64,000 nt of DNA from a virus, in the IMG/VR virus record IMGVR_UViG_3300040751_004835, positions 1 to 64,000 of that record. One strand, written 5' to 3'. Below are positions 1 through 64,000 of this stretch, piece after piece. The notes beneath the pieces were generated by a model. The model made no database searches and was not told where the DNA came from. It saw only the letters and a list, made by a program, of their open reading frames with translations. Every line of letters begins with the position of its first letter. Positions within the stretch are counted from its first letter, which is position 1. The translations under genes were made by a program, and so were the position numbers.

Positions 1-1952
1 ATGAGAGAAGACAGAGCGATGTCATTTATTATTCAGCTTATAACTATCTCTTGGAGAGGGAAGCAAATTTCCCAGGTCAGAACACCCAAAGGAGAGCACA
101 AGCTCTTAGACAATTTCAAAAGCTTCTGCAGGAAATTAATACTAACTCCCCTTGGTTTTTCCAGTCTATCGATGGTGTAGACCAGCTAGGGAAATTAACA
201 AGTCGTGGTGGATTTCAGGACGAAGATGGTTTGGATCAATTTAATCCGCAGAGAACCTCCGGAAGTACATTAACGGTTAATTGTTTGGAGTCTTTAAATC
301 TTAGAATATCTGCACTAGCCGACCTTTACAATCAAGCTACCTTTGATTATGACAATATGAGATATCTAGTTCCTAGAAATCTAAGAAAATTTACAATGTG
401 GATTTTCGTTACTGAAATTAGGAACTTCTTTAAAACTAGTAGACTTACAGCATCAAGTACAGCACTGACCGCTCTAGATGACTTGTCTTCTCTGTTAACT
501 ACAAATGCAAATCCGGGATCATCCGTGGTAGACCAGGGTAATGGACAATATAGTGTTGGCGGGTTTAATATGGGATCTGCAAACCCAACCCCGGGTGGAG
601 GTGGAATTGGAGGAGCATTTAAATCTTTTGTTAATAATGTTTTCCAGGGCTCTGGTCTACAGAACGATTTGCAGGCTTTTACTAACCAACAGGATCAAAG
701 CGGTATTAAGCCTGTCATGATTTATGAGTGCCAGCAGTGTGAATTTGACTTCAATGACAGCACACCGATTAAATCGACTATTGATATGGGGTCAAGTACA
801 GCGGATCCTGAAAAAAATGCTTTTAGGATCCACATAGGTAAAGTCAGAACTAAAAATCAATATCCTAATATTAGACAAGACAAAAAGCCTTTGGTATTAG
901 CAGATGGATGGGATCAGAATAGATCGAGTTATCAATTCCTAGGTGATGATACACTTTCTCTGGAAAGTCTATTAGGTCTAGGACAGCAAGCTTTAACCAA
1001 CGTGGTTTCTAATGCAGTATCAGATCTGGTAAATGAAGGAATTAACCAATTCATAGATCCAGCTTTAAGTGGGATAGACCAATCTCTTCTTGGAAACATC
1101 TATTCATTTAATCCATCCCAGCTGTCGAGGATGTCAAGTCAAAATGGCTCTTTTGGATTTAACAATTTAGAAAACTTCCTAAACGGAGCTGCTGAAACTG
1201 GCATTGATAACATATTTAAGGGTAATCTGCCAAACCCACAAACCATGGGTGAAGGTGGCCCTGTAGAGAGAGTTTATCCCCCAGTACCTCCTACTGATGT
1301 TTACGAAGGAGTGCCTGGTGGGGATCTTGGTGTGCCTGATAGAGTTTATCCCGGTGTTAAATCGGACGTTTATGAGAACGTTCCTGGTGAGGACTTAGGT
1401 GTACCCGATAGGATTTATCCAAGCGTTAGCGATGATGTATATGAGGGTGTTCCTGGTACCGATCTTGGTGTGCCTGATAGGGTTTACATAGATCCTTCCG
1501 GTGATGCTTATGACAATGTTCCAGGTTCGGATTTAGGTGTACCTGATCGGACTTATCCTGAGCCAGGTGGTGATGCTTATCCCAATGTTCCTGGATCTGA
1601 TCTCGGTGTCCCAGACAGAAACTATTCACCAAACATTAGTGATAATGATGTTTATACTGATTCCAATTTCACTACAGATACCCTTGGAAAATCTAAAGTA
1701 TACGGTGACACAACACAGGTTTCTTCTAGAGGTGAATTAAGATCTCCAGAGTCGACATTTACAGAGCCTCCAGGTAAGGTGTATGCTGATGTAAGGAAAA
1801 GACCAACATCTGGGGAAATTGGAAAGATATACCCGGTTACAAATGGTGATTTCATAATTGAAAGCCCCCTTAATTTGGGGAACTCTAAACCCGCTGATAA
1901 ATACAATGTAAGTCTGGGTGATTATAACCCTGACGAATACGAAGAGCAATAA
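1..1952 (+). CDS. Virion/baseplate-associated protein, 5'-partial, with C-terminal 23-aa repeats
   Basis: The frame is open from base 3 (ERRQSDVIYYSAYNYLLERE...), so the TTG at 51 is probably not the true start. It lies directly upstream of the spike gene. Confidence 0.5.
   Translation, partial: ERRQSDVIYYSAYNYLLEREANFPGQNTQRRAQALRQFQKLLQEINTNSPWFFQSIDGVDQLGKLTSRGGFQDEDGLDQFNPQRTSGSTLTVNCLESLNLRISALADLYNQATFDYDNMRYLVPRNLRKFTMWIFVTEIRNFFKTSRLTASSTALTALDDLSSLLTTNANPGSSVVDQGNGQYSVGGFNMGSANPTPGGGGIGGAFKSFVNNVFQGSGLQNDLQAFTNQQDQSGIKPVMIYECQQCEFDFNDSTPIKSTIDMGSSTADPEKNAFRIHIGKVRTKNQYPNIRQDKKPLVLADGWDQNRSSYQFLGDDTLSLESLLGLGQQALTNVVSNAVSDLVNEGINQFIDPALSGIDQSLLGNIYSFNPSQLSRMSSQNGSFGFNNLENFLNGAAETGIDNIFKGNLPNPQTMGEGGPVERVYPPVPPTDVYEGVPGGDLGVPDRVYPGVKSDVYENVPGEDLGVPDRIYPSVSDDVYEGVPGTDLGVPDRVYIDPSGDAYDNVPGSDLGVPDRTYPEPGGDAYPNVPGSDLGVPDRNYSPNISDNDVYTDSNFTTDTLGKSKVYGDTTQVSSRGELRSPESTFTEPPGKVYADVRKRPTSGEIGKIYPVTNGDFIIESPLNLGNSKPADKYNVSLGDYNPDEYEEQ
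1269..1620 (+). repeat. Five tandem ~69-nt (23-aa) coding repeats, consensus RVYPxxxxDVYExVPGxDLGVPD
   Basis: Seen directly in the translation, and in DNA as recurring gatcttggtgtgcctgatag-like units. Confidence 0.9.
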
Positions 1953-1964
1953 AATCAGTAATAA

Positions 1965-2639
1965 ATGCCTTATACTCCACCCAAAATCTATCTTGGTGAG
2001 ATTGTAGATATTAATGATCCAATAAAGGAGGGAAGAGCTAAAGTAAGGGTCTTTGGTCTTTTTGACGAACTTGAGGTAGAAGACATTCCTTGGGCAAGTC
2101 AGGTAAATGGTATTTCTTTTGGTGGTGATGGAAATGGTAGGCTTTCTGTCCCGAGGGTTGGATCTGTAGTAGCTGTTGAGTTTGATGGCCAGAATTATTA
2201 TAGAATGGTTTATTATGGGCAGTGGGAAAGTTCACCGGAAATGCTGGCTGAGATAAGTGATTCATATGAGGGTGCACATTCATTTGCATATGATACTGGA
2301 GCAGAACCTGGACCTCTAAAGATATTTTATACCCGTAAAAAAGGTATGAACTTTATACTTGGTGATGCTAAGGTTCAGCTAGATACACAAGACGGTGGGC
2401 AGCTTAGAATTGTTATTGAAATGGGTGATGACCAGATTAGGATGGAGAATAATAAAGTTATTGTGAACTCTAACAACATCGAGCTTGGTGAAGCAGCCAC
2501 CGAATCTGTAATCAAGGGAAATATATTCCAAACATATTTCAACAACCATACTCACTTGGGAAATTTAGGTGGACCTACCTCACCCCCGGTTATACCTTCA
2601 GATCCTACCCACCTTTCAAACATTTCAAAGACCAAGTAA
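1965..2639 (+). CDS. Baseplate central spike (gp5/GpV-like OB-fold, no lysozyme domain)
   Basis: N-terminal YLGEIVDINDP..GRAKVRVFG..IPWA..VPRVGSVVAVEF is the gp5/VgrG OB-fold signature. C-terminal HTH-GNLGGPTSPP is a metal-binding apex motif. Confidence 0.85.
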   Translation: MPYTPPKIYLGEIVDINDPIKEGRAKVRVFGLFDELEVEDIPWASQVNGISFGGDGNGRLSVPRVGSVVAVEFDGQNYYRMVYYGQWESSPEMLAEISDSYEGAHSFAYDTGAEPGPLKIFYTRKKGMNFILGDAKVQLDTQDGGQLRIVIEMGDDQIRMENNKVIVNSNNIELGEAATESVIKGNIFQTYFNNHTHLGNLGGPTSPPVIPSDPTHLSNISKTK

Positions 2640-2642
2640 TGG

Positions 2643-5450
2643 ATGGCTATTTTACCAGATAAAATAATACAGGATTACGAATTTGAGGCTTTCATTAAAA
2701 GAGTTAACGAAGGAGCTGAAAAAATTATTAGCGATCCCAAGTTTAAGTTAACGACTCCAGATTTACCTGGTTTATCTTTCCTGCTTAAACTCCAGATTAG
2801 GGTTTTTGAAAAATCTCTTGCAAGTTCTTTTGCACCCATTTTTATTGGAAAACAGGCATTGAGCGAAGGGTTTGGTGCACTTAAGGATGCTTTCAAAGCA
2901 ATCAAAACTTTATTTAATAATCCTCTACAATTTTTGCTTGACGAGGGAGTAAACTCAACATTGGAGGATTTCCCATTTCCACTGAGGCTTGAACTCGGAG
3001 GAAGCAATGTAGGATCCCTTGATTTGCCCCTTTCGGATGCTAGTGATCTTTCTGGTTATCGTACTTTTAATTATAACCCCTTATTTAATAGCTCATCCCT
3101 CCCTGGTGATGGCGAATACACTACCCCGCAATCTTCCATAGAGGATATTCGATCTATTTCTATAAGTAAAACCACTAATACTGATAGTGAGAACATTTTT
3201 CTATCTGGGATAAAGACTGGAGATCCCATTCAAATCTCGGATGGTGTAACGGTTGGTAATTATACAGTAAGTAGCATTCAGCAGCAAAGTAGCAACAATA
3301 GTGTTAATTTGGAACTAAATTTTATTTCAGCCTCTTTGCTTTCCGACACCTCAGCACAAACTTCTGTTCCTGGATTTGGGTTACCGAGCATAGGGTTTGA
3401 AAAATGCCAGCTGGCAGTAAGTAATTTTATAGATCCTAGTGGATCTCTAAAAATTCCTATATCTTCCCTAGGTGTTAATATACCTCTTCTAGGCGGACTT
3501 ACCTTTGTCATTGGTGATTTTAGCAAACTTAAAGATAGTTCACCGACTAAAAAATTTGTAGATCGGCTTTCACAAGAATCCGGTTTGGAATTTCAAGATG
3601 TGTTTGGCGGAATTTTATCTGGTAATTTTCCAAAAGTTGACTTTGCTAAAATACAAGAGGAGACTGAAGCTGGCATAGAGGGATCTGAAGATCAAAGTAA
3701 GGTCGATTTAATTACGGTTGCTAGATTCCTACAAATTGGTGTATCTAACCCGTGTTTCTTAATCACCGTAATATTGAATTATGTAAAGCTTCTCCTACTT
3801 CCCATTAAGGTGGTTGTTAATGTTCTAAAAGGTCTTGGTGATATGATCACAGGACCAATTAAGCTTATTAAAACCATTATTACTGGACTCACCAACCCAC
3901 TGAAACTTATTTGTGATCTTATTTCCCAAGCTTTTTTGGAAGTACTCAAGCCCTACATACAACCTTCTCTTACGGCTGCTAATATTACTTGGACGGAAGC
4001 ACTTGAGGATCCTAACGATTCAACACGTGGTTTAAGACCTCTTATATCCGATATGATATGTGGGAAGTTTAATAAAAGACTTAAGGACTATATCCCAAAT
4101 CAAAGTTTCTTTGACAATTTAAGCAATCAGCTATCCTCACTATATGGTGACTCACAGGAAGCCCTTGGACCTCAAATTCCATACGACCTGAGAATAGATG
4201 GTCTTCCACCTTCGGAGGGACAGGTTTCTGTGAATTCTGGAAACCCCTCTGATATTAGGAACTTTAAGGCTTCAACCTTTTCAAATACTGTTGAAAATGC
4301 AACTGGTCTTCTTGCAAGTCTTTCTCCAGGGGATGAATTTACATTTTCTTTCGATGATCAGAGTGGTAAGTATAGGGTTAGCACAAAGAGGTTTGTAACG
4401 GATAATGAATTTCCTTATTTTGAATTGGCAGTCCAGCCAGTTCCTGGTATATTAGAATCATCTTCATTGAGTAGTAATCTAGAGAAAGTTTTGGGTGGTT
4501 TAAATATTGACACACTAAAGGCACAACTTTCTATTACTAATCCTGATAAGGAGTTTTTGCTAATAGTTGAGAAATATCTTCCGATAAAGCTTGTTGCTAT
4601 TTGGGAAGCAATTAAAGGCATTATAGCAATTTTTGGGAGTCTTGCACAGCAGGTGCCTTCACTTTTACCCTCTGTTATAAGGGGTTTATTTAGTAGCGGA
4701 AATGACGGACAAAGCGAAGCTGAAATTTTGGCTGCAATAGAAAGCGGTGAATTTGACCAAACCTCAACAGCGATAGATTCTGCAATCGAGGTTACTAATT
4801 TGTTGTATGGCGGGGGAAGTGCTTATACTTACCGAAAGGGTCTCGTTTACCAAAGTACAAGAGGAGGCGGAAACGGTGGTAGTATTCGAGAAAGCAGGGA
4901 AGCATTAAATGATATTTTAAACAACAGCTCTTCCAATGTAGGTCCTGGGCTTGAAGATGTTTTTTATGATTTAGGGGCTTCTCTAACTGCTTCTGGAAAA
5001 CAACCTGTTGTATTTAAAAGTAAATTATCGACCCAAATCGGCAGAACCACAGTGTTTAATTATATGCTTAATAGATATAATTTTAATGGAAAACTGGTTT
5101 TTAAAAAATATGCACCAAGCAGATCTGATTTTTATTGGGGGGCTTATAGCTTGAATGACATAGGAAATACTGTGAAGGTCCTCACTGTGATTATGAGAAG
5201 ACTCCAGGGGGAGAAGTATTTTAGTACCAAAAATATAAATTTAGAAACAGCAACTCTAAAAGTGTATGTAAATAATGATACCGGTACTGGTAGAAAGCTT
5301 CTCTATAGTGGAAATTATTTAAATGCCCTCCGTAAGTATAAGTTTGAGGAGTATAACCTTAAGAAAAAGATTGATGCATACGATCTTAGAATCGTGATAA
5401 ACAGACAAATGGATCTTTTGGTAAACTATCTCCTCCCGTCTCTCAAATAA
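2643..5450 (+). CDS. Large hypothetical virion protein with amphipathic helical segments
   Basis: 935-aa ORF following the spike gene, with hydrophobic helices (LLLLPIKVVVNVLKGL) and two similar internal beta domains. Confidence 0.45.
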   Translation: MAILPDKIIQDYEFEAFIKRVNEGAEKIISDPKFKLTTPDLPGLSFLLKLQIRVFEKSLASSFAPIFIGKQALSEGFGALKDAFKAIKTLFNNPLQFLLDEGVNSTLEDFPFPLRLELGGSNVGSLDLPLSDASDLSGYRTFNYNPLFNSSSLPGDGEYTTPQSSIEDIRSISISKTTNTDSENIFLSGIKTGDPIQISDGVTVGNYTVSSIQQQSSNNSVNLELNFISASLLSDTSAQTSVPGFGLPSIGFEKCQLAVSNFIDPSGSLKIPISSLGVNIPLLGGLTFVIGDFSKLKDSSPTKKFVDRLSQESGLEFQDVFGGILSGNFPKVDFAKIQEETEAGIEGSEDQSKVDLITVARFLQIGVSNPCFLITVILNYVKLLLLPIKVVVNVLKGLGDMITGPIKLIKTIITGLTNPLKLICDLISQAFLEVLKPYIQPSLTAANITWTEALEDPNDSTRGLRPLISDMICGKFNKRLKDYIPNQSFFDNLSNQLSSLYGDSQEALGPQIPYDLRIDGLPPSEGQVSVNSGNPSDIRNFKASTFSNTVENATGLLASLSPGDEFTFSFDDQSGKYRVSTKRFVTDNEFPYFELAVQPVPGILESSSLSSNLEKVLGGLNIDTLKAQLSITNPDKEFLLIVEKYLPIKLVAIWEAIKGIIAIFGSLAQQVPSLLPSVIRGLFSSGNDGQSEAEILAAIESGEFDQTSTAIDSAIEVTNLLYGGGSAYTYRKGLVYQSTRGGGNGGSIRESREALNDILNNSSSNVGPGLEDVFYDLGASLTASGKQPVVFKSKLSTQIGRTTVFNYMLNRYNFNGKLVFKKYAPSRSDFYWGAYSLNDIGNTVKVLTVIMRRLQGEKYFSTKNINLETATLKVYVNNDTGTGRKLLYSGNYLNALRKYKFEEYNLKKKIDAYDLRIVINRQMDLLVNYLLPSLK

Positions 5451-5467
5451 AGCTAATGTACAGTGTG

Positions 5468-5475
5468 GATATATA
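5468..5475 (+). promoter_or_regulatory. Putative phage (late-type) promoter GATATATA
   Basis: One copy of an octamer recurring in intergenic gaps upstream of many genes; resembles the T4 late promoter TATAAATA. Confidence 0.6.
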
Positions 5476-5505
5476 CTGTAATTAACTTTCTAATTCAAAA
5501 AATAA

Positions 5506-6672
5506 ATGAACACGCCAGAAAACACAGATCAAATCCAAGAGGAATTTAACTGGAACATTCCTAACCGTAGAACAATCAACAGAGACATAGAGGTTTTTGA
5601 TGATTCAAAAGTTTATTGTAGGGAAGATTATGCACAGTCTCTCTACTACCAAATGGCTGAAAGCCTAAAGGGGGTAAACTCTTCTAAGGATTTGAAAACT
5701 GGAAATGCTTATGATAGCACCATTACCACTTTAACTGATAAGCATGCTATTGCACAAACTTATGAGGGACAATCGATTTACGTTGATTTAGTAAAAGAAA
5801 GAAAGGATGCAGATAAGCTTGGTATAACTGGAATTGACTTCGAGATTGGCTCTGAAATTCAGACCATTGTTAGAAATGTCAATGGAACTTATTATGGGTC
5901 CGTAATTGACTGCTTCATTGAAACAACTAAGCAAGAATTCTTTGAGCAAATTAAGAAGGAAACATTGGCTTACGAAGCAAGAATTGAGTCGATTAACAAT
6001 GGTGGTTATATTGTGGATGTGCAGGGAATTAAATGTTTCCTCCCAGGTTCGCTTGCAGCTGCTAATAAGATTACTAACTTTGAAGCTTATCTTGGCAAGA
6101 AAATCTACGTCATGATAGACGGGTATGTACAAAAGAAAGACATTTTTGTAGTTTCTTACAAGAAGTACCTGAACAAGATTATGGATGAAAAAATCCAAGA
6201 GCTTGATCTCACCAAAAAATATAAAGGGTACGTTACAGGAACCTCAAGCTTTGGAGTATTTGTTGAATGGGAAGACATCTACACAGGGCTAATACACAAA
6301 ACTGAATTTGACAACCAAAAGGTTGAAGGATTTACAGCAGGTGATGAGATAGAGTTTTATGTTAAGGAAGTTAAGGATGATAATAGGTTAACCCTAACTT
6401 TTGGCGAGCCTGTTGATAAGACCTTGAAAATTTATGATCTTAAAAAGGATCTTGAAGATGGATCTGCCCCAATTTCGAATGCTAAAGTAAAGCACAAAAG
6501 AAAGAACGGAGCTTTGGTTGAGTTACCAGAATTCGGTTTGATTGCAATGATTCCTCAGGGACGTTTAGGTAAAGATCATAAGGGACTTAAAACCGGAGAT
6601 CAAATCCTTGTAACTGTTTATGAGGTTGATTCGGTGATGGGAAAAATATTTGTAGAACCTCTCAATGAGTAA
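5506..6672 (+). CDS. Ribosomal protein S1-like multi-S1-domain RNA-binding protein
   Basis: Tandem S1 OB repeats: ARIESINNGGYIVDVQGIKCFLPGS, GYVTGTSSFGVFVEWEDIYTGLIHKTE, KVKHKRKNGALVEL..LIAMIP. Confidence 0.85.
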   Translation: MNTPENTDQIQEEFNWNIPNRRTINRDIEVFDDSKVYCREDYAQSLYYQMAESLKGVNSSKDLKTGNAYDSTITTLTDKHAIAQTYEGQSIYVDLVKERKDADKLGITGIDFEIGSEIQTIVRNVNGTYYGSVIDCFIETTKQEFFEQIKKETLAYEARIESINNGGYIVDVQGIKCFLPGSLAAANKITNFEAYLGKKIYVMIDGYVQKKDIFVVSYKKYLNKIMDEKIQELDLTKKYKGYVTGTSSFGVFVEWEDIYTGLIHKTEFDNQKVEGFTAGDEIEFYVKEVKDDNRLTLTFGEPVDKTLKIYDLKKDLEDGSAPISNAKVKHKRKNGALVELPEFGLIAMIPQGRLGKDHKGLKTGDQILVTVYEVDSVMGKIFVEPLNE

Positions 6673-8059
6673 TACCCACTTTGACAAACGACAGTTACTT
6701 TCCTCTGCCTTATTAGGTTTTGAGTTTGAATTCTTCTCTGAGATGGTCAGAGGAAGGATAACTGAATCTTTGTCCAAACTTTTGGGTAAAAAGATAATCT
6801 TAACAAACAAGTATCATTCTAAAATACCAGTTAGTAGCGAGGTATTTAAGCTCGAGCCTGACTATTCTGGTGGTGGAAAAATGAATGAACTTGTAACCGG
6901 TCCTCTTCCATATGCTGAGGCTATACCAGTTTTGATTAAGGTTCTAAAATGGATTGATGAAAATGGATGGACCACTGATAAATGTGCATTCCAATTTTCT
7001 CTTAGCTTCGACAAATTTGATAGATCTATAAAAAGAATGGAGGAGCTTGATAGACTTCAATTCATTCTTGGTATTGATGAGGGCCTAATTTATTCTAAGT
7101 TCGGAAATAGAAAGAATAATGTTTACTCCAGATCTATTAAAAAGGTAGTTCCAAGAAACAGATTTTCTATTCTCGAGAATGTGTCTCACATAGATCCAAA
7201 ACTATTCAGGATACCTGATGAAAAATACTATGGTGCTAATTTTACAAAGGTTCCAAATGGGTACATTGAAATAAGATATCTTGGTGGCAAAGATTACCAG
7301 AAAAAGATCACAGCTATTCGTGATGTGATAGACTATGTGGTACTTTACACTTATGATATCCTTTCTGGTAGAAGAACATACACTAAGACCGACCTTGAAA
7401 ACCTTAAGTCAATGATGAAGGAATATTCTAAGGTTGTAAGGAGTTTTTCTGACCCGGAGGCTTTTTTCATGAATTTCCCTGACTTCCACCTTCTGGTTGA
7501 TCTAAAGGGTTATCTGGAAAACATCAAGACATACTTCCCTTATATAAGAGAGAAGGTCTTTGACATTATAGTGGAAGGAAATGTGAAGAATGGTTTCTTC
7601 AATTATGACACAACTAACGGAAGGTTCCAGCTTAAGGATGCTAAAATCAAAAGCGCTACATACTTAGATAATTTAGATCTTATTAACTGTAAGGTTAGAT
7701 CATCTAAACTTGATAATTGTAGGATATTCAGTTGTGATATTAGAAACAGCGAAATTTATAATTCCGAGGTTTTAAATGGAAACAAGATTTCTAAATCCAA
7801 AATCAAAGACACAAGCGCCGATTTTGGAAATAAGCTTATTGAGTGCTATATTGATTCCCCAGAAAAAATGGTTGATTGTGAAATCACTGGCGGCGTTTTA
7901 AGGAAGGGAGATATTGGAAGAAACGCCGAGGTAAGCAAAGAAACCGAAAAGGCCAAGGACTTTAATGAAATAAGGAAGGGAAGGTTTATTACAGACTCAA
8001 GGTTAAAGAATCTTAATGACCCTATTTCTAGGATGAAGTTTAAAAATCAGAACTACTAA
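6665..8059 (+). CDS. Putative amidoligase (COOH-NH2 ligase fold) with C-terminal beta-helix-like repeats
   Basis: GFEFEF, EPDYSG..NELVTGPL, KYYGANF and YIEIRYLGG motifs. C-terminal NCxI/NSxI pentapeptide-like periodicity. Confidence 0.65.
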   Translation: MSNTHFDKRQLLSSALLGFEFEFFSEMVRGRITESLSKLLGKKIILTNKYHSKIPVSSEVFKLEPDYSGGGKMNELVTGPLPYAEAIPVLIKVLKWIDENGWTTDKCAFQFSLSFDKFDRSIKRMEELDRLQFILGIDEGLIYSKFGNRKNNVYSRSIKKVVPRNRFSILENVSHIDPKLFRIPDEKYYGANFTKVPNGYIEIRYLGGKDYQKKITAIRDVIDYVVLYTYDILSGRRTYTKTDLENLKSMMKEYSKVVRSFSDPEAFFMNFPDFHLLVDLKGYLENIKTYFPYIREKVFDIIVEGNVKNGFFNYDTTNGRFQLKDAKIKSATYLDNLDLINCKVRSSKLDNCRIFSCDIRNSEIYNSEVLNGNKISKSKIKDTSADFGNKLIECYIDSPEKMVDCEITGGVLRKGDIGRNAEVSKETEKAKDFNEIRKGRFITDSRLKNLNDPISRMKFKNQNY

Positions 8060-8060
8060 A

Positions 8061-8837
8061 ATGACGTTAGAAGAATTAGTACAGGAAATTAAAGATGACC
8101 TTTCAGCAAGCTGTTCGTTGCCTTATAACTTGAATGACGATGAGATTCATAGAATTATCAGAAGGGCAAAGTTGTACATGTACGACAACTACCAATATGC
8201 TGCTGAGGAGAGGGTTTTTGTTCTGGCTAACAATCTTTTTGCTCATGAGGAGTTTAGAAGAACTAGACAAATAAAGCTTCCTGAAAAGATAGTAAGCGTT
8301 TATGATGTCAGAGAAGTTAATGGAATGGGAATAGCAGGAACCCCGGATAGAGATTTCGGAGATTCTAAGTTATTAGGCTCTGAGCTTTTGCTTTCTCCAT
8401 TTACCGGAGACAACTTGGTTTATAGAACCGTTATGTACTCCTACTTTGATCTAGCACAAGCTTATCTGCTCCCAACTTTTGCTTTCAAGTTCAATAAGAA
8501 CAATAAAAAGCTAACTATCTTAGGACGTGATCCAAATAGATCTGGATCCGGCGGGGTAGGAACAGGATACAACCAAAACGGTATGGATGTTGCAGTTAGG
8601 TGCTTTATAGCTATTGATGACTACGAGCTTTATGACGACGAACTTTTTGTCAGGTACTGTTTGGCAAAGGCTAAAATTTCACTATCTAGAGTGTTAAGTG
8701 CATTCGATTATAACCTACCAGGAGGAGTCAGGGTAAACACTTCGGAATTAAGATCTGACGGCGAAAGAGAACTTCAAGAGGTAATGGATATGATCAACGG
8801 AGAGAACACTCCTTCTTATTTCTTACAGTGGAATTAA
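8061..8837 (+). CDS. Neck/head-completion protein (T4 gp13-like)
   Basis: YCLAKAK..L..LSAFDYNLPGGVRVN..L..G..EL matches the gp13 C-terminal LPGGV motif; size and context agree. Confidence 0.7.
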   Translation: MTLEELVQEIKDDLSASCSLPYNLNDDEIHRIIRRAKLYMYDNYQYAAEERVFVLANNLFAHEEFRRTRQIKLPEKIVSVYDVREVNGMGIAGTPDRDFGDSKLLGSELLLSPFTGDNLVYRTVMYSYFDLAQAYLLPTFAFKFNKNNKKLTILGRDPNRSGSGGVGTGYNQNGMDVAVRCFIAIDDYELYDDELFVRYCLAKAKISLSRVLSAFDYNLPGGVRVNTSELRSDGERELQEVMDMINGENTPSYFLQWN

Positions 8838-8841
8838 TCTT

Positions 8842-8849
8842 GATATATA
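8842..8849 (+). promoter_or_regulatory. Putative phage promoter GATATATA
   Basis: Recurring intergenic octamer upstream of 8869. Confidence 0.6.
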
Positions 8850-8868
8850 TGGGGAATTAAAATTTCCC

Positions 8869-9240
8869 ATGATAGAGATTTATAACCGAGATCCAGGAGA
8901 CCCTAATTACAAAGAAAATGTTGTTGAGATAACTCAACCCGTTGAAATTTGTGTGGGACAGCTTAAAATGCTGCTTCTTACAAATAAGGGTGAGGTATTG
9001 GGTGATCCCAAATTTGGAATAAATCTAGAGGAGCTGGTTTTCAGTTTAGAATTGTCTGAAACAACTCTTAGAGAGGAAATTGACAAGGGACTTAGATTCT
9101 ATGTTCCTCTCTTTGCACAAATTGGTGGCTATTTTGATTTGAAATTTTATCAAGGGACGGAGAGAGATATTTGCCTTTTGGATTTTTATATCCCAAGCTC
9201 TGGCAACGAAAGCCCTTTAATATCACTGAAAGTAAGTTAA
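8869..9240 (+). CDS. Baseplate wedge protein gp25-like
   Basis: LLLTNKGEVLGDPKFGINLEELVF is the gp25/GPW signature (T.GE....P.FG). Confidence 0.8.
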   Translation: MIEIYNRDPGDPNYKENVVEITQPVEICVGQLKMLLLTNKGEVLGDPKFGINLEELVFSLELSETTLREEIDKGLRFYVPLFAQIGGYFDLKFYQGTERDICLLDFYIPSSGNESPLISLKVS

Positions 9241-9244
9241 AAAG

Positions 9245-10975
9245 ATGGCCAATAACATTTTTAAGAAAAACAACATCCTTATTAAAGGTCTTTTAGGAGA
9301 TTCTTTTGAATTCCTTCAAAGAACATATAATCAGACGAGGAATGTTTTCACGGTTTCTTCTGCCTGGGGTCAGATCCTTTTTGTCCTTGAAAATTTATCT
9401 CAGCTAATTCTTTACTTCATAGAGGATTCCATCACAGAGCTAAACATGCAAGAAGCTACTAGGAATTATTCAATTAAGAGTTTAGCAAGGATTGCTGGTT
9501 ATGACCCGGTAAGGGGCATGTCAGCCCAAGGAGAAGCAGCAGTTGCCTGGAATTTAAGAGAGGATGATGCTGGTGGAGGAGCAGTTATCTTAAGTAACAA
9601 TCCTAAAATACAGAGTATACAAAATGGATTACCCTATACCCTAATTTTAAACTCCCCATCTGTTAAGGTACCACTTTCACGAGGGAATGCTTTTAATTTC
9701 AAAATTGTGCAGGGTTCTTTTTCTTCCTCAACATTTACTGGAACTGGACAATCGTTGCAGAGCTTTAACTTGCCATCTAAAGCTGGTGCTTACATAGATC
9801 AGTTTTATGTGAATGTATATGTTAATGGTAGCCCTTGGGAAAGGTATGAATCCTTATATGATATCCCGCTTGAGGGTGAAGGATATTTGGTCAAGAGTGG
9901 AATCAGTGAGGGTATAGATATTTATTTTGGAAATTCCAATTTTGGTAAAATCCCACAAGCTGGGAGCATTATTAGAGTTGAATATTTACAGACCTCTGGA
10001 TTCAGTGGGAATCTACAATCGAAAAAGGATACCAAACTCACATATCGTTTCCTCGATAGCGGAACAGACCTTTTTGGAAATAGCGTAAATCTAAATAATT
10101 ACCTTTCTATCGTTGGGGTACTTGATCCAAGCTTTGGAGCAGACCCAGAACCGATTGAACTAACAAGGATAGTAGCTCCTAAAACAAGTAGATCCTATGT
10201 TTTTGCAAACGCTGAAAATTATGAAATCTATTTGCAAAAGCTAAACATATTCTCACAAATACAGGCTTTTTCAACATTTGATGATGAATACCTGGATGAT
10301 GATAACGTAGTTTATATTTTCCTGGTTCCTGATGTAACTATTTCAATGACTTCAAACCAGGATTATTTTGACATCCCACAAACACAGTTTTTACTTACTA
10401 GATCCCAAAAGTTATCCCTATTGAATCTTATTGAAGATTCTGGAAGAATGATTGCTACTACCGTGGTGAAAATTTTGGATGCTGATATTAAAAGGTACAT
10501 TGGAAGTGTATCGATGTCGATCTTTGAGGGTTATGATCCAGAGGTTTTAAAGGATAAAGTTAGAGATAGAATATCTCAATACATGTTAAATCTTAAAAGA
10601 AGGGATAGAATACCAAAATCGGATATTATTGCTTTGATTGAGGGAATTGAGGGTGTTGATTCAGTTTCTTTCTTCTTTGTTGGTGAAGATAATGAAAAAT
10701 ACCACCGTACAGTAGATAACCTTTCTAATGCTTCTTCAGCTCAGCTAAATAGACAAATTGGTCTAGACGATTATGGTGATATTATTATAGGAAGGGGAGA
10801 GCTTATTCTCTTAAGAGGAGGATGGACTGATAGATATGGCACAGTCTACGAAGAAGGCATCGTAAGCGGTAAGCCCTCTGCTTTAAACATTGCTATTACT
10901 AGTATAAACCCAAGAAATTTCTTGAATAATCTGAATGCTCAGACTAAAGCAAAGTTAATGGAAAGTAACAGATAA
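9245..10975 (+). CDS. Baseplate wedge subunit (T4 gp6-like)
   Basis: A..YSIKSLARIAGYDP, IYFGNSNFGKIPQAGSIIRVEYLQTSG and GADPEPIE..APK motifs; follows the gp25-like gene. Confidence 0.8.
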   Translation: MANNIFKKNNILIKGLLGDSFEFLQRTYNQTRNVFTVSSAWGQILFVLENLSQLILYFIEDSITELNMQEATRNYSIKSLARIAGYDPVRGMSAQGEAAVAWNLREDDAGGGAVILSNNPKIQSIQNGLPYTLILNSPSVKVPLSRGNAFNFKIVQGSFSSSTFTGTGQSLQSFNLPSKAGAYIDQFYVNVYVNGSPWERYESLYDIPLEGEGYLVKSGISEGIDIYFGNSNFGKIPQAGSIIRVEYLQTSGFSGNLQSKKDTKLTYRFLDSGTDLFGNSVNLNNYLSIVGVLDPSFGADPEPIELTRIVAPKTSRSYVFANAENYEIYLQKLNIFSQIQAFSTFDDEYLDDDNVVYIFLVPDVTISMTSNQDYFDIPQTQFLLTRSQKLSLLNLIEDSGRMIATTVVKILDADIKRYIGSVSMSIFEGYDPEVLKDKVRDRISQYMLNLKRRDRIPKSDIIALIEGIEGVDSVSFFFVGEDNEKYHRTVDNLSNASSAQLNRQIGLDDYGDIIIGRGELILLRGGWTDRYGTVYEEGIVSGKPSALNIAITSINPRNFLNNLNAQTKAKLMESNR

Positions 10976-10976
10976 T

Positions 10977-11510
10977 ATGACTAAGAGAAATTATTCACCG
11001 TTTTTACCTCCAGTAGAATCATCATATACTGTTAAGGGTTTAAAATTTAGAGTTTCTACTCCTGAGTTTGAAACCTCTGATGATCTTTATGCAAGCATTG
11101 ATAAGGCTCAGGAAAGAGCATATAACATTGGCTGCTCTGGATATAGAAAGGTCACAACAAGTGCTTTGGGTGCGCAACTTTATGGGCCTTGTTCAAGCCT
11201 TGATACATATGTTGCTATCACTAAGGACATTAAGCCAAATGCTATGGAGAGGAGATATTACCAATTTGATCCGACGGAAAATCTTTATGATATACGCAAT
11301 TCCATCAACGATGCTGATATTAAAGAGGGATTTGATTATAAGAACCAGATTTTTGAAAGAACTCTTTCTAATGTAATGTTTAGGGATCCTAGAAAAGTAG
11401 CTATTCTTGAGAATATGCAAAGAGTGGTTTTTGCTTTGATTGAGTCAGTAAAACAGATCAGAAACTTCTTTAACTATACAGTTCCTTTCAATAATAAAAG
11501 GGTATTCTAA
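10977..11510 (+). CDS. Hypothetical baseplate-region protein
   Basis: 177-aa ORF tightly packed between the gp6-like gene and a large structural gene. Confidence 0.5.
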   Translation: MTKRNYSPFLPPVESSYTVKGLKFRVSTPEFETSDDLYASIDKAQERAYNIGCSGYRKVTTSALGAQLYGPCSSLDTYVAITKDIKPNAMERRYYQFDPTENLYDIRNSINDADIKEGFDYKNQIFERTLSNVMFRDPRKVAILENMQRVVFALIESVKQIRNFFNYTVPFNNKRVF

Positions 11511-11512
11511 AA

Positions 11513-14500
11513 ATGGCGGATAGGCATTTAAAATTTTATAACAAACAAGGTAATCCTCTCAATTTTGAGTATGTTGGTGCAACCGCGGGTGTACCACTCA
11601 CGTATACTTTTAACTACGAGACATTTTCGGTTAACACAACCCCTGCTGCTGGTAACCTTTCCCTAATAAATCTATCAAGCAATGTACTTTATTTCAATGT
11701 CAAAGATTTAAATGGGTTTAATATTAGCAACTGGGCCACCACTGTTAATGAGAAGATACAAATGGGTGGAAAGGTCACTTTAAGACTTAGTATCCAACCA
11801 GCCAACCTAATTAATGCCTATATTGCTTCCACGTCTATATCTGGAGGCATAGTTACTGTTAATCTAAATGGTTATAACGGACCTACTGCTATATCCAATA
11901 GCAACCTGGCTTATTGCGAGACTATAGCACAAGATTTACCTGGTGGATACTTTAAAGGTAGTATCTTTTTTGAACCTGTGTCTGCTGGTCTATATGAAAA
12001 TGAACAAATCTTTGTTCTCCAGGAATTTAAGGACTCAACATCTGGACTTAACTTTGTTGGATTTCCACACACAGGAGCAACAGGTTCAAGCAATGAACCT
12101 CTTTGGAGATCTAGATGGGAGAACGATTCCTATGGTGATGTAGACGTTTCTAATATCATTTTCACATACAAAATTACTGAAAATGACCCGGATGTAGGTG
12201 GAGACCCAACAATTACAAACTATCAAAACATAGTTTTTCCTGTAGTTAAAAATGTCTCTGACGCTTACTCTGGTGGATATGTTTCTACTCCAGAAGCTGC
12301 TACTCCATCCCGTGCACTTCAAATAAATGTTGCAATCGGAGCACCAGATCAAGCAGCAGAAGTTTATGAGAGAAAGCTCATCATAGAGGATATTACATCA
12401 GGTACAGCCTCTAAAGTTGCTGAGATTGATTTCTACGGTCAGATCATTGGCTCTGATGAAAGATTGGATGTCTTAACAAGAAACCTGGGTAGAGCATTTA
12501 TAAACGAGGACTCTAGAATTCTTCGGAATCACGATCCAGAGGAACCTTTGCCTAATTATATAGAAATTAACGAGAAAAGAAAGGAACTCATGGTTGCCGG
12601 GGAAGAGATCTTCCCATATATTGGTAGTTATAAGGGACTAATAGGTGCTTTGAAATTCTTTGGCTATCAGGATCTAAGGATCAAAGAATACTGGTTGAAT
12701 TTAAATTATCAGAGGGTAAACCTTACTCCACTACAGGAAAATCAAATATTCCTAAATAATTACGCCAATACAAAAACGCCAAACCAAACCGTTTTAATTG
12801 CAGATGTTCTCGATAATGAGAATAGTGGAAAGTATAGATTAGAGCAAACGTATGGTCCAAATGCTGATGGGGAGTATGTACTGGATGTTTCCTCTGAAAA
12901 TACCCTTGTACCTTCAAGAACATATAAAAAGACAGCATTGTTCGGTCTTTATTACGATATAAACACAACATCTAGTAATGTTGACCCTTATGGATATCCG
13001 GTAACACCCGAGGCTTTCACTTTTACACAGGAGGAGGTTCTTCTGAAGCTGTTTGCTCTTAAGGAAAGATTGAAACAAAGTTATTTGCCATTAAACGCTA
13101 GAATAATCGACATTACTGGAGAGGGTGTTTACTATAACGTTTATAATTCAAAAGCCTGGACCGATACTTTAGAAAGGGATGAGATAGATTCGGGTAACAA
13201 CATTAGGTTTATTTCCAATCCGGATTTTGGGTTTCTTGAGGATTTAAGGGCCTTTGGGACGAGAACCGATCCTAAGTCAATTCAAGCTCCTATGAACTAC
13301 AACAACATCGTTGATATAGATGTTGAGGTTATAGGTCCTTCTGGTGATGCTTTTAGATTCTCAACCGGAAATGCTTTGAATCCAACCATCTCTATTCAAA
13401 GAGGAAAGCAATATGATTTCAATCTCATTTCTTCTGGATATGATTTATATTTTACCGCGGATGCTTCTCTGAGTCAAGTTGATCCGCTAGGAATATCTAA
13501 TAATGGAACAACTGGAGGCATCGTACAGATTGATGTCAATCCGCAAGCAACTGGACCTTACTATTATTACTCCACCGTCAATCCATCTAAGATGAATGGT
13601 GTTGTTAATATTGTTGATGCGCCAGTATCTGATTTTGGTAATTCAGTCAATCCGCTATATAATGGACAAAAATACACTGCTTCACAGAATCAAACCATAT
13701 TAACAGCTATCTCAAACTTCTATGATAAGAAGATGAACGGGGAGATTTTTAATCTGGGAGATAACATCGCAACTTCATTTCCTGTTGAGGATTGTGCTGT
13801 TGATATCGGAATGCCTGTTATCTTGGAACTTTTGCCCGATACCTGGGATTGGGACGAAATGGGAATGTCTTGGGATTCTTTGAATCTTCCATCTTTCCAG
13901 AGTCAAAATAGTGCTTTAACTTGGAGAACCATAGATTTTTCTGCCTATAATGAAATTGAATGGGTAATTAACAAATCTCAGACACAACCCGGTTCGGGTT
14001 ACAATTTCTCGCATAGAGGCTATGCAGTTGATTTCTATAAGTTGGCTCACTTCCTTCCATATAGTGGGGAATATGACGTAACCTGTTACCTGTATGATGC
14101 CTTTAATTTTAAGAATAGGAAAATTGTAAAGTCTTCGATAACTGTTTCTCCAAGGACTATATTAATTGATGGGTGGACGAGATACAGAGAGAATGAAAAG
14201 TATTCTTGGGACCTTACAATCCGAGACTGGGATAGTTATGATTCAATCTGGGAATATCCAGCAGAAGGTAAAACTAAAACTGAGCTCCAGAAGGAAATTC
14301 CAGAGGAGTTATTGGACTTTGCGATATATGGCAACAATGCCCTAGATGGACAAATATTACAAGTCGGAAGAAACGTTCCAGCTGTGGGTGCATCTGGTGA
14401 TTTCAGATTAAGCCAAAACATACTTTCGGTTTCTAAGATCTACTCTCTTTTAATTTCTGGCAGTCAGTATGGCTTTGCCAACGTCTTTACAACAGTTCCT

Positions 14501-15544
14501 CACAATTTTGTTGACGGAGCGGATGTTTTTATCACTGGTAGTATTGATGACTTGAATAAGTCTTGGAAGATATCGATTCCTGCGGGAGCAACTGGCTATT
14601 CTTTCCAAATACCTTATATCTTAGGAAACCAGGCAGGTGTAGGTGCAACTTCCGGACCGTCTTCTATTGCTGGAGGAACTGGATATTATGTTTTACCTTC
14701 CCTTTACCCGGATCAAAAGGTGACTGGTGGTGGTACTATCGCTGTATCTGTAAACGGTAGGGTAATTGGAGCAACAGCTTCGGGATCAAACCTGCAGTCT
14801 ACTGCAAATTCTATTATTCAGGAGATCAATAAAGTAGTAACACAACCGGATTACTATGCACAGACTTTTGAACCTACTGATAATCCAGTAACAATTAATA
14901 TTGTGGCTGATACCGAGAGTGGAAATATTGGAAATGGAGACACCTTAACAGTTTCGCTTACTGGTTCACTGAATCTAGTTTCTTCAGATTCCCAACTTTC
15001 TGGCGGTGCAACTGGTGGCTTCAGGTATGTTAATTGGGACGCGTCTTCTGGTACTAATCCGGTAGAGAATCTTAAATATTTTGGTACCAAGAATTTAAAA
15101 TGGCAAACATTTACACAATCCTCTTGGGACAATGCTTACGCTCATTCTTGGGACGATTTAGAATTTGAAAATGGATGGCTCGGTGGCTATGAAATACACA
15201 GTGCTAAAGTTGGAGATAATGTCAAAATAAGTACAGGTAGCGAATCTTTCCCATTCCCTGTTGGTGTTACTTTTGGACCTACCGGTGGTGGAACAGGTGC
15301 TTCTGCTTATTTGACTTTGGGTTCAGCTGCAAGTCAATTGAATGCTTCTTCAGACCCGAACATTACTAATTTCTACTATAGAGTTATACCAGAGACTGCA
15401 TCTGCAACTTTAACCACTGCAGGTCCTTCTTCTATTTCCCTATTCCCGTTTGCTGCTGTTGGTGGTAGTGGGGCAGTGCCAGCATCAGTGCCTGGTGCAC
15501 CACCTCCATTGGTTGTATCATTTACAGTAGCGACCGGACCATAA
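11513..15544 (+). CDS. Large baseplate wedge/structural protein (gp7-like position)
   Basis: 1343 aa. YIGSYKGLIGALKFFGY resembles the baseplate wedge 'KGT..I..L' motif; Gly/Thr-rich beta domains. Confidence 0.55.
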   Translation: MADRHLKFYNKQGNPLNFEYVGATAGVPLTYTFNYETFSVNTTPAAGNLSLINLSSNVLYFNVKDLNGFNISNWATTVNEKIQMGGKVTLRLSIQPANLINAYIASTSISGGIVTVNLNGYNGPTAISNSNLAYCETIAQDLPGGYFKGSIFFEPVSAGLYENEQIFVLQEFKDSTSGLNFVGFPHTGATGSSNEPLWRSRWENDSYGDVDVSNIIFTYKITENDPDVGGDPTITNYQNIVFPVVKNVSDAYSGGYVSTPEAATPSRALQINVAIGAPDQAAEVYERKLIIEDITSGTASKVAEIDFYGQIIGSDERLDVLTRNLGRAFINEDSRILRNHDPEEPLPNYIEINEKRKELMVAGEEIFPYIGSYKGLIGALKFFGYQDLRIKEYWLNLNYQRVNLTPLQENQIFLNNYANTKTPNQTVLIADVLDNENSGKYRLEQTYGPNADGEYVLDVSSENTLVPSRTYKKTALFGLYYDINTTSSNVDPYGYPVTPEAFTFTQEEVLLKLFALKERLKQSYLPLNARIIDITGEGVYYNVYNSKAWTDTLERDEIDSGNNIRFISNPDFGFLEDLRAFGTRTDPKSIQAPMNYNNIVDIDVEVIGPSGDAFRFSTGNALNPTISIQRGKQYDFNLISSGYDLYFTADASLSQVDPLGISNNGTTGGIVQIDVNPQATGPYYYYSTVNPSKMNGVVNIVDAPVSDFGNSVNPLYNGQKYTASQNQTILTAISNFYDKKMNGEIFNLGDNIATSFPVEDCAVDIGMPVILELLPDTWDWDEMGMSWDSLNLPSFQSQNSALTWRTIDFSAYNEIEWVINKSQTQPGSGYNFSHRGYAVDFYKLAHFLPYSGEYDVTCYLYDAFNFKNRKIVKSSITVSPRTILIDGWTRYRENEKYSWDLTIRDWDSYDSIWEYPAEGKTKTELQKEIPEELLDFAIYGNNALDGQILQVGRNVPAVGASGDFRLSQNILSVSKIYSLLISGSQYGFANVFTTVPHNFVDGADVFITGSIDDLNKSWKISIPAGATGYSFQIPYILGNQAGVGATSGPSSIAGGTGYYVLPSLYPDQKVTGGGTIAVSVNGRVIGATASGSNLQSTANSIIQEINKVVTQPDYYAQTFEPTDNPVTINIVADTESGNIGNGDTLTVSLTGSLNLVSSDSQLSGGATGGFRYVNWDASSGTNPVENLKYFGTKNLKWQTFTQSSWDNAYAHSWDDLEFENGWLGGYEIHSAKVGDNVKISTGSESFPFPVGVTFGPTGGGTGASAYLTLGSAASQLNASSDPNITNFYYRVIPETASATLTTAGPSSISLFPFAAVGGSGAVPASVPGAPPPLVVSFTVATGP

Positions 15545-15556
15545 AAAATTACCGAT

Positions 15557-17182
15557 ATGTCTTCAACAATTCAAATATACGAAACACAGTCAGTTATTTT
15601 TACAGATACCACTTTTGGTGGATTACCTCCTTATGATAGAAGGTGGACTTTTAGTGGTGGCAACATTGCTTCTGCCACTGGAGCAACTGCCCAGGTAAGG
15701 TATAATATTCCTGGCCAATACACAGCTACCTTAACAGTAACTGATTTTAATAATGTTACAAATTCATTTACCTCCACCAACGGTATAGAAGTATTGACAG
15801 CTTCGGTAACTTCATCCTTTAGTGTTGCACCAAACCCAGTTCTGATGTCACAAGAAGCACAATTTACCAACACTTCCACTGGAGTACCAGAAGCACCTAC
15901 CTCTTATCAATGGGTTATAGGAGGATCTAACTATTCAACAAGTACTAACCCTACTCTAGAATACGATGATTGGAAACTCGTCCCTGGAGCTAATATAGCA
16001 GCTGCTCCTGGAGCAACTGTGCTTGTTTCTACGAGACTTGATGCCACAAGTTCTTTTGCCACTGATACTAGTTCTTCTTCAATAACAGTTACTAAAACCG
16101 GGGTACAAGAAAATAATTATATAAACAGGATTGGTCCAGCCCAACCTTATTCACAGGAAGGGGTTATCACAAGTACCGGAAGACAAACAGGTGTCTTTGG
16201 GTATCCTACTAATTCCTATGTTTTTAAGATTGACTTTTCTTCCGCAGCGAGTGGTCAATTTGTTACTGGATTTCACTCTACTCAAGAGGATGCTTACATA
16301 GAATGTACAGGTCTTAGTGGCAACCCACTTTTTGTAACCGCAGGTGTTTCGCGTGTTAGAGGTTATATTGTTGTGGAGGACTATTTTTATGCGAGCGGTG
16401 ATATAGAAATAATAACTGGACGCTACATATACCCTTCCCTACCTAACCTCGGAAGACCGAAACAACTCTACTTTGCAGACGATGGCCAATCTGGAAATAT
16501 TACTGATCTGGTTGCCAACGGAAATTATTCTCTATCCCTAATTGCAGATATCTTAAATAATGTTTATCCGCAGTTAAATTCAGCACAGAGTGATTATTGG
16601 TCTCCAAGATTTCCGATTACTAGCCGAAGTTCTGGGTTTAACCCTGTAGTTTATTCGCCACAATATTTCACGAATCTTGGATACACTGGTAATGCCTACG
16701 AGATTTATATAACTGTTAATGGCTCTTTTAATGCAACTTGTACTGTTAATGCTAATTCTGGGCAGGGAAATGAGCCTGGGTCGCTTAATTTCGAATATTA
16801 TGTAATGCAAGATGTTACAGGAAATGATGGGGTTGCTACACAGTTGAATGCTGCCATAAGTTCATCATCAATACCCGGTGGTACTGGTGCGATTGAATTT
16901 ACTGCAGTTAAAAACTATAATATTAATTCACTTGGAACCCCAGCTGATTATTATGGTTTAAAAATGGAGGTTAAAAGTGAGAGTATCGAAACTGTGCAAA
17001 TAAAAGATAACTCTGCTACACTAAATGCATCACTTTCTTTGAACTTAGCTCCATTTGCTTATTATTATACTGGTAGCTCAAGTGTTCTTTCTTGCTCTGG
17101 TATGCCACCTGATTTAACCTTACCTACAAACGATTACTTTGAGCTGGGTAAGCGAATAGTGTACGGAAATACCATATTCTAA
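15557..17182 (+). CDS. PKD-domain virion protein
   Basis: Two PKD-like repeats: FTDTT..WTFSGG..YNIPGQYTATLTVT and FTNTSTG..SYQWVIG..STNP. Confidence 0.7.
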   Translation: MSSTIQIYETQSVIFTDTTFGGLPPYDRRWTFSGGNIASATGATAQVRYNIPGQYTATLTVTDFNNVTNSFTSTNGIEVLTASVTSSFSVAPNPVLMSQEAQFTNTSTGVPEAPTSYQWVIGGSNYSTSTNPTLEYDDWKLVPGANIAAAPGATVLVSTRLDATSSFATDTSSSSITVTKTGVQENNYINRIGPAQPYSQEGVITSTGRQTGVFGYPTNSYVFKIDFSSAASGQFVTGFHSTQEDAYIECTGLSGNPLFVTAGVSRVRGYIVVEDYFYASGDIEIITGRYIYPSLPNLGRPKQLYFADDGQSGNITDLVANGNYSLSLIADILNNVYPQLNSAQSDYWSPRFPITSRSSGFNPVVYSPQYFTNLGYTGNAYEIYITVNGSFNATCTVNANSGQGNEPGSLNFEYYVMQDVTGNDGVATQLNAAISSSSIPGGTGAIEFTAVKNYNINSLGTPADYYGLKMEVKSESIETVQIKDNSATLNASLSLNLAPFAYYYTGSSSVLSCSGMPPDLTLPTNDYFELGKRIVYGNTIF

Positions 17183-17203
17183 AATTTTGATAAATAGAAA
17201 GCA

Positions 17204-20200
17204 ATGCCAACAACTTTTTTCTATATAAACACTGCAGCTCTTGATTCCTTTGGGGACGTTTGGGCTGTGGGGAGAGATCTTACCAAATACGATGGCGAAA
17301 ATTGGTCATACTATAATTACCAAAATTCGGTGGTTCCTAGCAATGATCCATACTTCTTGGATACTAGGTCAATCTCTATTGATAATGAAAACAGCAAATG
17401 GGTTGGGTGTGCAGTAACTGCTTCTTTATCTCAGGAATTAGTTTTTAAGGCTGCTGGAAGTCAGGCTGCTACTGGGGAAAGTTGGTCTTTAAGTCAATTT
17501 GGAAATTATTCTTCACAGTCTCCTAATTGGGAAGTACCTACTATTTACGCAAGTCCCTACACGGAGGAGGTTCTTGCTTTTATCTCACCCCTGAACGGAG
17601 GTTCTGGAACAGGCGGAACTGGAAACACCGGGGTGACTGGCGGATATCTTTGGAGGTATGATAAAGTGTCTGAGCAATGGAATGAGATAAGCCCAGGATA
17701 TACATGGCCTCACATTTATGAGATAACAGCTAAGGGTGAAGGTGGTAATACATTTGAGTATTATCTAAGCACAAATGACGGACTCCAAACTATCCCTCAG
17801 GGAAATCTTGATCCTATAACTTTGGATAATGGCGAGCTTGCAATTAAGCAGCTTTCTAAATACAATTCTATTACCTCTGGTATTGGCGGTGATATTGTGT
17901 ACGATGTTTCTTTTGATGAGGATGGAAACTATTGGGCTGGTACCGAGAATGGTATAACATATTGGGATGGTAAGAAATTCTATAATTGGAATATTGGATC
18001 CGGCGTAGGAGTAACTAAGGTAGTAGCCAGAAAGAATGGGCACGTCTTTTTTAGGATAGGAAATCCGTTTGATCAGCCTTCTACTTCAAATGGATTCTAT
18101 CATTTTAATGGGGATTCCTTCACCCATTTAACTTCTTCCAATACAAATCTGCCTGATAATAGGGTGATTGAATTAATGAAGGTTGAAGAAAAATCTCTAG
18201 CCGGAACAAGGAAGATTTATGAAGAGGATCTTTGGATTGTTGCTGGCAATAATATTTGCCTCTTTGATTATACCCTGCCTCACGTATACGGAACATCTAA
18301 GTATACAGGAACCACAGGATGGAATTTTGTTTATTATACACACACCACAGAGGGCGGAACTACTGATACTGCTAGACTTCCGAAAGCTGACAAATACACT
18401 TGGAAATACCCAACCTGGAGAGGATACGATAATGAATACCTAAAAAATCATCATCCTGGTTTGGATCCAAGAAACTTGTTTTTGGAAACCAATTTCAAAG
18501 ACATTGCAAGCGGTAAAGCGGGGGAACAACCCTATTGGAATAATGGGGAGATAATCCCTTACAGCGATGAAGAGCTTTCTAAACTTATAGCAGATTCTGA
18601 CTGGCTCACAGACACAACTACTTTTACAGTAACCTCTGCTAGTAAGTACCGTGATTATAACGTGGTAACCGGTTATTCAAGCGAAAACTCGATAAATTTT
18701 GGGGAGAAAAACAACCTTACCCCAAACTATACACTTCCCAATCCTAACCCAACGGACTCTTCTGGAGCAACTGCTGATGTTGGATTTGTTGCACTTTACT
18801 CTGATGGTGGTCAGATCAAAACTGTGGTCCCATTTAGAGGACATTCTACTAAGGTTTATAAAGCCCTTCCATCTGTTGATAATTCTTCAGTATTTGTTCT
18901 GGGAACTTTTAAAAGATACTTAGAGGCAGGCGAGTTTATCTACTCGAGCAAATACCCAGGAGCTGCTGATATGACTGTTACTGGAGCTACTGGACCAACT
19001 GGTGGACCTGTTGGATTTTCTAACATTGCCTCTCCTGGCTTAACCGCATCATATGACTATCCTTGGATATTGAACGCAGCAACAGGAGCCACTAGTGGCA
19101 TCTACTTGCCACAAACTTCAATACTTAGCGATACTGAGGCAATCTTCATGGCTGAAGTTGAGGTTGATCTCGGAAGTAAGGTTAGTTATGGAGATATTGA
19201 TTTTTCTGCTGGAGAAGTTGTTAAAAACCAGTTTTCTCTGAAGAATTTTAGATATTTCCCTGGTGCTAGTGGTTCTTTTGATCCAACTGGGGTAATTGAT
19301 GCATCTTATTCACCTCCATCTTTGATTGAAAATCTTGATTTATCTGTTACTGAAAACTCGGTAAGACTTATTTCAAACTATTCTGGTGGTTTAGCAACAC
19401 TTAAAGATGGTTGGTTTGATCTAAGTGATCTACCAAACTCACCTGAGTTTATCTTCTCCTCCAAAACTTCTGGAACATATGATAGAAGTGGTAGTGTGGT
19501 TGATATGAACTCGAGTCTTTCTATTAGAGGAGGATTTAACGTGGGACTTACCGGATCTTCAACCTCAAGTGTTGATGGTATTACATCTCTGGAAAATTCA
19601 TTGACATACCTTCTTACAGGTACTTCTACTCGTGACGTAACTGTTGGTAGCCTTTCTCTAACTCACCCGAATCCTGGCTATTCTTATCCGTACTTTGTTT
19701 TAAATGATTTCAATAATTTACCACTCTCTGGTGCCTTTATAAAAAATTCTGGTGGGACTGCTTCTGGGTATACAAATTGGTTCAATACAATCTCTGGATA
19801 TAGGTCTGAAGATACCTATTATGTAAACACCCTTTATACTGACACCCCAGTTCTTTCTCCAGCATCTAGAACTGCTTCTTTAAGTGGCATCGGGACATCT
19901 GGTGGTGTAAATGTTTTAACCCTTTTGATTAGACCTGGTGGTAACTATTCTCAGCTTTCAGCTTATGAGGTTCTTCCAACTAGCTATGGTAGTCCTTTCC
20001 TATCTTCTATAAGTGATCAAAGTGATGCTTTACCTGGGGGTGATCAATATTTAGCTCTGTATTATCAGAGGACAAGCGGTGTTACCGGTAGTGGTCATAA
20101 CATTATAAAGAGAAACGTAACTGGAACCTATGTAGACATTGCTTCAACTTTTGGACAAGGAAATACTGGGGACCAATCCCAGTTAAAATTCCACGTTGGT

Positions 20201-20866
20201 CCTAAGCTGGACGTATTCGTTGCCGGATCAAGCGCGGGAGTAACAGGTCCCTCCAACCTACCCTATAGTTCTGCTACAGGATCGTTCGTTTCATTCCTGG
20301 AAAGCTATAAGCCTGGTGTTGGTAAAGATATGGGTAATATTATTTCTAGAGCTGGTTCTGGAGCCTGGACTTGGGTCGATGTACACAACTCGGATTCAGA
20401 TCTTTTTGTTCCGATGCTTTCTACAGTATTCCTAAGTAATTACGATAGCAAAATTTTTGGTAAAAATTCCAACAGATGGAAGCTTACTAATGCTTTGTCT
20501 GGTGAGGTTCTTTTGGACATTAAAGACATACCATATTTCATTTACACCTTCTCAACTTCTGGATACTACTCTATACAAAATATTGTGGAAGATTGCAACG
20601 GCAACGTTTATGAGATTTCAAAACCTGCCTTTGTTAAAGTAGTGGACCAAACAGTTCCAGAAGCTGATGATCCTAATCCAGAGTTTGTGAATTCTGCTGA
20701 TTATGGATATAGAAAACCACCTAAGTATATGAGCGGATCTGAGTACAGGGAACTTTCAAAAGATCTTTCCGAAGAGCAAAAAAGGATTATGTTACAAAAC
20801 TTAGTTCCTTTCGGGTCTGCTTTGATTATACAGGACAATCCGGACGCTACTTTTGATCAATTCTAA
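17204..20866 (+). CDS. Large virion protein with N-terminal beta-propeller (two-component-regulator-propeller-like) blades
   Basis: DSFGDVWAVG, DNENSKWVG, DEDGNYWAGTENGITYWDG and NTNLPDNRV blades; C-terminal Ig/PKD-like segment. Confidence 0.6.
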   Translation: MPTTFFYINTAALDSFGDVWAVGRDLTKYDGENWSYYNYQNSVVPSNDPYFLDTRSISIDNENSKWVGCAVTASLSQELVFKAAGSQAATGESWSLSQFGNYSSQSPNWEVPTIYASPYTEEVLAFISPLNGGSGTGGTGNTGVTGGYLWRYDKVSEQWNEISPGYTWPHIYEITAKGEGGNTFEYYLSTNDGLQTIPQGNLDPITLDNGELAIKQLSKYNSITSGIGGDIVYDVSFDEDGNYWAGTENGITYWDGKKFYNWNIGSGVGVTKVVARKNGHVFFRIGNPFDQPSTSNGFYHFNGDSFTHLTSSNTNLPDNRVIELMKVEEKSLAGTRKIYEEDLWIVAGNNICLFDYTLPHVYGTSKYTGTTGWNFVYYTHTTEGGTTDTARLPKADKYTWKYPTWRGYDNEYLKNHHPGLDPRNLFLETNFKDIASGKAGEQPYWNNGEIIPYSDEELSKLIADSDWLTDTTTFTVTSASKYRDYNVVTGYSSENSINFGEKNNLTPNYTLPNPNPTDSSGATADVGFVALYSDGGQIKTVVPFRGHSTKVYKALPSVDNSSVFVLGTFKRYLEAGEFIYSSKYPGAADMTVTGATGPTGGPVGFSNIASPGLTASYDYPWILNAATGATSGIYLPQTSILSDTEAIFMAEVEVDLGSKVSYGDIDFSAGEVVKNQFSLKNFRYFPGASGSFDPTGVIDASYSPPSLIENLDLSVTENSVRLISNYSGGLATLKDGWFDLSDLPNSPEFIFSSKTSGTYDRSGSVVDMNSSLSIRGGFNVGLTGSSTSSVDGITSLENSLTYLLTGTSTRDVTVGSLSLTHPNPGYSYPYFVLNDFNNLPLSGAFIKNSGGTASGYTNWFNTISGYRSEDTYYVNTLYTDTPVLSPASRTASLSGIGTSGGVNVLTLLIRPGGNYSQLSAYEVLPTSYGSPFLSSISDQSDALPGGDQYLALYYQRTSGVTGSGHNIIKRNVTGTYVDIASTFGQGNTGDQSQLKFHVGPKLDVFVAGSSAGVTGPSNLPYSSATGSFVSFLESYKPGVGKDMGNIISRAGSGAWTWVDVHNSDSDLFVPMLSTVFLSNYDSKIFGKNSNRWKLTNALSGEVLLDIKDIPYFIYTFSTSGYYSIQNIVEDCNGNVYEISKPAFVKVVDQTVPEADDPNPEFVNSADYGYRKPPKYMSGSEYRELSKDLSEEQKRIMLQNLVPFGSALIIQDNPDATFDQF

Positions 20867-21493
20867 TTAGAAAGAATATAGTAGGCTCAAAACCTCATCG
20901 ATAGAATCGTGTCTATGATTGTCCCTTAGAGCAATCGAGTATACGTATTGGGATCCCTTTAACTTCGGTACTTCGTGTATAGCTGAATCGTTATTGAACT
21001 TAAGATCAATTTGTTGACCGTCGCCACAAAGAATCATTGTAGAGTGTTTACCCAACCTTCCAAGAACCATACCTAATTGTTGTTTAGTCAGGTTTTGGAA
21101 TTCATCAACTATAACAATAGACCTTTCAAAAGTTCTTCCTCTGAAGTGTGTTAGTGAAACCAATTCAATGGTTTCATCTTTTTCCATCTTTTCTAAGTGG
21201 TCTGGTTTATTATAGACCTTTCTCATATTGGACCTAATGGGAACTAGCCAAGGTTCCATCTTTTCCTCAAGTGAACCTGGAAGAAATCCATTATCCTCGT
21301 TTGATACCGTAGGCCTGGTAATAACTATTTTTGCACATTGTTTTTTAAAAAACATGTCCAAAGCTATTTGCACTGCTAATAGTGTTTTTCCACTCCCTGC
21401 CTTTCCAGTAACAAAGTTAAACGGGTGAAGTAGAATTTGTGCTTTTGCCTGCTTTTGCTCTTCTGAGAGAGTTAGTGAGAATTTTTTGTCCAC
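20867..21493 (-). CDS. phoH: PhoH-family ATPase
   Basis: GKAGSGKT Walker A; ITRP..GFLPGSLEEKMEPW; RGRTF..IVDEFQN; GDGQQIDL. Confidence 0.93.
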   Translation of the reverse strand: MDKKFSLTLSEEQKQAKAQILLHPFNFVTGKAGSGKTLLAVQIALDMFFKKQCAKIVITRPTVSNEDNGFLPGSLEEKMEPWLVPIRSNMRKVYNKPDHLEKMEKDETIELVSLTHFRGRTFERSIVIVDEFQNLTKQQLGMVLGRLGKHSTMILCGDGQQIDLKFNNDSAIHEVPKLKGSQYVYSIALRDNHRHDSIDEVLSLLYSF

Positions 21494-21507
21494 TGAGTAA
21501 ATTTATT

Positions 21508-22269
21508 TTATTGATTGTATGTGATTTGCCAGCCGTAGTTTTCGACTAGATCTTTAAGCATTGGGCTTTTTAGGTGTTTAATTTGGTCGAATAGATTGTG
21601 CTCGTCGCTTCCATTTTTGAATTTTGCCGAACTTTTCTTTAGTTCATATCCGTGGTAATGGTTTGCAAAGAATGATAGCCATAAATCTTCGATAAACCAA
21701 TATTTTTCTGGGCACTTAAAAAGTTCATCCTCCCTGAATATATCCATATCGCAAACCATTCCTCCGGTTCCACAGTAATCAACAGAATCTCCACCAGAAA
21801 CGTTTATCCTATTGGCAGCACCGTAGTAGTTAAGTGTTTTAATTTTCCATGCCCATTGTGAAGATATCTGCTTTTTTGAGGATTCTTTTAAGAAGATGTC
21901 TAACGAATCTGCTTCGAATGTTTGATCGTCATCTATAAAGACACAAAAGTCTAAGCGGCTTTCCATGTCGAGTAGATGTTTTGCCAAAAAGAATCTCCCA
22001 AAACCGCCTATGTTTTCTTTGCTGTGTATTATACTGCAACTAAAATTTGCGTTTTCTGAAAGTATTTTCTGAAAGGATTCTGATTTTTCCTGATTGTTAT
22101 TCCATACAAATAGATGGAAGTTTTTGAAATTCTGATTGTTAAGCTGCTGAACGACTCTTAAAAACCCATCCTCCCTTTTCCAAGTACACATGATTACTGG
22201 TAGGATCTTTTCGCTAAGTGATGTAGTATTTGTATTGAGTTGAATTAGTTCCTTCTCTTCTATTAACAT
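21508..22269 (-). CDS. Glycosyltransferase, GT-A/family 2-like
   Basis: VIMCTWKR, ENIGGFGRF, FIDDD (DxD), CGTGGM and IEDLWLS motifs. Confidence 0.75.
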   Translation of the reverse strand: MLIEEKELIQLNTNTTSLSEKILPVIMCTWKREDGFLRVVQQLNNQNFKNFHLFVWNNNQEKSESFQKILSENANFSCSIIHSKENIGGFGRFFLAKHLLDMESRLDFCVFIDDDQTFEADSLDIFLKESSKKQISSQWAWKIKTLNYYGAANRINVSGGDSVDYCGTGGMVCDMDIFREDELFKCPEKYWFIEDLWLSFFANHYHGYELKKSSAKFKNGSDEHNLFDQIKHLKSPMLKDLVENYGWQITYNQ

Positions 22270-22293
22270 GTTTTATGTCTTTGGAAATGGTTT

Positions 22294-22301
22294 GATATAT
22301 A
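22294..22301 (+). promoter_or_regulatory. Putative phage promoter GATATATA
   Basis: Recurring octamer in the divergent gap upstream of 22336. Confidence 0.6.
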
Positions 22302-22335
22302 TTCAAAACTAAAGAAATCAAAATAATTACAAAAA

Positions 22336-23226
22336 ATGGCTACAGTAAATACTACTTCCATTCTTGGCTCTGATTCGATTTCTGCATCGAGAACAACTAT
22401 TAATTCAAATTTCCTTACCCTGGAGAATTGGATTAATAACTATAACACTGTTTTTGGTCTAGATACTGTCAACGGAATCATTAACCTATCGGGTGCTTCA
22501 ACAGGAAGAATTTCTGCTAAAACTGGAAAGTTCGATTCTATTATCGTACCAAGCGGGGGAACAGCTTTAGCTCAGATTAATTCGTCTGGTGCTGGATCTT
22601 TTACAACCGTTTCGACTACCAACTTAACAGGAAGCGGGACAATCAGCTTTGGTCCAGGAAGCACTTTAACACAAAGTGGAACCTCTACTTTTTCTGGAAC
22701 GACAACTTTAAGTGGATCTACCACATTAAATAACACAATGACCTTGGGTCCAGTTGGTAATTTTGCCTGTGGAAACACTGTTGGTGCTAGTGGAGCTACA
22801 GCGGGAACAACATTCCCTTCTTCCGCAACCGGTGGCGGTGGAGGTAGAGGAACTTCGTCTGGTAATCCTTATGTTATCACAGCTCAAGAAGATGTGATTT
22901 ATGCACAGTGTTCTTCCGGCTTCTATATGAGTGTTGGAACTGACGGAGCAACAGGAGCTAATTTACCTGCTGGTTTAAGAATTACCGTCGTAAACACAGA
23001 AACTTCTGCTGGTTCTATTAAAACCGGTGTCCAGGGATCAAACTATACCGGCTTTAATACAGCTAGTGGATATGGTCAATTCCCTTCTACTGGAATTACT
23101 GTTGATGCCAACAGACCTTATCAATCTTCTATTCAACTCCAATGGGAACCAAGGATCGGTAAGGATAGCGGTAGCCAAGAAGGATCTTGGGTAGTACTTG
23201 GATCTTCAAATATGTCTTTTGCATAA
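22336..23226 (+). CDS. Gly/Ser/Thr-rich short fibre-like virion protein
   Basis: N-terminal ILGSDSISASRTTINSNF fibre-anchor-like motif; beta-rich G/S/T body. Confidence 0.55.
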   Translation: MATVNTTSILGSDSISASRTTINSNFLTLENWINNYNTVFGLDTVNGIINLSGASTGRISAKTGKFDSIIVPSGGTALAQINSSGAGSFTTVSTTNLTGSGTISFGPGSTLTQSGTSTFSGTTTLSGSTTLNNTMTLGPVGNFACGNTVGASGATAGTTFPSSATGGGGGRGTSSGNPYVITAQEDVIYAQCSSGFYMSVGTDGATGANLPAGLRITVVNTETSAGSIKTGVQGSNYTGFNTASGYGQFPSTGITVDANRPYQSSIQLQWEPRIGKDSGSQEGSWVVLGSSNMSFA

Positions 23227-23243
23227 TAAAAAAAATTAGATAA

Positions 23244-25454
23244 ATGGCAAAAACTCCATTTATAAGGCCTCTTCAAGTACAGGGTGGAACTTTCTACGCA
23301 TTTTCTTCTGCTGCTGAAGATCTGTCTTTTACGTTTAACAATTCGGTTGATAAGTTCAAGTTTTCAAAATTTGCTCTTCTTAACATCCCAGATATTAATT
23401 CTGGTGATCCCTTGGGCAATAGCATTAAGCTAAATGCTCCAGATAGTGCCTTTTTGGATTATGCAACAAGTGCTGGAAACATTATTACTGGTAATGCCAA
23501 TACTGATTTCTCACAAAGTTTCCAGAGCTACTGTTTGAATGTTGAAACTACAATCCTAAGTGGGGATGATTACGATCCCAGCCTAAAGCAAAATATTTCC
23601 GAAAGGGTATTTTTCAAATGGCTTAAGGAAGTAGGTGCTATAAGATACCAACCAGCATCCTCGGATCAGGTAGTTGCTACTCTAGATCAAAATACTGTTA
23701 TTACTATAAATGACTTACCTTCCACCCAGAAAAGGTATGTTGAAGGTGACCCCTCCGGAGGAACTGGATCATACGGATTAGCAGGTTCAACATACAATAG
23801 GGTAGTTCAGTATATTGGTAATCTTGATATTGTAAACTCCGTCAAGAACAACAACAACACTTATTCAGAAGTGTATGTTCACGTTCCGACTAAAGACGGT
23901 AACACACCAACGGTACTTTTTAAAAATTTAGTTGATTCAAATTATTATCCAGATTTCCAATGGACGAATAACCCAGCGGATCCTTTGGATAAAGAATATT
24001 TGACTGGGAGATCTTATGATGAATTAAATCCGAGCGGGTTAACCAATTTAGCTATCTTCGATGATGATGTTTTAGGTTCGCCGAGTGTTACGTTCTCTGA
24101 TACCACTGACGGATCAACAGGAAGCGGTAACTGGTATGCCCCTAGGGATACAGCAAACACATATTTCACTGATTCAACATTTGTTGATCCAACTTCTCTT
24201 ATTATTTCAAAATCTGTTTCTGGAGCAACAGCTGGTGTTGGATTTCAGAGATATGTAAGAACCAAATTAGATTCAATTGGAATCGATTTCGACCCGGATT
24301 CTTATAAACAGATTGTTGATGATGCATCAATTTCAACATTAGAGGAGTTCAACTCTACTTCTATCTCAGAGGATTTCGAGTTTAATGCGGTGCTTATCTA
24401 TTATGATGTCTATGACCCAGCAGATCCTACAAATTCAGCCACAAACCTTTATGGGGTTTTATTCCTGGATGATGTACAGACAACTGGAACTAATGTTTAT
24501 AGCATACCTAGATTCCAAAAGTACAAACCAAATATAGTTACCAAGTTAAATGGTAACTCTTACGGTCTGAAGCTAAATATCAAATTTGATGTTGACATCG
24601 ATCAGACTGGGGTTGAGCAGGCAATCAATGATTATTCCCCATTCTCTCTAACGATGTTTATGGATGCTGTGAATGTTTTACAAGATGCTTCAAGCACTCT
24701 TAACAATAACGCAGCAAGTTATATTGATCTGGAAAGAAGAGTCTCTGAGATGGAAAACTTGCTACTTACACAAGACACCTCTACAACATTGGATAGGAGA
24801 ATTACAAGCTTGGAAAGCTCCTATGCAGCTAACCAGGCCCTTTTCAACAACACCCAATCTGTAATGGGATTGATTACTCAAAATTATGAGTTAATCCGGG
24901 CTATTATCAATAATGAGACTTCAGTTGAGATCTCATACAATTTGGATACTATCAAGCAAGGTTCTGGAGTTATAGTAAATCGATCGGTACCTAACCAGGT
25001 TATTATCGAAAACAATAACCAGGAGTTTAACATCGGACCTAATAATGGAACAGTCACCTTACAAAATACCTCTTCTAACAGAATAGGTCTTAAAACCTTT
25101 GGTAACTATGTAAAGCACGTAAATAATGGTACTCCAATAACTCTTACCTCTGATCTAACGATAAGAATTGATGACTCTGTCGTTAACTGGAAGAAAGGAC
25201 AGGCTATGAAATTCAGCTTTGGGGACCAAATTATTCCTGGTGACTTCACCATCAATTTCTTAACTAATGCGGTTGGAAAATATCCAATTAGCAATCCTAG
25301 CGGGGTAGCTTATTCTAACTTGATAATTTCCCTGGTAGATTCTGATATTTCTTCCTATGAGTATATGCCAGTTATTGAGATCATTTGTATCGATAACGAG
25401 AATCTGATCTTCCAGGCTGATATAGTAGGAAAAAGCTTAACAAATAATGGATAA
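23244..25454 (+). CDS. Virion structural protein
   Basis: 736 aa within the structural operon; internal coiled coil (LERRVSEMENLL..LDRRITSLE). Confidence 0.5.
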   Translation: MAKTPFIRPLQVQGGTFYAFSSAAEDLSFTFNNSVDKFKFSKFALLNIPDINSGDPLGNSIKLNAPDSAFLDYATSAGNIITGNANTDFSQSFQSYCLNVETTILSGDDYDPSLKQNISERVFFKWLKEVGAIRYQPASSDQVVATLDQNTVITINDLPSTQKRYVEGDPSGGTGSYGLAGSTYNRVVQYIGNLDIVNSVKNNNNTYSEVYVHVPTKDGNTPTVLFKNLVDSNYYPDFQWTNNPADPLDKEYLTGRSYDELNPSGLTNLAIFDDDVLGSPSVTFSDTTDGSTGSGNWYAPRDTANTYFTDSTFVDPTSLIISKSVSGATAGVGFQRYVRTKLDSIGIDFDPDSYKQIVDDASISTLEEFNSTSISEDFEFNAVLIYYDVYDPADPTNSATNLYGVLFLDDVQTTGTNVYSIPRFQKYKPNIVTKLNGNSYGLKLNIKFDVDIDQTGVEQAINDYSPFSLTMFMDAVNVLQDASSTLNNNAASYIDLERRVSEMENLLLTQDTSTTLDRRITSLESSYAANQALFNNTQSVMGLITQNYELIRAIINNETSVEISYNLDTIKQGSGVIVNRSVPNQVIIENNNQEFNIGPNNGTVTLQNTSSNRIGLKTFGNYVKHVNNGTPITLTSDLTIRIDDSVVNWKKGQAMKFSFGDQIIPGDFTINFLTNAVGKYPISNPSGVAYSNLIISLVDSDISSYEYMPVIEIICIDNENLIFQADIVGKSLTNNG

Positions 25455-25470
25455 AATTTTATAAACTAAA

Positions 25471-28400
25471 ATGGCATCAACACAAAATTCAATTAGTTCT
25501 CTAGTAGCTCAGTTTTTAAGACTGCAAAAAAATTCATTGGAGATAATTAACGGTCTAAATGAGGTAGCAACCTCTACAAATGAAAATGTGCAGATTGAGT
25601 TGCTAGACGAAAATGGTTTGCCATCTTTCGCAAGTATTCCTGCTTATGGATACTTAAGGAGTGAGATCGAGCGTCTCGATTCTAATATTCAGTCATTAGC
25701 AGGACTAGGTGATAACTTTGCTACCGTTAGAAATCCCGATGGTACATACAGCCAAGTTTATAAATCGCAGCCATTAAAGGACCCAACTCCACTGTCGAAC
25801 CTTCAGGTACCAAGTACATTCTCAACAAGGGATAATTGGTTCTTCGAAAGTTTTCTTAGCCCGTTGCTTTATGTTACAATAGATGTAACTGGACAAATAG
25901 CTGACGATGCTGATCGTGTAAGGGTTAAAAGAATTATTGCAAACACCAATACAGACGAGAAGAAGGCCTATTTTGATAACAACCTAAACGGAAGGAACGA
26001 TCTAACTGAACAAGGATTTATCAATGAACTTGATGATGCTGGGATAACCTATTTTGTTGATGAGGATAATATCGATCTTCCTTTGAGATCTATTAGAAAC
26101 AAAGGTTCGTTTGGTGTACTTTCTTTTTATGATGATGTAGTAACTATTACAGATGCTAATGGAAATCAAGTTGAAGAAACTAGAAGGAATTACAAACTTA
26201 ACACTGTCAACTACACAGACACAACATCTAATGTACAGAATGGAAGGACATTAGCGGTTGGAGATACGTTGTTAACTAATGACGGAACACGCTATTTGAT
26301 AACCTCTGTAAATATCCAGGAAACCTCTGTACAACTTAAAAGATCCTCTGGATACCAGCCAGTACAAATCGGAGACAATAATTTGACTCTTGAATCTTCT
26401 CAATTAAGTCCTAGAGTTATTGAGGTAAATGTAGGGTTTGACGAAAGACAGGGTATTTTCTTTAAAAAGATCGATGACAATTTTAATGTTATCGGTTCCT
26501 CTTGGTCAACGGGTATAGTGATTTATAGTAATCAACTTACTACAAACACTAATTCGGGAGTTCAAACATTAGAACAATTTTACCTAACCTCCGTTGCCGA
26601 TTTGGGTCAGATTTTCCTTGGCATGGCGAAGGAGAAAAAGATTAACGCAATAAATGGACTTGTGCCTGATAGTCCTTCTGTTGCTGCTACAAATTTTAGG
26701 GTTGTCCAGGTAAATACACAATTAACTGAAGGCACCGATGTACAAACCTTAAATGATAAGGTAGCTCTAAAATCTACTTTACAATCGGAGATTCAACAGA
26801 TTGATAATTCGATTAATCAGGCCAGGACAGATCTTAATTCTGTATCATCAACTAATGTTTTAGCAAACAATGTTACAAACATTTCTCAAACATCATTAAA
26901 TACACAGGCTTCAAGTTCTGCTCTTGCTTCGCTTAATTCTCTAACTCAACAGAGAGTCCAAAAGCAACAATTACTTTCATCGGTTGTGAATGATATTACA
27001 TCAATAGCAGAGACTAATCCTGCATTGACTGTGGAGCCAAAATATAGGGTAAGAGGTTTTTGGCCAATCCCACCTCCTAAATCAAGTACCGTGACTGGAG
27101 ATCAGAGTGTGATTCAGTTTATTATACAGTATAGGTACCTATCGGAAGCTGGAGCTTCTCCTGCAGTACAACAGATAGGTTACACTGACGAAAATGGGCA
27201 GGAAAAAACTGGGGCCTTTTCTAATTGGACTGAGATAAAATCAGAACTCAGAAAAAAAGTATATGATCAGAATACTGGTACCTACATTTGGGCTCCAGAG
27301 GACACTGATAATGCAGATGCTACCAACATCAATCAACTTGACATCCCAATCACTAAAGGTGAACGCGTTGAAATAAGAATTAAATCTGTTTCAGAAGCTG
27401 GATGGCCAGACAATCCACTAACATCGGATTTTTCTTCTCCCGTGGTGGTAACGTTCCCAGAGGATCTTTCAACACAAAGTACCACACAAAGTGTTAGTAC
27501 TAACCTTAAGGATGAAGCAATACTTGCAATTCAGGAGGATCTTAATGCTAAAGGGATTGATGGTCTTTTAAATCAGCAGGTACAGACCGCAGATAAAACC
27601 TACTACCTTGGAACCTCGTCTATTTTAAGCGGATATTATGATAGCTCTGGTAATCCTTTGGATCTTTTCCAAAAATTGAACGAGCTCCAGGATCAAATTA
27701 ATTCTCTGCAGGCTACAATTGGTAATGTTACTGGATCGCTAGAGGTTTACGTCGTTAGTGGATCAAATTCTCAGCTTGTTTCGAATGGATCAACAGTCAA
27801 TCTAAATGCTGGCTATTTTGATCAGATCTACCAGAACGCTTCAACCTCTGATGCAGGTAAGATAGCTTCAACTGTTTACGAGATCAAAATTATTAATACC
27901 TCTGCAGGTTTATTAGAACTTTCTTCCATACTACCTGGTGGGTTATCTACTCTTGCTGGTACAAGCTCTACTTATTCTTTACCGGATGGATATACAACTA
28001 ATTTAAGATATGGTGAAGTACCAATTTCAGTTACTTCTTTGAGTACCGCTGATATTATACCAACTGGATCAACTGGTGGTGCTAATAACGACTCATTCAA
28101 AGAATTTAGACAAGCACCACCATACGCTTCTGGTAATTCTAACAGTCAGTTTATCTACCCAAGGTGGAAGTCAGTAGGCTTTGATGCTCAGCTTTATAAT
28201 GTACCTGCATCTTTTTCTGCATCTTATGACTATACCGGGGATTCGAGTGGATTGCCAAGAAACGGAAGTCAGCTTTTGCCTTTTGATCCTACCGATTCTT
28301 CGGTTCCTACCGCATCAGGAACTGACGCAAATGTTTGGAATGGAACATTTTCTGGTGTGACCGGAAGTTATACTGGAAATGGAAATGGAACCCTAAGCGA

Positions 28401-29025
28401 ATTCTGTATTCATAAGAATCATCCAGATCTAACAACCGGGTTATCTTTCACAAATCTTGTGAAACCAAACTTCAGCGGGGGAGTGGTAGTTTACCCTTAT
28501 TTCAGGCAATCAGACTACTTCCATTTGGATACAACCGTTGTTAACAGCTTCCAGCAACTTGGATATCAGCAAGTTTCTGTAGATTTTGCCCAGGGTGCAA
28601 CTGCATCGAGAGAAGATGCCATGTACCCGAATAAGCTTGGGTTTACTGCTAATGACGAGTATTTGATTGGAAGGTACACGTGTGGATCTTACCTATTCTT
28701 AGGTCCACCAACAGCATCTACCATACAAGTTGAGGGATCAACACAGCTGGCCTCAAAATATGTCAAAAGTGGAGACAAAAATGCTATCAATATTCCTTTA
28801 ATATTCCAATTTAGAGCTAATGATAAATTAGGTTATATCGGCGGTTTTAGAGCGGATGGAAACCCAACAAACATAACATACACCAAAAAAGCTGGAATAG
28901 ATATACAGGTAAGAAACCAAAGTCCTTTCTCTTTTGATGTTGTTGTGACTGGAAAGTATAAAAATGATACACTCTCAGCTCCTAATTTTGCATCTATTGG
29001 ACAAAATATGGGAGGGGATTTTTAA
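25471..29025 (+). CDS. Large virion structural protein with coiled coils
   Basis: 1184 aa; N/Q/S/T-rich coiled-coil segments; context. Confidence 0.5.
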   Translation: MASTQNSISSLVAQFLRLQKNSLEIINGLNEVATSTNENVQIELLDENGLPSFASIPAYGYLRSEIERLDSNIQSLAGLGDNFATVRNPDGTYSQVYKSQPLKDPTPLSNLQVPSTFSTRDNWFFESFLSPLLYVTIDVTGQIADDADRVRVKRIIANTNTDEKKAYFDNNLNGRNDLTEQGFINELDDAGITYFVDEDNIDLPLRSIRNKGSFGVLSFYDDVVTITDANGNQVEETRRNYKLNTVNYTDTTSNVQNGRTLAVGDTLLTNDGTRYLITSVNIQETSVQLKRSSGYQPVQIGDNNLTLESSQLSPRVIEVNVGFDERQGIFFKKIDDNFNVIGSSWSTGIVIYSNQLTTNTNSGVQTLEQFYLTSVADLGQIFLGMAKEKKINAINGLVPDSPSVAATNFRVVQVNTQLTEGTDVQTLNDKVALKSTLQSEIQQIDNSINQARTDLNSVSSTNVLANNVTNISQTSLNTQASSSALASLNSLTQQRVQKQQLLSSVVNDITSIAETNPALTVEPKYRVRGFWPIPPPKSSTVTGDQSVIQFIIQYRYLSEAGASPAVQQIGYTDENGQEKTGAFSNWTEIKSELRKKVYDQNTGTYIWAPEDTDNADATNINQLDIPITKGERVEIRIKSVSEAGWPDNPLTSDFSSPVVVTFPEDLSTQSTTQSVSTNLKDEAILAIQEDLNAKGIDGLLNQQVQTADKTYYLGTSSILSGYYDSSGNPLDLFQKLNELQDQINSLQATIGNVTGSLEVYVVSGSNSQLVSNGSTVNLNAGYFDQIYQNASTSDAGKIASTVYEIKIINTSAGLLELSSILPGGLSTLAGTSSTYSLPDGYTTNLRYGEVPISVTSLSTADIIPTGSTGGANNDSFKEFRQAPPYASGNSNSQFIYPRWKSVGFDAQLYNVPASFSASYDYTGDSSGLPRNGSQLLPFDPTDSSVPTASGTDANVWNGTFSGVTGSYTGNGNGTLSEFCIHKNHPDLTTGLSFTNLVKPNFSGGVVVYPYFRQSDYFHLDTTVVNSFQQLGYQQVSVDFAQGATASREDAMYPNKLGFTANDEYLIGRYTCGSYLFLGPPTASTIQVEGSTQLASKYVKSGDKNAINIPLIFQFRANDKLGYIGGFRADGNPTNITYTKKAGIDIQVRNQSPFSFDVVVTGKYKNDTLSAPNFASIGQNMGGDF

Positions 29026-29052
29026 TTACTAAATAAAGGAATAAAACTTTAG

Positions 29053-32000
29053 ATGGCTTCACCAAAATTATTTGATTACAATTCCTCTTTTGGACTTCTA
29101 AGAACAAACCCCAAATTAACGGGAAATGTAAAAGTTTCTTTGGATTCATCTGGTGGAGTTTGGCTAAACTCCTTTAATGCCAATCCAACGCTTAGTTCTG
29201 AGAGGTTTAAGAAGTTTCAAGTTACTGGAAAGGATTCTTATGCAACTGATATTTATAACTTTTTTGATAAGGGTGCTTTAGCTAATGATCTGATATTCCA
29301 AGTTGGTGAATTTACTGACGGGAGTTCCAAAGCCCAAGAGGACTTTGAATTTCAGTATGATTTTTTTTATGGAAGTGGAGCTTCTACCCTGATTGATAAA
29401 AATTATACTGAGAATTTCAGATATTTTCAGCCCCTTTGGTTGAGAAACGAGTTGCCTGAATTTTTTGTCATATTTAAAATACCAGAGCCATTAAGCTATC
29501 CATATACTACAAATGTAACTAGGATTAGGGAATCAATTAGTTATAAATTAATTCAAGATCCTGATTCAACGGAGACTTTTCAAATAGCATATGGTAAGGA
29601 CAACTCAGGTCTTGATATTTTATACAAGGCAAATCAAATCTTTGATGGAGTAAATCTTTACAGCACCTATCGTGTGGTTTCTGGTTCTGGAAAGGTCGTT
29701 GAAATGAACGAACTTAAGTTCCAAAATGATGTTGATGACGTCGAGGGATTTTTTAATTCTAAGATTCTACCCCATGCAAAAGTAATAGCAACATATGATT
29801 TAAGGTCTGAGACTAAGATTGGGCAGTACATCAGGGGTATTGTTAACAATAAAAATTACAAAAAATCCCCGATTGATTTCTCTTTCCAACAGAATACTTA
29901 CACATATTACAATGGAGTGAGCATTAAGGATGGTGTTTTTACAGAGAGGGGCGAGCTTCTATATGATTATTTGGTAAGCCCACAAGCATCTATCCAATCT
30001 GATTTTGAAAACTACGTTACTGACGGGTTTCAAAGAAATGGAGTTGTTTGTCCGAATGTGCTGAACATGGAATTTCTATTTAACGATCCAGATTCAGATT
30101 TATATACAATCAACAGATATTTTGGTTTTTATGTCTCCAAAAACGATCTTGGTGAGTTTTTCTTAAATGGCGATTATTTTTTCGATTTCAAGAATAGTCC
30201 AGACAATTTAAATTTACCAAAGCCGTCTAGAAATAATTTGGGGCATTATGAAGATAATAGACCAAATTTCCAAAGTAGCACTGGTGGAGTAAGATTGTAT
30301 TACGAGGGAGCCTCTGGGTGGATTCCCGGTTCGTATGATACCAATGTTAACGATCCACAGAAGCTTTATTACATCACAGATAAGAGCGACAATTTTTATT
30401 CTCTAAAAAGGTTTGAGAATTATAACAGAACTACTAAAACCTGGGAGAACAATACGCCAGGATATGCTACCTATGGTCCTTATGATAATGGTACCTTTGG
30501 AGTAACCGGAAATGTAAACCTTCCTACTGGATCCCTTGTAATAGGCAATAAGTCAATCAATCTACAGGCATTCACAGGATATGGTGATAAGATTGGGTCA
30601 ATCAAAGGGATTTTACCAGGTTCAAGGGGAAGAGCAAACATTGGAATTGAATTCTTAATAAACGAGCCATTAAACGGAGAGGTAGTCTTTAAGCTATTTT
30701 GGCCGAATGGAACAAGATCTGAATCCGCTGGAAGATATGATTTAATTAAAACTGGAGAATTTGGTGGAACCCTTGTAGGATGGAAAGCCGGATCATCTTA
30801 TAATATAGGGAACAATCATTATTTCAATGCAATTGACGGAAATACTAAACAGATAGCTTCTGCTTTTTGTGATTGCGTAAATTCAATAAGTGATGTGGTT
30901 TGGAATTCTGCTCCAAGCTCATCCACCTCGGTAATCAGAACCAAAGCTAGTGGTACAAAAGTTAATCGTGAGTATAGAGTTGTAATCTACGATGACTATG
31001 CAACATTTGAATCTGAATATGTTGGATTATGGAACAACACAAGCGGATATTCTACTGGTGATGTTGTTATGTCACAAAACAATTACTACAAAGCTAAAAT
31101 CAATATCTCGCCATCTACTCCAGGATCTCCTAATGCAGATCCAGCCATAGATACTACTAGCTGGGAAATTTATTCAACATTTTCTCAATCTGGGTTTGTT
31201 AAGATAGGCGGTGTTGATGCATCAACCCTCTCTGGTGCTGTATCATTTAGCGGCGGAACAGATTATGCACTTTCTAGAGTTTCTTTTGGATCCTCTGAGA
31301 AAGATAAGGTTGTTGTTGGTAATTATATTGAGGTCAAGAGTGGAACTGGTGTCACCGGTGGTGCATCAGCGATAGAAACCGTTACTCCGTATGTTGATGA
31401 TCCAATTTTTGATGTAAATGGAAAGGTAACTGGGTTTAATGGCTATGATGAATTACTTACCGCAAGTTTAAAAGACCAAAAGTCTGTTATTGATCTTGGT
31501 ACTAGCCAATCTTTTAATCTCTATGAAATGCCAAAGATTAAGACGGGAGTATTCTCTTTCTTTGATATCAAGGATTTTGATTTTGATTTTTGGTCTTCCT
31601 CCTACGGAGAAACCCCGACTCCCGAATTCCACCGATACTTTCAGTTGATATCCGAAGTAAATGGACAGATCAAATCTGGTGTTAAGTATATAGTCCAATC
31701 TGGAGAGATCTTAGTTGATAATGGAACTGGGAGTCAAAGGACCTTAACCACTGGTCAAGCTTTTATAGGAACTTCGGTAAGTTATTTCGAAGATATTGGC
31801 TTTAGTAATACTGGTGCTACCTCAATTGTTGTACCTGCAATATTTACACAATCTGGTTGGAAGGATGCTTCATCACTATATAAGGGGGTAAAAGCCGAGG
31901 AGAACCTCGATTCATTTGATGGATTTTTCGGAATTCAGTCGATTAACGAGACCCAAGCAATTTCTCAAGCTAACACCAAAGAATATATTTTTAATTACGG

Positions 32001-34575
32001 AAAGCTAGATACTGAATATGAGTACCTAGAGGAAAACTATACAGCTCCAAGAGCAAATAGATCTAAAATCGTTCCATTCATAAACAAGTGGGGCTATTTT
32101 GGAGGTACTGATGCAAGGGGTCATTCTTATAGATTAAATGCATCTCCTGCGTTTAGCCCAACTAACTTTTCTCCCAGCTTTGAAAAGGAAATTCCAGATC
32201 CAATGTATCTTACCCATGAATGGATGCTTTTGGAAGGAGTTCCTGAAGGATACCCTTCTGATGAAATAGAGGGGCAAAACAGCTATTTACCGAGCAAGAT
32301 AGACCTAAGCAAAATTAGGAGTGCAAATCCTGATGATGCTTTATATTTTTCTTCTTTCCTCACGGTTGAGCCAGCAGACTATTCTAGCCCTTATAATATT
32401 TCTGGAAACACAACAAAGGAGCTATTCACCCCATTTGTCTACAACAGGTCTACTGGATTTTATGATACTGTTTTTAGAGGGGCTAAGATATCGCTAAGAA
32501 GAAGGAGTACTGTTGCTAACCCTCAAAGTGCCCTTGAAAAATATGTTCCTAATTACAGAGGGTTTGAGGACTATAAATTTGCTTCAATCTTAAGGGTTGA
32601 AGTCGAGACAACCAATACCATTCAATCTCCTGTTAGTTATGAGATAATCGAAAACACCCAACAAAAGTGTGTTCTTTTTGTCTGTACAGTAGTTATCAAA
32701 GATTATCGAGCATTCCCTCTAGGATATACTGGTGGGACTGGTAGTAGTCCCTATTTAGATTATACACTGCTTTACAGTCTTAGTGATAAAAAGAGGGATT
32801 CTGGAGTAGGAACAACTGGGTCTACTGGAGCAACTGGATCTCCACTATATGAAATTGATGACATCAAACTTAGTGCTGCACTCGACTTGTCCATCTCTTC
32901 TAGTAGTTCAGTTACTGAATTTACTAATCCTGGTTTTATCTATACTATTCCAAATTCAGAATATGATACAGACTTAAGGGAAGAGATTAATACGATTTAT
33001 CCTGTTGGTGGAACTGGATCTCTATCCCCCACAGGTAAGGGAAGCTTCAGCGTTCCTGCTATTTCCTCAACTTACCCTTGGCCTATTGGAAGATCTAAAA
33101 ATTTAGCATCTTTTGGTCCAGTTGGTACTAATTATACATTTACAATACCTTTTGCATTTAGCTCTCCTGTTACTGTACCTGTTGGACCTAAAAGTGCTTA
33201 CCAAGGAAATCCAGTATTTCAGGTAGAGGGAGGTGAGAAATACTTTGATTTTATCATGAGGAGGATTTCTCTATCACAGATTTCTGATAGGGTAAATAAC
33301 GAAAGCCCCTTTATCAAATATCGAACATATTCTTGGGACGAAGAGACTCAAACTACCGAGGTACGAAATGATTACTTCCAATTCTATATGCAAAAGCCAA
33401 CTGCTCTTTTCCGAAGTAATGGGACATTCCCGGTAGCCGACTATTCAGGACCTCAGACTCTAGGTCAGAACCAACCTACCGGATATCAGATTAACGTGGG
33501 CTCAAATTATGCTGCAGACATTTTAAGATATGCTGGTAAATACGAGCCATTGTTCAAGAAGGTAATGAGGTATAAAAACGATAAAACGGATACCATTACC
33601 GGATTTACCTCAGCAGATTTGAGTTACCGTAATTGTACCTTTGCTCCAGAAAAATCTGAGTTTGGTAAGCTAAAAAATCTAAATTATAGTAAGGTTTCAC
33701 TGGGAAGAAACATTCTAGAGAAATCTGACAATTTACCCCTAGGTCCAGTTTATCCCCTAGTTGGTGAAACCCCTATTGCGAAAAAAGATTTTTCTGTATT
33801 TCTTTCTACTTGGGATCCTGGTTATTTCAATCTTTTCACATCTGCTACACAGAATTCGTCAGTTGCTGGTACTAGATCAATGAGGGAAAACAAGTCTTTC
33901 TTTGGATCTAAGATGATGCAAACCCCTTATACGATAACATCATATACATTTATCACTTTGGAGGTAAATAGGAATAGTGGAGAAACTGATATCCAGAAAA
34001 TTAACGCGGCAGCTACCAGGGCACTTCAGCAGATACAGAGTATTACCCCACAAACATCAAACACTGGTATAGGTCAGTTGGGAACAGTTCTTTCGAGTGT
34101 AGACTTACCAGCATTCGATGAAGGAATTTATCCAGATGTTGAGGTTTTCTGGCAAAAGGACACACAAACAAATAAGCTTTATGGGTCAATTAGGCTTGAT
34201 AGAATTTTAAGAAGATTCCTATTGAACTCTGGGATAAGCAAGGTATTCGTTGAAAATATAATTAGCGAATTTGGTGTTGGTGATCCTGAAAACATAAATG
34301 ACGATATCAAAACCTATATTGATAAAAACATAGTGCCTATCTATCAGGGGATAACCTTTGATCTCTTTGTTAAAAAGACCGGTACTGATTTAAGTGCTAC
34401 AGAGATACTACTCAGAGGTGATTTAGTAAGTCCAGATAGGATTAGATATTCGTATTATCAAGAACCAAACTATAAGCTTACAAAAAGAAATGCACTGTCA
34501 TACTCTTTTGAACTCCCAATGGAAAGCGGGAAAAACTACTCCACTACATTTACTTTCCAGATAGAAAAAATATAG
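29053..34575 (+). CDS. Very large virion structural protein with a small carbohydrate-binding-like module
   Basis: 1840 aa; WNNTSGYSTGDVVMSQNNYYKAK..P....W resembles a CBM5/12-type module. Confidence 0.5.
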   Translation: MASPKLFDYNSSFGLLRTNPKLTGNVKVSLDSSGGVWLNSFNANPTLSSERFKKFQVTGKDSYATDIYNFFDKGALANDLIFQVGEFTDGSSKAQEDFEFQYDFFYGSGASTLIDKNYTENFRYFQPLWLRNELPEFFVIFKIPEPLSYPYTTNVTRIRESISYKLIQDPDSTETFQIAYGKDNSGLDILYKANQIFDGVNLYSTYRVVSGSGKVVEMNELKFQNDVDDVEGFFNSKILPHAKVIATYDLRSETKIGQYIRGIVNNKNYKKSPIDFSFQQNTYTYYNGVSIKDGVFTERGELLYDYLVSPQASIQSDFENYVTDGFQRNGVVCPNVLNMEFLFNDPDSDLYTINRYFGFYVSKNDLGEFFLNGDYFFDFKNSPDNLNLPKPSRNNLGHYEDNRPNFQSSTGGVRLYYEGASGWIPGSYDTNVNDPQKLYYITDKSDNFYSLKRFENYNRTTKTWENNTPGYATYGPYDNGTFGVTGNVNLPTGSLVIGNKSINLQAFTGYGDKIGSIKGILPGSRGRANIGIEFLINEPLNGEVVFKLFWPNGTRSESAGRYDLIKTGEFGGTLVGWKAGSSYNIGNNHYFNAIDGNTKQIASAFCDCVNSISDVVWNSAPSSSTSVIRTKASGTKVNREYRVVIYDDYATFESEYVGLWNNTSGYSTGDVVMSQNNYYKAKINISPSTPGSPNADPAIDTTSWEIYSTFSQSGFVKIGGVDASTLSGAVSFSGGTDYALSRVSFGSSEKDKVVVGNYIEVKSGTGVTGGASAIETVTPYVDDPIFDVNGKVTGFNGYDELLTASLKDQKSVIDLGTSQSFNLYEMPKIKTGVFSFFDIKDFDFDFWSSSYGETPTPEFHRYFQLISEVNGQIKSGVKYIVQSGEILVDNGTGSQRTLTTGQAFIGTSVSYFEDIGFSNTGATSIVVPAIFTQSGWKDASSLYKGVKAEENLDSFDGFFGIQSINETQAISQANTKEYIFNYGKLDTEYEYLEENYTAPRANRSKIVPFINKWGYFGGTDARGHSYRLNASPAFSPTNFSPSFEKEIPDPMYLTHEWMLLEGVPEGYPSDEIEGQNSYLPSKIDLSKIRSANPDDALYFSSFLTVEPADYSSPYNISGNTTKELFTPFVYNRSTGFYDTVFRGAKISLRRRSTVANPQSALEKYVPNYRGFEDYKFASILRVEVETTNTIQSPVSYEIIENTQQKCVLFVCTVVIKDYRAFPLGYTGGTGSSPYLDYTLLYSLSDKKRDSGVGTTGSTGATGSPLYEIDDIKLSAALDLSISSSSSVTEFTNPGFIYTIPNSEYDTDLREEINTIYPVGGTGSLSPTGKGSFSVPAISSTYPWPIGRSKNLASFGPVGTNYTFTIPFAFSSPVTVPVGPKSAYQGNPVFQVEGGEKYFDFIMRRISLSQISDRVNNESPFIKYRTYSWDEETQTTEVRNDYFQFYMQKPTALFRSNGTFPVADYSGPQTLGQNQPTGYQINVGSNYAADILRYAGKYEPLFKKVMRYKNDKTDTITGFTSADLSYRNCTFAPEKSEFGKLKNLNYSKVSLGRNILEKSDNLPLGPVYPLVGETPIAKKDFSVFLSTWDPGYFNLFTSATQNSSVAGTRSMRENKSFFGSKMMQTPYTITSYTFITLEVNRNSGETDIQKINAAATRALQQIQSITPQTSNTGIGQLGTVLSSVDLPAFDEGIYPDVEVFWQKDTQTNKLYGSIRLDRILRRFLLNSGISKVFVENIISEFGVGDPENINDDIKTYIDKNIVPIYQGITFDLFVKKTGTDLSATEILLRGDLVSPDRIRYSYYQEPNYKLTKRNALSYSFELPMESGKNYSTTFTFQIEKI

Positions 34576-34619
34576 GGATTAGAAGTTAAGGAATATATAA
34601 ACAAAGATAAGAGAAGAAA

Positions 34620-36113
34620 ATGCCGAATCTGAACATAAAAGCTTTAAACGCCGGCGACAACCAGCAATCCATAAGGGAGAAAGTAAATTCTAACTTTGAT
34701 GCTATTGTAGCTTCTGGCGGTGGCCCTCAAGGACAACAGGGAGCCCAAGGAGAGCAAGGACCGATTGGACCTGCTGGTCCTAAGGGTGATCCTGGACAAG
34801 AAGGCTTAAGAGGTACTAAGTGGTTTGTTCAGGGAGCTGAGCCAACTGGGGGAGCTAGCGACCCAATAAGGGTTGGAGATTATTGGGTTCAGACTTTGGC
34901 TAACAACTCTATTTTTGAGTATACTAGTGCTGGCTGGGTTGATACTGGGCAAAACCTGAAAGCATCAGAGGTTTTTGAAGTAGTATCTGGAGTTTCTGGT
35001 CCAACTGGAAGTAAGGATGCTATTGTTATCAGCAGCCCCTTCCCTGAACTCAATACCCTTGTACTTAGCGATTCTGCTGCGGCAACTTCAACCATAAACC
35101 CGACTTATGCTAAGTTTCTGATTTCTTCAAACGGTAGCAACGACTATCCGATTATGGAGTTTTCTAAAACCAATGTAAGTGGAATTGGAACACCAGCAGA
35201 TTATAATAGACACCCACAGTTTAGATGGTTAGATCCCTCTGGTTCTAATTATGATCTATTATTCTCGGTTCCACAGGATGACCTTTCTATTACCTCAGGA
35301 GGAAGTATGCTTATACAGTCTACCTCATCAACACTGGATATATCTGGTAATGGTGGTCTGACCATGACTTCTGGTTCGAACATGAACGTGACCTCTACGG
35401 GTAATATGTCATTTTCGTCTGGGTCTTCACTAATGACTTTCTCATCTCAGAAATTTACACTTTCCAGTAGTTCATTAGCCCTCTCGGTTCCGTTGAATAT
35501 TACAGGAGTAACAAGTCAGTCCCCACTATTAAGCCTTCTTAGCTCTGGAAGTGGTGATACATTGAAAGTTCAATCTACATCCTCGTCTTCTTCTTACTAT
35601 CTTCTAAGGCTATTAAGTGCAAGCACAGAAAGATTTAGTGTTAGAAATGATGGTAAAGTAACATTCCAAAGACAAGTTAATGCTACTAATAATTCAAGCT
35701 CAACTGCATCATATAGTGCTAGTTTAAGTGGAACCCCTTGGGCATTTTGGTGTCATGGTCCTGCATCTGGTACCCAAAGTAGCGTTGTTAATGTTTATGA
35801 TTTTGGAGCTGGAAATAACATATATGCAAACTGGACAACTTCTTCGAACCGGGGTATACTTATCAATCATTCTAGTGGTTCCTCACTAACTTGGGAAAGC
35901 TGGCTTTCCAATAATGAATCAATCACCCTAAACTACTATGCAGTAAGCGGTAAGGAAATTGAGGGGATAGCATCCATGAACGGTGCACCACCTTCATCGG
36001 TAAGTGTTTTCTCAACATCTGCTTCTTATGTACAGGTTACTATAATGAAAGTTGGATCTACTGCGAAGTGTTATTGGTCTACATGTGCTGGAGAATGTGG
36101 AGTTTTATTCTAA
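34620..36113 (+). CDS. Collagen-repeat tail fibre protein (paralog 1)
   Basis: G-X-Y run GPQGQQGAQGEQGPIGPAGPKGDPGQEGLRG followed by GTKWF; Ser-rich beta shaft. Confidence 0.7.
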   Translation: MPNLNIKALNAGDNQQSIREKVNSNFDAIVASGGGPQGQQGAQGEQGPIGPAGPKGDPGQEGLRGTKWFVQGAEPTGGASDPIRVGDYWVQTLANNSIFEYTSAGWVDTGQNLKASEVFEVVSGVSGPTGSKDAIVISSPFPELNTLVLSDSAAATSTINPTYAKFLISSNGSNDYPIMEFSKTNVSGIGTPADYNRHPQFRWLDPSGSNYDLLFSVPQDDLSITSGGSMLIQSTSSTLDISGNGGLTMTSGSNMNVTSTGNMSFSSGSSLMTFSSQKFTLSSSSLALSVPLNITGVTSQSPLLSLLSSGSGDTLKVQSTSSSSSYYLLRLLSASTERFSVRNDGKVTFQRQVNATNNSSSTASYSASLSGTPWAFWCHGPASGTQSSVVNVYDFGAGNNIYANWTTSSNRGILINHSSGSSLTWESWLSNNESITLNYYAVSGKEIEGIASMNGAPPSSVSVFSTSASYVQVTIMKVGSTAKCYWSTCAGECGVLF

Positions 36114-36121
36114 TATAGGAG

Positions 36122-37705
36122 ATGGCAGATTTTAACACAAAATACATATTACCGGGAGATGACAAGGATACCATCATCAATAAGATAAATCACAACTTTT
36201 ATCAAGTATTTTTCAATGGTGTTGGTGAAAGGGGTCCTGTTGGCTACGTTGGTGCTACGGGTATTAGAGGTCAAGCTGGGAGAGATGGTGAAGCAGGTGC
36301 AACTGGCGAAAGAGCTGCTGATTGGTTTTTCTCCTCTACCGAACCAAGTGATTCTGAATCTCAAAATGGTGATATTTGGATTAACATAGGGGTTACTGGA
36401 GGCCAGCAGGTTTACGTTTATACCTCAGGATCTTGGGTCAATACTGGACAAACACTTCTTTCTTCCGGTGTATTCTCTACAATAACTGGTGTTTCCGGTC
36501 CTGGTAATTCCACTTCAAATAATGCCATTTACATTAATGGAAGTCAGGGAGATAAAACTTTTGTTTTATCAGATTCGGTTGGTGCAACATCGTCTATGAA
36601 CCCTAACCTTTCTAAGGTAATAGTTTCAACAGATACCTCTCAAACTTCTGATTTTCCTATAGTTGGTTTTGCAAAGACTTTTTTAACTCAGACTCCTGGT
36701 GGAATAGTTTCTATGAAGTGGTCCCAAACAGGAAGCTCTTATGACCATAAATGGAACTTTCCCGGAGAAACTAGAATCCAAAGTGGACTTTCTTCCACTT
36801 ATTCTGCCACGGGAGGAACGATGACACTTTCGGCTCCGAATCAGAATTTGAATGTTTCCTCTAGATCGACTGCTAGCTTTACTGCAGCAACGGGAGGTAC
36901 TGGTACTTTTTCTTTTTCAACTCCTGGAATTTTTAGTTTTTCCTCTAGTTATGCAAACTTATCTGCTTCATCTTTTGATGTAACTATAAGTAATCCTGGC
37001 TCAACTGGATATATTGCTGCTACTGTTTCTCCATATACTCCTTTGGCGTCTTTGTCTGGCTCAGGAAATGGTGTAAACATCACTGCAGCATCAGAAACTT
37101 CAGACGAATTGCTTCAGGTATTAAGTACGACGGGTAAGGACTTTATTAAATCTGAAAGGACAAATAGATTTTCCATCGGTGGAGCTAATGGAGCTACTGG
37201 TGCATATAAGGTCAAAGGTATAACTAATACCACCCAAAATCTCTTATCTGATGGAGTAGACTACTATGTAAATTGTGGAAATCCAACAAACGATGTTTGT
37301 GTCATTACTCCAGGTCCACTTTATTCAGGTAGTCCAAGTGCTAACGGAAAAGCTAACCGTGTCCTGCTGAATGTTGGTAGCAATTTTTCTTGGGCAGCGG
37401 GACTTTTAAATTCTGGTGAAAGCAGAACCTTCGATTTCTTTATGAATTCTTCAACATTTTCCTTTGGTGGAATAAGAGTGGTTAAATCCGGAATACCTGG
37501 TGTGGGCAAAGAATATATTAACGACAATACAGCAGGTGAAGATGGGTGTCAGCACATACGTTTAACTTTTTTCCCAGTAACACTCACTGCAAAATTCCAC
37601 TACGAGGCTTTTTCAGACGATCACTACGAGTGTGGCTGGGAAACTTATACCATAGCGGTAACGACAGCTGGTGGAGGCGGAGGCGGAGGCTTTTTAGGTC
37701 TCTAA
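36122..37705 (+). CDS. Collagen-repeat tail fibre protein (paralog 2)
   Basis: G-X-Y run GERGPVGYVGATGIRGQAGRDGEAGATGERAADWF; N-terminal ~200 aa similar to the preceding gene. Confidence 0.7.
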   Translation: MADFNTKYILPGDDKDTIINKINHNFYQVFFNGVGERGPVGYVGATGIRGQAGRDGEAGATGERAADWFFSSTEPSDSESQNGDIWINIGVTGGQQVYVYTSGSWVNTGQTLLSSGVFSTITGVSGPGNSTSNNAIYINGSQGDKTFVLSDSVGATSSMNPNLSKVIVSTDTSQTSDFPIVGFAKTFLTQTPGGIVSMKWSQTGSSYDHKWNFPGETRIQSGLSSTYSATGGTMTLSAPNQNLNVSSRSTASFTAATGGTGTFSFSTPGIFSFSSSYANLSASSFDVTISNPGSTGYIAATVSPYTPLASLSGSGNGVNITAASETSDELLQVLSTTGKDFIKSERTNRFSIGGANGATGAYKVKGITNTTQNLLSDGVDYYVNCGNPTNDVCVITPGPLYSGSPSANGKANRVLLNVGSNFSWAAGLLNSGESRTFDFFMNSSTFSFGGIRVVKSGIPGVGKEYINDNTAGEDGCQHIRLTFFPVTLTAKFHYEAFSDDHYECGWETYTIAVTTAGGGGGGGFLGL

Positions 37706-37747
37706 TAAGAAATTTTGTGATACATAAACTTAGATAAATATACAGTA

Positions 37748-37984
37748 ATGGAACTTACAAAGAAAGAGAAAAATAAAGCCAATTCATTGAAGGACCAGTT
37801 TTCCTCGGTTAGAGGTGAAATTGAATCAGTACAGGCTGAGATGGATCTGCTAACTCAGAAAGCTGGTACATTGATCAAGGAACTTGAAAATTTGAGGGAC
37901 CAAGAAGCACAGTTTATAACTGGACTTAAGAACAAATATGGTGAGGGAACACTCGATCCATTCAAACTAATCTATATGAAATGA
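37748..37984 (+). CDS. Small coiled-coil protein
   Basis: Heptad pattern ending LKNKYGEGTLD, a common small phage protein type next to fibre genes. Confidence 0.55.
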   Translation: MELTKKEKNKANSLKDQFSSVRGEIESVQAEMDLLTQKAGTLIKELENLRDQEAQFITGLKNKYGEGTLDPFKLIYMK

Positions 37985-38796
37985 CACCAATTGTTGGTAA
38001 AATATGGTCTTTAATTAACAGCAAGGTTGGACCTATAGTTGCTATAGTTGTCCTAGCTTTTTTGCTTTTAAGGCAGTGCAACGTTTCTCAAAATGCCAAA
38101 AGGGAGGCTGAAAGAAATATGAACAACCTTCTGGCAGAGCAGGATAGCGTAAGAGAAGTTACCTCAAAGCTTGGAAACGTTCTTGCGGAAAAATCTGCTT
38201 TCCAATTAAAATACAATGAACTTTCAGAGGAGCAAGAGGATCTGATTAAACAACTAGAATTAGCTAAAAATAAAAAGCCTGGAGTTGTTATTGAGACCCA
38301 AGTGGTTTATAGAGACACAACAATTATAGTACCTGTTGAAAATGAGATTGGCGATAGTTCTTCGACTTTGAAGTTTGCTTACAATCCAACTTTGCCAGGA
38401 AATAATAGATTAATGGTCAATGGCAAATTACCTTATACTACAAGTGATACCTTAATAAATGGGTTAGAAAGAACCTTGATTAACCCCGGTGTAGTTAATC
38501 TTACCATTGAGCAAAAGATAGATTTGGTAACTGGTTTATATAGAGATCCGAAAACAGATAGGCTATTTGTAAGAGCTTCCACTACCTTCCCAGGCATTTC
38601 GTTTAATGATATAAATGCTTTGGATATGGTCGATGACCCAGGTACACGAAAAGCACTGAGGGGAGCAAGAAAACCTTTTGGTATCGGTGTTAATGTAGGT
38701 TATGGTATGCTCCTTACAATGGATGGGTATCAAGCAGGGCCTATCATAGGAGTTGGCTTGCACTACTCACCAAAATTCCTGCAGTTTGGTAAATAA
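37981..38796 (+). CDS. Membrane-anchored coiled-coil protein, spanin-like
   Basis: N-terminal hydrophobic segment ending LLLRQC, a coiled coil, and C-terminal amphipathic beta strands GIGVNVGYG..GVGLHYS. Confidence 0.45.
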   Translation: MTPIVGKIWSLINSKVGPIVAIVVLAFLLLRQCNVSQNAKREAERNMNNLLAEQDSVREVTSKLGNVLAEKSAFQLKYNELSEEQEDLIKQLELAKNKKPGVVIETQVVYRDTTIIVPVENEIGDSSSTLKFAYNPTLPGNNRLMVNGKLPYTTSDTLINGLERTLINPGVVNLTIEQKIDLVTGLYRDPKTDRLFVRASTTFPGISFNDINALDMVDDPGTRKALRGARKPFGIGVNVGYGMLLTMDGYQAGPIIGVGLHYSPKFLQFGK

Positions 38797-38807
38797 AGAA
38801 AGATAAA

Positions 38808-41303
38808 ATGGCATTTTCAAGCACATCAAAATACGTTCAGCTTACTCCTTACTTGGTAATGGAGTATAGATATGCAGATCAACCAAACCCAGAGGCATAT
38901 TTTGTCAACACCGGATCTCCATCAATTGGTTTTAATAAGTTGATCAATGGTGTGCTGGAAGATGATAACGGACAGCCTTCTAACGATGTACAGATAATGA
39001 ACCTCGACGAGGATCAATCTGTAACACAAAATACCCGTAATAATAGCGTTGTACAAACTAACCAAAATACGTTTATAACTCTTGATCCAGGACTTGTAGT
39101 ACCTTACAATGATTTTAATTCAGATCTTACAGATACTGCAGATCTCCCTATTACATTTCCTTCTAATATTCAAGTGATTTATGACTCTGTAAGGTATCAC
39201 ATTCTTGCTGGATATAACCTAAATAATATTGATGGTCTTGTTCTTCAGATTCAGTATCTTGATGTAAACGGATCTCATGTAACATTTTCGCAGATTAAAT
39301 TATCGAAGGGTTCTTCCCAGACTTACACATTGAGTCCAAATCCTCTGACGATTGGGTCTAATATTTTCGACAAATATTACGAAGTTAAGATACCAAGTCT
39401 CGTTGACATGAACAACAAGTACGGTGCAGCTACAGCTTCAAATAAGTCAAAAACTTTAGCTGGATTAACTAGTAAGAGCGGTCGGGGATATCAAACAGCA
39501 GCTCCGATAAGGATTAAAGCCTACGAGATTTTAAGTACAACAACCACCAATGGCTATGACACCTATGGCACGAATCTTCTGGCAGCTCTTTCTCTTGAGT
39601 CTACTGACCCATTTAAGAATATAGGTGCCTATATTGCACCGTCTGACCAGGGTGACTACTTTGAGTATTTTGCTACTGATGATGGTGGATTTCCGGAAGA
39701 TTTCATCCTCTTCCAAAATTCTATTGGAAATAGTTACTACCTAAATCATACTATTGAAACCCTTGAGCAAGTTGGAGGGGCACTGCTAAATACATCTAAT
39801 TTTAGTAATATCCAAACCACTGCCTATGATGTTCCGAACCTTTTAAGGCCTATTGTTAGATACCCACAGGTTGCTTCTTCTTTTACCTTGAGATACACCA
39901 TGACTCTGGTTAATAACAAAGATCAATCAAGGCTTATCAGAATTGCAACCTACACTTCTACTGATGTGAGTAGATATGGTGCTGAAATTCAGCCATTGCA
40001 ACTTCAGGTTCTTCCTCAGCAGCAAAAGATTTACAACAAGGTGGCTGGTAGCACAAACATATCGGTTCCAAGCAGCGGAATAACACCCAGTCAGATTACA
40101 AAATTTGCAAATGTTTTTGTTGACAGGACCTTAGTAAACACCTCACTTACCAATCTGGTTGTAAATGGGAGTACCTTGAGAGAAGACACCTCTAACCAAA
40201 CTACGGCTAGTGCAGCAATTTCTTACGGGGTTGGTCAAGCATACATTACTATTTCTCCTTTTGATAACTATTATAAGTTTACATTTTTCCAAAAGGCAAA
40301 TGACGGGACTACTAAAAATATAGATCTTTCCTCTTCTGGCGAATATTCAATGGTATTTGTTGACAACCAGAATAAGAAGGTTAGTGCTCCATCAATAGCT
40401 GATAATAATATTGCTAAACCTGCAAAGGGGGAACTAGCCTTTAAAATAGATGAAACCCTATCAACGCAAATATTGCAGTTTACCAATAAGAAGTTTTATA
40501 TTTCTAATAGGCCTAGGGTTGAAGCAAACACAGGTAATGATGGAAACGCTTCTGCTTTGAGCAACTTAAGATCACAAGTACAGTCTAGAACAACCTCTTT
40601 TAATAGATCTGTATCTGATATTTCTGTTTCTTCTCAAAACAACCAAGCAAAGATTGGAACTGCTAACATTTCAGCTAAATCCTCCTCGGTTTTATATTGG
40701 GGAAATTGGATATTAGAAGACGAGACTGCTCCACAAGTAAGTGTTGATACTGATCTACAAACCGGAACTATTTCTTCTGGTGAGGCTACGATTGGAAATA
40801 TTCTAGATCTCTTCCCAACACAAACAACCGGTCAATCCTCTTGGCAAGCATACGGGTCAACCTCTGGTAACAATCAGGCAAATACTCCACAATCTGCAAC
40901 GACAACAACTGGTGGATCCCAAACGAGTAATTTAAGTCCTGCAGAAATAAGGAGTTCTATAGCATCCGATGTCCAAGGTAAGATAGAATTGGAATGGTCG
41001 ACCAACGATATACTCGCTTACTATTTGGATCCTTCTGGTGTTGGGTATAAGCTTTACGGAGGTATTAGTAAAGGTGTATTTTATCAAGCAGTAAGTGGAA
41101 TATTCGATAACACTGCACTTGGTATCCTCTATAATTACGGGAACACTGGATTTGGAACCACCAATGGTGGAGCTGCAGCAAGCAACAATTCCAGCAATAA
41201 TGCATCCGGAAACGATAGTGGAAGTAGTACTGCTTCTACAAGTGGAACCTCTGGGGGATCACAAGGGCCAAAGGGTACTTTACCATCATTTATAACCGTG
41301 TAA
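38808..41303 (+). CDS. Virion structural protein
   Basis: 831 aa with a low-complexity S/T/G C-terminus; context. Confidence 0.45.
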   Translation: MAFSSTSKYVQLTPYLVMEYRYADQPNPEAYFVNTGSPSIGFNKLINGVLEDDNGQPSNDVQIMNLDEDQSVTQNTRNNSVVQTNQNTFITLDPGLVVPYNDFNSDLTDTADLPITFPSNIQVIYDSVRYHILAGYNLNNIDGLVLQIQYLDVNGSHVTFSQIKLSKGSSQTYTLSPNPLTIGSNIFDKYYEVKIPSLVDMNNKYGAATASNKSKTLAGLTSKSGRGYQTAAPIRIKAYEILSTTTTNGYDTYGTNLLAALSLESTDPFKNIGAYIAPSDQGDYFEYFATDDGGFPEDFILFQNSIGNSYYLNHTIETLEQVGGALLNTSNFSNIQTTAYDVPNLLRPIVRYPQVASSFTLRYTMTLVNNKDQSRLIRIATYTSTDVSRYGAEIQPLQLQVLPQQQKIYNKVAGSTNISVPSSGITPSQITKFANVFVDRTLVNTSLTNLVVNGSTLREDTSNQTTASAAISYGVGQAYITISPFDNYYKFTFFQKANDGTTKNIDLSSSGEYSMVFVDNQNKKVSAPSIADNNIAKPAKGELAFKIDETLSTQILQFTNKKFYISNRPRVEANTGNDGNASALSNLRSQVQSRTTSFNRSVSDISVSSQNNQAKIGTANISAKSSSVLYWGNWILEDETAPQVSVDTDLQTGTISSGEATIGNILDLFPTQTTGQSSWQAYGSTSGNNQANTPQSATTTTGGSQTSNLSPAEIRSSIASDVQGKIELEWSTNDILAYYLDPSGVGYKLYGGISKGVFYQAVSGIFDNTALGILYNYGNTGFGTTNGGAAASNNSSNNASGNDSGSSTASTSGTSGGSQGPKGTLPSFITV

Positions 41304-41336
41304 CCGTGTCTTAAGAAAATTAAAATAATTTTATAA

Positions 41337-41897
41337 ATGGCTATATTAAACGCAAGAGCAAATAGCTTTTATTTCGTATTTCCGAAAGGATTCTTTCCCG
41401 AGAAGGTCCATGAGAAGTATATTGACTACTTAAAAAAGCAGCCTACCCCATACGATACTCTAACTTCGTATATGAATAGCACTATACAAAGTGTGACATT
41501 TCCTTCGGTTAGTATGGATTTGTCTGAACAGGTTAGAAATTTAGGTAAGAGGATTAACTATCAGAGTGCAACACCGGTTCAGGATTTATTTAACAGGGAG
41601 TTCCAGGTTTCCTTTAGAATAGCAGAGGGGTTTGTAAATTACTTTATTATGCTAGAAACTGTTTTGGATTATCTGGATTTTAAGAATCCTGGTACATATA
41701 TTCAAAATTTGCCACTTAGGACTTTGGATAATGAGGGTAATATCCTGACAACAGTTATGTTCAAAGAAGTGACCCTAACATCTTTCTCCGAACTAAACTT
41801 GAACTATACACAAAACACTCCTTCTGTTTACACATTTAATGTTGGGTTCAAATGTAACTATTTGGGTCTCGATCTTGAAATTGGTAAGGAAAGGTAA
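41337..41897 (+). CDS. Tail tube terminator/tube-fold protein (T4 gp3-like)
   Basis: QSVTFPSV..FQVSFRIAEGFVNY..LRTLDN..VMFKEV..SFSELNLNY..FNVGF follows the gp3/gp19 pattern. Confidence 0.55.
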   Translation: MAILNARANSFYFVFPKGFFPEKVHEKYIDYLKKQPTPYDTLTSYMNSTIQSVTFPSVSMDLSEQVRNLGKRINYQSATPVQDLFNREFQVSFRIAEGFVNYFIMLETVLDYLDFKNPGTYIQNLPLRTLDNEGNILTTVMFKEVTLTSFSELNLNYTQNTPSVYTFNVGFKCNYLGLDLEIGKER

Positions 41898-41926
41898 GAT
41901 ATATAAAATACAAAAAATACTAAGGT

Positions 41927-42172
41927 ATGAAGAAGTTCTCAGATTTAACCAAAATTAACGAAATGAAGTACGGTCAGCCAATGTACGGCGAGGATGACCT
42001 AAAGCAACATATGAAAGATCTTTTAGTCGCTGCATCTGGCAATGACCAGAGAGTGTTAAACGATATTGTTGATTGCTTAACTGATGATCAGATGAAAAAG
42101 TGCTATGACAAACTGATCAACGATTACAACTACACTGGAAAGAAAGGTGAGGTTGTAAAGCCTAATATGTAA
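41927..42172 (+). CDS. Small probable internal head protein
   Basis: N-terminal MKKFSDLTKINE propeptide-like motif; GATATATA at 41898-41905. Confidence 0.5.
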   Translation: MKKFSDLTKINEMKYGQPMYGEDDLKQHMKDLLVAASGNDQRVLNDIVDCLTDDQMKKCYDKLINDYNYTGKKGEVVKPNM

Positions 42173-42190
42173 ATCTAAATTCATTTAATT

Positions 42191-42219
42191 AAAGCCTTCC
42201 TATTTAGGAGGGCTTTTTT
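42191..42219 (+). terminator. Intrinsic terminator ending the structural module
   Basis: aaagccttccta-tt-taggagggcttt hairpin followed by a T-tract. Confidence 0.8.
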
Positions 42220-42257
42220 GTGTTGATATATAACTTGTATTCTTAAACACGTTCATT

Positions 42258-42929
42258 TTGAAAACACTAGTCGGAATAGATTTTTCCCTCAATTCACCAG
42301 CATTTTGTATTTTAAGAGAAAACCAATTTACTTGGGGTTCCCTAACTAGGAGCGACCGGACTGCGGAATCCCTTAAGAAAAATACTAAAAAACCTTACTA
42401 TGTTTTATCTGAAGACAAAACGGAAGACTATGTTCTTATGTTTATGTCAAAGGATAAAATGCCAGAAGACTACTCGGAAAGGGAAAGAATAAAGATAGAT
42501 TATTTCCAGGAGCTCGTTGATGAATTTTGGTCTGAAATAGAAAATATCTGTGCAGGTGATGACATCATTGTAGCTATGGAAGGACTAAGTTTTGCCTCTA
42601 ATGGTAATGCTTTGATTGATATCTCTATGGCCACAGCTCTACTCCGTAAGAAGATAGTTGACCACACAGGTAGCGATAATTTCTACGTTTATTCGCCAAC
42701 TTCTATAAAGAAGTTCGCTTTTAAGGGAAATGCAAAAAAGCACGAACTTTATAATTCACTTCTTGATCGCAAATTTCCAGAAACTAATTTAGGGTCTTTC
42801 ACTAGTATTTTAGAAGAAAATAAGGACGAATGGATAACTCCCTCCGGTAATGTAAACAAGCCATTGGATGATATTATAGATTCGACCTGGATATGTTTAT
42901 TTTTATATGACTCAATCAAAGAAGGTTAA
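42258..42929 (+). CDS. RuvC-like Holliday junction resolvase
   Basis: VGIDFSLNSPA, VAMEGLSF, PTSIKKFA..GNAKK and DDIIDS catalytic motifs. Confidence 0.8.
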   Translation: MKTLVGIDFSLNSPAFCILRENQFTWGSLTRSDRTAESLKKNTKKPYYVLSEDKTEDYVLMFMSKDKMPEDYSERERIKIDYFQELVDEFWSEIENICAGDDIIVAMEGLSFASNGNALIDISMATALLRKKIVDHTGSDNFYVYSPTSIKKFAFKGNAKKHELYNSLLDRKFPETNLGSFTSILEENKDEWITPSGNVNKPLDDIIDSTWICLFLYDSIKEG

Positions 42930-43638
42930 CATTCTTATTCCTCTCGGAGGTGCTGGAAGGAGATTCAGCGACGCTGGATACTTACAGATAAAGCCATTTA
43001 TAGACGTCAGCGGAGAAACGATGATTAGGTCTGTGATCAAAAACCTAAATCATCAAGATGCACACTTTGTATTTGTGATAAACGAGGAATATATTTCTCC
43101 CACAGAATTTGAATCCCATATATCAGACATGGGAATATCGTTTGAGGTTTTCTCAACCCCAACCCTAACACAAGGACCAGCTTCAACAGTTCTCTTTGCA
43201 AGTCAGTCGATTGATAACGATTTACCCCTTATTGTTGTTAACTGTGATCAGATTATTCTGGATTTCAATCTGGACTTCATTTTAGATTTTGCAAGAACTA
43301 CGGGGTGTGATGGATTGTTGGGATGTTTTCTTTCCTCTTCTAAAAAGAACAGCTATGTTAAGTTAGATCCAAACGGAGAGGTCTGTGATGTGAAGGAAAA
43401 AATTGTGATTTCCAACATTGCTACTAACGGGTTACATTTTTGGAAGCACGGCAAATACTTTGTAGAAAGTGCGGAACAAATGATAGCAGCAAACGATCGA
43501 TATAATAATGAGTTCTACGTTGCACCTACCTACAATTACATGATAAAAAGTGGAAAGAAAATATTGCCCTTCTTCTATAACCTTCACTTTCCGATAGGTA
43601 CCCCAGAGGACCTGGATAAATTTTTAAAGTTGGTTTAG
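42907..43638 (+). CDS. Sugar-phosphate nucleotidyltransferase (GT-A/NTP_transferase fold)
   Basis: ILIPLGGAGRRF..GY..IKPFIDV, TQGPAST, VVNCDQ, VKEK..ISNIATNG, NNEFYVAPTYN and IGTPEDL. Confidence 0.85.
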   Translation: MTQSKKVNILIPLGGAGRRFSDAGYLQIKPFIDVSGETMIRSVIKNLNHQDAHFVFVINEEYISPTEFESHISDMGISFEVFSTPTLTQGPASTVLFASQSIDNDLPLIVVNCDQIILDFNLDFILDFARTTGCDGLLGCFLSSSKKNSYVKLDPNGEVCDVKEKIVISNIATNGLHFWKHGKYFVESAEQMIAANDRYNNEFYVAPTYNYMIKSGKKILPFFYNLHFPIGTPEDLDKFLKLV

Positions 43639-43641
43639 TTT

Positions 43642-43965
43642 ATGGAAGTTTATAGAATTGAAGATATGGAGGGAGGTTGGTATGCTGGAGATTTCTCCCC
43701 AGTAGCTTACCAAACTAGTGATTTTGAGATTTGTTATAAAAAGCACTTCAAGGGCGAAGAGTGGCCAAAACATTACCATAAGGAAGCGGATGAAATAAAC
43801 TTCCTCAGATCGGGTAAAATGATTATACAAGGACGGGAATTAAATTCGGGGGATGTGTTTATTCTAAGGAAAGATGAAATTGCTGACCCCGTATTTTTGG
43901 AAGACTGTGAAGTTTTTATAGTTAAGACCCCCTCGGTTCCTGGTGATAAATTTGTAATTGAATGA
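43642..43965 (+). CDS. Cupin-fold protein
   Basis: HYHKEADEINFLRSGKMII..LNSGDVFIL cupin metal-binding motif. Confidence 0.75.
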   Translation: MEVYRIEDMEGGWYAGDFSPVAYQTSDFEICYKKHFKGEEWPKHYHKEADEINFLRSGKMIIQGRELNSGDVFILRKDEIADPVFLEDCEVFIVKTPSVPGDKFVIE

Positions 43966-45197
43966 TAAGCATTTTTAAAAATAAGGCGGATTTCGATACA
44001 TCCCAGTATTTTATAGTCAAATACTTTTTGGAAGCTAAAACTTCTTTGAGAGAAGCTTCCTGGAATTTGGCTATAGGTCAAAGTATAGGTAACCCGAATA
44101 ATAGGAGCGAGTGGGAAACCGATGAGATGTTTGAAAATCACAGTTGCTTTATTCTTGCAAACGAAGAAGATCTTGCCCAACTAAAAGAGGGCGAGATCGA
44201 GATAGCTTTTCCTCTAGCAAATCTTAATTTGGAAGAAGACGGGATCTCTCAAATACTTTGTCATATAGCTGGTGGTCAGGTTGACATAGAGGAAGTAAGA
44301 CAATGTCATGTCTTGGACATTTCTTTGCCTGAGGATGCTGAGAGATCATTTTCTTTAAATCCGGCCTATGGTATTGATGGATGGAGGAAATTTAATGGTA
44401 TAAACCAAAGACCTTTCTTAGGTGGAATAGTTAAACCTAAGGTTGGTATGTCTCCCTCTGTTCTTCTCGAAGCTGTGAAGGAAATGGTTTATGGTGGTGT
44501 GAATTTCATCAAAGAGGATGAATTACTTGCTAACCCTTCCCACTGCCCTCTTGAAGAAAGAGTACCTTTGATTTCATCCTGGTTAAAAGAGAATGCGCCC
44601 AACGTAATTTATTGCTTTTGCATAAATGGTGATAGTCCATATGCCTTAGAAAGAGCAAAATTTGTAGCAGATAACGGTGGGAACGGAATACACATAAACG
44701 TGTGGAGTGGACTGGGAATTTATCGTGCTATTAGAAAGCAAAATCCAAATCTCTGGATACATTTCCAAAAGAGCGGAGATAAATTCTTTACTGACCGTAG
44801 GGCGCCAAACCACATTTACTGGCCGGTTTTGTGCAAGATCGCTGGATGGTCTGGAGTCGATTCGATCCATGCAGGAATGATCGGCGGTTATATGAGCCAA
44901 GATGAGCAGGAAATAAAAGATACCTTACAAACCCTTTGGAATTATAACATTGTTCCTGCTTTAAGCTGTGGTATGCATCCAGGGCTTGTTGAGTATATTA
45001 ATACAACAATAGGAAGCTTCGATTGGATGGCAAACGTTGGTGGTGCTATGCATGGACACCCTCAGGGGACTAGGACTGGTGCCTTGGCAATGAGACAGTC
45101 TATCGATGGAGATCACGATCAACCTGAATATAAAGCAGCAATAGAAAAATGGGGTAACAAATGTTTCTCTGAAGATCTAGACTATCGAATATTCTGA
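43962..45197 (+). CDS. RuBisCO-like protein (form IV RLP)
   Basis: GGIVKPKVG (K175/K177), GGVNFIKEDE (K201/D203/E204), GVDSIHAG (H327), PALSCGMHPG (S379) and GGAMHGHPQG. 411 aa. Confidence 0.92.
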   Translation: MISIFKNKADFDTSQYFIVKYFLEAKTSLREASWNLAIGQSIGNPNNRSEWETDEMFENHSCFILANEEDLAQLKEGEIEIAFPLANLNLEEDGISQILCHIAGGQVDIEEVRQCHVLDISLPEDAERSFSLNPAYGIDGWRKFNGINQRPFLGGIVKPKVGMSPSVLLEAVKEMVYGGVNFIKEDELLANPSHCPLEERVPLISSWLKENAPNVIYCFCINGDSPYALERAKFVADNGGNGIHINVWSGLGIYRAIRKQNPNLWIHFQKSGDKFFTDRRAPNHIYWPVLCKIAGWSGVDSIHAGMIGGYMSQDEQEIKDTLQTLWNYNIVPALSCGMHPGLVEYINTTIGSFDWMANVGGAMHGHPQGTRTGALAMRQSIDGDHDQPEYKAAIEKWGNKCFSEDLDYRIF

Positions 45198-45198
45198 T

Positions 45199-45633
45199 AT
45201 GAAGCTAATATCACATAGAGGTAATTTAAAAGGTCCAAATCCGGATAGAGAAAATACGATTGACTATATACAGGAAGCTCTTGATCTGGGGTATGATGTG
45301 GAGATCGACGTTTGGATCTCCGGAGCATCAATCTATTTGGGACACGATTCTCCAGAAACCAAAATACATCTTGCTTGGCTTTTAGAAAGAGGGGATAAGT
45401 TATGGATACATTGTAAAAACATATCAGCTATGGTTTATCTGAAGGAATATGGAGATCTCAATGTTTTTTGGCACGAAAACGACAAGGTAACCCTTACCTC
45501 TAAATCTTTCATTTGGGCTTTTCCTGGGATGCAACCAATTAGCAAAAGCATTGCGGTTTTACCTGAGATGTACGAGGAGAAAGTTGATAGTTGTTGTGGT
45601 GTATGTTCTGATTATATTGTGAATTATTCATGA
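45199..45633 (+). CDS. Minimal GDPD/PLC-like phosphodiesterase-fold protein
   Basis: ISHRGN..ENT..ALDLGYDVEIDVW..LGHD..WIHCKN..GVCSD. Confidence 0.8.
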   Translation: MKLISHRGNLKGPNPDRENTIDYIQEALDLGYDVEIDVWISGASIYLGHDSPETKIHLAWLLERGDKLWIHCKNISAMVYLKEYGDLNVFWHENDKVTLTSKSFIWAFPGMQPISKSIAVLPEMYEEKVDSCCGVCSDYIVNYS

Positions 45634-46412
45634 GGATTGCCTTACTACTTCCTGGTCAAATAAGGGAAGCTCAGGATTCCTTCCCGTTTATCAAGTCAGA
45701 AATTTTAGATAAGTACGATACTGATGTTTTCATATCAACCTGGAATCCTTCCGGTGAAATCAACCAGTCTCTTCATGCTGAAACTAAGGACCTAGTGGAT
45801 TCCTTAACTATTGACGATCTTATAAAGATGTATTCACCTAAGCATTTGAAGACTGACGATTTTGGTTCTGCTGCGATTAAAAGGTTTATTGACAGAGCTT
45901 GGTCGTATGAAAAGTTTGGTCCACAGACTGGTGAGATCAACCCAGTGTCTGTTTTTTTGATGTGGTATAAAATTAGACAAGCTTTCTCCCTGATGGAAGA
46001 ATATGAAATCCAGGTAGGTCAAAAGTACGATTGCGTCATCAAGGGAAGAATGGATATTAAGATCCACAATGAATTGAATTTAGGACGGGACTTGGATAAG
46101 ATCAACGTCCCTCCTGGGTTTGATTGGAAGGGTGGAGTAAATGATATATTGGCTTGGGGTGGCAGAGAATCAATGGAACATTACTGCAAAATGTTCGACT
46201 ATCTGGAGGAGTATATTATATCCGATATTTACTTCCACCCTGAAACTTTACTAAGATATCACATAGAAAGTTCTGAATTTGGTTTATCTAGGCCGTTTGT
46301 CAAAGTTTCACTCCGAGGTAAGAATGTTTGGGAGACCGAAGTATCAGAAAACGAAATAGATGAAAAAAGTTTTGGATATATAATGTCTAGGGGAAACATT
46401 TGGGACACTTAG
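45630..46412 (+). CDS. Putative glycosyltransferase-like protein
   Basis: MRIALLLPGQIRE..DVFISTW..MWYKI..YDCVIKGRMD..NDILAWG..HPETLL, a pattern typical of GT-like genes in polysaccharide loci. Confidence 0.6.
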   Translation: MRIALLLPGQIREAQDSFPFIKSEILDKYDTDVFISTWNPSGEINQSLHAETKDLVDSLTIDDLIKMYSPKHLKTDDFGSAAIKRFIDRAWSYEKFGPQTGEINPVSVFLMWYKIRQAFSLMEEYEIQVGQKYDCVIKGRMDIKIHNELNLGRDLDKINVPPGFDWKGGVNDILAWGGRESMEHYCKMFDYLEEYIISDIYFHPETLLRYHIESSEFGLSRPFVKVSLRGKNVWETEVSENEIDEKSFGYIMSRGNIWDT

Positions 46413-46453
46413 AGATTAAATAAAGGATTTTAAAAAATAATTAAGAGAAAATC

Positions 46454-47407
46454 ATGAGTAATTTAGACATTTTTAATTTGGATGCGGAAGCATTCGTAAC
46501 GAAAGCAAAAAAGGAGAATTCAGAAGGAACAGAATTTTACAAACCATATCCGGAAAACGGAAAGGATGGAGTTTACAAATCGCTGATCCGTTTTCTTCCT
46601 AACCACGTCGATCCGACGAAATCAAAAATCCACAAGTACTACGTTTATCTAAACGATCCAACAACAGGTGATGGATTTCCAGTTGACTGTCCGTCAACGG
46701 TAGGAAAAAAATCGGTACTTAAGGATATGTTCTGGAAGCTGAAAAATTCACATTCAGCAGCAGACCAAGAATTATCAAGAAGTTTTTCTAGAAAGGAAGA
46801 CTACTACTCACTCATTCAAATCGTACAGGATAAACACAATCCTGAGCTTGAGGGAAAAATTATGATCTTCAAATTTGGACGTAAGCTGAATGATATGCTC
46901 GAAGCACAGCTCAAGCCTGAATATGGAGATTCTTGCAACCCTTACGACCTTTTCGAGGGTAAACTTTTCTCAGTACATACAAGAAAAGTTGGTGAGTGGA
47001 ACAACTACGATCTTTGCTCATTCGTTGGTGATAGAACCGCTATCGAGATCAACGGCAAGAAGATGGCTAAGAATCAGGATGACATGAATGCAATCATGGA
47101 ATACCTTAAAACAGGTCCTGATAACCTCACACAATTTGAATACAAGGATTGGGATCAAAATACTACCGACCGTGTGATGAATGTTATTAAGAATTCAGTT
47201 CCTGACGGAAGATTAGTTAATGAGGTTTTAGGAGGTGTAAACCAATCTTCTACTACAACTTCATCTTCTAGTTCAACGAACGATTTCTATAATGAAGCTT
47301 CTTCAACAAAGGTAGGATCCGAACCTGCAAAAGAGGATAAAGGCATCAGCCAACCTTCAGCACCAGAAACTTCATCGTCCCTAGACGACCTATACGCAGA
47401 TCTCTAA
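46454..47407 (+). CDS. Single-stranded DNA-binding protein (T4 gp32-like)
   Basis: IRFLP, CPSTVGK, GKIMIFKFG, NPYDLFEG, NNYDLCSF, and an acidic tail LDDLYADL. Confidence 0.85.
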   Translation: MSNLDIFNLDAEAFVTKAKKENSEGTEFYKPYPENGKDGVYKSLIRFLPNHVDPTKSKIHKYYVYLNDPTTGDGFPVDCPSTVGKKSVLKDMFWKLKNSHSAADQELSRSFSRKEDYYSLIQIVQDKHNPELEGKIMIFKFGRKLNDMLEAQLKPEYGDSCNPYDLFEGKLFSVHTRKVGEWNNYDLCSFVGDRTAIEINGKKMAKNQDDMNAIMEYLKTGPDNLTQFEYKDWDQNTTDRVMNVIKNSVPDGRLVNEVLGGVNQSSTTTSSSSSTNDFYNEASSTKVGSEPAKEDKGISQPSAPETSSSLDDLYADL

Positions 47408-47420
47408 ATCTATCTTGAAT

Positions 47421-47460
47421 GGGGGCTTGGCAATGAGAATTGCTGCCCCCTTTCTTTTTT
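47421..47460 (+). terminator. Probable intrinsic terminator after the ssb gene
   Basis: gggggc...gccccc stem (with inner gcaat/attgc) followed by tttctttttt. Confidence 0.65.
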
Positions 47461-47480
47461 AACTGTAAACTAGGATTAAT

Positions 47481-48542
47481 ATGGATTTGGGTAGAATTAG
47501 GGAACTTTTAGATGACATTTTAAGAAAAGAGTTTGCTGGAAATGCTGGCAAACAAAAGATATATGAGGCTGGTAATAGATTAAATATTTCTTGTCCATAT
47601 TGCGGAGATAGCTCAAATCCTCGTAAGAAGAGGGGAAATTTCTACGTTGACACACTCACATATAAATGCTACAATGGTGGTTGCGGGATTTATAAGGATG
47701 CTTTTTCGATGTTCAGGGATTTTCAGGTTGTATCAAAGCTTGACGGTGACGAAAAGAGGGATATCATTGACCTAATTAAGAAGGGTAAGGAAAAGAGACA
47801 AACCACTTATGGCGACGTAGACATTTCTTTGTTTTTCGATACTGATTTCAAATCCGTAGTTATTCCAAGGGAGAGATTCATGCAAGAAATGGGACTCCAG
47901 GAGGTTAAGGGCTCTAAGATGGAAAACTATTTGATACGTAGAAACCAGCAATCCGATGACAAGTTTGCCTGGGATCCTGAAACTGGTAAACTTTACCTTT
48001 TCAATCTATCCAAGGATAATGAGATACTTGGTTTACAATTTAGAAATATGGATTCCACATATGGTTCCAAATATTACACATATAAACTAAGTGGAATATG
48101 GGAAAAGCTTCTTAAGACGGACGATCAAAATTTGATAGAAGAGGCAAAAAAGATAGATCCAGTATCATTTGTTTTTAATGTGGGGCGGATTTCTTTTGAC
48201 CGAACCATCACAATCTTCGAGGGTCCAATGGATTCATGGCTCTGGAAAAATTCGGTTGCACTTTGCTCTATAGAAAACAAATTTCCGTTTGATGTTGAAA
48301 ATGTACAATACTGGTATGATTGGGATAATGCGGGAAGGCAGAAACACTCTGAACTCTTATCTGCTGGTAAAAAAGTGTTTAATTGGAAGAAGTTTTTAAC
48401 AGATCACGAACTTCCGATAAATAGGAAATGGGACTTAAATGACCTTGTAAATTTTCTTCGTGCGAAGAGAATAAAAATAAGGAGATTGGATAACTACTTT
48501 ACTGAGGAAATACTTGATTTATCCGATTTCATATATGCTTGA
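47481..48542 (+). CDS. DNA primase (T4 gp61-like)
   Basis: Zn finger CPYCGDS..YKCYNGGC; TOPRIM FEGPMDS..YDWDNAG..WDLND. Confidence 0.85.
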   Translation: MDLGRIRELLDDILRKEFAGNAGKQKIYEAGNRLNISCPYCGDSSNPRKKRGNFYVDTLTYKCYNGGCGIYKDAFSMFRDFQVVSKLDGDEKRDIIDLIKKGKEKRQTTYGDVDISLFFDTDFKSVVIPRERFMQEMGLQEVKGSKMENYLIRRNQQSDDKFAWDPETGKLYLFNLSKDNEILGLQFRNMDSTYGSKYYTYKLSGIWEKLLKTDDQNLIEEAKKIDPVSFVFNVGRISFDRTITIFEGPMDSWLWKNSVALCSIENKFPFDVENVQYWYDWDNAGRQKHSELLSAGKKVFNWKKFLTDHELPINRKWDLNDLVNFLRAKRIKIRRLDNYFTEEILDLSDFIYA

Positions 48543-48762
48543 GATGCCAACTATAGATCAAACCCAGGAATGGGAGGAGAGCTTAAATTCAGAAGAGGGG
48601 GACGTAAAATTTCCAGTATCTTTTCTTGATAGATTTAATGAAGAAGATATTAAGGTAGAGGCCTCCAATATTGATATAGGAACACCAAGACTCAAGAAAT
48701 CCTCAGTAAAGGAAATAAAGTTAGGCAAAAAGACTAAAAACAAAGGCAACGAATTATTCTAA
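48535..48762 (+). CDS. Hypothetical protein
   Basis: Fills the gap between primase and UvsY; the ATG at 48535 is more likely than the TTG at 48514. Confidence 0.5.
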   Translation: MLEMPTIDQTQEWEESLNSEEGDVKFPVSFLDRFNEEDIKVEASNIDIGTPRLKKSSVKEIKLGKKTKNKGNELF

Positions 48763-48763
48763 T

Positions 48764-49210
48764 ATGTCAGAGCAACAAAAAATTGATTATGGTAAGCTTT
48801 TTGAAACTGAAAGAGCTGAATGGAAAGAAAAAATCCAAGTAATATCACTGAGCTTAAAAAGCATTAGGACCGTTGCTGAAGCACAGGTAGAGTTGTTTTC
48901 TAATAGACAAATACTGTTAGAATATAGCTACAAACTAGCTCAGATTGTCAGCAAACTTGCTACAAAGGAAAGAAAGTTGAGGGCTTCAAAACTAAGAGAT
49001 TATACTGTAAACAGTGATGTGAGATATGGATCAAACGAGACCAAATTACTTATAGAGGGAGATGTTGCAGACGTTGTGGAAAAAATACAGCTAGTTGAGG
49101 GACACCGCAAATTCATCGACCAAACAATTCAGACTGTTGATCATATGCTCTATGGTATAAAATCTAGGATTGCGCTTGAAGAATATTTGAGGGCGAGCAC
49201 GATAAAATAA
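48764..49210 (+). CDS. uvsY: Recombination mediator UvsY-like
   Basis: Helical 148-aa protein immediately upstream of UvsW; ..LIEGD..V..I..YGIKSRIALEEY resembles the UvsY C-terminus. Confidence 0.55.
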   Translation: MSEQQKIDYGKLFETERAEWKEKIQVISLSLKSIRTVAEAQVELFSNRQILLEYSYKLAQIVSKLATKERKLRASKLRDYTVNSDVRYGSNETKLLIEGDVADVVEKIQLVEGHRKFIDQTIQTVDHMLYGIKSRIALEEYLRASTIK

Positions 49211-49219
49211 AATAGGTGG

Positions 49220-50743
49220 ATGATTAAGTTTAATGTATCCGAAGATCAACAATGGCTAATACTCGCTCAATCTAATGATGAGATAGAAAAAAGGCAAATT
49301 GAGATCTCTCTAACCAAGAAAATACACAACTGGTATTTTCACCCATTGGTTAAGAAGAAGATCTGGGACGGTAATATTTGCTTTATAGAAAAGAAAGGTG
49401 CCTTTTGGAAGGTTCCTATTGGTCTCTGGAGGGAGGTCCTAGAAATAGGAAAAGAGTTTAATATAGAAATTGACATTGAGGGTCTTGATAAGATAATACT
49501 CAGTGACTTAACTCTGGAGGAATTCCAGGAATGGGTGGATGGATTTTTTGGCGACAAAGAAATTACCCCGCGTGATTATCAGGTTGAAGCTGCATGGAAA
49601 ATTGTAAAATACAGGTATTCGGTATCTGAGATTGCTACATCTTCTGGTAAGACCCTTATATCTTTCATGATTTTTGCTTTTCTTAAGCAGAGGGGACTTA
49701 TTAGAAAGTTCTTAATGATTGTACCAAACACTAACCTAGTCTTCCAAGGAAATGATGACTTTATAGACTATGGTATTGGTGAACTGGGGGTAAGAATTCA
49801 ACAAATCGGAGGGGGTAGTAAACTTAGAGATGGGTGTGACCTTATTATAGGTACTTTCCAATCATTGGTTAAGAAAGACGAAGATTTCTTTGAGGAGATT
49901 GATGCAGTTTTTGTTGACGAGGCTCATCACACCAACTCAATGTCTATTAAGAAGATTGTTGCTAAATGTATGCACAGTAAGTGGAGATTTGGTTTAACTG
50001 GGACTCTTACTAAAAGGGGATCAGCTGACCATTTAACCATACAGCAATTCTTGGGTCCTGTTGTCGTTGAAATTTCCCCAGATTTCCTTTTCAAAAATAA
50101 ACATGCAACACCAGTTCACATCAAGGTAGTACGGATGAATTGGCTGGATGATGAGATTAAGGGAAAGCTAGCAGATTTAAAAGCTAATTCACAAAATCTT
50201 GAGGGCAATGAACTTTATAACCTTGAAAGGAAGCTTGTAATAGAAAGTGAGAAGAGGCTTAACTATGTCGTTGAATTCATATCTAAAACATCTAAGAATT
50301 CCTTAGTGCTATTCCAATCCGTAAAAGACGAATACGGTAAGCAAATCTGGAATATGCTCAGAGAGATAACCAACGATAAAGAGGTATTTTATGTTGATGG
50401 TGATACCGACGAATCCCTCAGGGAGGAATATAAGTCTAGGATGGCCAATGGAGAAAATAAAATCTTGGTTGCAACCTATGGAACTTTCTCTACTGGTATC
50501 TCAATCAACAACCTTCACAACATTTTCTTAGTTGAATCTTATAAGAGCGAGGTCCTGATTAAGCAGAGCCTTGGTAGGGGGATGAGAAAAATGGATGGGA
50601 AGGATAAGGTTAATGTGATTGACTTTGTGGATGATTTTTCTTCCCCAAGATATAAGAATTACCTCCTCAAACACAGCGAAGCAAGGATCGAGATCTACAA
50701 GAACGAAAAGTTCAAGTACAAGATCTTTAATGTTAATCTCTAA
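49220..50743 (+). CDS. uvsW: UvsW-like SF2 DNA helicase
   Basis: WDGNI, PRDYQ, ATSSGKT, VDEAH, GLTGT, ATYGTFSTGISI and QSLGRGMR. Confidence 0.9.
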   Translation: MIKFNVSEDQQWLILAQSNDEIEKRQIEISLTKKIHNWYFHPLVKKKIWDGNICFIEKKGAFWKVPIGLWREVLEIGKEFNIEIDIEGLDKIILSDLTLEEFQEWVDGFFGDKEITPRDYQVEAAWKIVKYRYSVSEIATSSGKTLISFMIFAFLKQRGLIRKFLMIVPNTNLVFQGNDDFIDYGIGELGVRIQQIGGGSKLRDGCDLIIGTFQSLVKKDEDFFEEIDAVFVDEAHHTNSMSIKKIVAKCMHSKWRFGLTGTLTKRGSADHLTIQQFLGPVVVEISPDFLFKNKHATPVHIKVVRMNWLDDEIKGKLADLKANSQNLEGNELYNLERKLVIESEKRLNYVVEFISKTSKNSLVLFQSVKDEYGKQIWNMLREITNDKEVFYVDGDTDESLREEYKSRMANGENKILVATYGTFSTGISINNLHNIFLVESYKSEVLIKQSLGRGMRKMDGKDKVNVIDFVDDFSSPRYKNYLLKHSEARIEIYKNEKFKYKIFNVNL

Positions 50744-50767
50744 TCATTTGTCCGATATATAGGATAA

Positions 50768-51268
50768 ATGAGGAAGATAATGGATAACATAAAAGATTTT
50801 CAAAGTTTTCTCAACGAGAATGTTGAAAGAAGAGAACCATATTCTGCTACTGAGTGGATTAAGCAGAAAAGGAGAAGCATAGAGGCAGAAACCGGCGCTG
50901 AGAAAATCTATCAAATGACTTATGATGAAGGCGGGGCTTTACAGAGACTTGTAAGAGGCGCTGTAGAGGGACTGCAAAAATTGGGTCAGGGAATTGCTGA
51001 TCTATTTGATTCTGGTAAGGCAGCAAGCATGGATGTTGAGGATCTAAGTAAAAACAAAGACCAGGTGTTATCCAGATGGGGAGATTCAATTAAAGCCTCT
51101 GGAAAAAACAAAAGGGGTGAATATGAGACTTTCTATAGAGATGCTATCCGAAAGGGTAAGTCGACTTTTGGTAAAGACTTTGATATAAACAACCCACAAG
51201 GAAGAGATCAACAGCTTTACAAGGATTACGTCTTTTCTGCCACAGACTATTTTGATTTAGAAAAATGA
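50768..51268 (+). CDS. Probable internal head protein
   Basis: IKDFQSFLNE N-terminal motif; GATATATA at 50754-50761. Confidence 0.5.
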   Translation: MRKIMDNIKDFQSFLNENVERREPYSATEWIKQKRRSIEAETGAEKIYQMTYDEGGALQRLVRGAVEGLQKLGQGIADLFDSGKAASMDVEDLSKNKDQVLSRWGDSIKASGKNKRGEYETFYRDAIRKGKSTFGKDFDINNPQGRDQQLYKDYVFSATDYFDLEK

Positions 51269-52176
51269 GAAACGTGCTAAAATTTGGGGATTACGTTTCG
51301 TTATTTGAAGGCGGAGCGGCGATAAAAGAATCCAGAAGGATAAAGGAGAGTGAGGTTCCAAAAACTATGGAGTCTATCAAAGAAATCCTTTTCCCTTTGC
51401 TTGGTGGTGGTGAGGTAGACAAGGAATACCTTATCATTGGTAGCATCGGTAAGAAGAAAGATCAAAACGACACATCTGGAGATATTGACCTCGGAATAGA
51501 TAAAAAGTTTCTTTCGAAAAGATTAGGTGTTTCCGAGGATGATGTTCTTGGAGCTTTATATAAGAACCTTTCAGAGACACTACATAACAAACTTGGGTTT
51601 GTACCAGATATGAAATTAATGAGGGGAATCAACGTTCTTTCAATTGGCTGGCCTATAGAGGGTGATGCTGAAAATGGTATAGTTCAATTGGATCTAATTC
51701 CAATTTCTGATATGGACTGGGCTAAGTTTATTTTCTATTCCCCAGATTACAGAAAGAACGAAAGTAAATACAAATCAGCTCACAGAAACTGGCTTTTCCA
51801 AGCGATCCTTTCTTCTTTGAAGGAAGTGATATCTAAGGACGAGAATGACGAACTAGAAGATTTCTATTCTTATGCCCTAAGATTGAGCGACGGTATTTTC
51901 AAAAATAGAAAGTCCTTCAAAGGAGCTACAAAAAGACTCAAAAGTCCTAAAACAGTTAAAGGTGAAAGTACTTTGGTAACTAGGGATCCCGATGAGTTTG
52001 TTGAGATGATGTTTGGTAGCGGAATTAGAAAGGAAGATCTTAAATCTTTTGAGGATGCTTGGAAAATAGTTTCTTCACCAAACTTTGTCCATGCAGACAA
52101 GAAGGATGAGATCCGGGATGATCTAGAAAGGTACTTAATAAACGGAGGATTTGAAATCCCCACAGAGATCAAATAA
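51265..52176 (+). CDS. Pol-beta-superfamily nucleotidyltransferase
   Basis: IGSIGKK...SGDIDLGID (GS..DxD) with a third Asp in VQLDLI. Confidence 0.7.
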   Translation: MRNVLKFGDYVSLFEGGAAIKESRRIKESEVPKTMESIKEILFPLLGGGEVDKEYLIIGSIGKKKDQNDTSGDIDLGIDKKFLSKRLGVSEDDVLGALYKNLSETLHNKLGFVPDMKLMRGINVLSIGWPIEGDAENGIVQLDLIPISDMDWAKFIFYSPDYRKNESKYKSAHRNWLFQAILSSLKEVISKDENDELEDFYSYALRLSDGIFKNRKSFKGATKRLKSPKTVKGESTLVTRDPDEFVEMMFGSGIRKEDLKSFEDAWKIVSSPNFVHADKKDEIRDDLERYLINGGFEIPTEIK

Positions 52177-52628
52177 TGGAATTTACTCAAAGACATAATG
52201 ATTTAATCTACGGAGCACTTGAGGTTTTTCTGGAAAAGGATTCTCCATCACTTGTAGCTAGGGAAGAAGATGGACTTATTTCTTTTTCCACTGTACTTGG
52301 TTTAAGTGGTGTAATCGAAAAAGAAGAAGATGGCAGCGCTAATGTATTTCTTGAGGGACAAAAGTACTATGAGATTGAGAAAGAAGTTTTTCATCTAATA
52401 GAGAATAGAAACGAAGCCCCCGAAGTTGAATCTTTATTGGAAGAGTTGGCTATAATACATCAGATGGAATTACAAGAAAGATCGAAAATTCTTATAGAAA
52501 CGATCATAAGAGGTTTAGCAAAACTTATAGCGGACCAAAAAGTAACTGTTGGAGTTGATATTCAACTTGGGCCTGTACTTATCAAGAACACAGATGACAT
52601 GGGGAACGTAAAAATTCTATTGAACTAA
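52176..52628 (+). CDS. Hypothetical acidic protein
   Basis: 150-aa ORF translationally coupled (TAATG) to the NTase. Confidence 0.5.
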   Translation: MEFTQRHNDLIYGALEVFLEKDSPSLVAREEDGLISFSTVLGLSGVIEKEEDGSANVFLEGQKYYEIEKEVFHLIENRNEAPEVESLLEELAIIHQMELQERSKILIETIIRGLAKLIADQKVTVGVDIQLGPVLIKNTDDMGNVKILLN

Positions 52629-52632
52629 GAGG

Positions 52633-54546
52633 ATGGCGGGAATAAATCACTTATACGACATTTATAATAAGAAGGGATCTGATTTTGTTAATCAGCTTTT
52701 TAATCGTTATGTAACAATTAACGAAAAGATGGACGGTTCAGCCTTCTCTTTTGAGAGGGATAAGGAATCTGGTAATTTCCGTTTTTATAGGAGAGACCAA
52801 AGAAATCCTATAACTCTAGTAGATAGGACGCTCATGAAATATTATGAGAAGCCAATCCAGTATATCGAATCTCTTCCACCAAACATACTTGAAAAAATCC
52901 CCAGAGGATGGAGATTTGGACTTGAGTATTTTTCAAACACCAAACCCGTAGAGATTTCATATGATAGATTACCAAAGAATAATCTGATTCTCTCCTATAT
53001 CCACAAAATGGGTACTGGCGGTAAGATAGAAAGTACTATACAGGATAAGGAAGAATTGGATAATTGGGCAGATCTGATTGGAGTTGAAAGACCGCCAATC
53101 GTTTTCCAGGGGGTGTTGGACGAAGATCAGAAATCTGAGCTTATGGAGTTTTTGAACACGCCGTTCAAAGATCTTGTTGAAAGGTTCAAAACACAATCTT
53201 TTGTTAGGTTTGTTATTAAGACCTTAAACCCGGATTTAACTAAAACTGCTCTTAACGACGACCTAGATAAGGATGTCGAGGGTATAGTTTTTAGATTTGG
53301 AGAGCTCGATGGAGATAGTGATACTATATTAGCCAAAATGGTGGATCCTATATTCACTGAAATAGCTAAGCAAAAGTTTGCTGACAAAAAGAGTAAAAAG
53401 CCTTCGGATTTTCTTGGAATCACATTGCTTGATGTGATGAATTTCATTTTGGAAAAAGATCTTTCTGAATTTGAAGTTGAAGGTGAGTCTGAAGACGAGA
53501 GATACATTTCCTTTATGGGAGACGTATTTGTTAAATTCCTGGATGAATATGAGGAGAAGTATAAGGGTACTGATTTTGAGGAACCTGATTACTTGAAACG
53601 GGATGAATTCAGACTGAATAAGGAAAAGATTAAAGACAGAAGAGTTCTTAAATATGTTGAGAAGGATGACTCATTTGAGTCTTTATTTAAACTCATCCTT
53701 AATTCCTTTAGAAAGATAAAAACTAGAGCTGGAGGTATCATCACCTCTGGGATGAAAGATCAGATGAATCTTTTAATCAAGGATATCAAGGATTATATTA
53801 AAAAACCAGAGAAGAAAGTAAACGAATCAAGGTTTATTAGCTTTGGTGAATTCAGAAAGGAAAACTCTCCTTCGGTTGAATATCTACAGGAGGAAGACGA
53901 TTCAGATTCAAGTGATGATCCATTCTTCTCATACCAAGAATTTATTAGCAAACTAGAAACCATTGATAACGAGGAGATCCCGGCTGAGGTAGAAATGCTC
54001 AAGGAGAAAGATACGGAGGAAAGAAAACCAGTTAATGTCATAATGGGTAGATTCCAGCCTTTCCACCAGGGACATCTTAAGATGGCGAAGGATCTCATGG
54101 AGAAAAACGATCTCCCATCTTTTGTTGTTGTGGTTTATCCTGGACACAACAAGTCTGGAAAATCCCCATTTGATGAGGAGGCAATCAAAAGATATATGGA
54201 TGCAATAGTTGCTAATAACGAGGAGATTGAAGGATATGTCCTTGCTACAAGAGGTCTTCTTGGGTCTGCTATTGCAAGACTAATAGACATGGGATATGAC
54301 CCTAAGTTAATTGGTGCAGGCCCCGATCGAATAGACGACTACACTAAGCAGATAGACTATGTTAAGATGTCTGATATTAAGGACAAAATAAGTGATGACC
54401 TTGGTATTGTAGAAACACCAAGGGTAACGAGCGGTACTGAGGTTAGACAAGCTATGAAGGACCAAGACTTTTCTAAGTTCAAAAAGATGGTTCCAAAAGA
54501 GGTATCTAATCTTTACAACGACCTTATTACAAGCGTCAGGGACTGA
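52633..54546 (+). CDS. Fusion: RNA-ligase-like adenylyltransferase domain + HIGH-type cytidylyltransferase/NMNAT-like domain
   Basis: N-terminal EKMDGS (motif I), GLEYF (III), EGIVFR (IV) and AKMV (V). C-terminal GRFQPFHQGH, GAGPDR and SGTEVR. Confidence 0.75.
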   Translation: MAGINHLYDIYNKKGSDFVNQLFNRYVTINEKMDGSAFSFERDKESGNFRFYRRDQRNPITLVDRTLMKYYEKPIQYIESLPPNILEKIPRGWRFGLEYFSNTKPVEISYDRLPKNNLILSYIHKMGTGGKIESTIQDKEELDNWADLIGVERPPIVFQGVLDEDQKSELMEFLNTPFKDLVERFKTQSFVRFVIKTLNPDLTKTALNDDLDKDVEGIVFRFGELDGDSDTILAKMVDPIFTEIAKQKFADKKSKKPSDFLGITLLDVMNFILEKDLSEFEVEGESEDERYISFMGDVFVKFLDEYEEKYKGTDFEEPDYLKRDEFRLNKEKIKDRRVLKYVEKDDSFESLFKLILNSFRKIKTRAGGIITSGMKDQMNLLIKDIKDYIKKPEKKVNESRFISFGEFRKENSPSVEYLQEEDDSDSSDDPFFSYQEFISKLETIDNEEIPAEVEMLKEKDTEERKPVNVIMGRFQPFHQGHLKMAKDLMEKNDLPSFVVVVYPGHNKSGKSPFDEEAIKRYMDAIVANNEEIEGYVLATRGLLGSAIARLIDMGYDPKLIGAGPDRIDDYTKQIDYVKMSDIKDKISDDLGIVETPRVTSGTEVRQAMKDQDFSKFKKMVPKEVSNLYNDLITSVRD

Positions 54547-54571
54547 TATATAAAAAAATATAAATAAACCA

Positions 54572-55111
54572 GTGGAAAAAAGAATACAGAATTTCTCAGA
54601 CTTCCTAAAATCTAGCTCTGTCAACGAAGGAGATGGGTTTGGAACCTTCCCTTTTTTGCTAGTGAAGGATGGTGATATTTATAACTACCTTTTTCAATTA
54701 GAACTTGAGAATGGATCCCAAAAAGGATTTATGCTGGTAGTTGGTAAATATTCACAGTATGAGACAATGGAGGGACCTAAAAATTCCTATGCAATTCTCA
54801 ATGTAAATGAGATTGCCCCTGAAATCATAGAGGACATTGCTATTAAGAAATCAGAGATTCCTGACCTGAACGATGTTAAGTTCACTCTTAAAGATAACGA
54901 TTTAAGCAGATTCTTGGAGCAGGTATCCAAAGCTTTACTAAATTATCTTGAGAAAAATCCAAAAGTAATTCGTATATTTGACGAAATGCAGGATAATATG
55001 GATATTGAAAACTATGAAGAGATGGTAAAATCCGTTTTGCTTTCTTTCTTAGGGCCAGAATGGTCTATGCAAGAAGGATCCCACAAGGGAACGTTCATAA
55101 TCAGTAGATAA
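54572..55111 (+). CDS. Probable internal head protein
   Basis: IQNFSDFLKSSSVNE^G motif; GATATATA at 54545-54552 and TATAAATA at 54559-54566. Confidence 0.5.
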   Translation: MEKRIQNFSDFLKSSSVNEGDGFGTFPFLLVKDGDIYNYLFQLELENGSQKGFMLVVGKYSQYETMEGPKNSYAILNVNEIAPEIIEDIAIKKSEIPDLNDVKFTLKDNDLSRFLEQVSKALLNYLEKNPKVIRIFDEMQDNMDIENYEEMVKSVLLSFLGPEWSMQEGSHKGTFIISR

Positions 55112-55142
55112 CCTAAATCGAAACATTTACTTTTAACAATTA

Positions 55143-55150
55143 TATAAATA
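55143..55150 (+). promoter_or_regulatory. T4-type late promoter TATAAATA
   Basis: Exact T4 late consensus 18 nt upstream of the ATG at 55169. Confidence 0.55.
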
Positions 55151-55168
55151 AGGAAAATTTAAACAATT

Positions 55169-55345
55169 ATGGAAAATTTCGATCGAATCAAAGAAGTTAT
55201 GGAAGCTGCAGAAGCTGACGTAGCAAAGTTTGTTGAAAAAGGCAATAAGGCAGCTGGAACAAGAGTTCGCCAAGCCATGCAAGAAGTTAAGAAGCTTGCT
55301 CAACAAGTAAGGTTGGATGTTCAAGAGGCAAAGAACAACGCTTAA
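55169..55345 (+). CDS. Histone H1-like (Hc1-family) small DNA-binding protein, 58 aa, missing from the ORF track
   Basis: Manual translation: MENFDRIKEVMEAAEADVAKFVEKGNKAAGTRVRQAMQEVKKLAQQVRLDVQEAKNNA*. KGNKAAGTRVR is the Hc1-family signature. Confidence 0.85.
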   Translation: MENFDRIKEVMEAAEADVAKFVEKGNKAAGTRVRQAMQEVKKLAQQVRLDVQEAKNNA

Positions 55346-55369
55346 GAAACCAAACTACAAACAGATATT

Positions 55370-55393
55370 AGGCAGCCCTTTCGGCTGCCTTTT
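55370..55393 (+). terminator. Intrinsic terminator
   Basis: aggcagcc-ctttc-ggctgcct hairpin plus a T-run. Confidence 0.8.
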
Positions 55394-55455
55394 CTGTGTA
55401 GATCAGAATGGAATAAAACCGTCCAATCGATATATAAGAAGTAAATTTTATACAC

Positions 55456-55662
55456 ATGGGATATTACGTAGCAAAAGTTAGCTTTGAATCAACTGAAACC
55501 AAAAGAAATGGTGATCCAGTAATTCACAGATCTGAATTTCTAGTTGCAGCTGAGTCTGTGATTGAAGTTGAAACAAAAGTAGCAGAGTTCCTACAGGGAA
55601 CCACTGGATTCTTTGAAACCACACAGATTTCAAAATCCAAAATTGAAGCAGTTATAGAATAA
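55456..55662 (+). CDS. DUF4494-like small protein
   Basis: YYVAKVSF..NG....EFLVAAESVIEVE..F....ISKSKIEAV resembles Bacteroidota DUF4494; GATATATA at 55429-55436. Confidence 0.55.
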   Translation: MGYYVAKVSFESTETKRNGDPVIHRSEFLVAAESVIEVETKVAEFLQGTTGFFETTQISKSKIEAVIE

Positions 55663-56198
55663 TGGCAAATACCGGCAGTTACATTCCCCCACAATCACCC
55701 ATTGCTATCCAACCAGGAGACAAGGGATTTGAAATAGTTGGGAAGGGTTACAATAGATGGCTTTGGACATTCCCGGATTGGAAGAAGGGAAAGAAGAAGA
55801 TCATTAATCCTGCAGCCAACTGGGAATTGAATGCCAAGCCAATGAGTCCTGCGGAAATTAAAAAAAAGATGAAGGGACTTTACTTGCAAGAGGATTCTGA
55901 TGAAAGAATCGAAGGTGGTATTTCTTCTGGGAAGAATTTGAGGGATATTGCCATTATGCATACCTACGATGATTCTATGGACCACGTAGATCGTGATGCT
56001 ATCGAAAAAATGCTATCACATCTGGAGAAACAACTTCAAATGGGAATTGAGGTAGAAATGGAGCACACTGACGATAGAGACTTAGCTGCTGAAATAGCTA
56101 AAGATCACTTGGTTGAGGACCCAGATTACTACACAAAGCTTCAAAAAGTCGAGGAGGGGATGAGAATTATCATACCATTCGAAAAATATAAGATTTAG
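55662..56198 (+). CDS. DUF5661-like protein
   Basis: QLQMGIEVEMEHT..AAEIAKDHLVEDPDYYTKL. Confidence 0.65.
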   Translation: MANTGSYIPPQSPIAIQPGDKGFEIVGKGYNRWLWTFPDWKKGKKKIINPAANWELNAKPMSPAEIKKKMKGLYLQEDSDERIEGGISSGKNLRDIAIMHTYDDSMDHVDRDAIEKMLSHLEKQLQMGIEVEMEHTDDRDLAAEIAKDHLVEDPDYYTKLQKVEEGMRIIIPFEKYKI

Positions 56199-56199
56199 C

Positions 56200-56637
56200 A
56201 TGCCATCAGTAAGTAAATCACAACAAGCAATTATGGGCCAAGCGTGGGCTCTAAGACAAAACGAGCTAAAGCTCAAGGACATCAATGCTAAATACAGAAA
56301 GGAGATTGAAAAGATTGCCTTTGGATATAAAGACAAAGATGGTAAGTTCATTGCACCTATGACTGACAAGGATCTCAAAAAGTTTGCAAAAACAAAATCT
56401 AAGGATTTACCAGAAAACGTTAAAGACGGGAAGCCTGTTAATGAAGGTGGATCCTCCCTTGGAGTTATCGATTCTAAAGATATGCCTTCTTTTACTCCTA
56501 AGATGAATTTTGGTGATGGAATCAAACCTATAATTCCCTATCTTAATCCAGATGCTAAGAAAGATAAAGCAGGCAAAAGGAACCTTGAGAATCTTAAGGA
56601 TTATAGGGACTGGATAAAGGAAAGAAAGAAGGGATGA
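56200..56637 (+). CDS. Basic hypothetical protein (DUF3008-like N-terminus)
   Basis: MPSVSKSQQAIMG..MTDKDLKKFAKTKSKDLPE. Confidence 0.55.
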   Translation: MPSVSKSQQAIMGQAWALRQNELKLKDINAKYRKEIEKIAFGYKDKDGKFIAPMTDKDLKKFAKTKSKDLPENVKDGKPVNEGGSSLGVIDSKDMPSFTPKMNFGDGIKPIIPYLNPDAKKDKAGKRNLENLKDYRDWIKERKKG

Positions 56638-57044
56638 TAAATCTTTTTGAATTTGATAAGTATGATCCTAAATCTGAGTATCTTGAGGATGAGAGGAGAA
56701 GCATAGATCTTGATAAGATAAGGAAGTCTGATGCATACAGAGATATCATAGATCTTGGTTTTTCTGACGAGACCTCTGAGCAACAAGAACTGAATAACAC
56801 CCTCAAATTCAAAAGAAAAAAGCAACCCGAGGTAAAAGGGTATGACGAGGTATTTTATACCATACACCCGACGGGAGTGGTTCGTAGATACAATCCAATT
56901 AAATCGGATGAAACCCCAGAGGGTCAAGGAAACACTATTAGGACTTATCCATCCCCGTTCAGGAATGGCAAAGAATATAAAAAGGCACTGAGGTACCTGT
57001 TTAATTATTTGCGGAGGAAGGAATTAAGAAAGGACTATAGATAA
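56634..57044 (+). CDS. Hypothetical protein
   Basis: ATGA overlap with the upstream gene; starts MINLFEFDKY. Confidence 0.5.
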   Translation: MINLFEFDKYDPKSEYLEDERRSIDLDKIRKSDAYRDIIDLGFSDETSEQQELNNTLKFKRKKQPEVKGYDEVFYTIHPTGVVRRYNPIKSDETPEGQGNTIRTYPSPFRNGKEYKKALRYLFNYLRRKELRKDYR

Positions 57045-57071
57045 ATATAGAAACAATTTAAAGAACATAAA

Positions 57072-57299
57072 ATGGGATGTGGATGTAATAAGGGATCAAG
57101 AACTACGACAACAACTCAAACTACCAAGCAGTATGATGATTTGTCAGGAAAGCTTATACTTGATACCAGCGGTAACAAATTGCTTGTGATTTCTCCAATA
57201 TATGATGCTTACAAAGATATTGTTGGGTATACAGCTAAAGACGAGCAAGGTAATTCTCTTAGAATATTTGCCAAGAATGTTCAAAAAATATTAGATTAA
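57072..57299 (+). CDS. Small protein with MGCGC N-terminus
   Basis: 75-aa ORF preceded by GATAAATA (57040-57047). Confidence 0.55.
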   Translation: MGCGCNKGSRTTTTTQTTKQYDDLSGKLILDTSGNKLLVISPIYDAYKDIVGYTAKDEQGNSLRIFAKNVQKILD

Positions 57300-57301
57300 A
57301 A

Positions 57302-57793
57302 ATGGATTCAATGTATTATCCAACTGGAAATTCTACTAACGGACGAACTTTAGTTTGTTTGTGCTGTGAGGACGTTCCCGTAATGGAAGACCAAGAAACT
57401 CCAGATGCTATGGAACTTAAAATCAAGGAATGGTTGGACGAAAACGACTATTGTGTTGAAAAATGGCAAATGGACGAAGAAATGAAAAATTGTGGATGTG
57501 AAGGGTATGAGCTCCAAGAAATGGATGGAGGAGCACCTGCACCAGCTGGAGACGGCGGTGGAGCATTCGCTACTCTAGGCACTACTCAGGGAATGGGAAA
57601 TGTTGAAGCCCCTTCGTCAGGTGGTACCAATGCAGATTTTTATAACGGAGCGGTTGGATCTGGAGATAAGTTTCCTTCTCTTACTGTAGGAACCCCAGCA
57701 GCAAAAGGAGCTGGTAAAAAGAAGAAAAAGAAAGACCGTGTTATTAAAAGCTTTGATGATTTCAAGGAGATGATGAAGTCTTTGCAGAAATAA
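57302..57793 (+). CDS. Hypothetical Cys/Gly-rich protein
   Basis: 163-aa ORF with CLCC and CGC motifs, a Gly-rich middle, and a KKKKKK..IKSFDDF tail. Confidence 0.5.
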   Translation: MDSMYYPTGNSTNGRTLVCLCCEDVPVMEDQETPDAMELKIKEWLDENDYCVEKWQMDEEMKNCGCEGYELQEMDGGAPAPAGDGGGAFATLGTTQGMGNVEAPSSGGTNADFYNGAVGSGDKFPSLTVGTPAAKGAGKKKKKKDRVIKSFDDFKEMMKSLQK

Positions 57794-57816
57794 GACGAAA
57801 AGTCATATGAGATTGC

Positions 57817-57843
57817 TAAAAGGTGCCAAAAAGGCACCTTTTT
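57817..57843 (+). terminator. Inverted repeat (terminator and/or operator) upstream of hsp20
   Basis: aaaaggtgcc-aaaaa-ggcacctttt perfect stem plus a T-tract. Confidence 0.65.
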
Positions 57844-57899
57844 CTTTGTTTTTTAGTATTGGAATAGGATTTGAACTATTGGTAGTAAAAAAACAAACT

Positions 57900-58256
57900 A
57901 TGAACAGAACAACTATCTACAGTCCTTTGGAAATGATGGAAAAGATTTTCGACAACACCAATCCGGTTATTCAAAGCCGCAATTACTTTGTTGATGAAAA
58001 GGATAGCGAGTATGTTTTAGAAATACCTGTTTCTGGGTTTTCTAAAAATGATATTTCGGTTGACGTTGAGGGAAATTTCTTAGTTATCACTGGTGAGGAT
58101 AACGAGTCGTATTGGACGGACGATTTTACAAGGAAGTTCAAGCTACCTAATGAAGCGGATGCTGATTCTATTAAAGCAAAAATTGAGGATGGTGTTTTAA
58201 AGGTTGCTATAGGTAAAAAGAAAGAATCCATGCCTAAGAAAATTAAAATCGCTTAA
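57900..58256 (+). CDS. Small heat-shock protein (Hsp20/alpha-crystallin)
   Basis: YVLEIPVSGFSKNDISVDVEGNFLVITGE..FTRKFKLP..IKAKIEDGVLKV. The true start is likely the ATG at 57900. Confidence 0.9.
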   Translation: MNRTTIYSPLEMMEKIFDNTNPVIQSRNYFVDEKDSEYVLEIPVSGFSKNDISVDVEGNFLVITGEDNESYWTDDFTRKFKLPNEADADSIKAKIEDGVLKVAIGKKKESMPKKIKIA

Positions 58257-58306
58257 TACCGAAATTTTTCTTACGTTTAGAAATAATAAAGCTCGATCAC
58301 TAAAGA

Positions 58307-58534
58307 TTGAGCTTTATTATTATGTCGAGGGAAAAAGAAATATTTGAAAGATTCGCTAGAGAGATTGCACAGGAAATCCTGGAGAAGGAAAAGAATCCAG
58401 ATTACCAAATTATACTTGACCGTAGATCTGTAATAGATAAGCTTTCATCTATCATGGGTAAGGGTTATTCAGAAACAGCATCAGAGTTCGACAATAAGAT
58501 AAATGCATACCTCAAAAAGCTAAGGAATAGATAA
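58307..58534 (+). CDS. Hypothetical protein
   Basis: Short ORF coupled (TAATG) to the glycosylase. Confidence 0.45.
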   Translation: MSFIIMSREKEIFERFAREIAQEILEKEKNPDYQIILDRRSVIDKLSSIMGKGYSETASEFDNKINAYLKKLRNR

Positions 58535-58923
58535 TGGAAAGGCTGATTCAGGAAGACTATGTAGATAATCCATGGAAGATGACCGTGATCTGCATCCTCT
58601 TGAATCAAACAACCAATCAGCAAGTTAGAAAAATACTTAACCCTCTCTTTGATTTAATTGAATCTCCGGAGAAATGCTCTTCTCTAGATGTTAGCGAAAT
58701 CTATCCCATTATAAGAGGAACTGGTTTTGGGAATGTAAAAGCTAAAAGAATAGTCTCGATGAGCCAAAAGTGGATCGGGGGGTTTAAAAGCGTAGAAGAT
58801 TTGCCTGGGATTGGAAAATATGGTAAAGAATCCTGGGATATTTTTGTAAATCGCAAAACTGATTTTGTGCCCACTGATAAAAAGCTTAGGATGTATTTAG
58901 AGTCCCTTAATCACCTTGACTAA
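58534..58923 (+). CDS. Minimal HhH-GPD DNA glycosylase, MBD4-like
   Basis: LIQE..DNPWK....ILLNQT, HhH motif LPGIGKYG, and PTDKKL with the catalytic Asp. Confidence 0.75.
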   Translation: MERLIQEDYVDNPWKMTVICILLNQTTNQQVRKILNPLFDLIESPEKCSSLDVSEIYPIIRGTGFGNVKAKRIVSMSQKWIGGFKSVEDLPGIGKYGKESWDIFVNRKTDFVPTDKKLRMYLESLNHLD

Positions 58924-59592
58924 ATCTGGGTGTGGAGGACAGCTAAGTCTATCGATCCTTACATTGCTATGAGACCAAAGACCCTGTCCACCCATAAGTG
59001 CTTCTTCGGATAATTCAAATCCCCCGTAAACCCCAAATTTCTCGATTTCTTTTTTCAGCCCTCTTTTAAGGTTAATCTCATATTTTTCACTTAGCTCTAA
59101 TATAAGAGATTTAATGGATTTAATCTGAGCATCTGAGTAGCTGTGGAAATACCTTGTTCCCCTAAATGGTGATTCTAATTCGGTAACCTGGTTTTTGTTA
59201 ACCTTTATTTGTGTAGAAGTGTAGAAATCTCCATTTTCTGTTTTGGTCAGAGGACCGTAGTTGCAAATATCTATTCCTATGCTCTTTTGGTTTAGAAATG
59301 TATTATTCTTTGCTTTGATGAATAGATGGTGTGACCACATTGTTTCATCAAATGCTCTATAGATGACACCATCATATTTTTTGTCTCCTTTGCCGTCTGG
59401 TGATTGCCCACCGATAACAAAAGCGCTGGATGATCTAATTTTATTGGTTGAGTTTTTTCTATCCCTTCCCCAAGATTCTATTAACCAGTCGGGTCTGTAG
59501 TGACCACTGGAATCTCTTAGAAATATTGAATCCTTAGGGTGTGGTTGTTGATAGTATGCACTTTCAGAAAGTGGATAGTCAATATAGTCCAA
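58897..59592 (-). CDS. N-acetylmuramoyl-L-alanine amidase-like protein (Amidase_2), catalytic residues degenerate
   Basis: LNQKSIGIDICNYG, YSDAQIKS, GLWSHSNVR..PHP; the expected LHHT motif reads LRDS. Confidence 0.65.
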   Translation of the reverse strand: MDYIDYPLSESAYYQQPHPKDSIFLRDSSGHYRPDWLIESWGRDRKNSTNKIRSSSAFVIGGQSPDGKGDKKYDGVIYRAFDETMWSHHLFIKAKNNTFLNQKSIGIDICNYGPLTKTENGDFYTSTQIKVNKNQVTELESPFRGTRYFHSYSDAQIKSIKSLILELSEKYEINLKRGLKKEIEKFGVYGGFELSEEALMGGQGLWSHSNVRIDRLSCPPHPDLVKVIKGL

Positions 59593-59603
59593 TTCTCTGA
59601 TAT

Positions 59604-59930
59604 TTATTTTTCTTCAGAGGTCTTGGCAGTTGGTGAAAGTTCTTCGTGTATTCTTTTCTTTAAATACTTTACCAGGTTTTTTGGAGCCTCGCCTCTTTTT
59701 ACCATTTCGGAAAATTCCTGTTCTTCAGCTAGAGTATCTAAATAGTTATAAAGATCTGTGCTTTGGAACATTGAATCAACTACCTGTGGGGTTTGCGTGT
59801 AAGCAGGTCTGTAGTTTCTAGAATTGACATTATCCTTGTACCATTCTCCCGGGACAACCACGCTTCCAGGTGCTGCTGAAATATAATATTCATTAAGGAA
59901 ATTCTCGAAACTTTTGATCCTGCTATCCAT
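59604..59930 (-). CDS. Probable internal head protein
   Basis: Likely start MDSRIKSFENFLNE at 59930; minus-strand GATATATA at 59941-59948. Confidence 0.5.
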   Translation of the reverse strand: MDSRIKSFENFLNEYYISAAPGSVVVPGEWYKDNVNSRNYRPAYTQTPQVVDSMFQSTDLYNYLDTLAEEQEFSEMVKRGEAPKNLVKYLKKRIHEELSPTAKTSEEK

Positions 59931-59990
59931 AAGTATGTTGTATATATCTTTTGAGATCCTCTCCAAAGATGTACTCTCAAATTTTATTCC

Positions 59991-61403
59991 ATGATTGTAG
60001 ATATTGAAAATAAAGGAACATATTTAAAGGTATCATCATACTCTGAAGATGGTGATTTAATTTTTGTTGATGTTCCAGTCCCGGAAGAAGAGAGATTTAT
60101 TTGGGAAAAGTGCTCACCCAATGATAGGAGAAAAGAAGCTGATTGGCATTCTTGGGATGGAATGCCTGTTAGAAAGGTCAACACTCAGAAGTATGACAAA
60201 TATAGGATGGTTCAGATTCTGGAAGAAGCTGATCCAGAGCTAACTAAGTCCCTTTGGGATTTCCAGATTCCAAAAAAATACTTTGTGGATATTGAGGTCG
60301 AGATGACCGACGAAATGGGGGATTCTTTGGATACTGCTAATGCTAAGAATAAAGTACTTTCGATCGGTATTGCAACCGATAGATGTAAGTCGATAATTCT
60401 AGGACTGGACCCACTTTCAGCTGAAGAACAAGCAGACATTTACAAAAAGACCAATGAGTACTTGGAGCCGATGGGAGATGAATGGTCTTTCAAGTACCAT
60501 CAGTTTGAGTCGGAGTATGATATGCTTTATACTTTCTTCAAGAAATTGGCTCCTAAAATGCCACTGATTACCGGATGGAACTGGTTTGGGTATGACTGGC
60601 CGTATCTGGTTAATCGTGCTAAGAGACTTGGTATCGACCCCAAGGTAATTTCACCAGCCAATTGGCTTATAGGTAAGAACAATCTTCCCATGCACTTACT
60701 AATGGTCGATTATCTTGAGATCTATAAAAAATGGGATCGAACAATTAAGATCAAGGAGAGCAATAGATTGGACTACGTAGCGGAAAAGGCTACAGGATTA
60801 AAGAAGATAGTATATGAAGGATCTTTGAGGGACCTTTACCAGTCTGACTTCCCTAAGTTTATTCTTTACAACGTAATTGACTGTGCTCTTGTCCACTATA
60901 TTGATGTGAAGCTAAAAACGCTGTTAACTTATTTTAAAATAGCCAACCTCAACCGTGTTGAAATCAGTAGGGCACTTTCTCCAGTGTGGGCGACTGAGGT
61001 TATGATGCTCAAAAAGTTCTTGGAGAGGAATCAGGTCTTTGTGAATGAGAGGAAGGAAGAAAGTCATGTCAAGTTTATTGGTGGATATGTGAAAGAGCCT
61101 ATCAAGGGACTACACGAATGGGTTGCTTGTTACGACTTTGCTTCACTATACCCAAACACGATTGTCCAATGGGGTATTTCTCCGGAGGTTTATAAGGGTA
61201 AACTTGGAAAAGATATATCTGAAGCCAAAGAGGGATGGGTGAAAACCTCTTCCACTGCTCTTTTTGGTGGGGATGATGAAAGTCCAATTCTGAAGACAAT
61301 AATTAAGGATCTGTACTCAAAAAGGAAAGCAACAAAAAAGAGAATGCTTGAGTTACAAATAGAAATTGACGGATTGGAGAAACAATTGAAAAAATTAACA
61401 TAG
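59991..61403 (+). CDS. Family B DNA polymerase, N-terminal subunit (exonuclease + motif A) of a split gp43
   Basis: ExoI DIEVE, ExoII GWNWFGYDWPYL, ExoIII YNVID and motif A DFASLYP; ends in the fingers helix before motifs B/C. Confidence 0.85.
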   Translation: MIVDIENKGTYLKVSSYSEDGDLIFVDVPVPEEERFIWEKCSPNDRRKEADWHSWDGMPVRKVNTQKYDKYRMVQILEEADPELTKSLWDFQIPKKYFVDIEVEMTDEMGDSLDTANAKNKVLSIGIATDRCKSIILGLDPLSAEEQADIYKKTNEYLEPMGDEWSFKYHQFESEYDMLYTFFKKLAPKMPLITGWNWFGYDWPYLVNRAKRLGIDPKVISPANWLIGKNNLPMHLLMVDYLEIYKKWDRTIKIKESNRLDYVAEKATGLKKIVYEGSLRDLYQSDFPKFILYNVIDCALVHYIDVKLKTLLTYFKIANLNRVEISRALSPVWATEVMMLKKFLERNQVFVNERKEESHVKFIGGYVKEPIKGLHEWVACYDFASLYPNTIVQWGISPEVYKGKLGKDISEAKEGWVKTSSTALFGGDDESPILKTIIKDLYSKRKATKKRMLELQIEIDGLEKQLKKLT

Positions 61404-61440
61404 AATTTTCCTAAAATCACCGCACTTTAGGGACCCACTT

Positions 61441-61448
61441 GATATATA
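61441..61448 (+). promoter_or_regulatory. Putative phage promoter GATATATA
   Basis: Recurring octamer in the gap upstream of 61501. Confidence 0.55.
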
Positions 61449-61500
61449 AAAAACCTAGAGACGGGAAGGGATTTTAAAAAACTATTGCAAACAAACAAAT

Positions 61501-61968
61501 ATGGCAAATACAGATAATCAATGTGCAGACCTACAGATCGAAAACCTTTATCCCGAATCTAAAGATACTCTAGGCGACATTCTAAATCTTCAGGCAGAAA
61601 CCCAGAAGAATGTTTATGGTTACAACTTCGACGAGATGTCTCTAAGAGACCTTATGGAGTTTTGGCACATGAACAATCACGCATTAATCGACGAGATCCA
61701 CGAGGCAACTGATGCTCTCGGTGGTATTAAAGACGGTAACGGAAACGCTATTTGGAAAAGGTGGAAAAGTGCATATACCACTTATTCAGACAAAAGCTTT
61801 TCTGACCTCTCTGAATCCGACAAAATGGAGTGCAAGTTTGAAATTGTAGACATGCTACATTTCTTTATGAACTATGCAGCCTCCATAGGAATGACCTCCC
61901 AGGAAATGTACAACATGTACATGAGTAAGAACGAGGAAAATCGTCGAAGACAGGCAAACAATTACTAA
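61501..61968 (+). CDS. All-alpha dUTPase/dCTPase (T4 gp56-like)
   Basis: DEIHEATDAL..WKRWK..EIVDMLHFF..YMSKNEENRRRQANNY. Confidence 0.8.
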   Translation: MANTDNQCADLQIENLYPESKDTLGDILNLQAETQKNVYGYNFDEMSLRDLMEFWHMNNHALIDEIHEATDALGGIKDGNGNAIWKRWKSAYTTYSDKSFSDLSESDKMECKFEIVDMLHFFMNYAASIGMTSQEMYNMYMSKNEENRRRQANNY

Positions 61969-61994
61969 ACTAAAAAAAAACAAAGTATTAAATT

Positions 61995-62978
61995 ATGAAG
62001 GAGGACTATTCGCTACCGGAACCGATTTTACAAGAAAATCCTAACAGATTTGTTATATTTCCTATCCAACACCAGGAGATTTGGGAGATGTACAAAAACC
62101 AGGAAGCTTGTATCTGGACAGCAGAAGAAATTGACCTTTCGGCAGATATTGACGATTGGAGAAACAAGTTGAATGACAACGAAAGACACTTTATCAAGCA
62201 TGTGTTGGCATTCTTTGCTGCATCAGACGGTATTGTGAATGAGAACTTAGCTGAAAATTTTGTCAGGGAGGTGCAATACTCGGAAGCTAAATTCTTCTAC
62301 GGGTTCCAGATTATGATGGAGAACATCCATTCTGAGACCTACTCACTTCTGATTGATACCTATATTTCTGATCAAGCTGAGAAGAAAATGCTTTTCAATG
62401 CAATTGAAACTATCCCAGCAGTTAAGAAAAAAGCTGAATGGGCTTTAAAGTGGGTTGAATCTGAGCATTTCCAAGAGAGACTAGTTGCCTTCGCAGCAGT
62501 GGAGGGTATATTCTTCTCTGGTTCTTTCTGTTCAATCTTCTGGCTTAAAAAGCGTGGATTGATGCCTGGATTAAGCTTCTCAAACGAACTTATTTCAAGA
62601 GACGAAGGTATGCACTGTGACTTTGCAGTACTCCTACACAACAAATACCTAGCTAATAAGGTATCTGAGGAGAGAATCAAAGAAATCATTCTCAGTGCAC
62701 TGGAGATTGAAAAGGAATTTATTACTGAATCTTTGCCTGTTAAGCTAATCGGTATGAACCAAGATCTTATGAAACAATACTTAGAGTTTGTTGCTGACAG
62801 ATTGCTTGTAGATCTTGGATGTCCAAAGGTTTTCAATGCAGAAAACCCATTTGACTTTATGGCAAACATTTCTTTACAAGGTAAGACCAACTTCTTTGAA
62901 AAAAGAGTTGGAGAATACCAAAAAGCTGGAGTGAAAAATTCCTCCGAAAATGCGTTCGATATGGACGTAGACTTCTAA
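61995..62978 (+). CDS. nrdB: Ribonucleotide reductase class Ia beta subunit
   Basis: [45 protein letters not shown] and [13 protein letters not shown]. Confidence 0.97.
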
Positions 62979-62994
62979 AAAAATAAAAGCAAGC

Positions 62995-64000
62995 ATGTAC
63001 GTAACTAAGAGAGACGGATCCAAAGAAGCGGTTAGATTCGATAAGATTTCTAATCGTGTAAAAAAGATGACTTATGGCCTGAACAACGACTTTGTTGATT
63101 GGATGGGCATTTCACAAAAAGTAATCGCGGGAATTTATGATGGAATTTCGACCGGGGAGTTAGATAATCTAGCTGCTGAAACCTCAGCATCACTTATTCC
63201 AAGTCACCCAGACCATTCAATTTTGGCAGCAAGAATTGCTATTTCTAGATTGCATAAGTCTACAAAGAAGAAATTTTCTGAAACGATTGAGGATTTATAT
63301 TCCTACATCGACCCAGAAACTAATAAGCCTGCAGGTCTTATTGGTGATGAAACCTACGAGGTAATAATGAAGAATAAGAAAAAATTTGATTCTGCCATTA
63401 TACATGATAGGGATTTCAACTTCGAATACTTTGGATTCAAAACGCTTGAAAAAAGTTACCTCCTTAAAATGCATGGAATGCCAGCAGAAACCCCACAACA
63501 TATGTACATGCGTGTTGCGGTAGGTATCTGGGGAGATGATATTAAAAATGCTCTCAAAACATATGAGCTTCTCTCAACTCATATGATGACACATGCAACT
63601 CCAACGCTATTTAATTCCGGTACTAAAAAACCACAGCTATCTTCCTGTTTCCTTTTAACTATGCAGGAAGATTCTATTCCTGGAATCTACAAGACTCTTT
63701 CTGATGTTGCTATGATTTCTCAGAATGCTGGTGGTATTGGTCTTGCTATCCACAACGTAAGATCAACCGGTTCTTATATCAGAGGTACAAACGGTAAATC
63801 AAACGGTATTGTACCTATGCTTAAAGTATTCAACGAAACTGCAAGATATGTTGACCAAGGTGGCGGTAAAAGAAAAGGATCTTTTGCTATCTACTTAGAG
63901 CCATGGCACGCTGATGTTGAAGATTTCTTAGATCTAAGAAAGAACACAGGTAAGGAAGAAAGAAGAGCTAGAGACCTGTTCCTTGCTCTTTGGGTTTCTG
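62995..64000 (+). CDS. nrdA: Ribonucleotide reductase class Ia alpha subunit, 3'-partial (not in the ORF track)
   Basis: Manual translation: [18 protein letters not shown] (ATP cone)...[42 protein letters not shown]. Confidence 0.95.

What the first reader, a model, noticed from the sequence alone, without database searches (positions are those of the whole stretch)
42907..46412. Phage five-gene cassette coupling a RuBisCO-like protein to sugar activation and transfer enzymes
Seen: five tightly packed, co-oriented genes inserted between the core genes RuvC and gp32. They are a sugar nucleotidyltransferase (overlapping the RuvC 3' end), a cupin, a RuBisCO-like protein (ATGA overlap), a minimal GDPD/PLC-fold enzyme and a GT-like protein (ATGA overlap). 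Established: characterised form IV RLPs perform enolisation-based chemistry (isomerisation, tautomerisation, decarboxylation, transcarboxylation) on phosphorylated ketose-like substrates in methionine salvage and branched-sugar catabolism. Inference: here the RLP works biosynthetically. RLP and cupin would rearrange a host sugar phosphate into an unusual ketose or branched sugar, the nucleotidyltransferase would activate it, the GDPD-like enzyme would trim phosphate, and the GT would attach it to virion proteins, DNA or the host surface. I know of no described phage pathway with this composition.
Basis: partly seen in the sequence, partly recalled or inferred. Interest (0 to 1): 0.93.

Follow-up and report, generated by a model that had tools for sequence, protein, structure and literature searches.

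The report
Phage RuBisCO-like sugar-activation gene cassette
An estuarine/marine tailed phage carries, as an optional insert between two DNA-handling genes, a five-gene operon built around a RuBisCO relative that cannot fix CO2; the same RuBisCO branch sits beside the same activating enzyme in other phages, SAR11, Legionella and tiny archaea, so it most likely makes an unusual activated sugar-like unit for surface glycans, a role never tested for this enzyme family.

Summary
Five co-oriented, touching or overlapping genes lie between a RuvC-like resolvase and gp32: an NTP_transferase, a 107-aa cupin, a 411-aa RuBisCO-like protein (RLP), a 144-aa minimal GDPD barrel and a 260-aa GT-A-fold protein (DUF7796-like).

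The cassette is accessory. Of 80 phages sharing the backbone, 16 carry it, 59 have RuvC directly before gp32, and 4 carry only the mini-GDPD.

The RLP-nucleotidyltransferase pair is conserved far beyond this lineage: 77 of 80 viral loci, and cellular loci from SAR11, DPANN archaea, Azospirillum and Legionellaceae. These RLPs form one clade with an invariant derived active site. The Mg/carbamate site is kept, while H294Q, R295K and K334Y rule out carboxylation.

Fusions and neighbours (HAD, cupin, DHBP synthase, ribulose-phosphate epimerase, LicD, sugar-tailoring genes) point to an NDP-activated unit derived from a ketose phosphate and used for glycan decoration. The chemistry is unknown.

Phage RLPs were already reported (Jaffe et al. 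2018) without context or function. This scan has flagged the same cassette many times on other DNA.

The parts
42258..42929 (+). RuvC-like Holliday junction resolvase. A backbone gene, not part of the cassette; it forms the upstream border and overlaps the cassette's first gene by 23 nt.
   Evidence: phrog_159, E 6.8e-13. Conserved next to gp32 in 79 of 80 backbone relatives.
42907..43638 (+). Nucleotidyltransferase of 243 aa (phrog_3980 family). Predicted to activate the pathway's phosphate ester as an NDP derivative.
   Evidence: PF00483, 41.3 bits (cut-off 21.2), and PF12804. phrog_3980, E 4e-56. PDB 4evw, E 2e-14. Adjacent to the RLP in 77 of 80 viral loci and 40 of 43 cellular loci of the clade. 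Relatives are fused to HAD_2, cupin, mini-GDPD or DHBP synthase.
43642..43965 (+). Minimal monocupin of 107 aa with an H-x-H...E metal site. Predicted isomerase-type step on the RLP substrate or product.
   Evidence: phrog_24762, E 1e-29. Motif G38x5H44xH46x4E51x6G58 is invariant and there is no motif-2 His. PDB profile hits: YxaG, small Cupin_2 proteins / a chain deposited as 'mannose-6-phosphate isomerase', and KdgF. Atlas places it in Cupin_2. Fused to the C-terminus of the NTP in L040, L044, L056 and others, and in P0255 and P0301.
43962..45197 (+). RuBisCO-like protein of 411 aa, in the NTP-linked 'form IV-like' clade. Predicted Mg2+/carbamate-dependent enolisation or isomerisation of a ketose phosphate. 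Not a carboxylase.
   Evidence: PF00016, E 1.3e-32. All NCBIfam equivalogs score far below cut-off. Active-site map: K158, K160, K184, D186, E187 and H303 are kept, with Q269 (H294), K270 (R295), Y310 (K334), C336 (G380), Q40/N44/P45 (E60/T65/W66) and Q106 (N123). The clade has support 100.
45199..45633 (+). Minimal GDPD/PLC-type barrel of 144 aa (phrog_34507). Predicted phosphodiesterase acting on a pathway intermediate or product.
   Evidence: AF2 pLDDT 97.3. VIA Z 10.2-7.5 to 22 GDPD/PLD chains. Profile against PDB GDPD 7e0v, E 1e-4. Invariant H6, R7, E35, D37, H49, H71, K73, H92, C136 and D138. Fused in public proteins to p260-type, NTP, HAD, Rpe, APS-kinase, GT61, GT-D and methyltransferases.
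45630..46412 (+). GT-A-fold transferase-like protein of 260 aa (phrog_13607, DUF7796-like). Predicted to pass the activated unit to an acceptor.
   Evidence: AF2 pLDDT 88.5. Foldseek E 7e-7 to 1e-5 to BoGT6a, glycogenin and ABO transferases, TM about 0.45. Invariant G9, R140 and D142. Atlas places it in DUF7796 clusters. At least 11 public proteins are p144+p260 fusions.
46454..47407 (+). gp32-type ssDNA-binding protein. A backbone gene forming the downstream border.
   Evidence: PF08804 and phrog_224, E 2e-33. Covered in full by contigs of four RNA libraries.
42191..42216 (+). Terminator-like hairpin (11 bp stem plus T-run) upstream of RuvC. No + strand terminator-like site lies between it and gp32, so RuvC, the cassette and possibly gp32 may form one transcription unit.
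   Evidence: consensus scan only.

Best explanation
The five genes form a self-contained, horizontally mobile operon. It makes an unusual nucleotide-activated unit from a host ketose phosphate and hands it to a glycoconjugate, most likely a host surface glycan and possibly a virion protein.

Inferred steps:
1. The RLP keeps the carbamylated-Lys/Mg2+ enolisation machinery but has a different, invariant substrate pocket. It rearranges (isomerises or tautomerises) a phosphorylated ketose from the pentose-phosphate pool.
2. The small metal cupin carries out an adjacent isomerase-type step, as the cupin domain does in bifunctional PMI-GMP enzymes.
3. The nucleotidyltransferase converts the resulting phosphate ester into an NDP derivative. 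I favour an open-chain NDP-ketose or NDP-alditol-type donor (like CDP-6-fructose, CDP-xylulose, CDP-ribitol or CDP-ME) slightly over a classical sugar-1-phosphate donor.
4. The DUF7796 GT-A-fold protein transfers the unit.
5. The mini-GDPD processes a phosphodiester made on the way or in the product.

Shown: the gene identities and folds, the loss of carboxylase residues, the accessory nature of the cassette, the conserved linkage and the fusions.
Inferred: the substrate, every reaction, the nucleotide used and the acceptor.
For: Linkage:
- The RLP co-occurs with NTP in 77/80, cupin in 74/80, p144 in 61/80 and p260 in 33/80 viral loci. Only 15-16 of those 80 share the RuvC/gp32 backbone.
- The RLP-NTP pair persists in SAR11 (including a complete chromosome), DPANN archaea, Beckwithbacteria, Verrucomicrobia, Azospirillum (a p144-RLP-cupin-NTP operon), Turneriella, Francisellaceae and four Legionellaceae, down to 31-34% RLP identity.

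One function:
- These RLPs form one clade (SH-aLRT 100).
- The derived active site is identical in 93 of 93 rows. RLP relatives outside the clade keep the RuBisCO residues.

Rosetta-stone fusions:
- HAD_2+NTP is dominant among the long forms.
- NTP+cupin.
- p144+NTP+cupin, NTP+p144+HAD and p144+p260.
- NTP+DHBP synthase in cyanophage S-SKS1, PF00926 E 5e-65.
- p144+ribulose-phosphate 3-epimerase, E 2e-61.
- DHBP synthase and Rpe both act on ribulose-5-P.

Glycan context:
- SDR epimerase/dehydratase in 28 loci, O-methyltransferases, GT2, UDP-GlcNAc 2-epimerase and DegT aminotransferase.
- A TAL/FSA-like aldolase and DHBP synthase in the L020 island.
- GT9 and a CMP-sugar synthetase in SAR11.
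- CysD/CysNC and GT41 in Azospirillum.
- The single LicD gene of each of four Legionellaceae genomes lies 0.35-2.3 kb from the pair.

Precedents for cytidylyl transfer to open-chain ketose phosphates: CTP + fructose-6-P gives CDP-6-fructose (PMC10918830); CDP-xylulose is a precursor of CDP-arabinitol (PMC13576159).

The genes are maintained and probably used:
- dN/dS is 0.03-0.21 where dS is not saturated.
- Contigs from four metatranscriptome libraries match NTP, the NTP/cupin junction, the RLP and the RLP/p144 junction at 95% identity or more.
Against: - No enzyme of this RLP clade, this NTP family (phrog_3980), the mini-GDPD or DUF7796 has been characterised. Every reaction step is analogy.
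- This phage's 91-kb record has no HAD_2, SDR or LicD gene. A mutase, reductase or phosphotransferase step would have to be absent or supplied by the host. The record is only about 33% of the genome.
- p260 is present in only 33 of 80 loci, so the transferase is exchangeable.
- Four backbone relatives carry the mini-GDPD alone, so it can work without the RLP.
- The GT-A match is moderate (TM about 0.45) and there is no canonical DxD motif.
- RNA-library contigs can derive from contaminating DNA.
- The cassette sits among DNA-metabolism genes, which is not where glycan genes usually lie.
Confidence: 0.55

Rival explanations
1. A salvage or auxiliary metabolic shunt like the Rhodospirillum rubrum MTA-isoprenoid shunt. 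There an RLP (5-methylthioribulose-1-P 1,3-isomerase) and a cupin (methylthioxylulose-5-P methylsulfurylase) convert a SAM by-product into 1-deoxyxylulose-5-P. Here the nucleotidyltransferase would act like IspD further downstream. The phage would recycle MTA or 5'-deoxyadenosine-derived sugars, or boost isoprenoid precursors.
For: - An RLP-cupin functional pair is established in that shunt (review PMC6302742). Here RLP and cupin are adjacent in 74 of 80 loci.
- NTP relatives give weak sub-threshold IspD hits, E 2e-4 to 8e-3.
- The DHBP made by the fused RibB domain of S-SKS1 is, like DXP, a 1-deoxy-2-ketose phosphate (chemistry from established knowledge).
Against: - No MtnK/MtnA/MtnP, DXR, IspE or IspF in the window or in the loci examined.
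- The RLP is far below every MtnW model. The R. rubrum RLP structure is not among the 60 listed PDB sequence matches.
- The cupin matches no NCBIfam model.
- The shunt does not explain the conserved mini-GDPD, the GT-A-fold protein, LicD, or the methyltransferase, SDR and aminotransferase neighbours.
Confidence: 0.12
2. A DNA hypermodification module. The activated unit is attached to phage DNA bases to evade host restriction, which would explain the position between a resolvase and the ssDNA-binding protein.
For: Position among replication and recombination genes, possibly in one transcription unit with RuvC and gp32. Phages are known to glycosylate DNA using NDP-sugars (established knowledge).
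Against: - The same RLP-NTP(-cupin-GDPD) set sits in cellular LPS/glycan islands of SAR11, Azospirillum and Legionellaceae.
- In most other phages it sits inside sugar-tailoring islands, not among DNA genes.
- No base hydroxymethylase, DNA glycosylase-like or kinase partner is conserved with it.
- 59 of 80 close backbone relatives do without it.
Confidence: 0.08
3. A methionine-salvage-like trio. The RLP would be a DK-MTP-1-P enolase (MtnW), the HAD a phosphatase (MtnX) and the cupin an acireductone dioxygenase (MtnD). This would make it an ordinary salvage AMG.
For: The RLP/HAD/cupin trio recurs in the family. The cupin has an HxH...E metal site of the kind ARD uses (the ARD comparison is from established knowledge).
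Against: - NCBIfam MtnW models score 118.7 against 409 and 89.2 against 513.6.
- The cupin is 107 aa and lacks the fourth His ligand.
- The HAD is of the beta-phosphoglucomutase-like HAD_2 type, is fused to the nucleotidyltransferase, and is absent from this phage record.
- No MtnK, MtnA or MtnB is present, and the nucleotidyltransferase, GDPD and GT-A have no role in this pathway.
Confidence: 0.04
4. The cassette makes a soluble phosphodiester or nucleotide-linked small molecule rather than a glycan decoration. Examples would be a compatible-solute-like diester made by the logic of di-myo-inositol-phosphate synthesis, or a signalling or inhibitor nucleotide.
For: - Nucleotidyltransferase + phosphodiesterase + HAD phosphatase triple fusions exist.
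- There is a weak NCBIfam hit to inositol-1-P cytidylyltransferase/DIPP synthase, E 0.0017.
- p260 is dispensable in more than half of the loci.
Against: Strong and repeated association with glycosyltransferases, LicD and sugar-tailoring enzymes. No CDP-alcohol phosphatidyltransferase partner was seen.
Confidence: 0.08

Closest known systems
'Form IV-like' RuBisCO-related proteins of phages and Beckwithbacteria (Jaffe, Castelle, Dupont and Banfield 2018/2019, Mol Biol Evol, PMC6389311)
   Same: The same protein family. It is phage-borne (Myoviridae-type, often in large genomes), divergent from all other RLPs, partly retains RuBisCO catalytic residues, and groups with Beckwithbacteria sequences (my tree).
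   Different: That paper reports the proteins only and leaves function open. Its text does not mention the nucleotidyltransferase, cupin or glycosyl context. New here: the obligate gene linkage, the fusions, the cellular carriers (SAR11, Legionellaceae, Azospirillum, DPANN) and the invariant clade signature.
CDP-ketose / CDP-alditol donor pathways (C. jejuni HS:5 CDP-6-fructose to CDP-6-glucitol, PMC10918830; S. pneumoniae CDP-xylulose to CDP-arabinitol, cited in PMC13576159; TarI/TarJ CDP-ribitol; IspD CDP-ME)
   Same: A GT-A-clan nucleotidyltransferase activates an open-chain ketose or alditol phosphate drawn from central sugar-phosphate pools. The unit is then installed in capsule, LPS or teichoic acids, often by LicD-type transferases. 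SDR reductases and LicD are neighbours of the module in other genomes.
   Different: Those pathways take the sugar phosphate directly from metabolism; none uses an RLP, a cupin or a GDPD. This phage record has no reductase and no LicD. Membership of the window's NTP in those enzyme families is not shown, since only generic PF00483/PF12804 hits were found.
Bifunctional type II phosphomannose isomerase / GDP-mannose pyrophosphorylase (AlgA/ManC type) plus phosphomannomutase
   Same: An architecture of NTP_transferase and cupin (fused in several relatives) with a HAD-type mutase or phosphatase partner. The logic is ketose-P to aldose-P, then sugar-1-P, then NDP-sugar.
   Different: The cupin here is 107 aa, lacks the motif-2 His and matches no PMI model above threshold. 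An RLP and a GDPD are added. The comparison is from established knowledge of that family, not a tested membership.
Rhodospirillum rubrum MTA-isoprenoid shunt (RLP MTRu-1-P isomerase plus cupin MTXu-5-P methylsulfurylase; Erb 2012 and Warlick 2012 as reviewed in PMC6302742)
   Same: The only characterised pathway in which an RLP and a cupin act consecutively on a ketose phosphate.
   Different: A different RLP clade with a different active-site signature. No methylthio-sugar genes are present. Here the pair is tied to a nucleotidyltransferase and to glycan genes.
Glycerophosphodiester phosphodiesterases (GDPD, e.g. T. maritima 1o1z; phage K gp155 C-terminal domain)
   Same: p144 has the barrel core and the catalytic H-R...E-x-D...H-D motif.
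   Different: It is about 100 residues shorter than any solved GDPD, gives no Pfam GDPD hit, and occurs as a domain fused to biosynthetic enzymes rather than as a scavenging or lytic enzyme.

Membership tests
Bona fide RuBisCO (forms I-III carboxylase) | Carbamylated Lys and Mg2+ ligands (K201, D203, E204) plus K175 and K177 | tested here: met
   K184, D186, E187, K158 and K160 are present and invariant in 93 of 93 clade rows.
Bona fide RuBisCO (forms I-III carboxylase) | Carboxylation and P2-site residues H294, R295, H298, K334, and N-domain E60, T65, W66, N123 | tested here: not met
   Replaced by Q269, K270, D273 and Y310, and by Q40, N44, P45 and Q106. NCBIfam rubisco_III scores 164.5 bits against a cut-off of 497.
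MtnW / YkrW DK-MTP-1-P enolase | Scores above the NCBIfam equivalog cut-offs, with methionine-salvage neighbours | tested here: not met
   PRK09549 scores 118.7 against 409 and TIGR03332 scores 89.2 against 513.6. No mtn genes were found among the neighbours.
OiaX 3-oxo-isoapionate-4-phosphate decarboxylase (apiose catabolism RLP) | Scores above the NCBIfam equivalog cut-off | tested here: not met
   123.3 bits against a cut-off of 700.
R. rubrum-type RLP (MTRu-1-P 1,3-isomerase) with cupin methylsulfurylase | Sequence membership in that RLP clade and that cupin family | not testable with these tools
   No reference sequence or model was available by reference. Only the RLP-cupin adjacency is shared. 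The original papers are not held.
Phage/Beckwithbacteria 'form IV-like' RLP clade (Jaffe 2018) | Phage-borne RLPs that group with Beckwithbacteria RLPs, apart from other forms | tested here: met
   The Beckwithbacteria row L094 nests inside the viral subclade. The whole NTP-linked clade has support 100 and a stem of 1.17.
NTP_transferase (PF00483) | Score above the Pfam gathering threshold | tested here: met
   41.3 bits against 21.2. The substrate class (sugar-1-P or open-chain phosphate) was not determined.
Cupin superfamily | Motif 1, G-x5-H-x-H-x3,4-E-x6-G | tested here: met
   G38...H44, H46, E51...G58; the metal ligands H44, H46 and E51 and G58 are invariant, G38 nearly so. The motif-2 His is absent. 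No Pfam hit was found; the PDB profile gives E 2e-6 to 1e-4.
GDPD (glycerophosphodiester phosphodiesterase) | TIM-barrel fold with catalytic His/Arg, Glu/Asp metal ligands and a second His | tested here: met
   H6, R7, E35, D37 and H49 are invariant. Z is 10.2 over 138 of 144 residues to 1o1z. The profile gives E 1e-4 to 7e0v. The Pfam GDPD model gives no hit, so this is a minimal, divergent member.
GT-A glycosyltransferases | GT-A Rossmann-like fold with a DxD-type metal/nucleotide motif | tested here: inconclusive
   The fold matches GT6/GT8 enzymes at E 7e-7, but TM is only about 0.45. The invariant motif is R140-x-D142, not DxD. Relatives give only sub-threshold DUF7796 hits.
LicC/LicD-type phospho-unit transfer systems | A LicD-family transferase next to the nucleotidyltransferase | tested here: not met
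   There is no LicD in the phage record or in any viral locus. The feature is met only in the four Legionellaceae genomes.

The most novel reading that the evidence does not exclude
This RLP clade catalyses a reaction not yet known in the RuBisCO superfamily. It would make an acyclic keto-sugar phosphate from ribulose-5-P, xylulose-5-P or a bisphosphate. That product would be nucleotide-activated as an open-chain donor and installed, with the help of a miniature phosphodiesterase, as a new phosphodiester-linked glycan substituent. Phages would use it to redecorate the host surface (for example to block superinfection or mask receptors). SAR11, Legionellaceae and DPANN archaea would use it in their own envelopes.
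Probability: 0.3. Interest if true: 0.85.

Novelty: new variant of a known kind. Interest (0 to 1): 0.7.

Why it matters
RuBisCO-like proteins are a classic test case for how an enzyme scaffold acquires new chemistry. All characterised RLPs work in salvage or catabolism. Here a large, environmentally abundant RLP clade has a fixed, derived active site and is tied by gene order and gene fusion to a nucleotidyltransferase. The clade occurs in phages from estuaries, oceans and lakes, in SAR11, in Legionellaceae and in DPANN archaea. That linkage points to a biosynthetic role and to an unknown activated building block in microbial and viral glycans.

It also turns the open question left by Jaffe et al. 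2018 (what do phage RLPs do?) into a defined in-vitro experiment with three small soluble proteins. Cultured carriers are named for genetic tests.

For phage biology, the cassette is a clean example of an optional 'moron' that is present in about a fifth of otherwise syntenic genomes.

Tried and rejected
- The GenBank phage collection holds no DNA or protein match to the cassette or the RLP. Only the NTP family has cultured-phage relatives, in cyanophages and phiRSL1.
- Literature searches combining RLP with phage, nucleotidyltransferase, glycan or DUF7796 gave nothing beyond Jaffe 2018. Warlick 2012 and Tabita 2007 are not held.
- I could not build a full superfamily tree with labelled MtnW, DeepYkr or Photo RLP references, because no reference sequences were available by reference. 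I used NCBIfam scores, PDB ranks, a tree rooted on RuBisCO-like rows found in genomes, and Jaffe's published placement.
- An apparent 706-aa RLP-cupin-NTP fusion in Azospirillum was rejected. It is a spurious long frame in high-GC DNA, and the real genes are separate.
- The L055 p144+p260 fusion alone looked weak. The protein census then showed at least 11 further such fusions.
- dS was saturated in most pairwise comparisons.
- LicD was sought in all viral loci and in the phage's own record and not found. HAD_2 and SDR were not found in the own record either.
- In the RNA-library contigs I saw no cover on RuvC or p260. With contigs this proves nothing.
- I did not run complex prediction, because I claim no specific protein-protein binding.
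- I did not use the search of protein representatives, because unlabelled hits would not have sharpened the placement.

Full report
**Observation**

The region holds exactly the genes described, all on the + strand:
- RuvC-like resolvase, 42258-42929
- nucleotidyltransferase, 42907-43638
- 107-aa cupin, 43642-43965
- 411-aa RuBisCO-like protein (RLP), 43962-45197
- 144-aa protein (p144), 45199-45633
- 260-aa protein (p260), 45630-46412
- gp32, 46454-47407, followed by a primase-like gene

I read the junctions directly. The NTP start lies 23 nt inside RuvC. The gaps are 3 nt and 1 nt, and there are two ATGA overlaps (cupin/RLP and p144/p260). GC content is flat across the region. A strong terminator-like hairpin lies before RuvC at 42191-42216, and no terminator-like site lies on the + strand inside the cassette.

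**Identities**
- NTP: Pfam PF00483 above threshold, and phrog_3980 at E 4e-56.
- RLP: Pfam PF00016 at E 1e-32.
- Cupin: canonical motif 1 with H44, H46 and E51 invariant in 41 relatives and no motif-2 His. A profile of it hits cupins in the PDB: YxaG, small Cupin_2 proteins, a chain deposited as 'mannose-6-phosphate isomerase', and KdgF.
- p144: folds with pLDDT 97. Its best 22 structural matches are all GDPD/PLD barrels, Z 10.2-7.5, covering 136-140 of 144 residues. It carries the HRG..EN..ExD..GHD catalytic motif.
- p260: folds with pLDDT 88.5 as a GT-A fold, nearest to GT6/GT8 enzymes at E 7e-7 and TM about 0.45. It belongs with viral DUF7796-like proteins.

**The RLP is not a carboxylase**

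I aligned it to Pyrococcus RuBisCO and to 98 relatives.
- Kept: K175, K177, the carbamate Lys K201, D203, E204, H327, S379, G381 and G403/404.
- Changed: Q for H294, K for R295, D for H298, Y for K334, C for G380, Q/N/P for E60/T65/W66, and Q for N123.

Every NCBIfam equivalog scores far below its cut-off: form III 164 against 497, MtnW 119 against 409, OiaX 123 against 700. The protein is therefore not a standard methionine-salvage enolase and not an apiose-pathway RLP.

**The cassette is an accessory insert**

I collected 80 viral contigs whose gp32 is 63-100% identical and which share the tube / orf81 / RuvC / gp32 / primase backbone.
- 16 carry the five genes between RuvC and gp32 (gap about 3.5 kb).
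- 59 have RuvC directly before gp32 (gaps 70-720 bp, one of 1.3 kb).
- 4 carry only the mini-GDPD at that site.
- The remaining locus is too short to include RuvC.

**The linkage is conserved far beyond this lineage**

Among 80 viral loci found through the RLP (51-99% identity), counts within 6 kb are NTP 77, cupin 74, p144 61 and p260 33. Only 15-16 of these loci share the RuvC/gp32 backbone.

In one-genome-per-species prokaryotic contigs, the same RLP lies beside the same NTP in 40 of 43 clade loci. The carriers include:
- SAR11, including a complete chromosome
- DPANN archaea
- Beckwithbacteria and Verrucomicrobia
- Elusimicrobia and Turneriella
- Azospirillum oleiclasticum, with a p144-RLP-cupin-NTP operon
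- Francisellaceae and four Legionellaceae

A tree of 99 RLPs puts all NTP-linked ones in a single clade (SH-aLRT 100, stem 1.17). Beckwithbacteria falls inside the viral subclade, matching Jaffe et al. 2018. Within that clade the derived active-site residues are identical in 93 of 93 rows. The six rows outside it keep the RuBisCO residues H294, R295, H298, K334 and G380. I read this as one conserved catalytic function.

**What the partners say**

The NTP family is found in several fused forms:
- fused to a beta-phosphoglucomutase-like HAD_2 domain; this is the overwhelming majority of long forms
- fused to the cupin
- fused to the mini-GDPD, with or without HAD or cupin
- in cyanophage S-SKS1, which has no RLP, fused to a bona fide DHBP synthase domain at E 5e-65

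The mini-GDPD is fused in public proteins to the p260/DUF7796 type (at least 12 cases), to ribulose-phosphate 3-epimerase (E 2e-61), to an APS-kinase-like kinase, to HAD/PMM-like domains, to GT61, GT-D and WavE-type transferases, and to methyltransferases.

DHBP synthase and Rpe both act on ribulose-5-P. A separate DHBP synthase and a TAL/FSA-like aldolase lie in the same island as the RLP in several phages.

Neighbours elsewhere are typical glycan-tailoring genes:
- SDR epimerase/dehydratase (28 loci), O-methyltransferases, GT2, UDP-GlcNAc 2-epimerase and DegT aminotransferase
- GT9 and a CMP-sugar synthetase in SAR11
- PAPS synthesis genes and GT41 in Azospirillum

In four of four Legionellaceae genomes, the only LicD gene in the genome lies 0.35-2.3 kb from the RLP-NTP pair. 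LicD-type enzymes transfer a phospho-unit from a CDP-activated donor (established knowledge).

**Most likely mechanism (inferred)**

A host ketose phosphate, probably from the pentulose-phosphate pool, is rearranged by the RLP through Mg-carbamate-dependent enolisation. The cupin adjusts it. The nucleotidyltransferase activates it. The GT-A-fold protein passes it on. The mini-GDPD handles a phosphodiester along the way.

Precedents exist for cytidylyl transfer directly to open-chain ketose phosphates: CDP-6-fructose (PMC10918830) and CDP-xylulose (PMC13576159). The NTP+cupin(+HAD) architecture also recalls bifunctional PMI-GMP enzymes plus a phosphomannomutase (established knowledge).

Whether the donor is an open-chain NDP-ketose/alditol or a sugar-1-phosphate-derived NDP-sugar is open.
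- For the open-chain donor: LicD next to the pair, the RibB fusion and the phosphodiesterase.
- For the sugar-1-phosphate donor: the beta-PGM-like HAD and the GT-A fold.

**Evidence of use**

dN/dS is 0.03-0.21 where it can be computed. The phage DNA is near-complete in estuary, marine, seawater and oyster metagenomes from many studies between 2020 and 2025. Contigs assembled from four metatranscriptome libraries match at 95% identity or more. They cover parts of the NTP, the NTP/cupin junction, the RLP, the RLP/p144 junction and all of gp32. This is consistent with transcription but not proof, because DNA can contaminate such libraries.

**Rivals**
- An MTA-isoprenoid-shunt-like salvage. An RLP plus cupin pair is known in R. 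rubrum (PMC6302742), but the other pathway genes are missing and it does not explain the GDPD, GT-A, LicD and tailoring partners.
- DNA hypermodification. This fits the position in this phage but not the cellular homologues in LPS islands.
- An MtnW/MtnX/MtnD-like trio. The model scores reject it.
- A soluble phosphodiester product. This remains possible at low odds.

**Novelty**

Phage RLPs are known (PMC6389311), but that paper does not discuss gene context. I found no paper that does. This scan has already flagged the same cassette on other DNA many times, with the same general verdict.

- the presence/absence test at the RuvC-gp32 site
- the 93-of-93 active-site signature
- the LicD link in Legionellaceae
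- the DHBP-synthase and Rpe fusions, which point to pentulose phosphates
- the census of mini-GDPD fusions
- the RNA-library contigs

**Limits**

No enzyme of any of the four uncharacterised families has been assayed. The record is about a third of the phage genome. The host is unknown.

Noticed in passing
L149-L151 and L158 (viral contigs), between the RuvC and gp32 homologues: Four backbone relatives carry only the mini-GDPD gene (52% identical to p144) at the exact site where this phage has the five-gene cassette. This could be a remnant of the cassette or an independent gain. Either way the mini-GDPD can be useful on its own.
   Followed up: partly
L082:5001-6428 (Synechococcus phage S-SKS1, SWZG_00042): A homologue of the cassette's nucleotidyltransferase is fused to a full DHBP synthase (RibB) domain. 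The phage has no RLP. The gene lies next to a SIS phosphoheptose-isomerase-like gene, a transaldolase, a C-methyltransferase and a DUF7796-like gene. It looks like a parallel pathway to an activated C4 keto-phosphate.
   Followed up: partly
L084 (contig of an 'uncultured Saprospirales' MAG): A 64-kb contig binned into a Bacteroidota MAG carries the same cassette; best matches to the viral-locus cassette proteins are 91-99%, and its RLP is 83% identical to the window's. This is either a mis-binned phage contig or a hint that the host is in Bacteroidota. gp32 is also nearest to Lak and other huge phages of Bacteroidota.
   Followed up: no
P0296, P0297 and P0315 (public proteins): Mini-GDPD domains 39-45% identical to p144 occur in proteins of chytrid fungi (Geranomyces) and of a diatom (Thalassiosira). 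The domain therefore reaches eukaryotes. Giant-virus contigs (GVMAG) also carry the RLP cassette (L056, L071, L073).
   Followed up: no
window 38808-41303 (+): An 831-aa ORF just upstream of a tail-tube-like gene (41337-41897, phrog_45) has no Pfam or PHROG match. It is conserved in the backbone relatives (cluster 7, 19 loci).
   Followed up: no
L118 (Azospirillum oleiclasticum RWY-5-1-1, contig 67): A cultured bacterium has the four-gene core p144-RLP-cupin-NTP. It is followed directly by CysD, a CysN/APS-kinase fusion and a TPR-GT41 protein, and preceded by a 1286-aa ORF with no family. This strain is a practical genetic model for the pathway. A mini-GDPD+APS-kinase fusion (P0254) echoes the sulfation link.
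   Followed up: partly
P0303 and P0319 (public proteins of about 1150-1200 aa): Giant multi-domain enzymes have the order NTP, mini-GDPD, HAD_2, a second NTP, then an unassigned C-terminal part. Two nucleotidyl-transfer steps may occur in some versions of the pathway.
   Followed up: no
window 46454-47407 (gp32): A weak sub-threshold Pfam hit to 3-keto-disaccharide hydrolase (PF06439, 22 bits against a cut-off of 26.8) lies within gp32. It is probably noise.
   Followed up: no

What the first reader, a model, noticed from the sequence alone, without database searches (positions are those of the whole stretch)
43962..45197. Unusual active-site signature of the phage RLP: not a carboxylase
By-eye alignment to form I numbering. 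Retained: K175/K177 (VKPK), the carbamylated-Lys/Mg motif K201-x-D203-E204 (IKEDE), H327 (IHAG), S379 and G403/G404. Replaced: E60 (AIGQSIG vs AAESSTG), N123 (AGGQV), H294/R295 (IHFQKS vs HIHRA) and loop-6 K334 (GMIGGYM). Metal-dependent enolisation machinery is therefore kept while the CO2-fixation residues are lost. It should not be annotated as a carbon-fixation auxiliary gene, and this residue set may define a separate RLP clade.
Basis: partly seen in the sequence, partly recalled or inferred. Interest (0 to 1): 0.75.

Follow-up and report, generated by a model that had tools for sequence, protein, structure and literature searches.

The report
Phage RuBisCO-like enzyme, not a carboxylase
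A large estuarine phage carries an intact relative of the CO2-fixing enzyme RuBisCO that has lost the CO2-handling residues; it always travels with a sugar-activating enzyme, so it most likely reshapes a sugar phosphate for an unusual surface sugar rather than fixing carbon.

Summary
The ORF at 43962-45197 (+, 411 aa) is real. It has a full RuBisCO large-subunit fold (AlphaFold pLDDT 95; TM 0.86 to form III).

- Kept: K175, K177, K201, D203, E204, H327, S379, G381, G403, G404.
- Replaced: E60→G, T65→N, W66→P, N123→G, H294→Q, R295→K, H298→D, K334→Y, G380→C.

The core of this 20-site signature is fixed through a well-supported clade (SH-aLRT 99) down to 28% identity, so the protein is not a carboxylase.

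Two points qualify the reading. The clade was already reported (Jaffe et al., PMC6389311). It is also not phage-specific: SAR11, Legionella, Nonomuraea, Azospirillum, CPR bacteria and DPANN archaea carry it.

The gene is locked to an NTP-transferase (122 of 127 loci). A small metal cupin, a miniature GDPD-fold protein and DUF7796 usually accompany it, and natural fusions link the parts. The flanking genes are glycan-synthesis genes.

Best reading: a Mg/carbamate-dependent enolising isomerase or epimerase that feeds a nucleotide-activated sugar pathway. The substrate is unknown.

This scan has reached the same reading on many other genomes.

The parts
43962..45197 (+). RuBisCO-like protein (RLP), 411 aa, non-carboxylating 'form IV-like' clade
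   Evidence: ORF. Pfam PF00016 at 1.3e-32. AlphaFold pLDDT 95, pTM 0.92. Foldseek TM 0.86 to 2d69/2cwx. Clade tree. dN/dS 0.06 against L003.
44511..44522 (+). K184-E185-D186-E187: equivalents of the carbamylated Lys201 and the Mg ligands D203 and E204
   Evidence: Alignments. K184, D186 and E187 are invariant in the clade alignment A2. Codons checked.
44433..44441 (+). K158-P159-K160: equivalents of K175 and K177
   Evidence: invariant K158, P159, K160; codons.
44076..44096 (+). N-domain loop G39-Q40-S41-I-G-N44-P45, replacing E60...T65-W66
   Evidence: G39, Q40 and S41 are invariant; N44 and P45 are at least 90% conserved.
44274..44285 (+). G105-Q106-V-D108, replacing the N123 region (AGN to GGQxD)
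   Evidence: codons.
44766..44780 (+). Q269-K270-S-G-D273, replacing H294-R295...H298
   Evidence: Q269 and G272 are invariant.
44868..44891 (+). H303 (= H327) and loop 6 G-M-I-G-G-Y310, with Tyr in place of K334
   Evidence: Y310 is invariant.
44964..45044 (+). S335-C336-G337 (= S379, G380→C, G381) and G360-G361 (= G403, G404): the phosphate-binding loops
   Evidence: codons.
42907..43638 (+). Sugar-phosphate nucleotidyltransferase (NTP_transferase), 243 aa
   Evidence: Pfam PF00483 at 1.8e-10. PDB 4evw at 1.8e-14. Next to the RLP in 77 of 80 viral loci and in 44 of the 47 cellular loci that carry the RLP family. Fused to the RLP in the P0122 cluster of 128 members.
43642..43965 (+). Small metal-type cupin, 107 aa (H44-x-H46-x4-E51 motif). 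Its stop codon overlaps the RLP start (ATGA).
   Evidence: Found in 74 of 80 viral loci. 12 NTP-transferase-cupin fusions. Profile hits to quercetin dioxygenase motif 1, a small 'mannose-6-phosphate isomerase' (7zvm) and KdgF. Junction read.
45199..45633 (+). Miniature GDPD-fold (PLC-like phosphodiesterase) protein, 144 aa
   Evidence: The HRG..ENT..EID..HD motif matches 1v8e weakly. AlphaFold of the homologous domain has pLDDT 92-98. VIA Z 10.3 to GDPD 1o1z over 137 aligned residues, and 19 of the top 21 hits are GDPD or GDPD-like phospholipase D. Found in 61 of 80 viral loci. Fused to the RLP in P0173. A full-length GDPD replaces it in DPANN loci.
45630..46412 (+). DUF7796 protein, 260 aa; possible nucleotide-sugar transferase. 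Its start overlaps the stop of the preceding gene (ATGA).
   Evidence: The Atlas's nearest clusters are viral and carry DUF7796. Found in 33 of 80 viral loci. Fused to the mini-GDPD in L055. The weak glycosyltransferase-like Rossmann matches (Z 6-8) come from a low-confidence model.

Best explanation
The gene encodes a functional RuBisCO-like protein that cannot carboxylate. It belongs to the 'form IV-like' clade found in phages and in many cells.

It keeps three things. The first is the carbamylated-Lys/Asp/Glu Mg2+ site. The second is K175 and K177. The third is the glycine loops that hold a phosphate. It can therefore still bind a phosphorylated 2-keto (or 3-keto) sugar and pull off an alpha-proton to make a metal-bound enediolate.

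It has lost the residues that add and hydrate CO2 (E60, N123, H294, K334). They are replaced by a fixed Gly/Gln, Gly/Gln/Asp, Gln and Tyr set. The enediolate is therefore reprotonated, which gives an isomerisation or epimerisation, rather than being carboxylated.

The product, or the substrate, is handled by the adjacent nucleotidyltransferase, helped by a small metal cupin (isomerase or tautomerase type) and a miniature GDPD-fold protein. The result is a nucleotide-activated unusual sugar or polyol phosphate. Transferases then install it on a glycan: DUF7796 here; GT2, GT61, LicD or PMT-like enzymes elsewhere.

Shown:
- the fold and the residue pattern
- clade membership and purifying selection
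- gene linkage, natural fusions and glycan-gene neighbourhoods

Inferred:
- the enolisation chemistry and the order of steps
- the substrate, the nucleotide used and the final acceptor (host envelope, virion or DNA)
For: - **Fold and residues.** Established.
- **No named family.** It reaches no curated equivalog cut-off: rubisco_III 164.5 against 497; MtnW 118.7 against 409 and 89.2 against 514; OiaX 123.3 against 700.
- **Clade.** SH-aLRT 99 in two trees.
- **Selection.** dN/dS 0.06 against L003. Against more distant phages, synonymous sites are saturated while pN is 0.08-0.18.
- **Linkage in 80 viral loci.** NTP-transferase 77, cupin 74, mini-GDPD 61, DUF7796 33. The flanking replication genes recur in only 15-16. 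The cassette therefore moves as a unit between unrelated phage backbones.
- **Natural fusions.** RLP-NTP-transferase (a cluster of 128 members, 667-671 aa). Mini-GDPD-RLP (P0173). Twelve NTP-transferase-cupin fusions and one mini-GDPD-DUF7796 fusion. HAD (beta-phosphoglucomutase family)-NTP-transferase.
- **Cellular loci.** The NTP-transferase lies beside the RLP in 44 of the 47 loci carrying the RLP family.
- **Neighbours in cells.** LicD in Legionella and GT2 in Nonomuraea. GT2 in Beckwithbacteria, GT61 in SAR11, a PMT-like GT-C enzyme in Planctomycetales and an ABC exporter.
- **Neighbours in phages.** NAD-dependent epimerase/dehydratase, DegT aminotransferase, UDP-GlcNAc 2-epimerase, FkbM and TylF methyltransferases, GT2.
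- **Operon structure.** ATGA start/stop overlaps at two junctions.
Against: - No activity has been measured for any member of the clade. The substrate cannot be named from sequence.
- The distal phosphate site is only half kept (K/R270 and H303 yes; H298 is Asp). Both a mono- and a bisphosphate substrate remain open.
- The role of a GDPD-fold protein in a biosynthetic route is unexplained.
- In this phage the cassette sits in the replication module, between a RuvC-like resolvase and gp32. That position would also suit a DNA-modification pathway.
- The DUF7796 domain model is of low confidence.
- The RNA evidence is short contigs in RNA libraries only.
- Gene neighbourhood is guilt by association.
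Confidence: 0.6

Rival explanations
1. The chemistry is the same, but the target differs. In phages the activated sugar is used on phage DNA (hypermodification) or on virion proteins, not on the host envelope. Alternatively the RLP acts on the NDP-linked sugar after nucleotidyl transfer rather than on the free sugar phosphate.
For: - In this phage group the cassette lies between a RuvC-like resolvase and gp32, primase and helicase (15-16 of 80 loci).
- The changes in the N-domain loop and loop 6 (E60G, T65N, W66P, K334Y) could open room for a nucleotide. This is inference.
Against: - In most viral loci the flanks are glycan genes, not DNA genes.
- The cellular homologues sit beside GT2, GT61, LicD, PMT-like enzymes and an ABC exporter.
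- No DNA-glycosyltransferase or base-modifying gene was identified in the cassette.
Confidence: 0.15
2. The RLP uses the enediolate as a carbon nucleophile, as RuBisCO does, but on an electrophile other than CO2. The chemistry would be aldol-like or transcarboxylase-like and would build a branched or chain-extended sugar phosphate.
For: - The Mg/carbamate site and K175/K177 are fully kept.
- New invariant polar residues surround the site: Q40, S41, Q106, D108, H244, N246, Q269, Y310.
- From my own knowledge: RLPs of D-apiose catabolism do decarboxylation and transcarboxylation (Carter et al. 2018, listed in the references of PMC6389311).
Against: - There is no direct evidence.
- No second-substrate-supplying enzyme is conserved in the cassette.
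- The OiaX model scores only 123 bits against a cut-off of 700.
Confidence: 0.1
3. It is a methionine-salvage type RLP, either a DK-MTP-1-P enolase or a 5-methylthioribulose-1-P isomerase. It would serve as an auxiliary gene for SAM and sulfur recycling during infection.
For: - These are the best-known RLP functions.
- An RLP paired with a cupin recalls the R. rubrum MTA-isoprenoid shunt (my own knowledge, not tested here).
- The MtnW models give E-values of 2e-34 and 2e-25.
Against: - The MtnW scores lie far below cut-off: 118.7 against 409 and 89.2 against 514.
- The position of the MtnW general base (N123→Lys, from my own knowledge) is Gly here.
- No methionine-salvage gene (MtnA, MtnB, MtnK, MtnX or MtnD type) appeared among the neighbour families that were annotated in the 131 loci. 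Many neighbour families gave no Pfam match.
- The conserved partner is an NTP-transferase.
- The clade is separate from the MtnW-like clade in the tree.
Confidence: 0.05
4. It is a true RuBP carboxylase/oxygenase with an unconventional residue set, that is, a carbon-fixation auxiliary gene.
For: - It is annotated as 'ribulose-bisphosphate carboxylase large chain' by JGI.
- Viral rbcL genes are treated as carbon-fixation genes in the recent literature (PMC12615777).
Against: - E60, N123, H294 and K334 are all replaced by residues that cannot do their jobs.
- The rubisco_III model scores 164 bits against a cut-off of 497.
- The carriers are heterotrophs and DPANN/CPR organisms, and the neighbours are glycan genes. 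No phosphoribulokinase or small-subunit gene appeared among the neighbours that were annotated.
Confidence: 0.02

Closest known systems
Phage and Beckwithbacteria 'form IV-related' RuBisCO-like proteins of Jaffe, Castelle, Dupont & Banfield (Mol Biol Evol 36:435; PMC6389311)
   Same: - Both are found on large myovirus-type contigs of IMG/VR.
- Both are highly divergent from other RLPs, with key residues unlike known form IV proteins.
- Both group with a Beckwithbacteria sequence. Here the Beckwithbacteria locus L092 falls inside the clade.
- This is almost certainly the same clade.
   Different: - The paper left the function open and suggested transfer between phage and CPR bacteria.
- Here the exact 20-site signature is given.
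- The clade is shown in cultured bacteria and in a complete SAR11 chromosome, with cellular branches basal.
- It is tied to an NTP-transferase, cupin and GDPD cassette by linkage and fusions.
Form III RuBisCO (P. horikoshii 2cwx/2d69, T. kodakarensis 3a12/3a13, 8dht)
   Same: - These are the best sequence and structure matches: phmmer 8.6e-36, profile 1e-64 to 2e-65, TM 0.86.
- The fold is the same, as are the Mg/carbamate triad, K175/K177, H327, S379 and the glycine phosphate loops.
   Different: - It lacks E60, T65, W66, N123, H294, H298, K334 and G380.
- The TIGR03326 model scores 164.5 bits against a cut-off of 497.
- It forms a separate clade.
DK-MTP-1-P enolase MtnW/YkrW (form IV; G. kaustophilus 2oek, B. 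subtilis 2zvi)
   Same: - Both are non-carboxylating RLPs that use the Mg/carbamate site to enolise a keto-sugar 1-phosphate.
- TM is 0.82.
   Different: - It scores below both MtnW cut-offs.
- The N123 position is Gly, not the catalytic Lys.
- K177 is kept.
- The genomic context is nucleotide-sugar genes, not methionine salvage.
3-oxo-isoapionate-4-phosphate decarboxylase OiaX and related acid-sugar RLPs (Burkholderia RLP 3nwr)
   Same: - 3nwr is the second-best PDB sequence hit (1.2e-33).
- Both are RLPs acting on phosphorylated keto sugars outside methionine salvage.
   Different: - The OiaX model scores 123 bits against a cut-off of 700.
- The OiaX-like clade (P0187 group, signature ETFNKSKDEHRWHKFSSGGG) is separate.
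- Those enzymes are catabolic. This one sits in biosynthetic clusters.
Form IV-GOS clade of Tabita et al. 2007 (from my own knowledge) and the unclassified GOS RuBisCO homologues (PMC1821046)
   Same: - These are marine-metagenome RuBisCO homologues that clustered with no known form.
- The habitat fits the estuarine and marine occurrence here.
   Different: Identity with this clade could not be tested. The Tabita papers are not held and no GOS sequences were available.

Membership tests
RuBisCO large-subunit superfamily | N-terminal alpha/beta domain plus C-terminal (beta/alpha)8 barrel; match to PF00016 above the gathering score | tested here: met
   PF00016 scores 113.7 bits against a cut-off of 30.1. 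AlphaFold pLDDT 95. Foldseek TM 0.80-0.86 to forms I-IV across the full length.
Bona fide RuBisCO (forms I-III) | The complete catalytic set, including E60, N123, H294 and K334 | tested here: not met
   The set reads G39, G105, Q269 and Y310. TIGR03326 scores 164.5 against 497; NF003252 scores 142.9 against 438.
Bona fide RuBisCO (forms I-III) | Mg2+/carbamate site K201-D203-E204 together with K175 and K177 | tested here: met
   K184, D186, E187, K158 and K160 are present and invariant in the clade.
RuBisCO-like proteins (form IV in the broad sense) | RuBisCO fold with substitutions at carboxylase active-site residues | tested here: met
   Nine of the 20 tracked sites are replaced. The fold is confirmed.
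MtnW/YkrW DK-MTP-1-P enolase | Score above the NCBIfam equivalog cut-off | tested here: not met
   NF007095 scores 118.7 against 409. TIGR03332 scores 89.2 against 513.6.
MtnW/YkrW DK-MTP-1-P enolase | Methionine-salvage gene neighbourhood | tested here: not met
   No methionine-salvage gene appeared among the neighbour families annotated in the 131 loci. The partners found are an NTP-transferase, a cupin, a GDPD-fold protein and glycan genes.
OiaX 3-oxo-isoapionate-4-phosphate decarboxylase | Score above the NCBIfam equivalog cut-off | tested here: not met
   NF042437 scores 123.3 against 700.
Phage/Beckwithbacteria form IV-like clade (Jaffe et al.) | Encoded on myovirus-type IMG/VR contigs | tested here: met
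   121 IMG/VR stretches encode relatives, on contigs up to 518 kb. The window carries a baseplate wedge protein, a tail fibre, gp32, a primase and a helicase.
Phage/Beckwithbacteria form IV-like clade (Jaffe et al.) | Groups with Beckwithbacteria and lies apart from all other RLP clades | tested here: met
   L092 (Candidatus Beckwithbacteria) falls inside the clade. The clade is separated from all other sampled forms at SH-aLRT 99.
Phage/Beckwithbacteria form IV-like clade (Jaffe et al.) | Direct sequence identity with the published set | not testable with these tools
R. rubrum-type (DeepYkr) 5-methylthioribulose-1-P isomerase | Clade membership with the characterised enzyme | not tested
   No named reference sequence was available. 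None of the other clades in the tree is close to this one.

The most novel reading that the evidence does not exclude
This clade would be the first RuBisCO-family enzyme with an anabolic role. Its retained Mg-carbamate enediolate chemistry would make a so far undescribed keto, epimeric or branched sugar (or polyol) phosphate. That product would be nucleotide-activated by the fused or adjacent transferase. It would then be installed on surface glycans of SAR11, Legionella, CPR bacteria and DPANN archaea. Large aquatic phages would carry the cassette to re-decorate the infected cell, the virion or their DNA.
Probability: 0.45. Interest if true: 0.8.

Novelty: new variant of a known kind. Interest (0 to 1): 0.6.

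Why it matters
**Annotation.** Homologues of this gene are auto-named 'ribulose-bisphosphate carboxylase large chain'. Viral rbcL hits are counted as carbon-fixation auxiliary genes in the ecological literature. For this abundant aquatic clade that reading is wrong: 2330 proteins were found.

**Enzymology.** Functions are known for only a few RLP clades, and those lie in salvage or catabolism. A clade that is fused to a nucleotidyltransferase inside glycan clusters across viruses, bacteria and archaea points to a new biosynthetic use of the RuBisCO scaffold. Cultured carriers (Azospirillum oleiclasticum, Nonomuraea rosea, Legionella species) give tractable systems in which to test it.

Tried and rejected
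**Searches that found nothing**
- tblastn and megablast against 50,697 deposited phage genomes: no match.
- PHROGs has no family for the RLP.
- PADLOC: none of the five proteins matches a defence family.
- Papers combining RuBisCO-like protein with nucleotidyltransferase and cupin, or Beckwithbacteria with RuBisCO and phage after 2019: none.
- A search combining RuBisCO-like protein with glycan terms listed no paper holding the term 'RuBisCO-like protein'.
- NCBIfam and Pfam gave nothing for several conserved unknown neighbours: two Legionella proteins of about 330 aa, the 434- and 403-aa proteins of L017, and the 198-aa viral family.

**Tools and sources not available**
The contexts of P0134, P0122 and other database-only members could therefore not be read.
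- The Tabita reviews that define form IV-GOS are not held.
- AlphaFold coordinates are not exposed to scripts. Active-site geometry could not be measured, and the residue mapping rests on sequence and profile alignments.

**Weak or corrected results**
- An apparent 633-aa 'RLP fusion' in L053 was an artefact of my own ORF extension. It is the RLP plus a separate FkbM methyltransferase gene.
- In the AlphaFold model of the mini-GDPD-DUF7796 fusion, only the GDPD half is confident. Foldseek gave no hit at E ≤ 0.001; VIA-align then gave the GDPD fold.
- Metatranscriptome contigs of 151-428 nt cover parts of the cupin, RLP, mini-GDPD and DUF7796 genes in four RNA libraries. DNA carry-over cannot be excluded, so this is not counted as proof of expression.
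Full report
**What is there**

The window is part of a 91,374-bp IMG/VR virus record that CheckV rates about 33% complete. It is a T4-like myovirus: it carries a baseplate wedge protein, tail fibres, gp32, a primase, a helicase and a RuvC-like resolvase. G+C is about 38%.

The ORF at 43962..45197 (+) encodes 411 aa. It matches Pfam RuBisCO_large at 1.3e-32, and the N-terminal domain weakly. Its best solved relatives are form III RuBisCO of P. horikoshii (2cwx, 8.6e-36) and a Burkholderia RLP (3nwr, 1.2e-33).

An AlphaFold model built from a 77-sequence alignment has mean pLDDT 95 and pTM 0.92. It superposes over its whole length on form III enzymes (TM 0.86) and on RLPs 3nwr, 1tel, 2qyg and 2oem (TM 0.80-0.85).

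**Residue mapping**

Three independent alignments agree: pairwise HMMER to 2cwx, a 24-sequence clade profile against CABP-bound form III chains, and a 116-sequence MAFFT alignment.

In form I numbering, the kept residues are:
- K175 = K158 and K177 = K160
- K201 = K184, D203 = D186 and E204 = E187
- H327 = H303
- S379 = S335 and G381 = G337
- G403 = G360 and G404 = G361

The replaced residues are:
- E60 → G39, T65 → N44 and W66 → P45
- N123 → G105
- H294 → Q269, R295 → K270 and H298 → D273
- K334 → Y310
- G380 → C336

R295 → K is conservative, because the clade has K or R at that position. Codon coordinates were verified.

**A clade, not an oddity**

A word-indexed search found 2330 relatives. 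The top 120 are all 75-87% identical and 400-417 aa long. An exhaustive HMMER scan of 1.8 billion representatives gave a graded series from 456 bits down to about 150 bits (28-55% identity). Below that the other RuBisCO forms begin.

In 35 of the 36 clade rows the core of the 20-site signature, G-N-P-G-K-K-K-D-E-Q-[KR]-x-H-Y-x-S-C-G-G-G, is fixed with only rare exceptions. The earliest branch, P0134, is intermediate, and no outsider has the pattern.

The clade alignment shows further invariant polar residues that other forms lack: Q40, S41, H244, N246, Q269 and Y310. Q106 (by the consensus) and D108 (at least 90%) are nearly invariant. The active site is remodelled, not decayed.

The clade is separated from every other sampled form at SH-aLRT 99 (112 rows, LG+G4 quick search, four fragmentary or fused rows left out).

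No curated equivalog cut-off is reached: rubisco_III 164.5 against 497, MtnW 118.7 against 409, OiaX 123.3 against 700.

Selection is strongly purifying. dN/dS is 0.06 against the 97%-identical L003. Against more distant phages, synonymous sites are saturated while pN is only 0.08-0.18.

**The cassette**

Eighty IMG/VR loci with RLPs 51-99% identical were fetched. Among these 80 loci:

| Window gene | Loci that have it |
|---|---|
| NTP-transferase | 77 |
| 107-aa cupin | 74 |
| 144-aa protein | 61 |
| 260-aa protein | 33 |
| Flanking RuvC, gp32, primase genes | 15-16 |

The genes therefore travel as a cassette between unrelated phage backbones.

Natural fusions tie the parts together:
- RLP-NTP-transferase: P0122, 667 aa, a cluster of 128 members that includes Tara Oceans sequences
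- the 144-aa protein fused to the RLP: P0173
- twelve NTP-transferase-cupin fusions and one fusion of the 144-aa and 260-aa proteins
- a HAD domain of the beta-phosphoglucomutase family fused to the NTP-transferase

In the window the genes are packed as an operon. ATGA overlaps join the cupin to the RLP and the 144-aa gene to the 260-aa gene.

**The partners**

- **NTP-transferase.** It is a sugar-1-phosphate type enzyme (PF00483). Its only solved relative is 4evw, an NDP-sugar pyrophosphorylase (1.8e-14).
- **Cupin.** It has an invariant H-x-H-x4-E metal motif. Its profile matches quercetin dioxygenase motif 1, a 113-aa 'mannose-6-phosphate isomerase' (7zvm) and KdgF.
- **144-aa protein.** It carries the GDPD motifs. 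The homologous domain models at pLDDT 92-98 and gives VIA Z 10.3 (rmsd 3.3 Å, 137 aligned residues) to GDPD 1o1z. Nineteen of the 21 best hits are GDPDs or related phospholipases D. DPANN loci that lack it have a full-length GDPD instead.
- **260-aa protein.** It is DUF7796, a mostly viral family. Its model is poor and gives only weak glycosyltransferase-like matches.

**Not phage-specific**

A scan of one genome per prokaryotic species returned 51 loci. They include:
- a complete Candidatus Pelagibacter chromosome (53% identity) and many SAR11 single-cell genomes
- Legionella nautarum, L. drozanskii and L. maceachernii (34%)
- Nonomuraea rosea (39%) and Azospirillum oleiclasticum (37%; WP_180286819.1)
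- Beckwithbacteria and Saccharibacteria
- Woese-, Pace-, Nano- and Micrarchaeota

The NTP-transferase lies beside the RLP in 44 of the 47 loci that carry the RLP family. The annotated neighbours include:
- LicD in Legionella and GT2 in Nonomuraea
- GT2 in Beckwithbacteria, GT61 in SAR11 and a PMT-like GT-C enzyme in Planctomycetales
- an ABC exporter

In the SAR11 locus L104 the housekeeping gene lepA lies upstream, so the cassette there is chromosomal.

In phages the neighbours are NAD-dependent epimerases/dehydratases (found at 37 loci, phage and cellular together), DegT aminotransferases, UDP-GlcNAc 2-epimerases, FkbM and TylF methyltransferases and GT2.

In a tree rooted on other forms (105 rows after removing sequences at least 92% identical), the branching order is:
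1. an Actinomycetota MAG
2. a group containing Elusimicrobia, Nonomuraea, Turneriella, Francisellaceae and Legionella
3. DPANN archaea with SAR11
4. Planctomycetales
5. CPR bacteria

The viral sequences form the crown. Starred branches force at least five switches between the viral and cellular labels.

Two caveats apply. Some 'cellular' bins are mis-binned phage: L081, labelled 'Saprospirales', carries gp32 and primase genes 94-97% identical to the window's. The tree tool also flagged several long branches.

**How it most likely works**

Established knowledge of RuBisCO and RLPs:
- The carbamate on K201, with D203 and E204, holds Mg2+.
- Mg2+ binds the C2 carbonyl and C3 hydroxyl and supports proton abstraction to form an enediolate.
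- E60, N123 and K334 position and polarise CO2.
- H294 acts in hydration and cleavage.
- The G381, G403 and G404 loops bind a phosphate.

Here the first and last groups are intact and the CO2 group is gone. The inference is that the enzyme binds a phosphorylated keto-sugar, forms the enediolate and reprotonates it, giving an isomerase or epimerase. Less likely, it uses another electrophile.

The fusions and the universal adjacency say that the NTP-transferase handles its product or its substrate. The beta-phosphoglucomutase-type HAD fusions fit a conversion from a sugar 6-phosphate or 5-phosphate to a 1-phosphate before activation. The neighbourhoods say the activated unit ends up in a glycan.

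The substrate, the nucleotide, the role of the GDPD-fold protein and the acceptor in phages are unknown.

**What is known**

Jaffe et al. (PMC6389311) reported about 80 phage 'form IV-related' sequences, some on Myoviridae contigs. The sequences had divergent key residues and grouped with Beckwithbacteria. Function was left 'unclear'.

The 2007 GOS paper had already seen RuBisCO homologues that fit no known form. No paper in the library links an RLP to a nucleotidyltransferase and a cupin.

Viral rbcL is still being read as a carbon-fixation gene. I cannot say whether those genes belong to this clade.

Earlier reports of this scan reached the same cassette reading on many other genomes. I saw them only after my own analysis was done.

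**Habitat and expression**

The stretch occurs in estuary, marine, seawater and oyster metagenomes from several studies. Short contigs from four metatranscriptomic libraries cover parts of the cupin, RLP, mini-GDPD and DUF7796 genes at 90-100% identity. This is suggestive only.

**Verdict**

That clade is already published and is not phage-specific.

The real interest is the conserved coupling to nucleotide activation. It makes an untested biosynthetic role for the RuBisCO fold directly testable.

Noticed in passing
L081 (CALAZP010000190.1, 64,200 bp, 'uncultured Saprospirales bacterium' MAG): This MAG contig is a close relative of the window's phage. RuvC, gp32 and primase are 90-97% identical and the RLP is 83% identical. 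It is either phage DNA binned into a Bacteroidota MAG or a hint at the host.
   Followed up: partly
L094, L104, L115 (Planctomycetales, SAR11, Woesearchaeota): Two different NTP-transferase genes lie at these loci. They flank the RLP directly in L094 and L104, and one lies further off in L115. A mini or full-length GDPD is next to them. This suggests two nucleotidyl-transfer steps or two donors.
   Followed up: no
L022:2124-3338: A 404-aa protein links to the DUF7796 family in clustering. By eye, its C-terminal part looks like a methyltransferase. FkbM or TylF methyltransferase genes sit directly after the RLP in more than 30 viral loci, so the product may be O-methylated.
   Followed up: partly
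L056, L071, L073 (IMG/VR contigs labelled GVMAG): Contigs labelled as giant-virus MAGs carry the same cassette, with NTP-transferase-cupin fusions. The Atlas also lists Nucleocytoviricota among relatives of DUF7796. Whether these are true giant viruses or mis-labelled jumbo phages was not checked.
   Followed up: no
window 52633-54546 (+): The C-terminal third of this 637-aa protein matches phage cytidylyltransferase families (phrog_3041, phrog_395). The N-terminal 450 aa have no PHROG match.
   Followed up: no
window 2643-8059, 23244-25454, 36122-41303: Several large ORFs (935, 388, 464, 736, 527 and 831 aa) in the structural region have no PHROG match at 1e-5. Much of the virion module is unlike that of reference phages.
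   Followed up: no
window 42907-42929: The NTP-transferase start overlaps the end of the RuvC-like gene by 23 bases. The cassette is thus welded into the replication-gene transcription unit in this phage lineage.
   Followed up: no
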